Shown piece by piece: positions 1-64,000 of a stretch of 64,000 nt of DNA. Numbering within the stretch: position 1 is the stretch's first letter; each line of letters opens with the position of its first letter. The DNA comes from Convolutriloba macropyga (Eukaryota). The notes below the pieces were generated by a model that had not been told where the DNA came from, made no database searches, and worked only from the letters and a program-made list of their open reading frames with translations. The DNA is taken from assembly GCF_964194025.1 (NCBI RefSeq), contig NC_134480.1:186001-250000 (forward strand). The letters are read 5' to 3'. The translations under genes and the position numbers were made by a program.

Positions 1-3000
1 TCCAATAAGCATGATTGGGATTGAAAGAACATTTTTAAGTCCGATTTATTTTGAGGGCATTTCGTAGTTGAACATAATTCTGTTTCTTAGAGAGAGGCTA
101 CTATCAATACCAATAAGCATAAGAGATGGTAACTAAGAATTATAGGAACGACGTTCAAATAGCGGGCATCTAAAATTGGGCTTTATGGGTTTATCCCGTT
201 TCTATTTCTGACTTCAATATTTTATTCTGACTCTGTTCAATTTGAATTGCTTTGCTGAGCAACTGATGTTCAAATTCACTTTTAGCAGATTGAGAGAACA
301 GAGAAACTAGCCTAGAGAAGTCAAAAAAGGTTTCAAGCAAACTGCTGACTAAGCGGCAAAATGGTAAAGCGAAAAAAAGTTTGACGAAGTAAAAAAACAT
401 AGCAGGACAAGTCCTGACGTACAATTCAAAGAATTTTCATGGACTAAACAGAAAACTAGAACTAGAACGGACTATGAATGGAGAGCGAGTGAGAAATGAC
501 GTCACGCGCGCAAATGCCGTTAGTGAGAGGAAAAAGTCATTCAGAAAATTTGGCTTTTTCAGCTTTGCTGTGTGAACAAATCTAAAACGAAAGAGCGTCA
601 GACGACGAAACAAAAAAACATAGCAGGACAAGTCCTGACGTACATTTCAAAGAATTTTCATTCACTAAACAGAAAAACTAGACTTAGAATGGCTATGAGT
701 GAATTGAGAAAACCATTTTTAAAAAAATCAGATAAAAAAAATAAAAAAATCAATGGCAAAATGCCGCATGTGAAAAAAACCAGAAGCGAGAAAGTAAAAT
801 TTAATTCCAACAAAAAAATTAGGCCTAGAATGAGCTGTGAATGGATTGGAAAAACCATTTAGAAAAAAGCCGATCCAAAAAACCGAAAAAAAACCAGTAA
901 AAATCAGAGTGAAATTGCCGCATGTGAACAAAAAACCACTACCGAGAAACCGAATTTTTGTTTAAACACCGTTTTCTCACTCTACTTTAAATTTAGAGCA
1001 AAAAAATTTCACGCCGCTAAACCACTCGCTTTTTCGCTCCACTTCCTGTTTCGGCGTGACCAAAATCACTACTCCAATTTGACTTCAAAAATCATGAAAA
1101 TGTGTGAACAGATCTTAAAAAAAAGACAGCGCCCCAATACAATTCAAATTCTTTGAATTGTAAAAAACCAAGAGCACCGCAATATAGCTACGCTCAGCTT
1201 ACAGCTTCGCAGCTATAAAAAAAGACAGCGCCCCAATACAATTCAAATTTCTTGAATTGTAAAAAGGAGAGCGCCTAAATAATAGCCGTTGAGAGGCTGA
1301 CGGCGGCTGTTAATAAAAGCTTCAAACATTGTTCGAGAGAAATTAAAAAGACATAGCACTATTACAATCTAAACTGTTTGAATTCTAAAAGTTGAGCGGC
1401 TAAATAATAGCCATTTGAGTAGGAGACGTTGCTCAATACTGCATACAGATGTTCCTATTTGCAAAAACGACTGAAAGGTTCACTCGAAAGCAATCGAAAT
1501 GATAACCGGCATATTTCCCAAATAGCTGCGAAAAAGAGTAACGTAAATTACAGAGAAGACAGGAACAGTTATTGAGCTAAATACATACCCGGCAGATTGA
1601 CGGAAAATAGCCGCCGTCGATTCCAATAAGCATGATTGGGATTGAAAGAACATTTTTAAGTCCGATTTATTTTGAGGGCATTTCGTAGTTGAACATAATT
1701 CTGTTTCTTAGAGAGAGGCTACTATCAATACCAATAAGCATAAGAGATGGTAACTAAGAATTATAGGAACGAAGTTCAAATAGCGGGCATCTAAAATTGG
1801 GCTTTATGGGTTTATCCCGTTTCTATTTCTGACTTCAATATTTTATTCTGACTCTGTTCAATTTGAATTGCATTGCTGAGCAACTGATGTTCAAATTCAC
1901 TTTTAGCAGAATGAGAGAACAGAGAAACTAGCCTAGAGAAGTCAAAAAAGATTTCAAGCAAACTGCTGACTAAGCGGCAAAATGATAAAGCGAAAAGTTC
2001 GACGAAGTTAAAAAAAACATAGCAGGACAACTCCTGACGTACAATTCAAAGAATTTTCATGGACTAAACAGAAAACTAGAACTAGAACGGACTATGAATG
2101 GATTGGGAAAACCATTTAGAAAAAAATCCAATCCAAAAAATCGAAAAAAACAGTAAAAATCAAAGTGAAATTGCCGCATGTGAACAAAAAACCACTAGCG
2201 AAAAAGCGAATTTTTGTTCAAACACCGTTTTCTCACTCTGATTTAAATTTAGAGCGAAACAAAATCACGCCGCAAAACCACTCGCTTTTTCGCTCAACTT
2301 CCTGTTTCGGCGTAACCAAAATCACTACTCCAATTTGACTTCAAAAATCATGAAAATGTGTGAACAGATCTTAAAAAAAAGACAGCGCCCCAATACAATT
2401 CAAATTCTTTGAATTGTAAAAAACCAAGAGCACCGCAATATAGCTACGCTCAGCTTACAGCTTCGCAGCTATAAAAAAAGACAGCGCCCCAATACAATTC
2501 AAATTTCTTGAATTGTAAAAAGGAGAGCGCCTAAATAATAGCCGTTGAGAGGCTGACGGCGGCTGTTAATAAAAGCTTCAAACATTGTTCGAGAGAAATT
2601 AAAAAGACATAGCACTATTACAATCTAAACTGTTTGAATTCTAAAAGTTGAGCGGCTAAATAATAGCCATTTGAGTAGGAGACGTTGCTCAATACTGCAT
2701 ACAGATGTTCCTATTTGCAAAAACGACTGAAAGGTTCACTCGAAAGCAATCGAAATGATAACCGGCATATTTCCCAAATAGCTGCGAAATAGAGTAACGT
2801 AAATTACAGAGAAGATAGGAACAGTTATTGAGCTAAATACATACCCGGCAGATTGACGGAAAATAGCCGCCGTCGATTCCAATAAGCATGATTGGGATTG
2901 AAAGAACATTTTTAAGTCCGATTTATTTTGAGGGCATTTCGTAGTTGAACATAATTCTGTTTCTTAGAGAGAGGCTACTATCAATACCAATAAGCATAAG

Positions 3001-6000
3001 AGATGGTAACTAAGAATTATAGGAACGAAGTTCAAATAGCGGGCATCTAAAATTGGGCTTTATGGGTTTATCCCGTTTCTATTTCTGACTTCAATATTTT
3101 ATTCTGACTCTGTTCAATTTGAATTGCATTGCTGAGCAACTGATGTTCAAATTCACTTTTAGCAGAATGAGAGAACAGAGAAACTAGCCTAGAGAAGTCA
3201 AAAAAGATTTCAAGCAAACTGCTGACTAAGCGGCAAAATGATAAAGCGAAAAGTTCGACGAAGTTAAAAAAAACATAGCAGGACAACTCCTGACGTACAA
3301 TTCAAAGAATTTTCATGGACTAAACAGAAAACTAGAACTAGAACGGACTATGAATGGATTGGGAAAACCATTTAGAAAAAAATCCAATCCAAAAAATCGA
3401 AAAAAACAGTAAAAATCAAAGTGAAATTGCCGCATGTGAACAAAAAACCACTAGCGAAAAAGCGAATTTTTGTTCAAACACCGTTTTCTCACTCTACTTT
3501 AAATTTAGAGCGAAACAAAATCACGCCGCAAAACCACTCGCTTTTTCGCTCAACTTCCTGTTTCGGCGTGACCAAAATCACTACTCCAATTTGACTTCAC
3601 AAATCATGAAAATGTGCGAACAGATCTTTAAAAAAAGACAGCGCCCCAATACAATTCAAATTCTTTGAATTGTAAAAAATTAGGAGCGCTATAATAGCCG
3701 GCTGAGAAAATGAGGGCGGCTATTAATGATGTAGTTGTTGATGCAATCCATAAAGGTTATTTAAAACTCAATGGGTTTCATTTTAACTTACTGAAAATTC
3801 TAACTCAATTATTGATTTCATTTGCTCCCTAAACCTTAATTTTACTAGCCGATTTTTATAGACCTTGCAAGATTCAGAGTAGCCTGAAATGATTTTAAAA
3901 AGTCATTTAGAGAGTTAGGTAAGTCATTGATTATTCAAAAAACCTAGCACGCAATTCAGGTTGAAAAGTCTCTGTTAATGACTGTCACACGTGATGTAAC
4001 ACGCAAAAAAGCACAGGAAGAGCGTTGTGTTGTTGTTAATAAACCGCTTCTTTGAAATTTGTGGCGTGAAAAGAAGTAAAACGAAAAAAAAGCGTCGCAC
4101 GACCGAAAAATTGCCCGAAGATTGCCAGAAAGTGGCCTCCGTTAAACGCATCTACCAACGTTGGGATTGATTAGGCTAGAGAAAAAACGTAGAAAAAAAT
4201 TACGACAGCAAATTTTTTCCAAAAGTCAAAAAGTGTTCTAAGTTAATTCGCAAATTCATTAGAATTGCCAAATATGGTGAATTCCGCCTGTAAATTCGAA
4301 CACAATGAACTTAATACTAATACCAGTGAGCAGTCTACTCTGAGGACAATTGATAACGTACAGCACGAAGTCTTAAAATAAAATAAAGTCTTAGTGACAG
4401 CTTCATTGGTTTATCCAAACTCTTTTGGTTTTGCTTTTTGACCTTGACCGAATCTAAAAGGACAATGCTTTATACAATCATTGACACTGCGCATCCGTAG
4501 AAGTCGCAAACCGTACAACAATCTTTCCAAAATCGAAGAGACGAAATAAAAGGGGGTAAGTGCGCAATTTGTCAAAAAATCAGAAACTTTACTAAAAATT
4601 AGTGCCCTAAAAAACCAAAAATACAACTACGAACTAAAAACCTTAACCACATTATACTATAAATAAAAATTTTGTTCAAACACCAATTTCAAACTCGACA
4701 TAAAGAAAATAGCTAGAACTAGAACGGACTATGAATGGAGAGCGAGTGAGAAATGACGTCACGCGCGCAAATGCCGTTAGTGAGAGGAAGAAGTCATTCA
4801 GAAAATTTGACTTTTTCAGCTTTGCTGTTTGAACAAATGTAAAACGAAAGAGCGTCAGACGACGAAACAAAAAAACATAGCAGGACAAGTCCTGACATAC
4901 ATTTCAAAGAATTTTCATTGACTAAACAGAAAAACTAGACTTAGAATGGACTATGAGTGAATTGAGAAAACCATTTTTAAAAAAATCAGATAAAAAAATA
5001 AGAAAAAAAATCAATGGCAAAATGCCGCATGTGAACAAAAAAACCACTAGCGAGAAATTAAATTTTAATTCCAACAAAAAAATTAGGCCTAGAATGAGCT
5101 GTGAATGGATTGGAAAAACCATTTAGAAAAAAGCCGTTCCAAAAAACCGAAAAAAAACAGTAAAAATCAGAGTGAAATTGCCGCATGTGAACAAAAAACC
5201 ACTACCGAGAAACCGAATTTTTGTTTAAACACCGTTTTCTCGCTCTACTTTAGAATTAGAGCAAAAAAATCAGGCCGCAAAACTAATCGCTTTTTCGCTC
5301 CATTTCCTGTTTTGGCGTGACCAAATTCACTACTCCAATTTGACTTCAAAAATCATGAAAATGTGTGAACAGATCTTAAAAAAAAGACAGCGCCCCAATA
5401 CAATTCAAATTCTTTGAATTGTAAAAAACCAAGCGCACCGCAATATAGCTACGCTCAGCTTACAGCTTCGCAGCTATAAAAAAAGACAACGCCCCAAAAC
5501 AATTCAAATTTCTTGAATTGTAAAAAGGAGAGCGCCTAAATAATAGCCGTTGAGAGGCTGACGGCGGCTGTTAATAATAGCTTCAAACATTGTTCGAGAG
5601 AAATTAAAAAGACATAGCACTATTACAATCTAAACTGTTTGGATTCTAAAAGTTGAGCGGCTAAATAATAGCCATTTGAGTAGGAGACGTTGCTCAATAT
5701 TGCATACAGATGTTCCTATTTGCAAAAACGACTGAAAGGTTCACTCGAAAGCAATCGAAATGATAACCGGCATAATTCCCAAATAGCTGCGAAATAGAGT
5801 AACGTAAAATACAGATAAGATAGGAAGAGATATTGAGCTAAATACATACCCGGAAGATTGACGGAAAATAGCCGCCGTCGATTCCAATGAGCATGATTGG
5901 GATTGAAAGAACATTTTTAAGTCCAATTTATTTTGAGGGCATTTCGTAGTTGAACATAATTCTGTTTCTTAGAGAGAGGCTACTGTCAATACCAATAAGC

Positions 6001-8712
6001 ATAAGAGATGGTAACTAAGAATTATAGGAACGACGTTCAAATAGCGGGCATCTAAAATTGGGCTTTATGGGTTTATCCCGTTTCTATTTCTGACTTCAAT
6101 ATTTTATTCTGACTCTGTTCAATTTGAATTGCTTTGCTGAGCTACTGATGTTCAAATTCACTTTTAGCAGAATGAGAGAACAGAGAAACTAGCCTAGAGA
6201 AGTCAAAAAAGATTTCAAGCAAACTGCTGACTAAGCGGCAAAATGGTAAAGCGAAAAAAAGTTCGACGAAGTAAAAAAAACATAGCAGGACAACTCCTGA
6301 CGTACAATTCAAAGAATTTTCATGGACTAAACAGAAAACTAGAACTAGAACGGACTATGAATGGATTGGGAAAACCATTTAGAAAAAAATCCAATCCAAA
6401 AAATCGAAAAAAAACAGTAAAAATCAAAGTGAAATTGCCGCATGTGAACAAAAACCCACTAGCGAAAAAGCGAATTTTTGTTCAAACACCGTTTTCTCAC
6501 TCTACTTCAAATTAAGAGCGAAACAAATTCACGCCGCAAAACCACTCGCTTTTTCGCTCCACTTCCTGTTTCGGCGTGACCAAAATCACTACTCCAATTT
6601 GACTTCAAAAATCATGAAAATGTGCGAACAGATCTTAAAAAAAAGACAGCGCCCCAATACAATTCAAATTCTTTGAATTGTAAAAAATTAGGAGCGCTAT
6701 AATAGCCGGCTGAGAAAATGAGGGCGGCTATTAATGATGTAGTTGTTGATGCAATCCATAAAAGTTATTTAAAACTCAATGTGTTTCATTTTAACTTACT
6801 GAAAATTCTAACTCAATTATTGATTTCATTTGCTCCCTAAACCTTAATTTTACTAGCCGATTTTTATAGACCTTGCAAGATTCAGAGTAGCCTGAAATGA
6901 TTTTAAAAAGTCATTTAGAGAGTTAGGTAAGTCATTGATTATTCAAAAAACCTAGCACGCAATTCAGATTGAAAAGTCTCTGTTAATGACTGTCACACGT
7001 GATGTAACACGCAAAAAAGCACAGGAAGAGCGTTAAGTTGTTGTTAATAAACCGCTTCTTTGAAATTTGTGGCGTGAAAAGAAGTAAAACGAAAAAAAAG
7101 CGTCGCACGACCGAAAAATTGCCCGAAGATTGCCGGAAAGTGGCCTCCGTTAAACGCATCTACCAACGTTGGGATTGATTAGGCTAGAGAAAAAACGTAG
7201 AAAAAAATTACGACAGCAAATTTTTTCCCAAAGTCAAAAAGTGTTCTAATTTAATTCGCAGTTTCATTAGAATTGCCAAATATGGTGAATTCCGCCTGTA
7301 AATTCGAACACAATGAGCTTAATACTAATACCAGTAAGCAGTCTACTCTGAGGACAATTGATAACGTACAGCACGAAGTCTTAAAATAAAATAAAGTCTT
7401 AGTGACAGCTTCATTGGTTTATCCAAACTCTTTTGGTTTCGCTTTTTGACCTTGACCGAATCTAAAAGGACAATGCTTTATACAATCATTGACACTGCGC
7501 ATCCGTAGAAGTCGCAAACCGTACAACAATCTTTCCAAAATCAAAGAGACGAAATAAAAGGGGTACGTGCGCAATTTGTCAAAAAATCAGAAATTTTACT
7601 AAAAATTAGTGCCCTAGAAACCAAAAATACAACTACGAACTAAAAACCTTAACCACATTATACTATAAATGAAAATTTTGTTCAAACACCAATTTCAAAC
7701 TCGACATAAAGAAAATAAGAACATAGCCGGCAGATTGCCGGAATAGCTGCGAAAGAATAGACCTGCGCGCCATATAATAGAGATAGAAACAGATACAGAT
7801 CTAAAATGAAAAAAAAATCGACGCCGCTCAAAAAACTAGGCTAAAAAACATTCAGCGATAAATTAATAAAGCTTGTTAAAATTCATTCCACAGAAGCCTC
7901 TTATTGGGGACCTTTACTGCACATATGAGACTAAACAGAAAACTAGACATATAACGGACTATTAATGGATTAGGAAAAACCATTTAGAAAGAAAATCGAA
8001 AAAACAGTAAAAATCAAAGACAAATTAAATTCCCTTATGTGAACAAAAAACCACTAGCGAGAAAGCGAATTTTTGTTCAAACACTGTTTTCTCACTCTAC
8101 TTTAAAATTAGAGCGCAAAAATTTCACGCCGCAAAACCACTCGCCTTTTCGCTCCACTTCCTGTTTCGGCGTGACCAAAATCCCGACTCCAATTTGACTT
8201 CAAAAATCATGAAAATGTGTGAACAGATCTTAAAAAAAACATAGCAGGACAAGTCCTGACGTACAATTCAAAGAATTTTCCTTGACTAAACAGAAAACTA
8301 GACCTCGAACGGCCTGTGAATGGATTGGGAAAACCATTTAGAAAAAAATCCGATCCAAAAAATCGAAAAAACCTTAAAAATCAAAGTGAAATTGCCGCAT
8401 GTGAACAAAAAACCACTAGCGAGAAAGCGAATTTTTGTTCAAACACCGTTTTCTCACTCTACTTTAAATTTAGAGCAAAAAAATTTCACGCCGCTAAACC
8501 ACTCGCTTTTTCGCTCCACTTCCTGTTTCGGCGTGACCAAAATCACTACTCCAATTTGACTTCAAAAATCATGAAAATGTGTGAACAGATCTTTAAAAAA
8601 AAGACAGCGCCCCAATACAATTCAAATTCTTTGAATTGTAAAAATTCTTTGAATTGTAAAAAACTAAGAGCACCGCATTATAGCTACGCTCAGCTTACAG
8701 CTTTGCAGCTAT
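1..8712. repeat. Mosaic tandem array built from nested Helentron/DINE-1-like non-autonomous elements
   Basis: GACAGCGCCCC module recurs at 1125, 2381, 3637 (period 1256). Block 3640-4710 recurs at about 6645-7715 (offset 3008). 455-1340 resembles 4712-5600. The short ORFs here are repeat translations. Confidence 0.85.
7722..8712 (-). mobile_element. Helentron-like non-autonomous element (subTIR ATAGCTGCGAA) with a nested family-B element at 8240-8657
   Basis: Left end CATAGC-CGGCAGATTGCCG hairpin-ATAGCTGCGAA; right end TTTGCAGCTAT; A-tract flanks; inner element bounded by TACAATTCAAAGAA / TTCTTTGAATTGTA. Confidence 0.65.
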
Positions 8713-9523
8713 AAAAATATTGCACCTCAAGCACACTCACTTTTTCGCTCCCTTTACTACTACAACGCGTTTAAAGTCACCACATTAATTGGACTTTTCA
8801 TTGACATCAAAAAATTGAAAAATGTGTGAACAGACCTTAAAAAAGAGCACCCCAAAAAAAATCTTCGGATTGTTTCGGATGCTATATTTTATAGATCATT
8901 CACACTTTTTTCGATGCAATGAGAAAGAAATACTTTGGACTTTTAATATTAAACAACCGCCAAATGAGTTCGGCTCCTTCAAAATGAAATACCCGATGAG
9001 CGGGTAATATATATCTCGCAAAACGCAAGAAGTCGAGGACACGACAAACGGTCAAGATCGCGTAAAAAGACACATTTACAATAATGACTTAAAACTTCGT
9101 TCGAGAGCAATTAATAAAATTCGGGATTTTTCCTATTTGAAACTTGGCCCTCCTATGCCGGTTATGAGCCAAAGTTCATTTGGCTCGGTGATAGCACGTT
9201 TCTATAGGTCAAAATTATGTGCTCCTAATAGGGTGAACTTGAGAAGAGAATAGATCGACTACTGTCATATTGACCTTGAGGTAGTTGAGGAGGCCTCACG
9301 CGGAGAATAGGAGAGGGTTTGGAGAAGGAAATTGAGGGTATTGACACAGCAACATCTGAAGTGCTGCTTAGCTAAAACAAATCAAAATTAACGTTTCTAA
9401 TTTTGTTTTCGATCAAGTCCTAGCACCAATTCACGAATAAACTATTTAAGATATTTTGTATTGAGTTGTTGCTATTTCATTAGAGATACTATCAGCTCTA
9501 TATATCTAATTTCTTCATTTAAA

Positions 9524-11376
9524 CATAGCCGGCAGATTGCCGGAAAATAGCCGCGATAGACGCTTGGGGCCTTCCATGAATTGAAACAACTAAAGAGATT
9601 AGATAGACAGATCGACCACCAGTCCTTTAATAGACCACTAGACTTTTTGAGTTAGCTTTGGATTGTCATTTTTATGAGACAAAAGCTCTATAAGGAGAAA
9701 GCCCTAATATGGCTTTTCAAAATTAGGATCTTTTCCGTTTGTGCCCCCTCAGCTTAGTGGGCGCATATTATTTGCACCCCTCAGATGCACGTGCGATATT
9801 TTTACTTAATGACTTACTATGTAATGGCACGTGCTCTGTAACTGGGGGGGGGGGGGGCATAACGTACTGGGGGCACAAACGGAGAAGATCCCAAAATTAA
9901 TATTCGAAATCAAAAACTCAAAAGACTCTAATAATCAAGAATTAGGGCATATATGTTTGGCACTACTTAGATGCACACTATTGACCTTTAACAAGTATTT
10001 GTTCATAAAATTTAAAGTTCCATAAGTGAGTTCAGAAGTCATTTTTTTAGTGAGGTAAGTCATTGAAAAAGTCAATTCCAAGAAGTCAGGGTAAGACGAA
10101 ACAAAAATCTGTTAGACGAAGTAAAAAAAACTTAGCAGGACAAGTCCTGAAATACAATTCAAAGAATTGAATGAAAAACTTAGAAGTACTCTACGTGACC
10201 AGCAGATCAATTGAACAACGCCAGCCAAACACAAACGAAACGATCTCGAAAAATTGAGAATCTAAAACGATCTAAACAAACTAAATTGATCCCTCTAAGA
10301 ATACCTATTTCAAAAATATGTTCAAAACCAATTTTTGTTTCTGAAATCGGTAACTCGAAAATGATCATTTTTTTAATGAAATTAATTGTAAATTATAAGG
10401 AAATGTTGCTGGAAATCGTGATATTAAAATCATTTCTGTGTCTCTAGAGGTTATCAAGTAACCCAATTCCAAGCCTTAAAAATCATTGGCTCATAAAGAT
10501 CGCTAGGCAATAATCTTTAGAATAAATATCAGATTTCAGTAAATAGAAATTCGTTTTATTAAAATGTAAATTTCATTTTTAAAATTTTTAAATTTCGAAA
10601 AGTTAAATTGATGAAAACAAGTCCATTGAAACTAACAACCATGCACTAACTTTTTATCAGACTGCGGAATAGGTTTTCTGGCACTTGAGAATGGACAAAT
10701 ACCAAAGGTTGACAAAAATTTTAGGAAACTAACAAAAATTGCAGTTTTTATTAAAAAAATGCTAAAATTCGAGACATTAAAATGTTGAAAACCAATTGTT
10801 AAAATTGTTAATAAAAACTATACAGTGCCCTATTATCAAACTTTAAAGGAGATTTCCTGGTTCCTCAAGCTGGAAAAACTCCAAAAATGACAAAAATTTT
10901 CAAAAAACTTAAAAAAAAATTGCAAAAATTAGTATCGTATTGCGTGTTTGTAGTACCAAAACATATAGCTCATAAAATGGTCAAAACAAGTAATTATGTC
11001 TCGCAAAAGGCCTTCGTCAACTTTTAAAAACTTCAACCTAAGACTAATTGAACAAAAAACTGCAAAAAAAATCACGAAAAACATGGAAAAAATGCACCAT
11101 TTTGAGCCAAAAACTCCCAAAAATGACCTTTTAACCTTAAATTAAGGAATCTCAGCAGCTGCACCACTCTAAGCACTTGAAGGACTACTATAGCCCACTT
11201 TGGGCCTCTAATGAAACTTAATGCCCTGTTTATCCCGTTTTGAAAGATCAAAGTCATTGAAAAATGTGTAACACATCTTAAAAAAACACAGCGCCCCAAT
11301 ACCATTCAAATTCTTTGAATTGTAAAAAAAATTAGGAGCGCTATAATAGCCGCCTGGAATTGAGAACGCGGCTATT
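9524..11376 (-). mobile_element. Helentron-like element (family A, subTIR AATAGCCGC) with nested family-B element at 10131-11323
   Basis: CATAGC-CGGCAGATTGCCG-GAAAATAGCCGC at left; AATAGCCGC...GCGGCTATT at right. SubTIR + internal IR + terminal hairpin in T-tracts is DINE-1/HINE architecture on the minus strand. Confidence 0.7.
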
Positions 11377-11494
11377 AAAAAACATTATTTAAAAAAATTT
11401 CCACAGTTCTGTCAGAAAAGTCCCCATGTTTTATGAGACTAGTTTTTAATACTTAATAGCAGCCAGCTCAGATCAGATCTAGAACTAGGATTAC

Positions 11495-11592
11495 CTGTTT
11501 CTGGTACTGTTGATTGGCATTGTCTATTTCCTTCATCCAGGTATCCACGGGACATTTGAAGAACTCAATGTACATCAGTCCAGTATTACTGT
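11495..11592 (-). CDS. WDR93: WDR93-like gene, coding exon 5 (gene probably continues left, further exons not found)
   Basis: ttccag acceptor, gtaatc donor; phase 1 matches exon 4; encodes NSNTGLMYIEFFKCPVDTWMKEIDNANQQYQKQ, resembling vertebrate WDR93 LDVYKLPKETWLKK as recalled. Confidence 0.75.
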
Positions 11593-11885
11593 CTGGAAGG
11601 AAACAAAACTCAATTAATAAATATTAATTTACAGATGTGTGATTTTGGTATCGGTTAGTTAATACAGCAGTACTGCGAGATAACTGTTCATTAACATTGA
11701 AAATTACGCCAACAATCCAATAATACTGCTACCTCTTGCATCAAATATACAGTTATGTTGGCTATTAAGCAAACTGTCCAATAATCGGTTGTATATATAC
11801 ATGTATTAAAGGTAATAAACTCAAACTTACTCCAAAGCATACACTACCAATTGGGTAGAGAAAGTAGCTATTAATATCTGCTTAC

Positions 11886-12054
11886 TTTTCACATAAAGAG
11901 CTAGGGCCGTAGCATCATGAGCAAGCCATGAGTTCACACAGGTTACTTTGGCCTGGAACGTATCCCCTTCATTCAACACCTTCACAAAGTGGATCTTGTC
12001 GAGGGCAGTGACGAATAGACGACAGGATTCTGACTCATCCTCGGCTATCACCAC
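11886..12054 (-). CDS. WDR93: WDR93-like gene, coding exon 4
   Basis: ttgcag acceptor, gtaagc donor; VVIAEDESESCRLFVTALDKIHFVKVLNEGD...; phases 0/1 join the neighbouring exons in frame. Confidence 0.75.
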
Positions 12055-13881
12055 CTGCAAATGAAGCAGATGGGTAATCTCGTTCACCAATTGTCCCTTC
12101 CTCAGTGAACAAAAGTTTTCTTCGTAAGTCTGTGTGAAAAAACTGATGCACGTTCTGATCATATAGACTAATATGTAGGGAACTAACCATTACGCATAAC
12201 GGTGCCAGGACAACAAAATACCCAAAGAAAAAATTTCCAAAAGATACTCAATATTTAACTATATTAAAATAATCACCAGAGAGACAGTTTAGCATTATAA
12301 TGACTGAAAGATAACTTATAACATAATCAAACATAAGATGAGTTATCTGCTTGAGAATGACCAAACATCCTTCCAATAACATCTGCTAATTTTCGACAGG
12401 ATTATTCAACGAAGAGATCAAAGTGAATAAATTTAGTACTGTGTCTTAGGTACATTGTTATGTAACCACATATATAACAAAGTTACAAGATTATTAAGTA
12501 TCAATAATGGAGGGCGTAATCACGGGGTCACAGGGCAAAGCGGGGGGGGGGGGGGGGGGGGGTTAAGGTTGATTACGGCCGCCATTCTAATTTTCAAAAC
12601 ATGCCGCTAGGAAGAGCTATGTGATCCTCTAATACTAGTAAGCAAGGTTTCATGGAGAAAATGGTAGATCGAGAAACTGTTTCAAAAGGCTCTTTAAAAA
12701 TATCTCTTTGGTTGAACTAATATAGCTGGCAGCTTGCCAAAATAGATGTGATTGCTCGCCATACGTGATTTGAATACAGATAGCAAGATTTATTAATCTC
12801 GATTGATAAAGTTGTCAAAACAATCGCCCAACTTTGTTTTAATAATTGAATGCTTCGTAAAAAACAAAATTAAATTTTTCTGAAGCCTCACTTATAACAG
12901 GCTTAATTAAGAACTTATCCTTTGTTGACCTTGAGAAGAGATCCAAGTGACCTAAAAAAGGGTGGAGTTGTACCTCCTCAGCAGCTTCGGTGCACTTAAA
13001 CACTTAGAAACTAGTAAGTAAAGCCCGAAGAGAGCTACACAGAAACTGAATGCCCTCGTACTTTTACACCTAATTCACTTGTTAAGGACCAAATGCAAGT
13101 CAATTAAGACAAAAAAGTGATCAGGCGACAAATCGCATAAGACGAGCATGACCCAAAAACTGCTACAAACTTAGTTTGAGAGCAAATATTTATTCATTCT
13201 GAATGAGAACCGGCACCACCAGTTTTTTCACTCAATGGACACTTGAAAAAATATATATTTCCATGAGTTTCCACTGAACTAACAGCTTCAACGCAGATCA
13301 TTAGAGACAAACATGGGAAAAACGCTTCAATATAATTTATTGAAATGTTTTTATACATGTATTTTTTTAGCTCAATGTATCTTTGGGTCACGAAACCTTT
13401 CCTAATGCATATATCGAATGATCAGAAAAAGCTAATCTTAATTCAATTAGGAAAAGCGCACTATACATTTTTGATTAATTTATTTAGGCATTATCTAGTG
13501 CTTTCTAAAGGCATCAATTGAATTCAGCAATGCCCTTCACGCCCTGCATTTCTGCTTACTCAGTAGTTTCGGGGTGAACTGTTGACTTTTGAGCCTACTA
13601 AAGCTCTAAGAGCTGCTCAGACACTTAAAGCCCTCAGGTTTTATAATTTAATCCCGTTTTTGAAGCCAGAAATTCCACTAAGTTCGAGAGCAATTAAAAC
13701 TAACTTTCAATTATAGTTACAATTGTAAAAGTACCTTCTGATTCTACCTATGCAGTTTTATCTAGCTTATGTCTTGAACACATTCACCGCTTAATTGCTT
13801 CACACTTCATTCGAGGGCAATTAAACAATCATTTTGCGAGAGGGGAGAGGGATACTCAATTGAACAGATCCATAATATCAC

Positions 13882-14067
13882 CTGAACACTTTCAGCAAGT
13901 GGAGCCACTTTGATCGACTTCAGTTTGATTGGTTCCTCAGTCCACTCCATGACCAACTCATGTGATGCACTGTCAAAGATGGCCAGTTTATTGTCACTTG
14001 TTCCAGCGTACAACCAGGCTGCATTGTTATCCGGAGACGGGCACATGCAACGCACATCGTGACAATT
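13882..14067 (-). CDS. WDR93: WDR93-like gene, coding exon 3
   Basis: tttag acceptor, gtgata donor, 186 nt phase 0/0; WD40-like NCHDVRCMCPSPDNNAAWLYAGTSDNKLAIFD. Confidence 0.75.
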
Positions 14068-14901
14068 CTAAACAAATTTGTATAATTAGTAACAGACCCA
14101 TTGTCAGGCTCAGTAAAGTGTTACTTTCAGTTCAGTTGTGTCTGGATCCACTTATGGTCTGGGGACAATGAGGGTAGCCATATTGATTGTTATATCAAAA
14201 TCTAGCTGTCCAACAAGCTATCCGTTAATGTTGACAAAACAATTTAAGGGATTAAGAGAAAGATAGACAGATGCGATCTTTTTTGTTGTACCCCGTACTT
14301 TATGCACCCCCAGTTACAGAGAACGGGCAGTACTAATATAAATTATTGTGTATAAAAAAGATTAAAAAAAAGATCCGAAAGGCCATACTCATTTACAATT
14401 CTACAAACGGTGTTTTCCACAAAGATAACAAAGCTGGTAGATTGCAGCTTGAACGCTTCGTAAATCTGCAGTCTCATAAATTTAACAAGAAAAACAGACC
14501 GAAAAAGAGAAATTCTCTTTTTATTAATTGCTGGGAAGTTTTATTTTGATTTGCATTTTATACTTATGTGTGTTAGAGGAAATTAACAAATGTTTTCATT
14601 ACAAATCTGTGTGAACAAAAACTTTTATTGCACCTGAGACGTCCATTTCTTGTCCGAAAACAATTATTCTTTACCAGAGTTAACTAGAAGATTTGGTGAA
14701 ACCTTGTAACGGGTTTGCAGCAATTCAGCATTGACAGCAATGAAGCCGGCAAAAAATACGTCATTCAGAAAACAAACAGATAATCACTAAGATCTAAATC
14801 TTAAGCGGAAATTTTGAGAGCGAAAACGAGAAATCTTGAAACCCGCAAAAATATTAAGGTTGACAGAAGTTCCAAAAATGACCCGGTTAATAAATGTCAC
14901 G

Positions 14902-15790
14902 AGTAGTAATAGTTAAGCAGATCAGGGGGGGGGGTAAAAGGAAGTACCTATGTATTAACATTAGGTATAGCCTCCTACCCTCCAATTTCCAAAGATGTAC
15001 CTCCTCACAGCATGATAACCAAGCTGTTCACACGAAGGGGATTAGCAAGATAATCCTTCAATAAAAATTTAGGATGACTCATTTACAGTTACGTACGACT
15101 TTTCAAAAATGTACCTCACAGCATGACACCCAAGCTGTTCACACGAAGGGGATTAGCAGTGCCTTAACAACAAATTAATAAGGTCATTTACCCTTTCCCA
15201 TATTACACTTTACTAATTGTAAATTTCCAAAGATGTACCTCACAGCGTGACACGCAAGCTGTTCACACGAAAGGGATTAGCAAGATAATCCCTCAATAAC
15301 AAAATAGTGAGGCCATTTACCCATTCCAATATTACACTTTACTAATGTCGAATTCCAGAGATATACCTCACAGCGTGACACACAAGCTGTTCACACGAAG
15401 GGGATTAGCATGACAGTGCCTTAACAACGAATCAGTAAGGTCATTGACGCCCGTCCATATTACACATTAATAATGTAAATTTTCAAAAGTGTACCTCACA
15501 GCATGATACCCCAGCTGTTCACACTAAAGGGATTAGCAAGACAGTGTCTTAACATCGAATCAGTAAGGTCATTGAACCCCTACCATTTTACACTTCAATA
15601 ATGTAAATTTCCAAAAACGTACCTCACAGCATGACACCCAAGCTGTTCACACGAAGGGGATTAGCTATAAAATGTTTAAATATTACATTAGATATGATGA
15701 CTCAGAGTTATGTACGACTTACGTGATTTTCAAAAATGTACCGCACAGCATGATACCCAAGCTGTTCACACGAAAGGGATTAGCAAGATA
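14902..15790 (+). repeat. Left terminal inverted repeat with 7 conserved 48-bp repeats
   Basis: Reverse complement of 29162-30053 with roughly a dozen mismatches by eye before the innermost repeat. Core GTACCTCACAGCATGACACCCAAGCTGTTCACACGAAGGGGATTAGCA at ~15000, 15111, 15235, 15363, 15491, 15619, 15738. Confidence 0.95.
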
Positions 15791-15907
15791 ATCCCACAAA
15801 AACAAATTAGTTTGGATTACTCATTCATTCGCCACTACTCCTATTCATTATTTCAAAACAAATTCTAAAAATCAGTTGGTCAAAATTCCAATTTAATTTA
15901 ACTTTCT

Positions 15908-16100
15908 GTTTTCAGATAGACTTTGTTTCTTTCTCGTTGTTGACAGTTTCGATTTATCTTTTTGTTTTCAGATAGACTTTGTTTCTTTCTCCTTGTTGAC
16001 AGTTTCAAGTTGACAGTTTCTTTCTCCTTGTTGACAGTTTTAAGTCGACAGTTTTCAGATAGACTTTGTTTCTTTCTCCTTGTTGACAGTTTCAAGTTGA
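15908..16100 (+). repeat. Three ~42-bp direct repeats plus TTGACAGTTT sub-repeats
   Basis: GTTTTCAGATAGACTTTGTTTCTTTCTCCTTGTTGACAGTTTC at ~15908, ~15964, ~16051. Confidence 0.85.
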
Positions 16101-16341
16101 ACACTTGCAGTGTTGAAGCGGGTAAGCAAACAAATTCAACTAAAAGAAATGTTCCTTTGTTCCTGTATTTAAACTGGACCATTTTAGCCAGCCACAACTT
16201 CCCCCAATAGCAGATATTGCAACACTTCACTTCGCTTTGAAATCCAAAAACAAACTGGTAAGTTTGCTTTTATTAAAACTTGTTTTTGTGAGGTAAGAAT
16301 AAATTTCCAATTATTGGTTACAAAAAACCATTAAAAATCAT

Positions 16342-16600
16342 AAAATTCCCACGTGATTAGCCAATTAGTCACCACATTATTGTCACAATTAATCATAACA
16401 TCACATTAACATAGCACGTCACAATTAGGTCATAGTGTTGTCATAATTAAGTCATAATAACGTCAAAATTACGTCATGGTGTCGTCATAATAACATCACA
16501 ATAACGTCATTCTGTCGTCATAATGACGTCATAGTGTTGTCATTATTACGCCGTAAAAACTACAAAATTACGTCATTATGACATAATTACGCCATATTTG
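16342..16600 (+). promoter_or_regulatory. Putative pPolB promoter: E-box, CCAAT and array of CRE/ATF-like (C/T)GTCA(T) sites
   Basis: CACGTG at 16350 followed by CCAAT; about 20 GTCAT/CGTCA/ATCAC units at ~11-bp period, including a full TGACGTCA at ~16524. Confidence 0.5.
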
Positions 16601-16785
16601 ATAAAGGACTTTTCATTTCCGTTTATTTTCATTTTCCTGGTTTACCGAATTGAGTGCAGTTGAGTACAATAATCATTCCAACTTCTGACAAATATTTTAT
16701 TCCATCGCAAATTTCATTTTAACAATTTTTTGTACTCCTCGTTTCTCACTTCCAATCTTACATTTTATTTTGATTTTCAGCGAAA

Positions 16786-19700
16786 ATGCCCAGAAATTCT
16801 AACCCAAAGGAACAGTGTTCTTCCTGCAATAAGCTTATTATGAAATCCAACATGAGCAGACATCAGAAGCTACACGCAAAAGATGTTCACAATGCTCACA
16901 GTCATTTCCGGACGAAGCAAAATTGCAGAAGCACATTGCTTCTGTACATGCACCGTCTCTGATTATCAAGAAGAAGTTTTCTTGTAGCAGCTGTCCCTTA
17001 TCCTTCTCTACGTATTATCAACTCCTTCATCACAAAAGAAAAAGTCACCAACGTTCAATTCCTAGAACCTACGATGAAGTTGACTTATCTATCAATGGAG
17101 AATCTCCCGCTCTTCACAGTGAACTTCAAACGGTTCAACACTTTCTGCGAGACTCGGTTCTTGAATTGTCCCGAAAGAAAGTTAACAACTTCAAAATAAT
17201 AGAGATCAATCATGAAACAGTGATAGAAAAATTGGATTGTGTTTACAACGAGTTACCCAGTTCAGCTAAAATCAATATTTCGTTTGGATTCGTGCTGCAG
17301 AGTGTGCAAAATCCTGAAGAGTTTCGCTACTACTACGCAGCAGATAACAACCCCATATTTTTAAATCCGATGGTTCTCTCTGATGACTCAGATCTCAATT
17401 ATATTAAATCAAAGTTGAGAGAAGATGAAATTCTGCCAAATCTAATCAATCAACGTCCAGACACAAAATGGAAGTTTTATTGCGTTACAAATGTCACTTT
17501 CTTTGTATTTCTCCTCAGTGGTGTTCCTCTAGGTTGTATCGCTCAAAACATTCCATCTGTTTTGCTCAAGAACAAGCACGTTAAGTGCTTTGTTTCGGAT
17601 TGCGAAAAAAAGCCCTACCAAGACAACTTGTGTATGTTCCGTGCACTGTCTTACGATTTGTATGGTAGTGTTCATTTACAACAAAAAACAATGCAATTGA
17701 TGCAGACGTTTCTCACAGCAACAAGGAGAGATGACGAAACCTTTCCAGGAATACATGAGGACGATATTCCTGTTCTTGAGGCACTAGTTGACAGAAATAT
17801 TCAAGTTTACTCAATATTTTTTGACGAACAATCGGAAATGCTTGCTGAACTTACTCGTCGCTCCTCGATGAAATATACAAAGACAACTTCGTTACTGAGA
17901 TATGAAAATCACATTTGTTGGACAGCAGACATCAACAAATTCCTCAAAAAGTTCCGGTGCTACGTATGCGATCACTTTTTCGATAGATCAAATAATTTGG
18001 AAGTCCACATGAGGAATTGCTCAGAGAGAACAAAACATCACTATCCCTCAGGTACCTATCAGCTATCAGAAACTATTTTCGAGCGCTTGGAGGATGTAAA
18101 TATTAATGTTCCGCAGGAGCTGAGATTGTTTTCTAATCTTATCGTATTCGATTTCGAGTCAATAACAGTCCCCGACAATACACTCAGAAACACAGAATTG
18201 ACTTCGTGGATAGGAAAACATGTTCCCATTAGTGTGTCAATATCCTCGAATCTGCTCTCCGAACCAATTTTTATTTGCAACGAAGATCCGCTTCAACTAA
18301 TCCGTGATTTTGTATCCAGCTTGAGTAATATAGCGGAAAAGAGCACGCTTCTAATGAGGGAGAAACTCAATGATTTCGTACTGGTATTGGAAGAAAAATA
18401 TTGGGCTCTTCGACAACTGGTTCCAGTGAAAGACAAGCAGGTACCCACCGGAGCGGAAGACTTATTTGAGAACGAAGCTGAACCCGAGGTGGAGGAAGAC
18501 GAAGATCTTGAAATTAGGAGACTGAGAAGCGAGCTCAGGGTGATATCAAAATTGAGACAAGATTTTGAAAATTATTACAGTACCATACCTGTTTTCGGAT
18601 TCAACAGCTCTCGGTATGATTTAAACCTAATAAAAGAGTATCTTCTGCATCACCTCTTAATAGAAAAAAACGTTATTCCTAAAGTGATTCGAATGGGGAA
18701 TAAATATATTGGCATGAATTTTCTTGGTCTACAGTTTCTGGACATTTTAAACTTCCTGGGAGGAGCGACAACTCTGGATAATTTCCTAAAAGCCTATGGA
18801 GCGAGTGAAGAGAAAGGTTTCTTCCCCTATGAATGGTTCGACAGTATTGAGAAGTTGAATGTATCCCAACTGCCACCAATTGACAGCTTTTGGAGCAAGT
18901 TGAAGAATCACAACGTTCTTTCAGTCGATTACGATAAGTTCGTGGAATTGAAAAACGGTGGAATGGAACAGGATGAAATTTTGAAGAAGTTGAGACTCAA
19001 GAAAGTTCCACAAAATGCCGAAGAAAATTACTTGGAGCTCCAAAATATATGGGAAAGAAAAGGTATGCAGACGTTTCGTGACTTCCTCATGTGGTACAAT
19101 AACAAAGATGTCGAACCTACACTTGAGGCTATGAAGAAAATGATCAGTTTTTACCACTCAAGACAAGTAGACATGTTGAAGTTGGGCTACACTCTCCCCA
19201 ACTTGGCAAACAGGTTCCTTCATTCGTCAACAGATGCAGCTTTTTTTCCGTTTTGTGAGAAGGATAAAGAATATGATAATTACATTCGAAAGTGGCTAAC
19301 AAGGGGACCCTCAATTATCTTTACAAGGTATGCAAAAGTTGGTTAAACAAAAATTCGAGAGTCAGAAAACGTTTGCAAGTCCATCGTCGGAATAGATGCC
19401 AGTCAGTTGTACCCTTTTTCCATGACAAAAGAGATGCCAACAGGACCCTATACAAAGTGGGAGTACAATGAAGAGACTAAAAAATTTCATCCAAACAGGA
19501 ACTGGAGAAGCTACTTTGAACAGCAGGTCATGGACTACTTCCAACAGGTTCACCCCAATTGTAAAATACAAACCCAGTTCACACACAAGAAACAAAAGAA
19601 GCTCGGTCCTTATTTAGTTGATGGGTTTTGTAACCATTGCAACACGGTTTTTGAAGCGATGGGTTGCTTCTTTCATTTTTGTCCGTGTCAAGAGGAAAAA

Positions 19701-21113
19701 CCGCTTCTCTTCGAGGACATAGAAAGCGGATTGAAGCGAAGAGAACGTGACAATGATAGAAGAGAGTACCTGAAGGGATTGGGGTTGATTGTTGAAGAGA
19801 TCTGGGAGTGTCAATGGAAAAAATGGAGGAGCGAAAACACAAATGGGGTTAAAGACTTTCTCAAGTCAAATTATCCCTTCCAACCAGCGATGAACAAGCA
19901 CTCGCTCATTGAAAAAATTAAACGTGGAGAACTGTTTGGTGTCGTCGATTGTAGTCTGGAGGTTCCAGAGGAAATGTATCCTTGCTTTGAAGACTTTCCT
20001 CCAATTTTCAAGAATTGTGAAGTGGGACGAGATGATATTGGGGACCATATGAAAGAGTTTGCAGAACGCAACAAATTACTATCCAGACCCAGAAAAATGC
20101 TCATTTCCAGTTTCAAACTTGAACGAGGACCAGTTATTACACCACTTTTGTTATTTTATCTAGAAAAAGGTGTTATCCTAAAAGACGTCTTTTGGTTTCT
20201 TCAATACACTCCCCGACGCTGCTTTGAGACATTTGTTCGGAATGTTGTCGATGCCCGCCGCGAAGGAGACCAGAATAAGGAGTCAACAGTCGTTGCGGAG
20301 ACAATGAAGCTGATTGGAAACAGTTCGTATGGATATCAGATCATGGACCGTAGTCGACATACATATACCAAGTACGTGAAAGGATCACAGGTGGACAAAT
20401 TTATTAACAATAGGTTTTTCAAGACTATGAATGAGCTACCAGAGCAGATATATGAGGTAGAAATGAGCAAGTCGCGCATCGATCATAAAGAGCCAATAAT
20501 TGTAGGCTTCTTCATCCTCCAGTACGCCAAACTCACCATGTTACAACTTAAATACAACTTCTTCACCCCTTTCTGTGATAAGAACAAGTACGAACTCATT
20601 GAAATGGATACCGACAGTCTCTACATGGCCCTTAGTGAAGAAAAAATTGAAGACAACATTCGACCAGAAATGCGATCAGTGTGGTACTGGATGAGACAGA
20701 GCGACTGCAATGATAACTTTGCAGCAAACTCTAGCAGCAATTTCTTCCCACGAGAATGTTGCAGACAACATGCTGCCTTTGACAAGAGAACTCCTGGACT
20801 TTTTAAGGAAGAATTTAGATGCTCTGAAATGATTGCTCTTTGTTCAAAGACGTATTGTTGTTACGATGAGGAAACAGACACAGTTAAACTATCAAGTAAA
20901 GGACTCAACAAGAGCAACATTGAGGAGCCCCTAAAAAAGTATAGAAAAGTTCTGTTCAATGAGGAGCGAGTTTATTCAACAAATCGTGGCTTCAGAGTTG
21001 TTGACAACAAGAAAATTTGTACCTATGAACTAAAGAAAGTGGGACTGTCATATTTTTATCCCAAGCGTAAAGTCTGTGAAGATGGTATTCACACTACTCC
21101 TTTAGATTTATAA
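16786..21113 (+). pseudogene. Protein-primed family B DNA polymerase (pPolB), disrupted
   Basis: ExoI IVFDFES, ExoII FNSSRYD, ExoIII YNNKDV, motif A DASQLYP, motif B KLIGNSSYG, motif C MDTDS. In-frame TAA at 19344-19346 joins the 807-aa and 568-aa ORFs; frameshift near 16880 after the ATG at 16786. Confidence 0.95.
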
Positions 21114-21308
21114 CTCGTTTTCTTTAGCCTTATATTTATATCGCCTCTGTTTTTAATTCACAGTTTTCCTACCAATATCTCTTTTTAACAAAAGCCGTTT
21201 TTTTTAAACAAATGAATTAGAAACAAATACACATACAATCAATTAAATACAAAATTTACAAACTTTTAAAGTTTTGAAAACCATTTGCAGCATTTTACGA
21301 ATTATCGA

Positions 21309-21731
21309 TTAAACAAAGATTTTGGTTGTCAAAACTTTCAAAACATCAGCAAAGAACTTCAATATATGAAAATCATTTAAATATTTAGACGAAACTTTAG
21401 AAAATAGCACATGTGCAAAATAAATAGCATATAAACCACACAATTCTGAATCTTGGAGTTTCTCCTGTACTAATGAACCAAAGTTTAATTTTGTCTTGAT
21501 GCCATAATTTTGCAACATTTCTCCCATAGAATCTCCGTAGAACAACTTTCCATTCTTATTCGCAAGCAAAATCCAGTGGGAGCCCGGTTGAGTAGATGGA
21601 TCTATGTTGATTATACAAAACGTGTTTTTAGGTAAATATCTTGGTCGAAGATCTGCAGGGAAGGAACCGAGGTATTTGAACTTTAGGTGTGGGAACCTGT
21701 TGACAACATGTAAGAGTTGTTGATTATCCAT
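21309..21731 (-). CDS. Adenain-like cysteine (capsid maturation) protease
   Basis: NIDPSTQPGSHW...GDSMG...LQDSELCG gives His/Asp/Gln/Cys catalytic residues; ORF intact; ATG overlaps the capsid stop. Confidence 0.9.
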   Translation of the reverse strand: MDNQQLLHVVNRFPHLKFKYLGSFPADLRPRYLPKNTFCIINIDPSTQPGSHWILLANKNGKLFYGDSMGEMLQNYGIKTKLNFGSLVQEKLQDSELCGLYAIYFAHVLFSKVSSKYLNDFHILKFFADVLKVLTTKIFV

Positions 21732-22962
21732 TTTTGGTGACTGATCCCTCCTTATCAATTGCAATTGAACTTATACGTTCACCACTAACGAATAATTCTA
21801 CAGTATTGGTCAAATTGTTAGCAAAGTAGAGCTCTAAACGAATTCCTGCTCCAACTACATCAGGAAAACGCATTTCGACATTGGCCTCCTGTGTTGAAGT
21901 AAGATCGAAAAATAAATGAAAATGGTTTTCAAAATCCTTGTATTGAATGTTAGGACCGTCATCATCAAACTTGAGCGCTTTCATTGTTTCAGCATAAGCT
22001 CTCACGTGATTTTCTGTTTTCAAGTTGACTATAGTTTGATTCCCACGCACAATTTTAATTTGCTGAAGACCAAATTTACGAAAATGGAACGGATTCGTGT
22101 TGTATGTTCCACTGAACTCATTATTCAGATTCATAGCAATATCAATCATTCGAATTGGTTTGTTTGAAAATATATTTTCTTGTATAAACTGGTTCTGTCC
22201 TGCGGGAATAATAAACGTCTTTGGAAGTTCTTCATTATAGTAAAATATGGCAGGTTCTCGAAGCAGTCTGCTTTTGAAACTTCTCATCCAGTTATCTGAG
22301 ATTGCTACCTGTCTAGTAAAAAGGCAAGCTTCCAAAATTAAGGCCTCAGAGTTCAGCCCACCAGTATCGATCACATAGAACGCTGGAGAAGACCGGATCA
22401 ATTTCAGTCTGAGGTTGACATTTGGGAGAAGTAAAGCTTCACAAGCAAAAAGACCTATTGCCAACGGACCATAAAAAGTAAACTCATCTTTATCTTTTTG
22501 AAAAACAACATCTGTAAATGGTCTTTTATTAAAATCGTTTGGCTCAATCTCGTATCGATATCCTTGACATTGAGACAAGCTTTCCTTCGTTCCTTTTGTA
22601 CCTGAAAACTCAGCAGAAACAAAAGCTTGATGAGCATAAAGAGAATTGGCACTGTGAACTTGTTCATTGTTTAGATAGACTTCGCAATTAGAGAAAAGTG
22701 AATGAAGAGCATTGTTTACCAATAATGTTTCTTCGGCATTATCCAAACGTGTTCGATCGCCTTTAATAACCCTTCCTCTGATGAATAATCGAGTAGATCG
22801 CAAGTCAGTGAAAATATTACGATCAGTTTCCAATTGAAATTCGATTGTTGACTCGTTTAGGGAATTTGTTGGAAAAATTTGTTGTTCATTGGACCAAAGA
22901 ATTGGGTCTAAAATTGGAACTTTCCCAAAAAAGTCGAGCATAGAGTGAGATAAGGAATTCAT
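21724..22962 (-). CDS. Double jelly-roll major capsid protein (hexon-like)
   Basis: 412 aa; Polinton MCP motifs (IEF, TDLRST, NNALHSLFS, LLLPNVNLRLKL, GTYNTNPFHF, FDLT); canonical position between penton and protease. Confidence 0.88.
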   Translation of the reverse strand: MNSLSHSMLDFFGKVPILDPILWSNEQQIFPTNSLNESTIEFQLETDRNIFTDLRSTRLFIRGRVIKGDRTRLDNAEETLLVNNALHSLFSNCEVYLNNEQVHSANSLYAHQAFVSAEFSGTKGTKESLSQCQGYRYEIEPNDFNKRPFTDVVFQKDKDEFTFYGPLAIGLFACEALLLPNVNLRLKLIRSSPAFYVIDTGGLNSEALILEACLFTRQVAISDNWMRSFKSRLLREPAIFYYNEELPKTFIIPAGQNQFIQENIFSNKPIRMIDIAMNLNNEFSGTYNTNPFHFRKFGLQQIKIVRGNQTIVNLKTENHVRAYAETMKALKFDDDGPNIQYKDFENHFHLFFDLTSTQEANVEMRFPDVVGAGIRLELYFANNLTNTVELFVSGERISSIAIDKEGSVTKNG

Positions 22963-23002
22963 TTTAGCCGACCGTTTTTTATAATGATAATTGAGGAAAT
23001 GA

Positions 23003-23801
23003 TCAAGATTTTTTCTGGAATAATAAAGTAAGTTGAACTTGACCAATAGGGAAGAAGGGAACAAGGTGTCCAGCAGCGTTTCTTAATTCTACATGGATAC
23101 TGTGGAAGTTCGATTTGATTACTTTATGGAATCTCAAGTGTTCGAAACTGCGATAACTCAGAACCTGCGATCTCTTAAAAATCTCATCATTATGGAACTC
23201 TCGGTGTTTGAATGGAAAGGAGCGTAGAAGAGGACATTTCACATCACCGACTGAATTGGGTTCAACTATATCCAAATAGAGTAAAACTATGTGTTCCAGT
23301 AATATCAAAGGGGAGATCTGCCGTTGCCCAGAACTTGGTGTTGTATGATCTTTTCGAATAAGGCATAACAGGTTTGTCAGCTTCAACGCCCAAGTTAGCA
23401 ACCAAACTTTTGCTGAATGATACATTTTGAGATTCTCTATTGCAAAAAGTTAGTCTTCGACTTTTTTTGTCGATGTTGATGGAAAATTGAGGATCTAAGT
23501 TTTTGGGATGTCGTGCTTTTTTGGGAATATCTGTAAGACTCTTTACAAATTCATCCATAGAGTTAAAAACTGCTGGTGGAATGGCAAAGACATGCTTAAA
23601 TTTCTCATCATAGTGAAAGGTCATCAATCCTCATTCAACGTTATAACATATACCGGGATATGATACTTCGACTAAAGCTACATCCCAAGATCCATCCAGT
23701 TCAATTTTGTCGGGAAGAAAATTAGTGAATGAAGCCATTGTATTTTGAGGATAAACTTGAGAGGAAGCGTTGGATACTAATTCAAGATAAAACGAATTCA
23801 T
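23003..23801 (-). pseudogene. Minor capsid protein (penton-like), disrupted
   Basis: MNSFYLELVSNASSQVYPQNTMASFTNFLP...WDVALVEVSYP; in-frame TGA near 23632; frameshift near 23290; C-terminal LYLDIVEPNSVGDVKCPLLR. Confidence 0.85.
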
Positions 23802-23842
23802 GATGTTTGACTGTACTCTGTGACGTTTGTTTGGGAAAATGA

Positions 23843-24181
23843 TTAGTCAAGGTTCTTCAGAAAGTCTTTCCGAATTTTTTGCCGAACGATACTTTGTCTC
23901 GTGTTTTTCCTCTTTTTCATACCACCACCAACTTGTTTTCGTATTGTTGATTTCGCAGTCTTCTTTACTGCTCTTTTAATTGAAGTCTGTCCTGATTAAA
24001 CACCTCCAATTTCGGGAATGGCTGACTCGATTACATCTCGTCCAATTTTTTTTGCTGCAGGTAAAACGTATTTCTTGAGAATTGGGAGAGTTGTTCTAGC
24101 GACTGTTCTAGTCAAGGCTCCAAAGCCACGCCCTCTCTGACGAGGAACTCCTTTAAAATAAGGCACATTGTAACCGTCCAT
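23843..24181 (-). pseudogene. Small basic core / membrane-lytic protein (adenovirus pVII/pVI-like) with one internal stop
   Basis: FKGVPRQRGRGFG, amphipathic helix, TAA at 23996-23998, then in frame SGQTSIKRAVKK...QVGGGMKKRK...KNLD*. Confidence 0.7.
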
Positions 24182-24208
24182 TTTCTAGCGCGACTAATTG
24201 AAAAATGA

Positions 24209-24962
24209 TTATTTAACTTTTGACAATTCTTGCTCGTAAAAGATTCCATCAATGTTTTCTCCTTTCTGATCAACAACAAAGAAAGTCGGGAAAGGAGCCA
24301 AAGTGTTTATTTTTCGAATTAGGAAAATTTCATGTGCATAGTGAGGCTTATATCCTTTTTGAAAATTGTGCCCTGCTAATACCAACCGAACTTTATCACC
24401 TACTTTAAAATTAGGCTACTTGTTTTTTCGTAGTTTCATCCGCTTGTACATGACAGTCAAAAAGTCAGCATTTACTACATTTTTGGGTGCCAAACCAATA
24501 CTTCGATTTATTCTAGAGTTGATGATGTCAACAAACATTTGCAGGTCTTTGATGTAAGATAATGTGTCCTTTTCACATTTTGATAAAAGCTGCTTTCACA
24601 CCCTCTGCTCCTTTGCTTCGTAATGCTTCTACTCGCAAGAATCGAGAAAAAACATCGACAGTAACGAGTAAAAAGTTGATACCTCGGTTCCATTGTGATA
24701 GTTTATCCATTTGTGCAAGATCCAAACACCAAATCTCATCAATATAGCGAGCATGAGCATTTAGCCGGGGAAATTTTCTTCTGATCCTTTTGTACTTCGT
24801 ATAAGAGTCTTTTGATTGTAAAAATTCTGTAACTTTCTCGCGACTTATTCCACTTGATTTTGTTAGGTTGTTGATAGAACCGAAAGCTGTTGCTCCCTTC
24901 CCTTTATACAACTTCTGCAATTTGATTCTATCTGAAACTGTAATTGAACCAGTCTGAACCAT
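24209..24962 (-). pseudogene. Retroviral-like (rve) Polinton integrase with internal deletion
   Basis: WCLDL and TVDVFSR motifs; junction at ~24576 jumps to EKDTLSYIKDL...RSIGLAP; TAG; FKVGDKVR...FQKGY...GIFYEQEL. Second Asp and Glu segment missing. Confidence 0.92.
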
Positions 24963-25398
24963 ACTGTGTCCTCAAAATGTTGTTTTTAACCAGATATGGT
25001 CTCAGATTTAGAACTTTAAGAAATAGGAAATAGTTTGGATCAACTGGAGCGTTTTTCAATTTGATTGAATGAAGGAATGTTTTTATATCAACTCCAGTGT
25101 CAACGTTGTCAACAATAATTGTATTGGAAAGAGAAACTTTCAACCGTTTGTTTTCGTAAATTTCTTTCAAAGTTTTCAATGTCTCGGGACTGTTCTTATA
25201 GTGAAATTCCAGATCTGTCTTAAGTTCTTTAGGTGGACGCTCGGTTTTTTCGGAACTAATTTCTTCTTTCGCTTTTTTGATAACTGGAAAAACAGTTTCT
25301 TCCTTTTTATAGATCTCGCAGGAGGGTTCCGGTAATTTCCTTTTTCTGGTCTCCCACAGTTCTTTTGGAACAAGAACAAACTTTTTGACCTCACTCAT
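24928..25398 (-). CDS. Polinton-type protein of unknown function (KKFVLVP N-terminus)
   Basis: 156-aa intact ORF overlapping both neighbours; N-terminal motif and position upstream of the integrase resemble Polinton core genes. Confidence 0.65.
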   Translation of the reverse strand: MSEVKKFVLVPKELWETRKRKLPEPSCEIYKKEETVFPVIKKAKEEISSEKTERPPKELKTDLEFHYKNSPETLKTLKEIYENKRLKVSLSNTIIVDNVDTGVDIKTFLHSIKLKNAPVDPNYFLFLKVLNLRPYLVKNNILRTQYGSDWFNYSFR

Positions 25399-25709
25399 TG
25401 AAGAAATTTGAAAATTTGTTTATACAAGGTTGATATATGTAATTTAATATTGTTATTCCAGCTTTCGAGCCCAATATAAGTCTTCTGGAATTGAGGGTTG
25501 TTGATTTTGACGTGAGCTTTCTAAGTTGTTTTTGGAAGCGAACAAACTGATTTTTTCTTACTCCTGTGAGGTTTCCTTCAATCAAGTTTACAATACACTC
25601 AGAGAAATCTGATGAACTCTTTAGGACAATTTAGAAGGAAAGCTGGTTGAAATTTCTTGCTGAGATTGCGAAAGAGCTTCAGAGTATAATAGTTCTGTGC
25701 GTTTATCAT
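25391..25709 (-). pseudogene. Small basic Polinton core protein, frameshifted
   Basis: MINAQNYY...PKEFIRFL / ECIVNLIEGNL...KQLRKL...RRLIL; frameshift at ~25600. The ORF track wrongly fuses its N-terminal half to the ATPase. Confidence 0.65.
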
Positions 25710-26360
25710 TAATATCAGTAATACGAGCACGACTGTTCGGTACAAAGAATTCTGATGAAATGATGTTACATTTGAACAGTATCTCAACAAATCAGGTGTA
25801 GATGGTCTCAAATCAATCATAAGATGACCAAATGATTCTTGTGTTGCATCATCATACCACTGTTTTAGTTGTGTTCCGAGACCTAGCTGTCTTCCCAAGA
25901 TATCAATTTGCTGCACATCTCTCGGTGATTTGAACAAAACAATGTGAGTAGTCTGCAGCTCGGCATCACGTCCAGTTTTGTTTTTATGGAAAAGATTATG
26001 CTTGATATATACACAATTTAGGTTTCGATGTCTACCGGCTGTTGCAATTCCGTTGAATTTTTCCGACTTGGAAAGAATGTCCAATGAATCATCGAATATA
26101 AGTAAATATTTAGTGCCGTCAGCGGGTAAGTTATCAATTAAATCAAAGTCAACACCCTGAATGAATTCTATGTCTGTAATTGATTGAATCATTGTGTCGT
26201 AAATTGCCTGAAAGTGCTTATAAAAGTATAAAATTCGATCAAATGATGGCTGAAAAGTTTTCATTCGTAGCATATCATTGATAAAAACAGTTTTTCCAGA
26301 TCCTGAAGGACCAACAAGATACATCAGAATTCGTTCGTTTGATGAAATGATTTTGTTCAT
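25621..26360 (-). pseudogene. FtsK/HerA (A32-like) packaging ATPase, C-terminal frameshift
   Basis: Walker A GPSGSGKT, Walker B LLIFDD, arginine finger GRH, HIVLFKSPRD; inferred frameshift at ~25757. Confidence 0.9.
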
Positions 26361-26361
26361 T

Positions 26362-26617
26362 TTATGTTCGGGGATTAGGAAGTATATAACCAACGGCACT
26401 TGAAAGAATAGCAATCCAAACTGTTCGTTCGTCACAAGTTCTAGCAAAAATAAGATTAATAATTGAAAACAGAAGCAGTACTAATACAACTAAGCACTGA
26501 AATATTGACAAAAAAAGCTGTTCGAGAGCAAGTGCGACCACAGATTTTCCAAGGAGGTCTTTCCTGATTGTTATTATCAAAAATAAAGTCAGATGCGTGA
26601 TTGAGATGATCTGTCAT
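26362..26617 (-). pseudogene. Small two-TM membrane protein, probable frameshift in a T run
   Basis: MTDHLN...PWKICGRTCSRTA / FLSIFQCLVVLVLLLFSIINL...VWIAILSSAVGYILPNP. Confidence 0.6.
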
Positions 26618-26659
26618 TAGAGAGCAACTGATTTTTGTTCGTCTTTAGGTAATAATGAT

Positions 26660-27112
26660 TCACACTTTGATTAATTGGAATCGTGGTAACATTTTCAAAA
26701 AAAAACAATATGCAAGACCTGTTATATGTCCCAAGAAACAAAAATTCAATATAGAATTAAAAAATGGAACAACGTAACAATATCCAGGGCCAATATTTAG
26801 ATTTGTTTTCAGGTATCCTGCGGCATCATGAAATGTAGCGTGTAATCGAAAAACTTTTGACCAATTGAGAAGTTTTTCTAACTTTGAGTCACCAACTCCT
26901 ATTAGTCCCCCAAACGGAGCTTCTCTGTTGATTTTATCCAGATCTACATTTTTGTTCAAGCTTCGACAGACAGCCAAAAAATAATTTTTGCGTTTTGTAT
27001 TTCCAACAAATAGTTTACTGATTTCTTTCTCTAACACTACAATTTCCTCAATGTTCATATCAAGCAACTGTACTGGAACATTAAAATTTAAAAAGTGATT
27101 AAATACAAACAT
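26660..27112 (-). CDS. Putative divergent phospholipase A2-like protein
   Basis: GLIGVGDSKL...LHATFHDAAGY resembles the parvoviral PLA2 GPG loop and HD dyad; ORF intact. Confidence 0.45.
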   Translation of the reverse strand: MFVFNHFLNFNVPVQLLDMNIEEIVVLEKEISKLFVGNTKRKNYFLAVCRSLNKNVDLDKINREAPFGGLIGVGDSKLEKLLNWSKVFRLHATFHDAAGYLKTNLNIGPGYCYVVPFFNSILNFCFLGHITGLAYCFFLKMLPRFQLIKV

Positions 27113-27146
27113 CACAACATACAATATAAAAAATTTACAATTACTG

Positions 27147-27896
27147 TTATGCACTTTGCGATCTTTTTTGAATTTTGACTTTGTTCAGCACTGAATTAAT
27201 TTCATCACTCATTCTGTGTAGCTTCTCCATCTCACCAATTCTGACCGAAAGAAAGCATTTCCTTCTAAAATTGTCCTTTTCAGTCCCTCGTGTGAACAGC
27301 TTGATTGTGAAGTAACATCGATTCGGGTCATCTTGGAAAAATATTTTAGTCACACACACCTTCCGTCGAGCAGTCTCACTCACTTCCCAGAACACATCAA
27401 ATTTTGTTTTTTCCTCAACATCAGTTGGTTGGAACACAGTTTCGTCAATCACCAGCTTCGCAGTACCTACAGTTGGTTCGAACAGTAGTGCTTCTTTTAT
27501 CATCTCAGGTATCTTTTCAATAACAAGCTTCAATTCTCTGGCCGATAGCATCAGAAATTGATGCAGAATATATTCACTTTCCACATTTTCGCGAAATACT
27601 TTCAAGTGAGTCCAGTTAGAGTTTGTGTTGACGGTTTCCTCTGGGATGCTGATTTGAAACTTGCGATTCCCGTATTCTTGAAAGCACCAACAGTTGTTTC
27701 TTCCATCGTGCTCCTCATTTGGTTTTGGGTCGGTGTTGTCTTTTTTATCGTTGTTTTCTTTAAATAGAGAAAACATGCTCTCATTGTGGTTTTCCAACTG
27801 TGGTGAAGGAGCAACTGGTTTTCCTTTGTAATCTCGTTTGCGGATGGGAAAGGAGAATGGTTTTTTGGAGTTAGGAGAGACAGAGCTTTGATCCAT
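27147..27896 (-). CDS. Accessory protein with two tandem PC4/PUR-like domains (putative ssDNA binder)
   Basis: 249-aa intact ORF with two similar beta-beta-beta-beta-alpha-like repeats; ttcacag acceptor abuts the ATG. Confidence 0.5.
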   Translation of the reverse strand: MDQSSVSPNSKKPFSFPIRKRDYKGKPVAPSPQLENHNESMFSLFKENNDKKDNTDPKPNEEHDGRNNCWCFQEYGNRKFQISIPEETVNTNSNWTHLKVFRENVESEYILHQFLMLSARELKLVIEKIPEMIKEALLFEPTVGTAKLVIDETVFQPTDVEEKTKFDVFWEVSETARRKVCVTKIFFQDDPNRCYFTIKLFTRGTEKDNFRRKCFLSVRIGEMEKLHRMSDEINSVLNKVKIQKRSQSA

Positions 27897-28251
27897 CTGT
27901 GAAGTGAGAATGTGGAGTATGTAAAGTTTTTAAAGTAGAAAATTTTGTGTATACAAGGGTAACTGAATATTGAGAGTGGAAAGAAACAAATGAATAAATT
28001 GTCTTCAAGAAAGGGCTTGATACCTTGAACCATTGAAATTTAAGTAAGAACGAGAACAGTAGCGAAAAATAAACTTCGTATCCAATGAGATGTTATAAAA
28101 TAAATCGCAACCAATGAAAATAGAGTGTGCATCATGACGTAATAGTTATGTCACTTCTATTTTTAGTAACATCACGTGATGTCAAAGATGAGTTTTCTAT
28201 ATTTAGTCACGTGAGGGAAATTTTAGCATCGAACAAAAGCAAGTTATCTCA

Positions 28252-28833
28252 CTATTCTATTGGAGAACACCTATAGTTCGAGAAAGGAATATTTTGATGA
28301 GATGATTGAGTCTCTTCATTGTCAGTTTCCTGGATCGGAGGAAGAATAAGGTCTTTGAAATTGGGCAGATTGAAGGGTTCTGGGTTTTTAGAAAATGAGT
28401 CAGCATGCTTGGAGAACATGTCTTCTACCCAACAAACACCGTAGTGATTTATGTCACGAGAGTACGGGAACATAATACCTTTGCTGTCTTTCAACGGGTG
28501 AAACCCTTGTTCTTTTCGATTTCTTTCAATGGTTTGAAAATAAGTTTGGAGAGAAAGCAATGAATTGTTGACTTTTTCTTCGGCTAGGTGGAGGTTATGA
28601 TGTCTAGCTGCCTCTAAAGTTCTCCACAAATTCTTCGGAAGTGTCAAGCTAGTAGTCTGTGTTTTAATTGTTACTCTAGTGCAATCCACCTCAAAAGACA
28701 ATTCCAAATTGTTATCGGTTACTACCGTTTTAAATATTGATGCTTCCGTGATAGGAACAAAATCTAAATCTGAATGAAAAGTAGAAAGAAAAGATGTTGA
28801 AGGAAGTAAAGGAAGAATTGGAGTATTTTGCAT
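28252..28833 (-). CDS. Hypothetical Polinton accessory protein
   Basis: 193-aa ATG-initiated intact ORF inside the element; no recognised motif. Confidence 0.55.
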   Translation of the reverse strand: MQNTPILPLLPSTSFLSTFHSDLDFVPITEASIFKTVVTDNNLELSFEVDCTRVTIKTQTTSLTLPKNLWRTLEAARHHNLHLAEEKVNNSLLSLQTYFQTIERNRKEQGFHPLKDSKGIMFPYSRDINHYGVCWVEDMFSKHADSFSKNPEPFNLPNFKDLILPPIQETDNEETQSSHQNIPFSNYRCSPIE

Positions 28834-29161
28834 TTTTTTAGGCTACTTATGTTCAACCGAGACAAAAGACAAAATGAATCGATAATGTTTTTCAGCATCA
28901 TCATTCCAAAAGCAGATCTGACAAATTATGTGATTGGCTAAAAAAAATAAGAAATGGACATTTTCAAAACAATAATACAACTTTTTCTGAAATCGGAAAA
29001 TCGGAACTTCAGTTTAAAACGACACAGTAAAACGCTATTTTAAACAAGAAATTGATTTAAAAAATTGTAAAATCTGTAAAAATCAAAAATAAAAAATTGT
29101 ACTTTTTTGTTAATATGGGAATGTGTGGGTAAATGACCTTATTAATTTGTTGTTAAGACGC

Positions 29162-30053
29162 TATCTTACTAATCCCGTTAGTGTGAACAGCTTGGGTATC
29201 ATACTGTGAGGTACATTTTTGAAAATCACGTAAGCTGTACATAACTGTGAGTCATCATATCTAATGTAATATTTAAACATTTTATAGCTAATCCCCTTCG
29301 TGTGAACAGCTTGGGTGTCATGCTGTGAGGTACGTTTTTGGAAATTTACATTATTGAAGTGTAAAATGGTAGGGGGTCAATGACCTTACTGATTCGATGT
29401 TAAGACACTGTCTTGCTAATCCCTTTAGTGTGAACAGCTTGGGTATCATGCTGTGAGGTACACTTTTGAAAATTTACATTATTAATGTGTAATATGGAAG
29501 CGCGTCAATGACCTTACTGATTCGTTGTTAAGGCACTGTCATGCTAATCCCCTTCGTGTGAACAGCTTGTGTGTCACGCTGTGAGGTATATCTCTGGAAT
29601 TCGACATTAGTAAAGTGTAATATTGGAATGGGTAAATGACCTCACTATTTTGTTATTGAGGGATTATCTTGCTAATCCCTTTCGTGTGAACAGCTTGGGT
29701 GTCACGCTGTGAGGTACATCTTTGGAAATTTACAATTAGTAAAGTGTAATATGGGAAAAGGTAAATGACCTTATTAATTTGTTGTTAAGGCACTGCTAAT
29801 CCCCTTCGTGTGAACAGCTTGGGTGTCATGCTGTGAGGTACATTTTTGAAAAGTCGTACGTAACTGTAAATGAGTCATCCTAAATTTTTATTGAAGGATT
29901 ATCTTGCTAATCCCCTTCGTGTGAACAGCTTGGTTATCATGCTGTGAGGAGGTACATCTTTGGAAATTGGAGGGTAGGAGGCTATACCTAATGTTAATAC
30001 ATAGGTACTTCCTTTTACCCCCCCCCCCCCTGATCTGCTGAACTATTACTACT
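29162..30053 (-). repeat. Right terminal inverted repeat with 7 conserved repeats
   Basis: Reverse complement of the left TIR; ends ...TATTACTACT followed by the TSD. Confidence 0.95.
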
Positions 30054-30990
30054 GTCACGAAATAGCCCGTCTCCCCAATTCTGAACTCTGTAACCCGACA
30101 AATTGGGAAAGCATAAAGCAGATAACTTTTGTGGAAACTTCACAGATCTAAAACAGAAAAACAAACACTAAAATTCATTTAAAAAAGTCATCAACGAACG
30201 CGATACCGTTCCAATTGAGCCAATTGCTAGTTGAAAACAAGAGAACAAAAACGTCGAAAAACTAAATGAAAATCTTGTTTTAAATTGTGTATCTTAAGAT
30301 TTAAACTTCAGTGGCTGCACTGAAAAATGAATATCCGAAATAACACAACTTAAACCATTAGTAAAAATGAAAGAAAACGACAGAAATTGCACTGAACTTA
30401 GATTACATCTGGTGTCACTTCCAGAAGAAAACCCAGAGGAAACCAACCAATTGAGCTTGTTTCAAAAGGCATGACAAAAACGAAATGAAACCGATGACTT
30501 CACAGTGCGTACATGGAATCTAGATTTGAACAGCCTGTCGATTGCCGGAAAAAGAGGCGTTGCAAAACTAAAAGCTTGAACTGAAACAGTTCGAATAAAA
30601 GTGATCAAAATTACTGCCTAACTTTTTCTTAGTGTCAACAATTACTCTATTTTGGTCTGCAGTTTCATTGGATTCGTTGAACATGGTTAATGCAACCTGC
30701 AAATTGCGTGATAATAAGCATAACACAATCACCAGTCAGCAGTTTATTTTACTCTAAGGAACTTTGATGACTTAATGTAAAAAGTCTTTATTCGTTAAGT
30801 CTTATTGCTCGGTCTTTATCGATTTATCACGTTTCGTTTCATTTCGTACTTTGATCCTGAACACGTTCGGGTACATTACTGAATGAATTATCCATTCCAT
30901 TCAGCTGAAACAGTGAATGAGGTGAGTCAGCAGTGAAGCGTCTAATTTGTGACATGTGTAAAACTCAAAAAAGGTAAATCGGATTAAAAA

Positions 30991-31333
30991 CATAACACCG
31001 GAAACGACTCAAAGAGTCGTGAAATTTACTTTGCAACTTAATATTGAAATCAGTAATATCAAAGAGAAAAGAGAAGAGAGTAGGCGCCGGGATAGATAAG
31101 TAGGGAGGGGGGGGGACTTCTGTTAGTATATAAACAGAAGTCAATGTACGAAATCAAAGATGTCAAGGTTCAAGTCATTAACAATTTTGCCTCAGCTAAA
31201 AAAAATCTTGCTGTACAACACCAATACTCTCCTCTGAGTATTAAAAACTATAGAATACTAATACTTCTCTTCGAGTCGTAAAAAAAAGGAGAGCGCGTAA
31301 AAAATAGCCTTTGAGAGGTTGACGGCGGCTGTT
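30991..31333 (-). mobile_element. Helentron-like family-C element abutting the terminal module of an A-type element
   Basis: CATAAC...ACGACTCAAAGAG left; CTCTTCGAGTCGT right at ~31279; then A-tract and GGAGAGCGC...GACGGCGGCTGTT. Confidence 0.5.
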
Positions 31334-32215
31334 ACAAAATAGAATTGATTCCTTACAGTTTTCCATGGTTACTTATAGAGGTGATATTTGGCTAGCAGTT
31401 TTTGGTTAGAATCAAGTGTTCACGTTTGACCTTTAACTCTTTCTTGAAAGTTCCAGCTTCGATCGGTAACAGTTTCAATTTGCCTCTAAACACGCCCTCA
31501 TCATTGATAAGCTACGCTTCAAAAAAATTCGGTCAATAATGTTGAAATTAAAAGAAACAACATGAAAATACCGCGCGTAAACAAAGTTCTCTCTCTCTAC
31601 GCAGAAAACGTTTCACACCTACTTTCCTAGCTCTGTTTTGCGAATGAACAAAAACTCTCTTTCAGCAAAATTTCAACTTCCGGCTTTAATGTTCGCTCCA
31701 CTTATCAAAAAAAAGAGAAAACCATAAGGACTGTTCGATTTATAAAAAGAGAAAATTATAAGAACTAATCGGGTTGGTTCGTGGTTAAATTGGTTCGTAA
31801 ACTCACTTTGGCTTTTTTTAATGAGACCAATGAAGCTTCCAGCTATCGCTTTGCGGCTTTTAGAAAGAAAATGAATCTCGAGGAGGCCAAAATTTTTCGA
31901 ATACCAAGGAAAAAGTAAGACTACTAGACAGCAGCCTTTCGGAAGAAAGGTATGATGCTTGATCTTGATTTAGATGAATTGGTCCCTCACATAACCTACA
32001 ATTAGAGAAATCCTCAGTAGATCTTAACTCCTCCTGTAAAGTAAGCGCAAGTCATTTAAGAGTGATGTTGTGACCAAGAGAACATTCAGGCAGGTGATTG
32101 TGATTTGCAATCAAGGTTAAAATTTCCTTTGCTATAACAGTTCCAGTCCCCCCCCCCCCCCCATAAAAGCACCCCTTCCGTCTCAAAAAATGCTGATGAT
32201 TTTCGGTATACTTAC

Positions 32216-32332
32216 AGGCACTTCGTCGGGACTACTGTATATTGGGACTTTTCTCTCTGCAGCCCTTCGAGCCTTCTCCGCCTCAATGACTTCTATCTTC
32301 TCCCATGTGATGTCCAGCACCAATTCCAGCAT
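32216..32332 (-). CDS. WDR93: WDR93-like gene, coding exon 2
   Basis: ttttag acceptor, gtaagt donor, 117 nt; MLELVLDITWEKIEVIEAEKARRAAERKVPIYSSPDEVP. This frame is not in the ORF track. Confidence 0.85.
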
Positions 32333-32369
32333 CTAAAAGGACTATTTCTGGATTTGCAATATTAACAAA

Positions 32370-34369
32370 CATAGCTGGCAGATTGCCAGAAAATAGCCGC
32401 AATAGATTCGTAGATCGGCAGTCTCGAAAAAACAGTAAAGAGACCAAAAAAAATTGTCTTTTCATTGAAGGCTGATCTGTTATATTTTGATTAAAAATCT
32501 GTATAAGTTATTGCTGCCTCTATTAGCTGATCTCAAATAACCTTCATTTAGAGTGACACACACCCATTTGACCATATCTCTTTGAACTAAAGTAAATAAA
32601 AGTCAATTTCAAAGTGAGGAATTCATTTTTTTGAGTGAGGTACGTCAAGTGTGACCAAAAATTAAATCACGCGAATGAACAAAAAAAAACTCGCTCCACT
32701 AAGAGCGAAAAATGCCGTCACACATGCAATTCAGTTGAAATTGCATGAACGAATGAACAAAAAGTGGCTGTGACGTCATATGGTCGTAACAAAAATCAAG
32801 ACGACGAAATAAAAAAACATAGCAGGTCAAGTCCTGACGTACAATTCAAAGAATTTTTATTGACTAAACAGAAAACTAGACCTAGAACGGACTATGAATG
32901 GATTGGGAAAACCATTTAGAAAAAAATTCGATCCAAAAATTCGAAAAAACAGTAAAAATCAAAGTGAAATTGCTGCATGTGAACAAAAAATCACTAGTGA
33001 GAAAGCGAATTTTTGTTCAAACACCGTTTTCTGACTCTACTTTAAATTTAGAGCGAAAAAACTTCACGCCGCAAAACCACTCGCTTTTTCGCTCCACTTC
33101 CTGTTTCGGCGTGACCAAAATCACTACTCCAATTTGACTTCAAAAATCATGAAAATGTGTGAACAGATCTTAAAAAAAAACATAGCCGGAAGAATTCCGG
33201 AAACGACTCGAAGAGAAAATCCATTCAAACGCCATCCAACTACTCATCAAACAAAACGTGCTTTCACTAATTTATGATTATATTGAAACAATGTCATGAA
33301 ACAAAAAATTGAAAACAATAAAATCAAATCTGTAAAAATATGATAAAAAATCTGAACAAACTTTGTTATAAATTGAGATCCCGAAAAAACTATCTCTGCC
33401 AATCTAACTTTATCAAAACAACTAGTACTTAAAAAAACACTTATGTGAATTTAAAATAGTTTAGGCTAAATTATGAAAAAAAAGCTCTTAAAAACAACTT
33501 TCACTGAAAAAAGTTACTAAATTTTTTTAACATTTCAAAAAACATATAAATCCAAAAAAAATCCCTTCAGCCAATAGGGTCTCCAGATGCTCGCAATACA
33601 ATAGACAAGTCATAATAGGCAAAGAAACTTAGCTAAAAACAGAAAAAAAAACGAAAAACTGCAAAAAATTAAGAAAAATAGTTCCAATTTTCGCCATTTT
33701 TTTGTCATATTTCTCAACAAAAAAAATGATTCTTACCCACAAAACTGTAACCAATTGTTATCATAAATTTGCTCAAGTAGAAGGGGTTTCTTCAATACCC
33801 ATTTGAGCCAGTAAAAAAATAATCGTCAAAAAACGCAAAAATTAGCCCGAAAATCAGCAAAATACATTAAAAACCCCCGAATTATCACAAAATTCATACG
33901 AATTTCCAGAAACCTTCAAACCCCTACCGATACGAGCCCAAACTTAAGACAAAATCATAACCAAACCTCTTAACCAAAATAAATGAAAAAAACTGCTTTA
34001 AAATGCCGCACGTGAACAAAAAAATTTTGCTCGCCTAGAGAAAATTTTTCACACAGCAATTTCTCGCTCTCTCAAAAACAGCGGTATGAACAAAAACCAC
34101 TTTCTTTTCGCTCCGCTCTTCACTTTTGTTCAGCGCCAAAATCACTCCAATTTTTTTCACGCGTTTCATTTCCCGCTTCAAAAATCACTCCAATAAAATT
34201 GATTTAAAAAAAGGACTTCTCCAATACTCCTCTTCGAGTCGTAAAAAAAGACAGCGCCCCAATACAATTCAAATTCTTGAATTGTAAAAACCAAGAGAAG
34301 GCCAATAATAGCCCCAGCTATCGCTGTGCGGCTATTAATAATAGCCCCAGCTATCGCTGTGCGGCTATT
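32370..34369 (-). mobile_element. Triple-nested Helentron-like elements: A (32370-34369) > B (32818-34285) > C (33181-34242)
   Basis: Three left ends and three stacked right ends with matching subTIR pairs AATAGCCGC, TACAATTCAA and ACGACTCGAAGAG. Confidence 0.8.
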
Positions 34370-34828
34370 AAACAAAAATTAGGTAACTTGTACAATTCTA
34401 TCAGACACTGGGACAACAAACAATCCGGATTGGCATGAACAAGGAAAAGTAAACAGCATCTTTAATACTGCGGATCAATCCTGCTCCTGTTGGAAGAGCG
34501 ATTGACAGAATTACGTTTTTAACGAAGATTTTACAAATACAATTAATCCGTCAAAACAACAATTTCAGTTTATATTTTTGCACGATTGAAATCTGCCAAT
34601 TTTAGGTGACTTTTCCGACAACATTTGGTTAAATTTGTCTCTCTCGAAAAGCACTGTCAGCCACGTGTGCGTAAAATTTTAGAGGTAGATGAAAATATGC
34701 AAGGCATGGAATACCCCCCGTGCCTTTGCTCAATAAATCATTATCTGACAAGGTAGCATGAGAGTTTTGTGGGTTATATAAAAAAATGGGCAGGGACAAA
34801 TTTGAACTTAAACGAAGATAAATTTTAC

Positions 34829-34975
34829 CTTATCGATCATCCTGTATGGCTGAGGCAAGTAGTCAAATAGGATCTCTGGGTCCAGAATGAAGTCATCGTC
34901 CTTCAACTTGAATTCAGTAATGGAGGGTGTCTGGAGGGAGGGTTCCCCCTCCTCTTTACGCAAATACACCGGCAT
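34829..34975 (-). CDS. WDR93: WDR93-like gene, coding exon 1
   Basis: MPVYLRK...DDDFILDPEILFDYLPQPYRMIDK then gtaaaa donor; LPQPYRMIxK is the WDR93 N-terminal signature. Confidence 0.88.
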
Positions 34976-37900
34976 TGCTATATACACAACAAAACTATCT
35001 GAAACAAAATAATAATAAAAAACCTTCACCGCATGACATGACAGACTCAAAATAGACGTCCACGATTTAATTTATTTCAATTATGCTAAATATGCTCGAA
35101 TCGCTCATCTCTTTTCTGTTTGTCGCAACCTCGCAGATCATTTCTCATATTTTTACATAATCTTTTACAATAAAATTGGACGAGCGCTACAACTGTGGTG
35201 ACGGTAGAGTGGCAGAAAATATCCAAATATTCACAGCTCAGACAAATTTCGTTGTATTGTTCAGAATAGATAAAATTAGGCACAATTTGTATATTTTCAG
35301 TACTAATTTTCAACTGAAATTAAAATATTGAACTGTTCTGACTCATAAAAGACAGAGAACCTCGGCGAATATGATAAGTAGGAAATCAAGCGGTTTGTCA
35401 ATTCTGTGCTTTAAAAGTAAACCTATTCAAAATCTACTAAAATTTGAATTACAAAACTAGTGCAATCTAACCCAAGTTGCGGGCTAGTTTTTTGTTCAGA
35501 GGTTTTTAATTATATCCTCCTTGAGAGAAGAACGGAGACGGGTTTTTGATAGAACTGGTGTAAATGCGAGCGTAACCAGTCATACCATATAATAACTAAT
35601 AAATCAACATTTGCGAAACAGTACGGATCAAATGATTTTTGTTAATATAAGATCGTTCAGATCATTGTAATCTCAGATGCAGTGTCTCAGCCGTTTCTAT
35701 TACGGAGCAGACAATAAGTAACATTTCGAAATTTTAACGGTAAGAATAATTTCATATGATTTGTTATCCGCACTTAATTTTTTCAGGGGCGGGGGGGGGT
35801 TAATGAGAGATAAAAATTCCTATTCTAGGTGAAGTAAAGATTAATTTGAGAAAGAGGAATTGGTTGTGGCCAAAATAATCTTCTACCCCACGTTGGCGAC
35901 TATAAATGTTTCTTGGAAACCAAAGGTAAGACATGAATGGTTGTTTGGCTTCTCTGATACCATACATAAGCCCATAAAAAATTAAAGGTGATCTCAAATG
36001 ACGTCTTTTAGATCGCGTATTACAACGAATATCGTAGTTTCCATTGGCCTTCAACAAGAAAAAAAGTTCTATGGTGTCTTGTGTACCATATTCAAGGCCA
36101 TAGGCTTTTATGGCCCATACAAGATCATAAAACTCTTTTGTTCAACTTCATTTGTGACTCGAAAAAGCTTTTCACATCATGTTAGGGAGTTTTCAGGCAA
36201 AAACTAGAACAGTTTCAGACGTTTTAACAAGATAAGTGTTTGCTGATTCTAACGGCCCTTGACCTACTGTTTCTCGAGTACCTCTTTTTCTACATTTAGC
36301 ATTATCCTGTTTTGATACAAAATTCTCGCAAATTTCAGGTATTTTTTAATACCCTACTCCTCCAATATTTTTCCTAATGGCCATCATTAATGACTATCTT
36401 AGATATCATACACCCGACTATTTATGGTATCTAGGATACCATGCTAAGATCATACACGAATATTTGGCCTTCCGTGGATGGAACCATAAATGATCTTAAG
36501 TATGGTATCTAAGATAGGCCGACCCGGGATTGTAACATCAAAGCCTCCATTCATTCAATAAGCTTTTCTCGCTGAATTCGCTATAATTGTGATCAACTCA
36601 GTCGACAGCCGGAGAACGAATTACCCGATAATAATTTTGTGATCAACCTAAAAATATTTTCATAGTTGAGAAGATCTGCCATTGTACAAAGAGAAGTGCC
36701 AAGAACTTGTTCCTGGGTTGGGGCGAGGGTCTGGAGGGGGGGGGGGGGGGGGAGTAAATTGAGGGACGGAGTAAGCGCACTGATTCCCGCCGAAGGTGCT
36801 GGAGGGAGTAAGCGTTGTAATCGTTTAGTAAACATAACTGTGATGACATGTAGCACGCTTTAATAACAAAGTTCTGCCACGAGATGATTCAGCAATTGTT
36901 ACTACGTCTGTCTCATATGCAGATATAAAATAAGTCCAAGAAGAGTTCCGCATTTCAATGACTTTGATCAACCCTTTCGCAAATAGATAACACGTCGTTC
37001 ACTCCAATGGTTGCAAAGTTTGAGCGGGAGCTGTGCATTTTTTGTTAAAAAAGCGGCTTTGGCAATTAAAAGAAGAAGGTTCAAACAAGGATGGATGTTT
37101 GTTCTGGATAGTCAATTTTCAAATCTATTGGGAAAAATACATTGTAAAGATATAGTTTTAAGGATCCCAACTTACATTTTTCCTGCTTTTCGCAATAATC
37201 AATTTTCTTCGATATGAGAAACTGATTTTTCGCTATTGCTCATTTATCAAGGGGTCTGCTTATAAAGACATTTCCATAAATCTTGTCCTCATTGGTTTTG
37301 ATATTTGAAGCTCGAGCCACGATTTTGCGTGCAAAATGCTCGCTTTTGACAAGGACCAGAATTGTTTTTGGTCTTAGCGCATCCGATTTGAATTTATCAA
37401 GCCATTTGAAACACACTTCTCTTCAACATCATTAATTAAGGATTGCTCGTGTTTAACTATATCTATTTCGAAAGGGAATTGTCTTCAAACGGCTGTTCTA
37501 CACACTTTTTCAGCAATGTTAGCATCAGTTTTGGCCAAGACATGGTTTTCACGATATTATGTAACTAGTTCCAGTTACAACTTAAACCAACTGTTATCAA
37601 TTTTTCTTTTTCGTTTTCCAAATTTTACAGATACTTAAAAAATAAGCGGTTTTTGAATTCAGCAAAACTATTTTCCAATAAAATTATGCCGATAAAACAT
37701 AGCTTGTATGTCAGAAAACAGAAACACCGATAGCTTTGTACACATGTAGTCCCAAAATACCATTAAATTTTTTTTTTTTTAAAAAAAAGCAAGTTTTCCT
37801 TCTAGTCGTTGTATTTTTTTTTAATTATTTTAACCTTATGTCCAGCAAAGAAGCCCTCGGATAACATTCAATTATATTCTTAATCTCAATTCAACTAAAC

Positions 37901-38980
37901 TACACCCATGCAAGTGAGCATAAAATCAATGGGAGAAATTCGTTTTGAGAGAGGCAAGCACGTATGCTCGAAAAATATTAACGCGAACAAAAACTCTCCA
38001 TGAGCGTGAAAAATGACGTCATGTACGCATTTCAATAAAAAAATGCATTTATGAATAAACAAAAGCGGATTTTAAGTACAGGTGAAGACAAAGGTCCTAA
38101 CAAAAAATAAAAAAAACTTAACGAAGAAAACGCGAATAACAGGTCGGCTCAGATACCGCATTTAAAAAAAGATGTCTCGGTATGATCTACGGTTTAAATA
38201 AAACCATAACTCAAAAAAAAAACATAACCGACTAACGTCATGAGAATTGCTCTCAAACGACTTGCGAGCAGTTGGCTTCGCGAGTAGCCAGCTACGCATT
38301 AGGGAGCCTAGCTTAAGCTTTATCGAATGTGCGTGTGGTGGGGTTTGGGGGGAGATGGGCATCGCACGGTGAGGTGGGAGGTCGAGAGAACTGTCTTACA
38401 GGTGGAACGATATGCAGGGCCGGGGTGGGGTAGAAGTGTGTGTGTGTGTGTGTGGGGGGGGGTGAAGCGGGTGTAGGGGCGTGAAATGGGGCGAACTCTT
38501 AAGAACAGCCGTCCACACTATAAACTTATGCCTACAAAACAGATTCGGTGAATCGCATACTTAGAGTCTAGTAGGCCGAAAGGCTCAAGAGAACTTAATG
38601 CCCTCCAAGCGTTACCTGTTTATCCCATTTTCGAGGACGAAGTAAAAAGATTCCGGCGAAAACTCGCATTAAAAAAGACCACGAGACTGATACAATTTCT
38701 AAAAACTTTGTTTGAGAGATTGAAAACATTACAGTTTTCAAATTCTAAAATTCCAAAAACAATTTTGTGTTGTCTCACCACATCTTGTAAACTTTTTATC
38801 GATTTGTATAATACCGCCCAACACTGTCAGTAAAATTAGATTATGTTATTTGCACATTTTACGTGCACATTTTAAAATGCGGAAGTCTGCAGTGCCAGAA
38901 GTTAAAATGCGGGAAGTTCCTACTTAGCCAAAAGTTGACATCCGTTGACTTTCGTCATTTTAAAACGTGTGTGTTTCGTG

Positions 38981-39116
38981 TTTTAAGCATGGTTAAGTGA
39001 CTCTGCAGAAGTCACTTCGAAATTCTGACTTAATATCTCGATCCGCTTCGCGGTTCTCGATAAACGCCAGAAGTTCTCAGTGACTTCAAGCAGAGTCACT
39101 TAACCATAACTTAAAA
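38981..39116. mobile_element. Palindromic fold-back / MITE-like element (second copy 47401-47536)
   Basis: TTTTAAG..ATGGTTAAGTGACTCTGC..GAAGTCACT arm and its reverse complement around a CCGCTTCGCGG centre. Confidence 0.6.
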
Positions 39117-39516
39117 ACCTAGTGCAGGGTTAAATTCGGAAGTGGCGTCGGGGCTCTTTAAAATGAGCGGCAAACTATCAGAACACTTCGATTTACTATC
39201 TGCAATTTTTCGACAAGCAATGCTATTCTCCAATTAATATCCACTTAAACTATGAATTAATCCGAAAACTATCAAATTTATAAGAATAATTTGAATTACT
39301 TTTATACTATATACCAATTTAGCGACTATTTAGAATGCATTGATAACTCAGATATACATATAAAACAGCAAATAAACTTCAAAAATAGCAAAACATTCAT
39401 TATCTAGTTTTGACTAAATACATGTTGTTGTAAAAATCATGATTACATTATCAATTATCCAACTCCATCAAACAAGTTGAAAACTGCATATTTGAAATTC
39501 CCAAATAAGGAATAAA

Positions 39517-39810
39517 TTACGATGGAATGAGGCTGGTCTTCCTGTTCACAAACTGACAAATGCAAAGAAGGAATCCGAGGAGGTAGACACCAGTTGCAAT
39601 AAACATGTTCACAGCCACAGTCTCGTAAGCATCTTCAAGCCCATCCTTAGTGAAGTTTTGAGGGGGTTCGTCGTAAGATACGTCCTCAATGAATGTCACG
39701 GCGTGAATCCAGAAGAATACGCCCATCAGAGGCAGCATAACCAGACCCCAGAGGCCAATAAAAGCGCAAAAGAAGCTGGTTGTTGGAGAACAGAATATTG
39801 GTCCTGCCAT
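39517..39810 (-). CDS. RNASEK: Ribonuclease kappa / V-ATPase subunit f, copy 1
   Basis: 97 aa, two TM segments; WGLVML..MGVFF..H....IEDV and Y..VA.N.FIA..VY....C.CQ match the RNASEK family. Confidence 0.9.
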   Translation of the reverse strand: MAGPIFCSPTTSFFCAFIGLWGLVMLPLMGVFFWIHAVTFIEDVSYDEPPQNFTKDGLEDAYETVAVNMFIATGVYLLGFLLCICQFVNRKTSLIPS

Positions 39811-40226
39811 GCTTCTGAAATGGTCGTAAAACAAGTTACTTTTCATTAATCTGATTCACACCAAGAAGAACCCCAGTGGTTTTTTTTACTGTCTACAAGC
39901 CCATTTGAACAACAACCCAATGCGTCATTTTGCATTGATAAGGTTGGTTCTGCCTAATAAACATAAGATGGATATAGAATGAGCCGCTAAAATGTGTACA
40001 ATCAAATCCCCACTTCTCGTAACATACACTTCAGAAGGTATTCAAATGTTTAGTTAAAAGATTTCAGTTTAAAACAAGTCAGTGATGCTTTACTTTCAGA
40101 AAAGCCAAAAAATGAACAAAAAGCTTCTAGATAATTTTTTTGCGGATGATGAAATAGGAACCAAATATTTTGACAATTAAATGGCCAAACTAATATTATT
40201 TTTGCTACTCAATGAAGTAACAGAAA

Positions 40227-40600
40227 ACATAACCGACTAAACGCCGGAAGAATTGCTCTCGAACGGGGGGGGAGGGAGGGGGAGCCTAAATGGGACTAAG
40301 AAGTTCAATAGTGGGCTTCAAATAACCACATTAGAGGTTAACATACATATACCACTATAAGATTTAAAGTGAAAAATGGCACCAGTTTCGGCGCACTTTT
40401 CATTTGACTTTTAGTATTAAACTGTCGCCAATTGAGTTCAGCTGCTTGAAATTGTGATTGAGAGAGAATTTTAGATCATGCGAAACGCAAAAAGTCAAGG
40501 GCGTAAAAGTCACTCAAAAAGTCAAAACTGTCAAGGGAAAATTTTGCACAAAAAAAGGACACGTTTACAATAATTGCTATGAACTTCATTCAAGAGCAAT
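40227..40600 (-). mobile_element. Helentron-like family D (subTIR AATTGCTCTCGAA); related copies near 38222, 42819, 46643, 48648, 51315
   Basis: CATAACCGAC..GTCGG hairpin then GAATTGCTCTCGAAC at left; TTCAAGAGCAATTAA at right. Confidence 0.6.
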
Positions 40601-40649
40601 TAAAAATATTAACTTCCAAGTAAAAAATAACGAGTTAAATCGCGGTTTA

Positions 40650-42560
40650 CCGTGGAAAACGCATTATCTGTCCTCATCCAGACGCTTGCTGCAACAGAGG
40701 CTTGCTGAAATCTGGAATAAAGATTTCCATTTCTTCGATTCTACTCGATTTCAAGTTTAACGATTTTAGCGCTCAAATAATTGGTAAACCGACCCGGGCG
40801 AAATAAGCCATCAAAAGCTGCGGACAATTGTTGTCAGTGCCCAAAGATATCTCAAACCCCATTTGACAAACTTTATATGGACGGCTACCTGGACTTGTCA
40901 GAAAAACTAACACGAGCGTAATGCTTTCGGAATTAGTTCTCAGGAGCTGTTAGCTCCATAGCCTGTGTAAAATAAAGTAGTCAGGGTCCACAGTGCACTG
41001 AAATTGACTCCATAAAGGAAAGACGACAGTTTCAGCCACGAAGTGTTTGGCCATACCCAAACTGAACTCCAAGCGGGCCTAGTAACGCGTCAAAAATTAG
41101 GTATCCTTAAAGCGTTAACGATACCCCTTAATACAAAAATTGTATCTTGACTGATTGTAACAACTGTGCTTCAGTGACTGAGTTCCATTGAGAAACAACC
41201 ACCTTGGTTGATAATAGAGCGTGTGAAAAAAATTGTAAAACAATTAAACAGGTTTCACATCGTATCGGAAGACAGTCCTGTCGAAAGTGTCAAGAGAGAA
41301 ATCCCAGCCAATAATCTTAGTGAAAACAGCCGGTTGAAAAGTCAAAAATTGTGGTATTCTAGATTTTCCAATCCAGTCAAATACTGAGATTACGCAAAGG
41401 TCTGATATCTACTCCCTCAGAACACCCGGTAAAAAGGCAAAAACCAGCGTTGCGAGCAACATTTCCCGCGAAAGATATCTGATCAATTACCAAAAAAGGT
41501 TTACTGAGAAATATTTCGTGTCAAAGCTTCCCTCCTCCTATATCTTTAACAGCACGCCTATTACAGCTCATCGCAAGTCTCAATTTTCAACCCGCAAAGC
41601 TCCGGACCGCTGAAGGGAAACTGCAATTTCTGGTCCAATCTGAGTAGATGCCAGTTGAAAATAAATAACTTGACGAAAATCAAATTCAGGGAAAAGGAAA
41701 AAAGCCCTGTCGCAACTTTTACTCTCATCATTGTTTCCAATGGTTAACAGTTCGCTGAGCTCTAGTGCCCGCATTAAACGCTAGTAGAAGCAGCTGTCAT
41801 CCCGTTTATAGATTGTGTATAATAACATTTGGTAAACCAACACCAGGGGGTTGATTTCTAGTGAGCTTGCGTACAATAACAACCTCATATGCAGTGCCTC
41901 GCAACCAACGTCTAACCATGGAAGCGCTACAAACCATCTTCGGTTAAACCAATACAATTTTACAAAAACGGCCACTTCCCCTCGTGATCTCTGACTCAAC
42001 AGAGATAATTGATGTGATAATTCTAATATCTTCATGCTTGGAATCCGGTCAAGCACTATGCCTTCGAAGTAAGACGACTTCAATATCAGGAGAGAAACCC
42101 GCATGCTCAGTTCCACGCAGACGCAATTTGGAAAAGGCGGTTAGATGTTTAATTAGCAACCTTGAATTGTTGCATTAAGCGTTCAACTCCCGCAAAAGCA
42201 GCTTAAGTCAGGTAAATTTGTATGAATAGCCGATGATCTGTCTCCCCATGGACAACTCCATATCGGTCACATCGAAAATCTTTATTAAGGCAGCGAGGGC
42301 ACTGCGCGCACGTCAATGGTAAAAACGACCACTGGTAAATATGTCCGCACCGATATAAAATTATTCCCTGTTTTCGAAATCCCCATTTCGGGGACCGAGG
42401 TTTTGGCGAACGTAAACAAACGAGGATACATATTAAGCAGTCAGTATTGTATGCGTAAACATTGAAAAATATTGATAGCGAGCCCACATAGCGCAGATGG
42501 TAGCGCATTGAATCTTGATGACAGGGTCGTTGGTTTGAGCACCAGGCTAGAGATTTGGCA
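40650..42560 (-). mobile_element. Highly decayed APE-RT LINE fragment (second copy ~49100-51030)
   Basis: Remnant TDH (APE SDH-like) and PW motifs and a degenerate GVxxGS RT motif in the right order; many stops. Confidence 0.45.
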
Positions 42561-44679
42561 AAACAAAAATTGTTTTAAGAAAACCAAGGAGAATTGTCAT
42601 CAAGGAGAACTCCAAAAAATATGTGACAATTTCATGAGTTTCGTTGATTTTACATTTGTTAAATTTTGTTCGGTGTTGTCTTCGACACAAAATAAGACCT
42701 ACCAAAACAAGAGACGTACACCCTCTTAACCAGTTTTTGCAGTCCGATGTATGTAATTGTTCCTCGTTATCTCTCTCACTCAAGCGCCAAGCGCGCACGC
42801 ACACAAACATATAAGCAAACATAACCGACTATACGTCGGAAGAATTGCTCTCGAACAACTAGTGGGAGCTCTAATCAATTGCAGCCTGCTTCAGTCGGGG
42901 GGGGGGGGGGAGGGGGAGCCTAAATGGGACTAAGAAGTTCAATAGTGAGCTTCAAATAACCACATTAGAGGTTAACATATACCACTATTAAGATTTAAAG
43001 TAAAAAAATGACACCAGTTTCGGCGCACTTTTCATTTGACTTTTAGTATTAAATTGCCGCCAATTGAATTCAGCTGCTTGAAATTGTGATTGAGAGAGAA
43101 TTTTAGATCAGGCGAAACGCAAAAAGTCAAGGGCGTAAGAGTCACTTGAAAAGTCAAAACTGTCAAGCGAAAATTTTGCATAAAAAAAGACACACGTTTA
43201 CAATAATTGCTATGAACTTCGTTTGTGAAATGTTTGTGTGCGAGCGCGTGTTTGCGTACGTGCGTGCGGGTAATTGTGCGAGAGAGAGAGACGAGATACA
43301 ATTGCGTACACACAAGGGTAAAAGTGTTGCAATACAATTACTGTGTAGCTCTTATTAGCCTCATCTAAGTTTTCAGCATTTCAAAGAATTTGAATTTTTC
43401 TGGGGTGATGTCTTCTAAGATTTGGACTCATCCACTCAAATGGTGGCTGAACAAACTTTCACTTTTCGAATATACACAGATGCACAATATTGTACTCGTG
43501 CAGAAGCACACAAACATACCTTTTTCTGCAAACAAAAACATGCCACGCTGAGCAGTTACTTCATACAATTTTCAAGTAAGATATCAATTGTTGGGGACGA
43601 AATACTCGAAATCAAATTCCCACTTAGTTTTTATGCATTGGAAAATTGAAATTCAACAACCTCTGCTATATAACATACACAAAGACCGAAAACAACTTCA
43701 ATTGCCATCATTTAACATAGAGCAAAAACTTGGAGCAACAACTATAACATGCAAATCGTCAATCTTTTTGTGTGTTTTTAATTTTTTAAATCTATTCATC
43801 AGAGAATGTTCACAGTCACAATTCATCTCCACCTTATATCCAACTCATATCACCCTTTCGGGTGGTCTGCAGAAAGCACCATTCCCCAAACAAAAATCAA
43901 GCTGACTCAGCCATTAGTTGCACGCCTTTGTCTCTGAAAACTAAAAATGGAAAGAAAAACGAATATGATTTACTACCAAAACTTTTTAATTAGCTCGCAT
44001 GAAACTAAATTAGCTATCCATAAATATCTTTGTTGTTAATTTCCACAGATAAAAACACTGTCTGCTTTGGTAATTGGTTAATTATCAGCTAGATAACACT
44101 CAAGTCGTTGCCAAATTAAGGTAATTGGATTTTAGATTACGTCACAATTTGCCCAAATCCATTATACCCAACCAGACATTTTACGCAATGCGGTTTGATC
44201 ATCGACTTCAAATTAGCTGTCGCTATTACAAGGACGTTTTAACATACTTAAGCGGATATATTAATACCAGGTTCGGATGTGACAGTTTCACATCAATGTC
44301 CCACGGGCCATTTTATGCTAAATAGTCATTCTGGTCAGTTTAACAATTGCGTAAAAACGAAGTTAGCGTTTAGTAAAATGGAATTGGGTAGATTGTACTA
44401 CTGACCGGATTTTCATATCAAAAATTGTTTTTAATAACCTCTTCATTGGAAAAATCCAAAATCACTCTTAATTCCCTTAAAAATTGATAACCAAAACGTT
44501 CTCAATTAGCCTAGCATTCATCGGAGTTAAAGGGAAGTGTTTTAATCAGTTGACAAGATGGCTTGATTTAATGTTCCGAAGGAGAACATCCAAAAGAAAA
44601 GAAAAGTTTCATATCCCAGATGACTTGAATTGATAAACTCACTAATAACTGTCTGTTCTCTTATTGATCAATGATTATC

Positions 44680-47600
44680 AACGGCCCTTGACCTACTGTT
44701 TCTCGAGTACCTCTTTTTCTACATTTAGCATTATCCTGTTTTGATACAAAATTCTCGCAAATTTCAGGTATTTTTTAATACCCTACTCCTCCAATATTTT
44801 TCCTAATGGCCATCATTAATGACTATCTTAGATATCATACACCCGACTATTTATGGTATCTAGGATACCATGCTAAGATCATACACGAATATTTGGCCTT
44901 CCGTGGATGGAACCATAAATGATCTTAAGTATGGTATCTAAGATAGGCCGACCCGGGATTGTAACATCAAAGCCTCCATTCATTCAATAAGCTTTTCTCG
45001 CTGAATTCGCTATAATTGTGATCAACTCAGTCGACAGCCGGAGAACGAATTACCCGATAATAATTTTGTGATCAACCTAAAAATATTTTCATAGTTGAGA
45101 AGATCTGCCATTGTACAAAGAGAAGTGCCAAGAACTTGTTCCTGGGTTGGGGCGAGGGTCTGGAGGGGGGGGGGAGTAAATTGAGGGACGGAGTAAGCGC
45201 ACTGATTCCCGCCGAAGGTGCTGGAGGGAGTAAGCGTTGTAATCGTTTAGTAAACATAACTGTGATGACATGTAGCACGCTTTAATAACAAAGTTCTGCC
45301 ACGAGATGATTCAGCAATTGTTACTACGTCTGTCTCATATGCAGATATAAAATAAGTCCAAGAAGAGTTCCGCATTTCAATGACTTTGATCAACCCTTTC
45401 GCAAATAGATAACACGTCGTTCACTCCAATGGTTGCAAAGTTTGAGCGGGAGCTGTGCATTTTTTGTTAAAAAAGCGGCTTTGGCAATTAAAAGAAGAAG
45501 GTTCAAACAAGGATGGATGTTTGTTCTGGATAGTCAATTTTCAAATCTATTGGGAAAAATACATTGTAAAGATATAGTTTTAAGGATCCCAACTTACATT
45601 TTTCCTGCTTTTCGCAATAATCAATTTTCTTCGATATGAGAAACTGATTTTTCGCTATTGCTCATTTATCAAGGGGTCTGCTTATAAAGACATTTCCATA
45701 AATCTTGTCCTCATTGGTTTTGATATTTGAAGCTCGAGCCACGATTTTGCGTGCAAAATGCTCGCTTTTGACAAGGACCAGAATTGTTTTTGGTCTTAGC
45801 GCATCCGATTTGAATTTATCAAGCCATTTGAAACACACTTCTCTTCAACATCATTAATTAAGGATTGCTCGTGTTTAACTATATCTATTTCGAAAGGGAA
45901 TTGTCTTCAAACGGCTGTTCTACACACTTTTTCAGCAATGTTAGCATCAGTTTTGGCCAAGACATGGTTTTCACGATATTATGTAACTAGTTCCAGTTAC
46001 AACTTAAACCAACTGTTATCAATTTTTCTTTTTCGTTTTCCAAATTTTACAGATACTTAAAAAATAAGCGGTTTTTGAATTCAGCAAAACTATTTTCCAA
46101 TAAAATTATGCCGATAAAACATAGCTTGTATGTCAGAAAACAGAAACACCGATAGCTTTGTACACATGTAGTCCCAAAATACCATTAAATTTTTTTTTTA
46201 AAAAAAAAGCAAGTTTTCCTTCTAGTCGTTGTATTTTTTTTTAAATTATTTTAACCTTATGTCCAGCAAAGAAGCCCTCGGATAACATTCAATTATATTC
46301 TTAATCTCAATTCAACTAAACTACACCCATGCAAGTGAGCATAAAATCAATGGGAGAAATTCGTTTTGAGAGAGGCAAGCACGTATGCTCGAAAAATATT
46401 AACGCGAACAAAAACTCTCCATGAGCGTGAAAAATGACGTCATGTACGCATTTCAATAAAAAAATGCATTTATGAATAAACAAAAGCGGATTTTAAGTAC
46501 AGGTGAAGACAAAGGTCCTAACAAAAAATAAAAAAAAACTTAACGAAGAAAACGCGAATAACAGGTCGGCTCAGATACCGCATTTAAAAAAAGATGTCTC
46601 GGTATGATCTACGGTTTAAATAAAACCATAACTCAAAAAAAAAACATAACCGACTAACGTCATGAGAATTGCTCTCAAACGACTTGCGAGCAGTTGGCTT
46701 CGCGAGTAGCCAGCTAAACATTAGGGAGCCTAGCTTAAGCTTTATCGAATGTGCGTGTGGTGGGGTTTGGGGGGAGATGGGCATCGCACGGTGAGGTGGG
46801 AGGTCGAGAGAACTGTCTTACAGGTGGAACGATATGCAGGGCCGGGGTGGGGTAGAAGTGTGTGTGTGTGTGTGGGGGGGGGTGAAGCGGGTGTAGGGGC
46901 GTGAAATGGGGCGAACTCTTAAGAACAGCCGTCCACACTATAAACTTATGCCTACAAAACAGATTCGGTGAATCGCATACTTAGAGTCTAGTAGGCCGAA
47001 AGGCTCAAGAGAACTTAATGCCCTCCAAGCGTTACCTGTTTATCCCATTTTCGAGGACGAAGTAAAAAGATTCCGGCGAAAACTCGCATTAAAAAAGACC
47101 ACGAGACTGATACAATTTCTAAAAACTTTGTTTGAGAGATTGAAAACATTACAGTTTTCAAATTCTAAAATTCCAAAAACAATTTTGTGTTGTCTCACCA
47201 CATCTTGTAAACTTTTTATCGATTTGTATAATACCGCCCAACACTGTCAGTAAAATTACATTATCTTATTTGCACATTTTACGTGCACATTTTAAAATGC
47301 GGAAGTCTGCAGTGCCAGAAGTTAAAATGCGGGAAGTTCCTACTTAGCCAAAAGTTGACATCCGTTGACTTTCGTCATTTTAAAACGTGTGTGTTTCGTG
47401 TTTTAAGCATGGTTAAGTGACTCTGCAGAAGTCACTTCGAAATTCTGACTTAATATCTCGATCCGCTTCGCGGTTCTCGATAAACGCCAGAAGTTCTCAG
47501 TGACTTCAAGCAGAGTCACTTAACCATAACTTAAAAACCTAGTGCAGGGTTAAATTCGGAAGTGGCGTCGGGGCTATTTAAAATGAGCGGCAAACTATCA

Positions 47601-50600
47601 GAACACTTCGATTTACTATCTGCAATTTTTCGACAAGCAATGCTATTCTCCAATTAATATCCACTTAAACTATGAATTAATCCGAAAACTATCAAATTTA
47701 TAAGAATAATTTGAATTACTTTTATACTATATACCAATTTAGCGACTATTTAGAATGCATTGATAACTCAGATATACATATAAAACAGCAAATAAACTTC
47801 AAAAATAGCAAAACATTCATTATCTAGTTTTGACTAAATACATGTTGTTGTAAAAATCATGATTACATTATCAATTATCCAACTCCATCAAACAAGTTGA
47901 AAACTGCATATTTGAAATTCCCAAATAAGGAATAAATTACGATGGAATGAGGCTGGTCTTCCTGTTCACAAACTGACAAATGCAAAGAAGGAATCCGAGG
48001 AGGTAGACACCAGTTGCAATAAACATGTTCACAGCCACAGTCTCGTAAGCATCTTCAAGCCCATCCTTAGTGAAGTTTTGAGGGGGTTCGTCGTAAGATA
48101 CGTCCTCAATGAATGTCACGGCGTGAATCCAGAAGAATACGCCCATCAGAGGCAGCATAACCAGACCCCAGAGGCCAATAAAAGCGCAAAAGAAGCTGGT
48201 TGTTGGAGAACAGAATATTGGTCCTGCCATGCTTCTGAAATGGCCGTAAAACAAGTTACTTTTCATTAATCTGATTCACACCAAGAAGAACCCCAGTGGT
48301 TTTTTTTACTGTCTACAAGCCCATTTGAACAACAACCCAATGCGTCATTTTGCATTGATAAGGTTGGTTCTGCCTAATAAACATAACATGGATATAGAAT
48401 GAGCCGCTAAAATGTGTACAATCAAATCCCCACTTCTCGTAACATACACTTCAGAAGGTATTCAAATGTTTAGTTAAAATATTTCAGTTTAAAACAAGTC
48501 AGTGATGCTTTACTTTCAGAAACGCCAAAAAAAATGAACAAAAATCTTCTAGATAATTTTTTTGCGGATGATGAAATAGGAACCAAATATTTTGACAATT
48601 AAATGGCCAAACTAATATTATTTTTGCTACTCAATGAAGTAACAGAAAACATAACCGACTAAACGTCGGAAGAATTGCTCTCGAACGACTAGTGGGAGCT
48701 CTAATCAATTGCAGCCTGCTTCAGTCGGGGGGGGGGGGGGGGAGGAGGAGGGAGGGGGAGCCTAAATGGGGCTAAGAAGTTCAATAGTGGGCTTCAAATA
48801 ACCACATTAGAGGTTAACATATACCACTATTAAGATTTAAAGTGAAAATGGCAGTAGTTTTGGCGCACTTTTCATTTGACTTTTAGTATTAAATTGCCGC
48901 CAATTGAGTTCAGCTGCTTCAAATTGTGATTGAGAGAGAATTTTAGATCACGCGAAACGCAAAAAGTCAAGGGCGTAAAAGTCACTCAAAAAGAAAAAAT
49001 TGTCAAGCGAAAATTTTGCACAAAAAAGGACACTCACGTTTACAATAATTGCTATGAACTTCATTCAAGAGCAATTAAAAATATTAACTTCCAAGTAAAA
49101 AATAACGAGTTAAATCGCGGTTTACCGTGGAAAACGCATTATCTGTCCTCATCCAGACGCTTGCTGCAACAGAGGCTTGCTGAAATCTGGAATAAAGATT
49201 TCCATTTCTTCGATTCTACTCGATTTCAAGTTTAACGATTTTAGCGCTCAAATAATTGGTAAACCGACCCGGGCGAAATAAGCCATCAAAAGCTGCGGAC
49301 AATTGTTGTCAGTGTCCAAAGATATCTCAAACCACATTTGACAAACTTTATATGGACGGCTACCTGGACTTGTCAGAAAAACTAACACGAGCGTAATGCT
49401 TTCGGAATTAGTTCTCAGGAGCTGTTAGCTCCATAGCCTGTGTAAAATAAAGTAGTCAGGGTCCACAGTGCACTGAAATTGACTCCATAAAGGAAAGACG
49501 ACAGTTTCAGCCACGAAGTGTTTGGCCATACCCAAACTGAACTCCAAGCGGGCCTAGTAACGCGTCAAAAATTAGGTATCCTTAAAGCGTTAACGATACC
49601 CCTTAATACAAAAATTGTATCTAACTGATTGTACAACTGTGCTTCAGTGACTGAGTTCCATTGAGAAACAGCCACCTTGGTTGATAATAGAGCGTGTGAA
49701 AAAAATTGTAAAACAATTAAACAGGTTTCACATCGTACCGGCAGACACTCCTGTCGAAAGTGTCAAGAGAGACATCCCAGCCAATAATCTTTGTGAAAAC
49801 AGCCAGTTGAAAAGTCAAAAATTATGGTATTCTAGATTTTCCAATCCAGTCAAATACTGAGATTACGCAAAGGTCTGATATCTACTCCCTCAGAACACCC
49901 GGTAAAAAGGCAAAAAAAACCAGCGTTGCGAGCAACATTTCCCACGAAAGATATCTGATCAATTACCAAAAAAGGTTTACTGAGAAATATTTCGTGTCAA
50001 AGCTTCCCTCCTCCTATATCTTTAACAGCACGCCTATTACAGCTCATCGCAGTCTCAATTTTCAACCCGCAAAGCTCCGGACCGCTGAAGGGAAACTGCA
50101 GTTTCTTGTCCAATCTGAGTAGATGCCAGTTGAAAATAAATAACTTGACGAAAATCAAATTCAGGGAAAAGGAAAAAAGTCCTGTCGCAACTTTTACTCT
50201 CATCATTGTTTCCAATGGTTAACAGTTCGCTGAGCTCTAGTGCCCGCATTAAACGCTAGTAGAAGCAGCTGTCATCCCGTTTATAGATTGTGTATAATAA
50301 AACTGTTTGGTGAACCAACACCAGGGGGTTGATTTCTAGTGAGCTTGCGTACAATAACAACCTCATATGCAGTGCCTCGCAACCAACGTCTAACCATGGA
50401 AGCCCTACAAACCATCTTCGGTTAAACCGATACAATTTTACAAAAACGGCCACTTCCCCTCGTGATCTCTGACTCAACAGAAATAATTGATGTGATAATT
50501 CTAATATCTTCATGCTTGGAATCCAGTCAATCACTATGCCTTCGAAGTAAGACGACTTCAATATCAGGAGAGAAACCTGCATGCTCAGTTCCACGCAGAC

Positions 50601-53197
50601 GCAATTTGGAAAAGGCGGTTAGATGTTTAATTAGCAACCTTGAATTGTTGCATTAAGTGGTCAACTCCCGCAAAAGCAGCTTAAGTCAGGTAAATTTGTA
50701 TGAATAGCCGATGATCTGTCTCCCCATGGACAACTCCATATTGGTCACATCGAAAATCTTTATTAAGGCAGCGAGGGCACTGCGCGCACGTCAATGGTAA
50801 AAACGACCACTGGTAAATATGTCCGCACCGATATAAAATTATTCCCTGTTTTCGAAATCCCCATTTCGGGGACGGAGGTTTTGCGAACGTAAACAAACGA
50901 GGATACATATTAAACAGTCAGTATTGTATGCGTAAACATTGAAAAATATTGATAGCGAGCCCACATAGCGCAGATGGTAGCGCATTGAATCTTGATGACA
51001 GGGTCGTTGGTTTGAGCACCTGGCTAGAGATTTGGCAAAAAAATTGTTTTAAGAAAACCAAGGAGACTTGTCATTATTGCCACAGAACAATTAACAGAAC
51101 AATAAGAGAACTCCAAAAAATATATGACAATTTCATGAGTTTCGTTGATTTAACATTTGTTAAATTTTGTTCGGTGTTGTCTTCGACACAAAAGACCTAC
51201 CAGAACACGACACGTACACCCTCTTAACCAGTTTTTGCAGTCCGATGTATGCAATTGTTACTCGTATCGCTCCACTCAAGCGCCAAGCGCCCACGCACAC
51301 AAACATATAAGCAAACATAACCGACTATACGTCGGAAGAATTGCTCTCGAACGACTAGTGGGAGCTCTAATCAATTGCAGCCTGCTTCAGTCGGGGGGGG
51401 GGGGGTGGGAGGAGGAGGGAGCCTAAATGGGACTAAGAAGTTCAATAGTGCGCTTCAAATAACCACATTAGAGGTTAACATATACCACTATTAAGATTTA
51501 AAGTGAAAAATGGCACCAGTTTTGGCGCACTTTTCATTTGACTTTTAGTATTAAACTGCCGCCAATTGAGTTCAGCTGCTTGAAATTGTGATTGAGAGAG
51601 AATTTTAGATCACGCGAAACGCAAAAAGTCAAGGGCGTAAAAGACTCAAAAAGTCAAAATTGTCAAGCAAAAATTTTGCATAAAAAAGACACACATTTAC
51701 AATAATTGCTATGAACTTCATTCAAGAGCAATTAAACACCAACACGCACGCACGCACGCAAACAAATGTTTGTGTGCGAGCGCGTGCTTGTGTGCGGGTA
51801 ATTGTGCGAGAGAGAGACGAGATACAATTGCGTACACACAAGGGTAAAAGTGTTGCAATACAATTACTGTGTAGCTCTTATTAGCCTCATCTAATTTTTC
51901 AGCATTTCAAAGAATTTGAATTTTTCTGGGGTGATGTCTTCTAAGATATGGACTCATCCAATCAAATGGTGGCTGAACAAACTTTCACTTTTCGAATATA
52001 CACAGATGCACAATATTGTACTCGTGCAGAAGAACACAAACATACCTTTTCCTGCTAACAAAAACAGACCACGCTGAGCAGTTACTTCATACAATTTTTA
52101 AGTAAGATATCAATTGTTGGGGACGAAATACTCGAAATCAAATTTCCACTTAGTTTTTATGCATTGGAAAATTGAAATTCAACAACCTCTGCTATATAAC
52201 ATACACAAAGACCGAAAACAACTTCAATTGCCATCATTTAACATAGAGCAAAAACTTGGAGCAACAACTATAACATGCAAATCATCAATCTTTTTGTGTT
52301 TTTAATTTTTTAAATCTATTAATCAGAGAATGTTCACAGTCACAATTCATCTCCACCTTATATCCAACTCATATCACCCTTTCGGGTGGTCTGCAGAAAG
52401 CACCATTCCCCAACCAAAAATCAAGATGACTCAGCCATTAGTTGCACGCCTTTATCTCTGAAAACTAGAAATGGAAAGAAAAACGAATATGATTTACTAA
52501 CAAAACTTTTTAATTAGCTCGCATGAAACTAAATTAGCTATCCATAAATACCTTTGTTGTTAATTTCCACAGATAAAAACACTGTCTGCTTTGGTAATTG
52601 GTTAATTATCAGCTAGATAACACTCAATTTGTTGCCAGAAATTAAGGTAATTGGATTATAGATTACGTCACAATTTACCCAAATCCATTATACCCAACCT
52701 GACATTTTACCCAATGCGGTTTGATCTTCGACTTCAAATTAGCTGTCGCTATTACAAGGACGTTTTAACATACTTAACCGGATATATTAATACCAGGTTC
52801 GGATGTGACAGTTTCACATCAATGTCCCACGGGCCATTTTATGCTAAATAGTCATTCTGGTAAGTTTAACAATTGGGTAAAAACGAAGTTAGCGTTTAGT
52901 AAAATGGAATTGGGTAAATTGTACTACTGACCGGATTTTCATATCAAAAATTGTTTTCAATAACCTCTTCATTGGAATAACCCAAAATCACTCTTAATTC
53001 CCTTAAAAATTGATAACCAAAACGTTCCCAATTAGCCTAGCATTCATCGGAGTTAAAGGGAAGTGTTTTAATCAGTTGACAAGATGACTTGATTTAATGT
53101 TCCGAAGGAGAACATCCAAAAGAAAAGAAAAGTTTCATATCCCAGATGACTTGAATTGATAAACTCACTAATAACTGTCTGTTCTCTTATTGATCAA
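44680..53197 (+). repeat. Tandem segmental duplication, copy 2
   Basis: Collinear with 36251-44671; 8-nt TGATTATC at the junction. Confidence 0.95.
47937..48230 (-). CDS. RNASEK: Ribonuclease kappa / V-ATPase subunit f, copy 2
   Basis: Protein identical to copy 1. Confidence 0.9.
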   Translation of the reverse strand: MAGPIFCSPTTSFFCAFIGLWGLVMLPLMGVFFWIHAVTFIEDVSYDEPPQNFTKDGLEDAYETVAVNMFIATGVYLLGFLLCICQFVNRKTSLIPS

Positions 53198-53655
53198 ACA
53201 CACAATGTTAAAACCATTTACCAGAAGCGGTGTTTTAGTTAAAATTTGATAAAATTTAGAAGGGGAGGGGTGATTCATACTTGGCAACGGTGGATTGTAA
53301 TGAAAGATTCGTTAATTATGTTCCAAAACGTGCTGATAATTAAGTGTAACAAAATAACCCACACCAGTAATATAAACGGAGCAAAGTTTTCAACAGAAAT
53401 TTAGTCGTATTTGAGTATATATCAATCTACGTTTCATATATATAAACTTAGTTACAACATATAATTCAACGAATGAAACCATGAACGCAAACATATCATA
53501 GCTAACAAGGTATCATAATATCAAACAACGCTGTTTAACTTCAACATCAAGAAGGGAGAGAATACTAGTATGCACAGTTCAGTTGAAATCATAACATTCA
53601 ATCACTTTCAGGTGAGAGGGGGGGGGCATGGAGGGTGGCCGGTGTCATATCTCGA

Positions 53656-53842
53656 TTACTTCGAACTGGAATACTTGGTGACGGCTTTGGTGCCTTCACT
53701 AACAGCGTGCTTGGCCAGTTCTCCCGGCAGCAGCAGTCGGACAGCCGTTTGAATCTCTCGACTCGAGATGGTTGACTTCTTGTTGTATTGCGTCAGTTTC
53801 GAGGCTTCGGCAGCAATCCGCTCGAAGATGTCATTCACGAAA
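53656..53842 (-). CDS. H2B: Histone H2B, 3' half
   Basis: [60 protein letters not shown]. Confidence 0.95.
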
Positions 53843-54661
53843 CTGTTCATAAAAGAGAATTGGGTATTTGATTGCCATTTCAAATGTGTGCTCCTGCTTT
53901 TTACTATTGCGAAGTAACTTTTTTAAAACGTTTTGACTACTACGACTGCGGGTTAAATCGTCCGCAAAAAATGATATAAAAACCTAATACTGCTTTCTTT
54001 TCGGTTTTTGTTTTTAAATTGTGCGTTTCGGTGAGAACTTTCACTGGCGAAAATTAGTTACTGATTTTGATCTAAATGATACTTTTCCGGACTTTTTTAT
54101 ACCAAGTGATACTTATTGCCTTCTCATGCCAGGATTCTTTTTATACCAGACTTTTTCATGATTGTTTTCAGAATCTATTGCACGCATATCAGAATTCATA
54201 CTTGAAACGGATTTGATCTATCGACGTCTTTCTGTTTGGAGATGAAATGACACTTGAGTAGGTTGCAACCAATGAAACGAATGCACTTCATGTTCCTTCT
54301 ATCTCTGCATAATTTTTACAGTGGTTTAAGGGTACTAACAGCGTCACCGTCATTTCTGTACAATTAATTTAGTGCACTGGCGTCCCGTTGATGACGCTTA
54401 GAAGGGAAGCTATTGTCTTAAATCACCTTATAATTTCTATTCTCAAACCTCGACTTAAGAACACTACTTGTATATGTTTTCTTTAAGTAAACAAGTAAAT
54501 TATTCTGATTGTAACCCTTAAGTTAGATATCCACAGGCTTTCAAATGTTAAATTTAAGATTAGGGGTTTGCTCTTAAGCCGCGAAGGACAATCCAATGGA
54601 CGAGTAGTAATCCAATACTATGAGACATCAATGCATCGTATATAATTTTAAAGACAAGGCA

Positions 54662-56540
54662 CTATACCAGCTGCGTCATGAGAATTGAATTTCTATATAA
54701 ACTAAATTGCGATGAATAATCTAGAATCCCCTCCCGCACTATGGCACTGCATGAACTGTCAATGTCGGTTCGCCGTTTTGAACCACGGCACCCTCTCGCT
54801 GAGGCATATGATAGCGTTGCGCAGTAGAAACTTATTCGTGTGCGTATGTATGTTATTGCGTCCGAGAGTGATCCGTCTTTCTTTTCAGCAATTTTGCTAG
54901 CTAATTCTTTTATAGTGCGCGTTGCGGACGGTCCTGTGCCCCCTATGCAGAAAAACACGAGCGAAACGAAGTAACTCTTTTCGACGTCAAGTATTTGTTG
55001 CTCATATTTGAGGCACTTTAATGACTCATGATATTTGTACGCTTCTACAGTTTTTTGGGTATGACTTGGCGAGTGGGTTAAATATCTTCGCCTCAAAGAA
55101 ATAACGGCTGAACCTGGACACCCCAGGTCATTCGGTTTAATGTCTAGTCGCGCCTTTTCATCAGTGCTAAAAGTTTTGTGTATAAAGGACTTGGCTTGAA
55201 GCAATCGAAGAGTCGGCTCAGCCTCGACATCATAGCAAACGTCATGCAAAAGTGTCTCGGATCTCACTATGTCTCGTGTGTGTACAAAAAACCTTCGCAC
55301 AGTGAAGAGCATGTGATAGGGTGAACTTTTCACCATATGGAGAATTAATGGGCGTTTTCTGGCTTCAACGTTACATCCTATCCAAACCGTCCCTAAATTT
55401 GGACTTCGTTAGCGTGAAACCGAACCGTTCAAGTGGTAAAGCGGTGAGCCAGTTTGCGGCTCCTTTTTCCGAAGCCCTTTCTATTACGCGGAGTTGCTGG
55501 GACTGAAGGCTTTGCAGAAGATTCTTCTTACGCGATCAAATTTTATTCAGGCGTGCCGTTCGTTGAGCGTGCGTGATCCGTTCTTGGGCCAGTTCAGCAT
55601 TTGCTCGCTCCTCATCTTCAAGAGGAGAGCATGCGGTCAGCGGATCGGCGTACTCCGTTTTGTAACTTATTGGTTCCTTGATGTTAAGTCCGCCCTCCCG
55701 GGTTGGAAGCGAATACAATCGCCGTGCGGATTGAGACACCGGTCAGTGGAAGAACGACCGTAGGACGTGCGCTTGAATGTTGACTTCCACGTCCGTTAAG
55801 ATATTCCATGAGTTTGGCGTTGTTCCAGACACGAAATTTAATTCTTCTTGCACGCCTCTTGCGAGACATGAGTAAGCGTTTTGAGGGGATGTTTTTACCA
55901 CTTGCCCTATTTTTCAAAACCAATTGGCATACTTTCCAGCTGTGGTTACCGTAAAGGTCTCATAGGCTTTCTCATTGCGCATTACAGATCCTAGAACGCA
56001 GCAGCCGTCAACAATTTCAACTGCCGTCCACTCAAACAACCTGAAAGCTTTGATCTTTGAAACTTTTACTATTAATTGACACGTTGGAGGCGTTCATGGT
56101 GTAGCCAAAGTAGTTACCATATTCAGTGAGTTGTTTGGAAAACAAGAGTAAGTCCTCCAAACGTCCTAATGCGCTGCCGCCGTCTGCGTACCATTTTTGC
56201 GACACGTGCGTGCTCTGGAAGAGCCTGAGCAAGGGAAGGAGGGCTACTCCGTACATAGCCATAGCAATGGGGTCCCCTTCAGGTGTGCCCTCTAGGGACT
56301 GCACTGTTTTACCTGCAACGTACAAATCTGACGGGACTGAAAATGAGTTCTGAACAAAAAAACTCACGGCGGGGCAAATTCTCCTGATCTTTTGAACTGC
56401 CAAGTTACGGTTGAGGCAGTTGAAGTCGTTTCTTGCGTCTATTAGAACAGCTTCATCTCCAGGTTTTTCATATTGCGAACGCAGAGTGAATGCGTGTTCA
56501 AACCCGCACGGCATTCAATCCCGCATTGCGTATTCAAATG
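54662..56540 (-). mobile_element. Decayed, 5'-truncated CRE-clade (RT + restriction-like endonuclease) non-LTR retrotransposon
   Basis: IDARNDFNCLNR, GTPEGDPIAMAMY, WYADG, SLPTREGGL, EP.L...ARLDI, KYHE..K..KYEQ, LVF...GG.G; several frameshifts. Confidence 0.8.
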
Positions 56541-56545
56541 TCAAA

Positions 56546-57038
56546 CATAGCTGGCAGATTGCCAGAAAATAGCCGCAATAGATTCGTAGATCGGCAGTCT
56601 AAAGAAACAGTAAAAAAGACAGATCAAAAAAAATGTCTTGATTGAAAGCTTATCTGTTATATTTTGATTAAAAATCTGTTTAAGTTATTGCTGCCTCTAT
56701 TAGCTGATCTCAAATAACCTTCATTTAGAGTGACACACACCCATTTGACCTTATCTCTTTGAAATAAAGTAAATAAAAATCAATTTCAAAGTGAGGAAAT
56801 CATTTTTGAGAGTGAGGTAAGTCAAGTCTGACCAAAAATTTAATCACGCGAATGAACAAAAAACTCGCTCCACTAAGAGCGAAAAATGACGTCACGCATG
56901 CAATTCAGTTGAAATTGCATAAACGAATGAACAAAAAGTGGCTGTGACGTCATATGGTCGTAACAAAAATCATGACGACGAAATAAAAAAAACCAAGAGA
57001 AGGCCAATAATAGCCCCAGCTATCGCTGTGCGGCTATT
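56546..57038 (-). mobile_element. Helentron-like family A element, un-nested (empty-site) copy
   Basis: Near-identical to 32370-32817 joined directly to the 34291-34369 terminal module across the A-tract at 56985-56992. Confidence 0.85.
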
Positions 57039-57465
57039 AAACAAATTAATCGCAAATTAATACAGTATCAGTATTGTTATTAATATAATCTTAAAACTGT
57101 GGCCGTTCGTTCCCATAGGTAAAATAGGATTTGAAGGCTCTTATTTGTCTATTAACGGGTACTTTCTTGTGCTGGTCGAGCAAAATCTCATACCAGGAGT
57201 TTTTGCTCTCTTATATCCCTCGTCTTATCTTATCTTGTTATTTGGCACAGCAATCTACTGAGTGGGAATAACGGAAAAGATCCGGTAATTAATCATCGTT
57301 TTGAAGCATTTTCAATTATTTTCGGAAGCTGATAGTTATTTTTTTAGAAACAAAACAACTTTAAGGAATTGATAATAACTAGATTGTGGCAAATTTCAAT
57401 TTCAATTAATTGCTTGTTTCGCTTCGTTGACAAATCTTAAAATGGCAATCAATCATTTCAATTCC

Positions 57466-57650
57466 CTGTTCATAATGGACATTGCTTTGGCTGAAATTCC
57501 GACGTCGGGGTGCACTTGCTTCAGCACCTTGTAAATGTAGAACGAATAAGTTTCCTTTCGCTTCTTCTTACGTTTGCTGTCAGTCGATGGTTTCTTTTGC
57601 GCCTTGCCCGCTTTTTTGATTGCCTTACCAGGAACACTTTTAGGAGCCAT
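57466..57650 (-). CDS. H2B: Histone H2B, 5' half
   Basis: [19 protein letters not shown]...[31 protein letters not shown]. Confidence 0.95.
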
Positions 57651-58449
57651 TTCAAACTGAAAAATATACACTTGTACAAGCAATAAATTTTCATGATAAA
57701 ACAAACGTCAACCAGAAAAAGACCCCTCCGATTTAAAAATGCGTGCCCGGTCAATAATTTTATAAAATATTTCAGATTTTAAAGTACTACTAGCAGGAAT
57801 AAGACAATTGCAGTTAAAAGAACAAATATTTAGAAAATTAGAGAACAATGATGTTAAACAAAATCAAAAGTGATTTAAAACGGCAGCATTTACATGTACA
57901 ATTTGAAAAGTGCAGGCGATTGTTAAATCAAAGCAAAAAATTTTCTCACAATTGAATAGTATCGATGGACTTTTGAAATCTTGGAAAAGTATCGATGGAA
58001 ATCTTCAAGCCAGCCAGTTCGTCAACCGTTGCTCTCTAATCAGATGCTGTTTGTCTGATTTGATATTATGCTTGATTTCAAAAAGGGTCAATTAAAAGAA
58101 AGCCCTCTCCTATAAAGGTTGTCGGTCAACTCGGGGTCCGTGAAAAGTAGTACAAATGTACATATATATGGCCCAAAGCATTCAGTCAAGGACAAGTTCG
58201 ATGAGAATAATTTTCTGGCGGATTTGGAAGAAGAAACTATATTGCTTAGCACTTTAATTATTGAAGCGGGACGTTATCAATGCTAAAGTGTACAATTAAA
58301 AGTAAAAATCACAAAATTACGTTAAATAAAGTTAACCGAATTAAACTAGTCGAAACTCACGCCACAAAAGAAATTCAGAATTATTCAAGCTATCAGGAAT
58401 TTGATCTTTGTAGTGCTCTATGTTGCCAGTTTTGAAATCTTGAGTTGAT

Positions 58450-59260
58450 TTGAAAGTGAATTACATTTTTTTGACGTAGCATGGAAAAGACTGGGCCAAA
58501 AAAGTTAATCTGTGGTCATGGAAAATTATTTTTTGAGTAAGTTCGTCAATAGAGTAGTTTGTTCTTGGTACAATCAGTGTCGTATTGTATCCACTTTTTT
58601 CTCTCCTGATAAATTTTCTGAAATAAAAAGTAGAAAGTTGATCAATTCTCTGTTCAATACCTATCACCTCTTTTTGATTCTTAAGCGGCCTGACGATTTG
58701 CAATTTGGGCGGAAGAACACCTTGTTAAGACCCCAGTTCAGCTGTTTTCCTAGAGAAGTCATTAAAGGTGTTTTAATGTGCTGAATAAATAAAGCAGAAT
58801 ACTTGAGATGTGACAAAACAATTGAATGAAATAAAAGTTGTAAGCTTCACGTAGGGAGTTGAGTTCCAAATGAGTCTATAGTTTTTATCCACTGAGCCAT
58901 CTTCTTTAACGGTTGTTTAACATGCTTCCTGAGACTGAGACTTCCATCAATTGTTAGTTCTATATATTTACATTTATTAGGCTTTTTGATTACTTCGTCA
59001 TCTACTTATATTGTGTCCTGGATTTTGTTTCTTTGATCATTTTATTTGCTGAAACAAACGAACTCTGTTTATGAGGAACTCAAATTTAGTTGATATTTTC
59101 TGAAATAGTTTGCTAAATTATGCAAGATTGTTTCCAGGGATATCTTTGCAATCTTTTCATGCTTAATAGAAGCAAAAACTAAGCAATCATCAGCAAACTA
59201 TATCCTTGTTACATAAGAGTCAATAGCTGTACAAAGACCGTTTACTTACAAATTGATTGA
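58450..59260 (-). mobile_element. Decayed LINE RT 3' fragment
   Basis: FADDCLVF at ~59175-59198 on the minus strand with degenerate RT-like flanks. Confidence 0.4.
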
Positions 59261-60414
59261 GGTATAGTGAACCATAATGTATGACATGCTCATAAATTAC
59301 ATATTAAACGCATAATTGGAAATTTTCACAAACAAATAGGAGAACAAAAAGAGATGGTTACTAATAGTAAACCGGATTTTAACAATATAGAGAAAGCATC
59401 ATAAATAATGATGGGAATCATCATGGAATTTCATCTTGACGGGACACGTCAAGGAATGTTTTTTCTTGACGGGATTCGTCAAGCAGGTAAACCTGTTATC
59501 TGTCAGTTTAACTAACAGGGACCCGTGCGGTAGAAAATAACCATGAAAAAATCCCAAGGAGATTAACGAAAATGGGTAAAAATAACCTAAGATTAATTAA
59601 CCATTGATAGGACTGAAACCAATGAACATATTCAAAACTAATAAATAGTTGGCTTACACAATCGAGCAGCTTCTCTTATTAAATAGTTTTCTTCAGATAA
59701 AAAATGTGTAGGGCAGCCGTGGTGGCCCCCCGACTTCTGTGAATGGTTGTTATTGTTGCTGCCTCCTCTCTTCACAGAGCTTTAGCAAAGTGGGAGAACA
59801 TCAGACGACGATTACAGCCCGGCGTCAAATCAACCCCGGGTCTCAGCTTGAACCCCAGAGCCGACCCCGAAAAAAGAGTGGTCAACTTTCTGATCGCGTG
59901 TCCACAAAGAAGTGAGTGTTATCATCTGGCACGACGTTATAAACAACTCGATTACCAATCATCCCCGTATTTGACGTGCCCCGCTAACCAAGGAGGAACC
60001 CACTTTCGAATTACTGAAGATCCGCAACCTCTCTGGAATTGTTTACGTGCAAAGAAACGGTGCACCTGATATTTACCACTACCTAGCAACTAAATCTGGT
60101 GTCCCTGTCATTCACCTTTCGAGAGATCTGTTGTCAAAAAAGAAACAGAGAGATACTACGATAGCATCTCGATTGCAAGATCTCCATATTTGCCCATCAC
60201 TGGAGTTCAAATTCCTGGCTCTTGTTAGGAGGGTCAAAGACAATCTTCTTGGATTCAAGAGTAAAAAACAAACGACCATCCTCAGCTAAGCGAAGACGCT
60301 TAGCAAGATCTGCTAACTAGGTAGTCTATTCTTTTCTTTCCTGCAATCTTGTGATCGTGTAAATCTTTCTGAACCGGTTAACTCCAGTGTCAGTTAGATT
60401 TCCACGACTTCACG

Positions 60415-61314
60415 ATGACTCGCAACTGCAAGACCTGTAAAGAGAACATCAATCCTTGCGACAAAACTTATCACTGCGTCGCTTGCGATTGCCATATACA
60501 CTTGACACCAGTATGCTCTGGCTTGACACAAGTTGCTGTCAACGGCATCGCCGAACTTGGAATGAACGCTACGCTCCTTTGCAACAAATCCATGGAGAAA
60601 AACGAACGCGAGATCTTCATACGGTGCAGAACGAGTGGTAAACTGGAAGAAAAACTTGAGCAGTTCAATTTCGAGGCGACAATGGAACAGCTAAAGACGA
60701 GTTTGACCAAGTTAATAGAAACTAAAGTTTGAGAAGCTATGAAAACCACGTCCGCGAACGTTGAGGACACCTATGCAAAAGTAGTTGCTCGGAGCATTAC
60801 CGAAAAGAATGAGACAAGCAATTCGAAAAACGACGACAAATATGACGATCACAACATCAAGAAGAGTTTTCGAATCCAAGGCATCCCCGAAGATGTCGAA
60901 AAATCACGTGGTGAGAACCTTGTCCCCACAAGTGAAAAAGTTAACGATGTTCTGAAGACTATTGTCGTCCAACCTCAGATAGTAGGAATGAAGAGACTCG
61001 GAAAATTTAGCAAGGAACGTGCGAAACCAAGAAAACTTCTGGTCACCAAATCAACAGAACACGAAGCCAGATTGATCCTAGCCAAAAGCTTTGAAAATCG
61101 AGACAAACTCGTGAACGAAAATGTCTATCTCACGTATGCATTAACTAAATAAGAAGCGCTGAAAGAAAGTCTCTGCCTCAAAAACAGGAGAGAGCTATTG
61201 AATGAGGGCGTGCCTCGAGAGAAACTGAAGATAAGAAACTTTGAGTTATTTAACAGAAACGTCAGGGTGGATCTTAAGTCGAACGACTTCGTAGGTACTG
61301 ACACAAGCTCATGA
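60415..61314 (+). pseudogene. CR1/L2-type LINE ORF1 (PHD finger, coiled coil, RRM-like), two internal stops
   Basis: CKTC...CVACDCHIH...C PHD pattern; FRIQGIPE, KRLGK, PRKLLV motifs; all in one frame. Confidence 0.85.
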
Positions 61315-61323
61315 CTATACCAC

Positions 61324-64000
61324 ATGAATGTTTTGCAGATCAATGCACGAAGCCTGGTGAATTACGAAATACGCTTCCTTCAATCAAATGCTATCAGCTT
61401 ATGCCAGCCTGCCGTGATTTGTATTTGTGAAACATGGCTCAATAACAAAATAAGTGATTCCGAATTACTGTTAAATGACTACTTAATCTTTCGCTCAGAC
61501 AGAAAATCCACCGAAGACAAGAATTCACATGGCGGCACACTCATTGCTATCCAAAGTGCCCTCAACTGTCGTCGATTGGTACTGGATGACGTCGACAGTT
61601 GTGCTATCTTCGAAATTCAAGTAAACAAGAGCAAAATATTTTTCTGTTCCCTCTACAACCCCCCGAAGGCCAGCCCCTATCGATACTCAAATGAAGACTT
61701 TGAGAAAATTTTATCTTGCATCCCAAAAGACTGCATAGACTTCGTCTGTGGAGACTTGAAATTCCCCAATACGAATTGACTCTGAAGAAAATTCTGTACT
61801 TGAACTCTTCGAAAACAGAATCTTCCGTCAATCGACTGGCTTCCCAACCTGTAGCAAGAACGTTCTTGATGTCGTATTCCACCAAAATTGCAGCGTGATT
61901 TCAACAAATGCAGATGCTTTTACGAAAATTTTCAACTGTTCTGGCCACATTGGGATCAGTAGCACAATCGAATTACCACATATAGTTCAAAATAGTACCA
62001 GAGAATTATATTGGAGTTTTGGTTCAGCTGATTTTGACAAAATAGCCAGTGAGATGGAGCAAACTCCCTTCCTGCCAACATGTTTCACTAACATTGACAA
62101 CTTCTATGAAGAACTCGAAGAATACCTGGCGAACCTCATATGCAAGAATGTCCCATCGAGAACTAGGCACCGTCAAACTCTCCCTCCCTGGATCAAACCA
62201 AGCACGTCACATCTGTTACGAAAATTAGAGACCCAATAAAAGAGGCTTGTTTTGAGACCTAAAAGCAATCGGAAAACCTTCGTAGCTAAATTCCAAAACT
62301 TGGTATCCGACCTGATCGAACAAGATCGTAAAGAAAATCAGAATCTTTTGCTAGGATCAGGAGCTACCGGACTGATCTTTAAGCATCTCAAAAGTCTGAT
62401 AAAGGTGTCAAACTTTCCATCTGAAATGGAGTACGACGGCAGAACTGCATATACAACCCAAAACCAGGCCTCTCTTTTCTTTTAATCTTTTCTTCAACTC
62501 AGTGCTCTCCGCCAAATAACCCTTCAGAATCGCAGATATTAAAGTTGAAAATCCAACGCAGACAAACTTCAGCATCTCCAAAGCCAATATCAAGTCCATC
62601 CTACTAGAACTAGATATAACAAAGACCCGACGCCCCAATGGCATCCCACCAATCTTGTACCAGCGAACGTCCGAGCAGATGAGTTTAACACTCCACAAAG
62701 TTTTCAAAAACATCAAGCGACTAAAAAGATTGCCAAGAAGTGGAAAGTAGCCGCAGTAAGTCCCATCTACAGAAAAGGCAACAGGAAAATGATGAACAAC
62801 TATCGCGGAATATCCCTCCTTAATATAGACAGCAAATGTTTTGAGAAATGCATGTATGAGCCTCTCTACATTCATTTTGTACAATTCATGAGTGATCATC
62901 AGCACGGTTTTGTGCGAAAAAGGTCGACATTAAGCAACATGATAAAATTTCTTCAAAGAGTGCATCAGTCACTGGATTGCAAGAAGGAAGACAATGTAGT
63001 CGCTTTTTACTCCGACTTCTCAAAGGCGTTTGACCGCGTGCCGCACCGTCTACTACTAGAAAAGTGTGCTTCAATTGGAGTCGGTGGTTGCTTCCTCGAA
63101 ATCCTCCATGATTACCTGTCTGGAGGGGAACAGTTTGTTCGAATGAATAGTTGTTCCTCTGCAACTCTCAAAGTTACAAGCCGTGTCCCACAGGGCTCCC
63201 TGCTCGGGCCCCTAATATTTTACATCTTCATCAACGACCTACCTGACTTGTTGAAATTCAGCGAACCATTCATCTTTGCAGAGGATCTAAAGCTCCTTTG
63301 CACATGAAAAGCCGACTGGCAAATTCAAGAAGACCTGAACAGCATTCAGCATTGGGTGAAGACTAACAAAATGGATCTGACAATTGAAAAGTGCGCTGCA
63401 CTGAAAATCCAACACCATTCCGGAGATCTGATGTTAGGCACAAGCCAACTGCACAGCGCTGAATCCATCAAAAATCTTGGTATTTTTGTAACTAAAGACA
63501 TGACCTGGTCTCTACACGTCTTCTAAAGACTCAAGAAAGCCAACAGGGCTCTTTACCTGCTCCGAAGAAACGTTTCGCCGAAAGTCAATGTGTCTGTCAA
63601 ACTCGGACTTTACAAATCTATTCTTCTGCCAATACTGCTCTAAGGAATGAACTGCGTACGGTTGAGCCGTGGTTCAACCAGAGACTAAGAGAGGATTCAA
63701 AAACGTGCCCTGAACTGGGTCTGCTATGAATCCAATCGAAGCTACCTCCAACAGCTACGTCTCTTCAACTTACTACCACTTCCGCTCTTCATATAGTGCA
63801 ATGACATTCTGCTCATGTCCATACTACTTGTTGAAGGAGAACATAACATGAACATTCCAACTTGCATCCCTGAAACTGGTAGGTCCACAATGTTTTCCAG
63901 CTAAACAATTGCAAGAAAGAAAAGACTCGTGGAGAATTTGTCTACCGTACATGCAGAATCATAAACAGAATAAACGAAACAATCCAGTTTGCCAATTCTC
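61324..64000 (+). pseudogene. CR1/L2-type LINE ORF2 (APE endonuclease + reverse transcriptase), disrupted, runs to the window edge
   Basis: NARSL, ICETWL, GDL.FP, NYRGISLL, DFSKAFDRVPH, PQGSLLGP, FAED (degenerate YADD). Confidence 0.92.

Follow-up and report, generated by a model that had tools for sequence, protein, structure and literature searches.

Tandem arrays of 48-bp cores and variable spacers occupy the terminal inverted repeats (TIRs) of a Polinton in Convolutriloba macropyga, and they are best explained as a variable-number TIR minisatellite of the Galileo/Foldback type, in which the likeness of the cores probably stems from homogenising recombination. Among the copies of this element, the arrays vary in copy number, differ between the two ends of single elements, contain mosaic spacers and switch linkage in the middle of the core; a sister subfamily lacks them. 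Protein binding to the core may add a weak, additive benefit. Positions given below refer to the window, the whole 64,000-nucleotide stretch that was analysed.

A core–spacer array in both ends of a Polinton

The element spans positions 14902–30053, has AGTAGT/ACTACT ends and is flanked on both sides by the 6-bp target site duplication (TSD) GTCACG (14896..14901 and 30054..30059, plus strand). Its left TIR (908 bp; 14902..15809, plus strand) shows 97–98% identity to the right arm (29143..30053, minus strand), and the arms are 98% complementary over 885 nt. Five genes were recognised between them. A protein-primed DNA polymerase B (pPolB) with N-terminal C2H2 fingers and one in-frame stop (16833..21113, plus strand) was identified via its homologue P0002: the pPolB itself had no direct Pfam match, and P0002, which is 62% identical to it, matches PF03175 with 46.9 bits (cut-off 25.8). 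The other four genes lie on the minus strand. These are a cysteine protease (21309..21770; a weak Peptidase_C48 match, E 0.0024, below cut-off), a major capsid protein (21724..22962; Atlas score 0.98, clustering with PF21738 DJR-like in 24–30% of members), a putative rve-type integrase in pieces over three frames (24209..24971; no Pfam match, Atlas cluster at 0.97 with PF00665 in 10% of members) and an A32-type packaging ATPase (25599..26360; Pox_A32, E 1.5e-08, above cut-off). PDB sequence searches gave no useful match. The long TIRs with (AGT)2 ends, the 6-bp TSD, the pPolB and the ATPase, capsid and protease genes (the last on a weak match) identify the host element of the array as a Polinton/Maverick, defective in the present copy. 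In the available text of two reports, Polinton/Maverick TIRs measure 46–1,447 bp, with (AGT)2 ends and a 6-bp TSD (PMC8097293; 10.1101/2023.08.22.554363). The present TIR falls within this range, and the element has the pPolB, ATPase, protease and capsid genes of the group, together with a candidate integrase.

The left array (14997..15785, plus strand; TRF score 723) consists of seven 48-bp cores, starting at 14997, 15111, 15235, 15363, 15491, 15619 and 15738, and six spacers of the classes pB, As, pA, As, As and B2. Its periods are 111(114), 124, 128, 128, 128 and 119 bp. The right TIR holds the mirror array, seven cores on the minus strand with the periods in the same order (29167..29955). 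The repeat–spacer layout of seven cores of about 48 bp in both TIRs, as the original prediction described it, was thus confirmed at a period of 111–128 bp. A 27-nt core word has 402 exact matches in the genome compared with 0 for its reversed control, and the repeat itself is far beyond chance. The spacers had been sorted into one group of the second to fifth and another of the first and sixth. This grouping holds for the distal half of the spacers, and the first spacer has its proximal half in common with the third; the spacers are thus two-module mosaics.

A terminal segment (14902..14996, plus strand) separates the left array from the end of the element and comprises the AGTAGT tip, two short variable blocks, a G run and one copy of a 22-bp motif (14950..14971, plus strand) that in a distant family of Polintons is amplified into tandem repeats of 29 bp. 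The same segment is present in the array-less sister subfamily described below. The region 14902–15000 can fold by pairing of the G run with a C-rich tract (z −3.3), a tract that varies among copies.

Three further repeats were seen in the window. An 11-bp tandem array of about 15 copies (16416..16580, plus strand; found by TRF) lies upstream of the pPolB gene and outside the TIR; it contains CRE-like TGACGTCA words and is the source of spurious sub-threshold miRNA-family matches. Two host repeat families, a 1,256-bp tandem repeat with internal sub-repeats (1–8700 and 32786–34313) and a second family with 2,632-bp spacing (40256–51689), are unrelated to the Polinton.

Arrays turn over rapidly and are absent from a sister subfamily

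More than 100 of 150 scored candidates in the same genome are ATPase copies of >84% identity. From the array-bearing elements we collected 555 units in 60 arrays, after removal of seven loci that overlapped longer stretches. The 27-nt core word occurs in 103 of the 555 sampled cores, which, together with its 402 exact matches, would put the genome total at roughly 2,000 units. Unit number ranges from 2 to 43 per end, and only 4 of 27 elements have as many units at one end as at the other. These 27 have both ends present and matching TSDs (25 found by script with ≤1 mismatch, two by eye); eight further pairs were excluded, one for a broken tip, three for unmatched TSDs, two as incomplete stretches and two for an insertion. 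Some long arrays contain higher-order repeats (L024, L103). Four-fold-site divergence among array-bearing elements is only 5–7% (23 copies), and a range of 2–43 units at this level of divergence signifies that turnover is fast relative to point mutation.

For an ATPase-side sample of 43 element ends, we sorted elements by ATPase nucleotide identity. At ≥94% identity, cores were present in 23 of 24 elements, the remaining one having no end in the extracted stretch. At 89–91% identity, which defines the sister subfamily, cores were found in 0 of 18, with none at the other end either, and a single element at 88% identity had no cores. The sister subfamily and the array-bearing group have the first ~105 bp of the end in common; the sister TIR is 226 bp long. 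The two groups differ at 25–37% of four-fold sites. The internal four-fold diversity of the sister (0.053–0.063) is the same as that of the array-bearing group; it is therefore equally old and spread over the same period without the array.

Within the array-bearing group, an insertion of ~1.7 kb inside the first left core is common to three elements (L160, L163:860-2500 and L169:900-2542). The three copies are 96–98.5% identical. Since two of the carriers have their own TSDs on different chromosomes, this lineage likely kept moving with its array displaced from the tip.

These observations bear on the idea of a phased protein-binding platform, in which the element could not do without the cores, as iterons in helical phase or as packaging signals that serve its integrase, polymerase fingers or ATPase. 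The position of the array next to the tip, the head-to-tail order, the mirror symmetry of the present copy and the presence of a dyad in each core speak for such a role. It is nevertheless improbable. All 18 sister elements do without cores, some array-bearing ends possess just 2–3 units, and the insertion lineage spreads with 1.7 kb between tip and array. In addition, periods of 103–185 bp are mixed inside single arrays, and those of 111, 119, 123, 124 and 128 bp intermix freely, so that no single helical phase exists.

Other repeats were noted at the sister ends. The left end has a 21-bp tandem repeat outside the TIR (L177:1408-1759, L181:4355-4591), and a sequence resembling it follows the array in some array-bearing elements (L005, L025, L032, L037, L039). 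The right end has an internal 153-bp AT-rich repeat (L056).

Core and spacer divergence suggest exchange within the core

The internal spacers of the sampled arrays, 479 in number, belong to a small set of recurring classes built of proximal and distal modules, with the six largest classes accounting for 362, and the classes can be aligned with each other. This settles the nature of the spacers: they belong to a tandem repeat, as had been predicted, and were not acquired. A CRISPR-like memory array shares with these TIRs only the alternating look of repeat and spacer, and it is refuted by the recurring spacer classes. Moreover, no CRISPR repeat family (Rfam) was found in the array and no Cas-like Pfam match among the 12 open reading frames of the element, which leaves this explanation with practically no chance.

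The cores were predicted to be more alike than the spacers and selectively conserved. Between classes, the first part of this holds. Over 15 class pairs, cores differ by 0.075–0.157 and spacers by 0.127–0.393, a ratio of about 0.43 (means 0.112/0.263), with the most distant spacer pairs near the shuffled control of 0.41. Within classes it does not hold: core and spacer diversity are about equal in six of six classes, with overlapping intervals (for example 0.114/0.113, 0.051/0.060 and 0.049/0.043), although defining classes by their spacer lowers within-class spacer diversity, a bias towards equality that can hide core constraint. A comparison free of this bias is offered by last units defined by their flank (20 left and 24 right ends). 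Here, core diversity is 0.050 and 0.050, that of the adjoining spacer 0.041 and 0.044, and that of the flank 0.084 and 0.036. Shared and singleton alleles in these units stand at 9:20 in the core, 9:16 in the spacer and 32:55 in the flank (P 0.66–0.78).

Other comparisons gave a different picture. In 12 orthologous left ends, cores (0.030 and 0.032) are less diverse than the spacer (0.055) and about half as diverse as the flanks (0.066 and 0.076). Common polymorphic sites are also fewer in the core (6/48) than in the spacer (25/80; P 0.019, the sites not being independent). In a diverged sublineage, cores differ by 0.10–0.17 and spacers by 0.15–0.23, and cores are closer than spacers in 8/8 units of L163/L169 and 4/6 of L166. 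Selective conservation of the core, as originally claimed, hence receives a divided answer: core and spacer diverge at equal rates within classes and at orthologous, flank-defined positions, but at unequal rates between classes and in the diverged sublineage.

The distribution of variants along the unit is informative about its exchange. Among 342 distinct triplets, the variants at core positions 6 and 17 go with the class of the upstream spacer, and those at positions 23, 31, 33, 35, 47 and 48 with the class of the downstream one. This switch of linkage in mid-core points to the core as the site at which units are exchanged. Four-gamete pairs are common across the unit, and chimeric units occur in which a spacer is fused to the terminal segment; L159 has units whose spacer leads directly into the 22-bp motif. 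Homology between terminal segment and spacer is only a lead: one of five classes gave P 0.011, and the other four did not reach significance.

To these data we compared a neutral toy model with random sequence, sheltered spacer classes and the best 48-bp window chosen afterwards. Without conversion, the best window has a core/spacer ratio of about 0.75–0.76, that is, without any mechanism. With identity-dependent conversion, the ratio averages 0.56–0.72, and values of ≤0.45 were reached in 6 of 50 runs. Neutral exchange can thus yield a pattern of this kind in the model, usually weaker than the observed one, which leaves room for mild selection on the core.

We propose that slippage and template switching lengthen, shorten and reshuffle the array. 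Crossovers would fall inside the common 48-bp core, so that cores stay alike while older blocks of spacer persist. Such exchange might take place during strand-displacement copying or between co-existing copies, and the old spacer classes would be sheltered in the first and the last unit, each anchored by a unique flank. The element would be mobile without needing the array. The spread in unit number, the rarity of equal ends, the sister without cores, the insertion common to three elements, the similar diversity of core and spacer within classes and at flank-defined positions, the mid-core switch and the chimeric units all argue for homogenising recombination, as do the toy model, the unrelated arrays of other families and the resemblance to Galileo (see below). 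It is weakened by the between-class ratio of 0.43, which lies beyond the usual range of the model, and by the scarcity of common core polymorphisms, the diverged sublineage and the 12-end subset.

Motifs and folding of the core

The following predicted words were found as claimed: the ACAGC-N11-GCTGT dyad of the core, the GGGATTA..TAATCCC inverted repeat of units 1, 3 and 7, and AGGTCA or TGACTCA in the spacers. The factor names used here (CSL, IR1, AP-1, homeodomain) serve as labels and are not results. The 5-bp dyad is not beyond chance; shuffling alone creates one in 22% of cores and 68% of units. As selected features, the named motifs did not stand up. A CSL-like word is present in only 145 of 285 distinct cores (TTCACAC in 188, GGATTA in 225) and an IR1-like word in only 45 of 161 distinct 80-bp spacers. 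TGACTCA, the AP-1-like word, occurs in 90 of 104 B spacers, and both this word and GGATTA are retained near background decay.

Small structured RNAs, encoded as a cassette, had also been considered for the array. At the p-type junction there is a real hairpin of 7–8 bp (plus strand of unit 3, z −3.4), as such a cassette might have. Compared with shuffles, however, the folding of cores (z −0.68 and +0.42) and whole units (z −0.53 to +0.31) is no better. Covariation gave no support to the core dyad either: of 87 changed stem cells in the 285 distinct cores, 1 is compensatory, 41 are wobble-compatible (on one strand or the other) and 45 are broken. Even with E relaxed to 10, Rfam matched nothing in the array, and its matches elsewhere were all sub-threshold. 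Structured RNAs are a highly improbable explanation.

A more serious alternative is that the core evolves under mild purifying selection as a dispensable, additive host-factor site, most plausibly of homeodomain type at GGATTA, acting as an auxiliary origin or enhancer; other lineages would multiply different TAAT-bearing units likewise. We regard this as conceivable but somewhat unlikely. The between-class ratio of 0.43 sits in the tail of the neutral toy model, and ATTAG and both dyad halves are the least variable blocks of the core. The TAAT/ATTA excess over the ends of several Polinton lineages would also fit, as would the 22-bp terminal motif, which persists in families whose ATPase identity is about 58% and is multiplied in them with variable linkers. 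On the other hand, excess constraint is absent at orthologous positions, and the 225 of 285 cores with GGATTA are about what background decay would leave. The present array itself has no TAAT enrichment (4 vs 3.1; single units P 0.11–0.51). The TAAT signal was noticed before testing, tandem copies are non-independent, and the D/E families share motif ancestry. Two precedents exist for binding sites in such ends. In adenovirus, the inverted terminal repeats have an auxiliary origin with single sites for the host factors NFI and Oct-1, whose function has been demonstrated. Like adenovirus, the Polinton is a protein-primed replicon with possible host-factor sites behind its tip, here as multiplied units of putative function. 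The second precedent is Galileo, whose TIR repeats contain transposase sites, according to the accessible portion of the report (PMC3688188).

Comparison with known repeat systems

Returning to the minisatellite interpretation, the closest counterpart is Galileo. In the text available for subfamily F, its TIR tandem repeats are restricted to the subfamily, variable, and different at the two ends (PMC3573991). The likeness to Galileo/Foldback elements extends to tandem repeats within the TIR, limitation to a subfamily, variable number, unequal ends and exchange among copies; variable direct repeats in the TIR with unequal ends, the mark of foldback/Galileo-type elements, are what we observed. 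Galileo, however, is a cut-and-paste element of the P superfamily with demonstrated THAP binding to its repeats, whereas the host element here is a Polinton, and its units, putative binding sites at most, combine a core with mosaic spacers.

Two other systems share parts of this behaviour. The TIR-220 repeats of Tetris in Drosophila virilis expand to kb-size arrays and seed satellites, as far as the consulted portion of the source goes (PMC4079207). TIR-internal repeats expand likewise here, to as many as 43 units, and a gene-less foldback derivative of 1.5 kb exists (L104:1826-3364), in which two tips and two arrays stand head to head within a 6-bp TSD. Tetris is itself non-autonomous and foldback-type, whereas the core arrays are known from element ends. 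In Meloidogyne satellites, short conserved blocks (Box 1 and Box 2) lie at monomer junctions, in the part of the report at hand (PMC3694981). There too, short blocks are conserved across diverged classes, junctions fall in the blocks, and simple and higher-order arrays shuffle. Those satellites are chromosomal, however, with monomers 32–64% alike and a Box 1 that resembles the CENP-B box (PMC3694981), whereas the block here is 48 bp long and lies inside the end of a mobile element.

The original prediction knew of no description of this architecture in Polinton TIRs, and the literature searched, a body without Kapitonov and Jurka (2006), Repbase entries and supplements, contains none. Core–spacer arrays in Polinton TIRs are not described in the portions available of PMC8097293, PMC8547959, PMC12220804, PMC8502044, PMC8363768, PMC6723459, PMC12910113, 10.1101/2023.08.22.554363 and 10.1101/2022.07.12.499685. 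The TIR of the Polinton-like virus Gezel-14T has a direct repeat of >300 bp, in the excerpt of its report (PMC11296320).

Little work has been devoted to the cis-acting parts of Polinton ends. Mavirus TIRs are said to carry 50-bp repeats, in a report that was not recovered in the literature searched. Should the arrays be neutral, a Foldback-like behaviour would be newly recorded for Polintons, and it would generate satellites and gene-less derivatives. Should they instead be bound by host factors, the natural array-bearing and array-less sisters provide a comparison for the switching-on of an endogenous virus.

End repeats and tips across Polinton lineages

Families at 58–66% ATPase identity have unrelated end arrays. 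Twenty stretches were examined, with no end found in 13. The end units measure 101 bp in L042 and L043 and 29 bp in L048, L050, L107-L114 and L118. The 22-bp motif (14950–14971 in the window) forms the basis of the 29-bp unit, joined by variable linkers. Across lineages, the first ~105 bp and the 22-bp motif are kept, and the arrays behind them turn over. The 22-bp motif ranks above the 48-bp core as a candidate for a conserved signal at the ends.

In hand-picked end repeats of seven lineages, TAAT/ATTA leads all 4-mers (54 vs 23.9). In nine fixed end windows the count is 87 vs 45, and in 99 host windows 272 vs 268. This excess is a lead, found post hoc and from non-independent copies. One reading of it is that Polinton lineages here repeatedly and independently multiply TAAT-bearing units behind their tips as tunable landing pads for host homeodomain-type factors. 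The units in question would be the 128-bp unit described here, the 29-bp unit on the 22-bp motif, the 101-bp unit and similar repeats in a relative from another sample. Such landing pads, which we consider a speculative and rather unlikely reading, would form an expandable counterpart of the adenovirus auxiliary origin and could determine the time and the cells in which an endogenous virus becomes active.

Relatives were also sought outside this genome. Metagenome contigs yielded 36 loci with pPolB relatives. Ends were sought in 13 of the longer loci, and L122 alone extends to terminal repeats. L121 and L122 are metagenome Polintons, near-identical to each other and related at 56% pPolB identity, and the L122 end has repeats of 73 and 127 bp followed by an adapter-like tail. 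Homology of L122 to the core (GGGGATTA, TCACAGCGTG) was considered and rejected, as the likeness is not significant against 431 control windows, 21 of which equal it in shared 7-mers and 60 in alignment. Viral contigs contained no relative by capsid protein or pPolB profile, and neither the core nor the 22-bp motif had a match in them. A search with the tip for further families mostly returned the two known subfamilies, and the control count was high.

The tip is itself modular. At 14908–14924 of the window and in the tips of 82 matches, a 9-nt and a 5-nt variable block lie among the fixed AGTAG, AGCA and G run. The blocks occur in many combinations, and three of the 5-nt blocks are found in both subfamilies. 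Some TSD-matched insertions have a different tip haplotype at each end (L028/L029, L038/L096, L033/L083 and L172/L065). Copies thus recombine at their ends, shuffling tips, terminal segments and units, and some single insertions have two end haplotypes.

The variant of the 22-bp motif in L055/L048 has 4,786 exact matches. The motif, present in L048, L050, L107-L114, L118 and L119, also forms an apparent satellite-like cluster of 15 kb at G000:C1:52662891-52678349.
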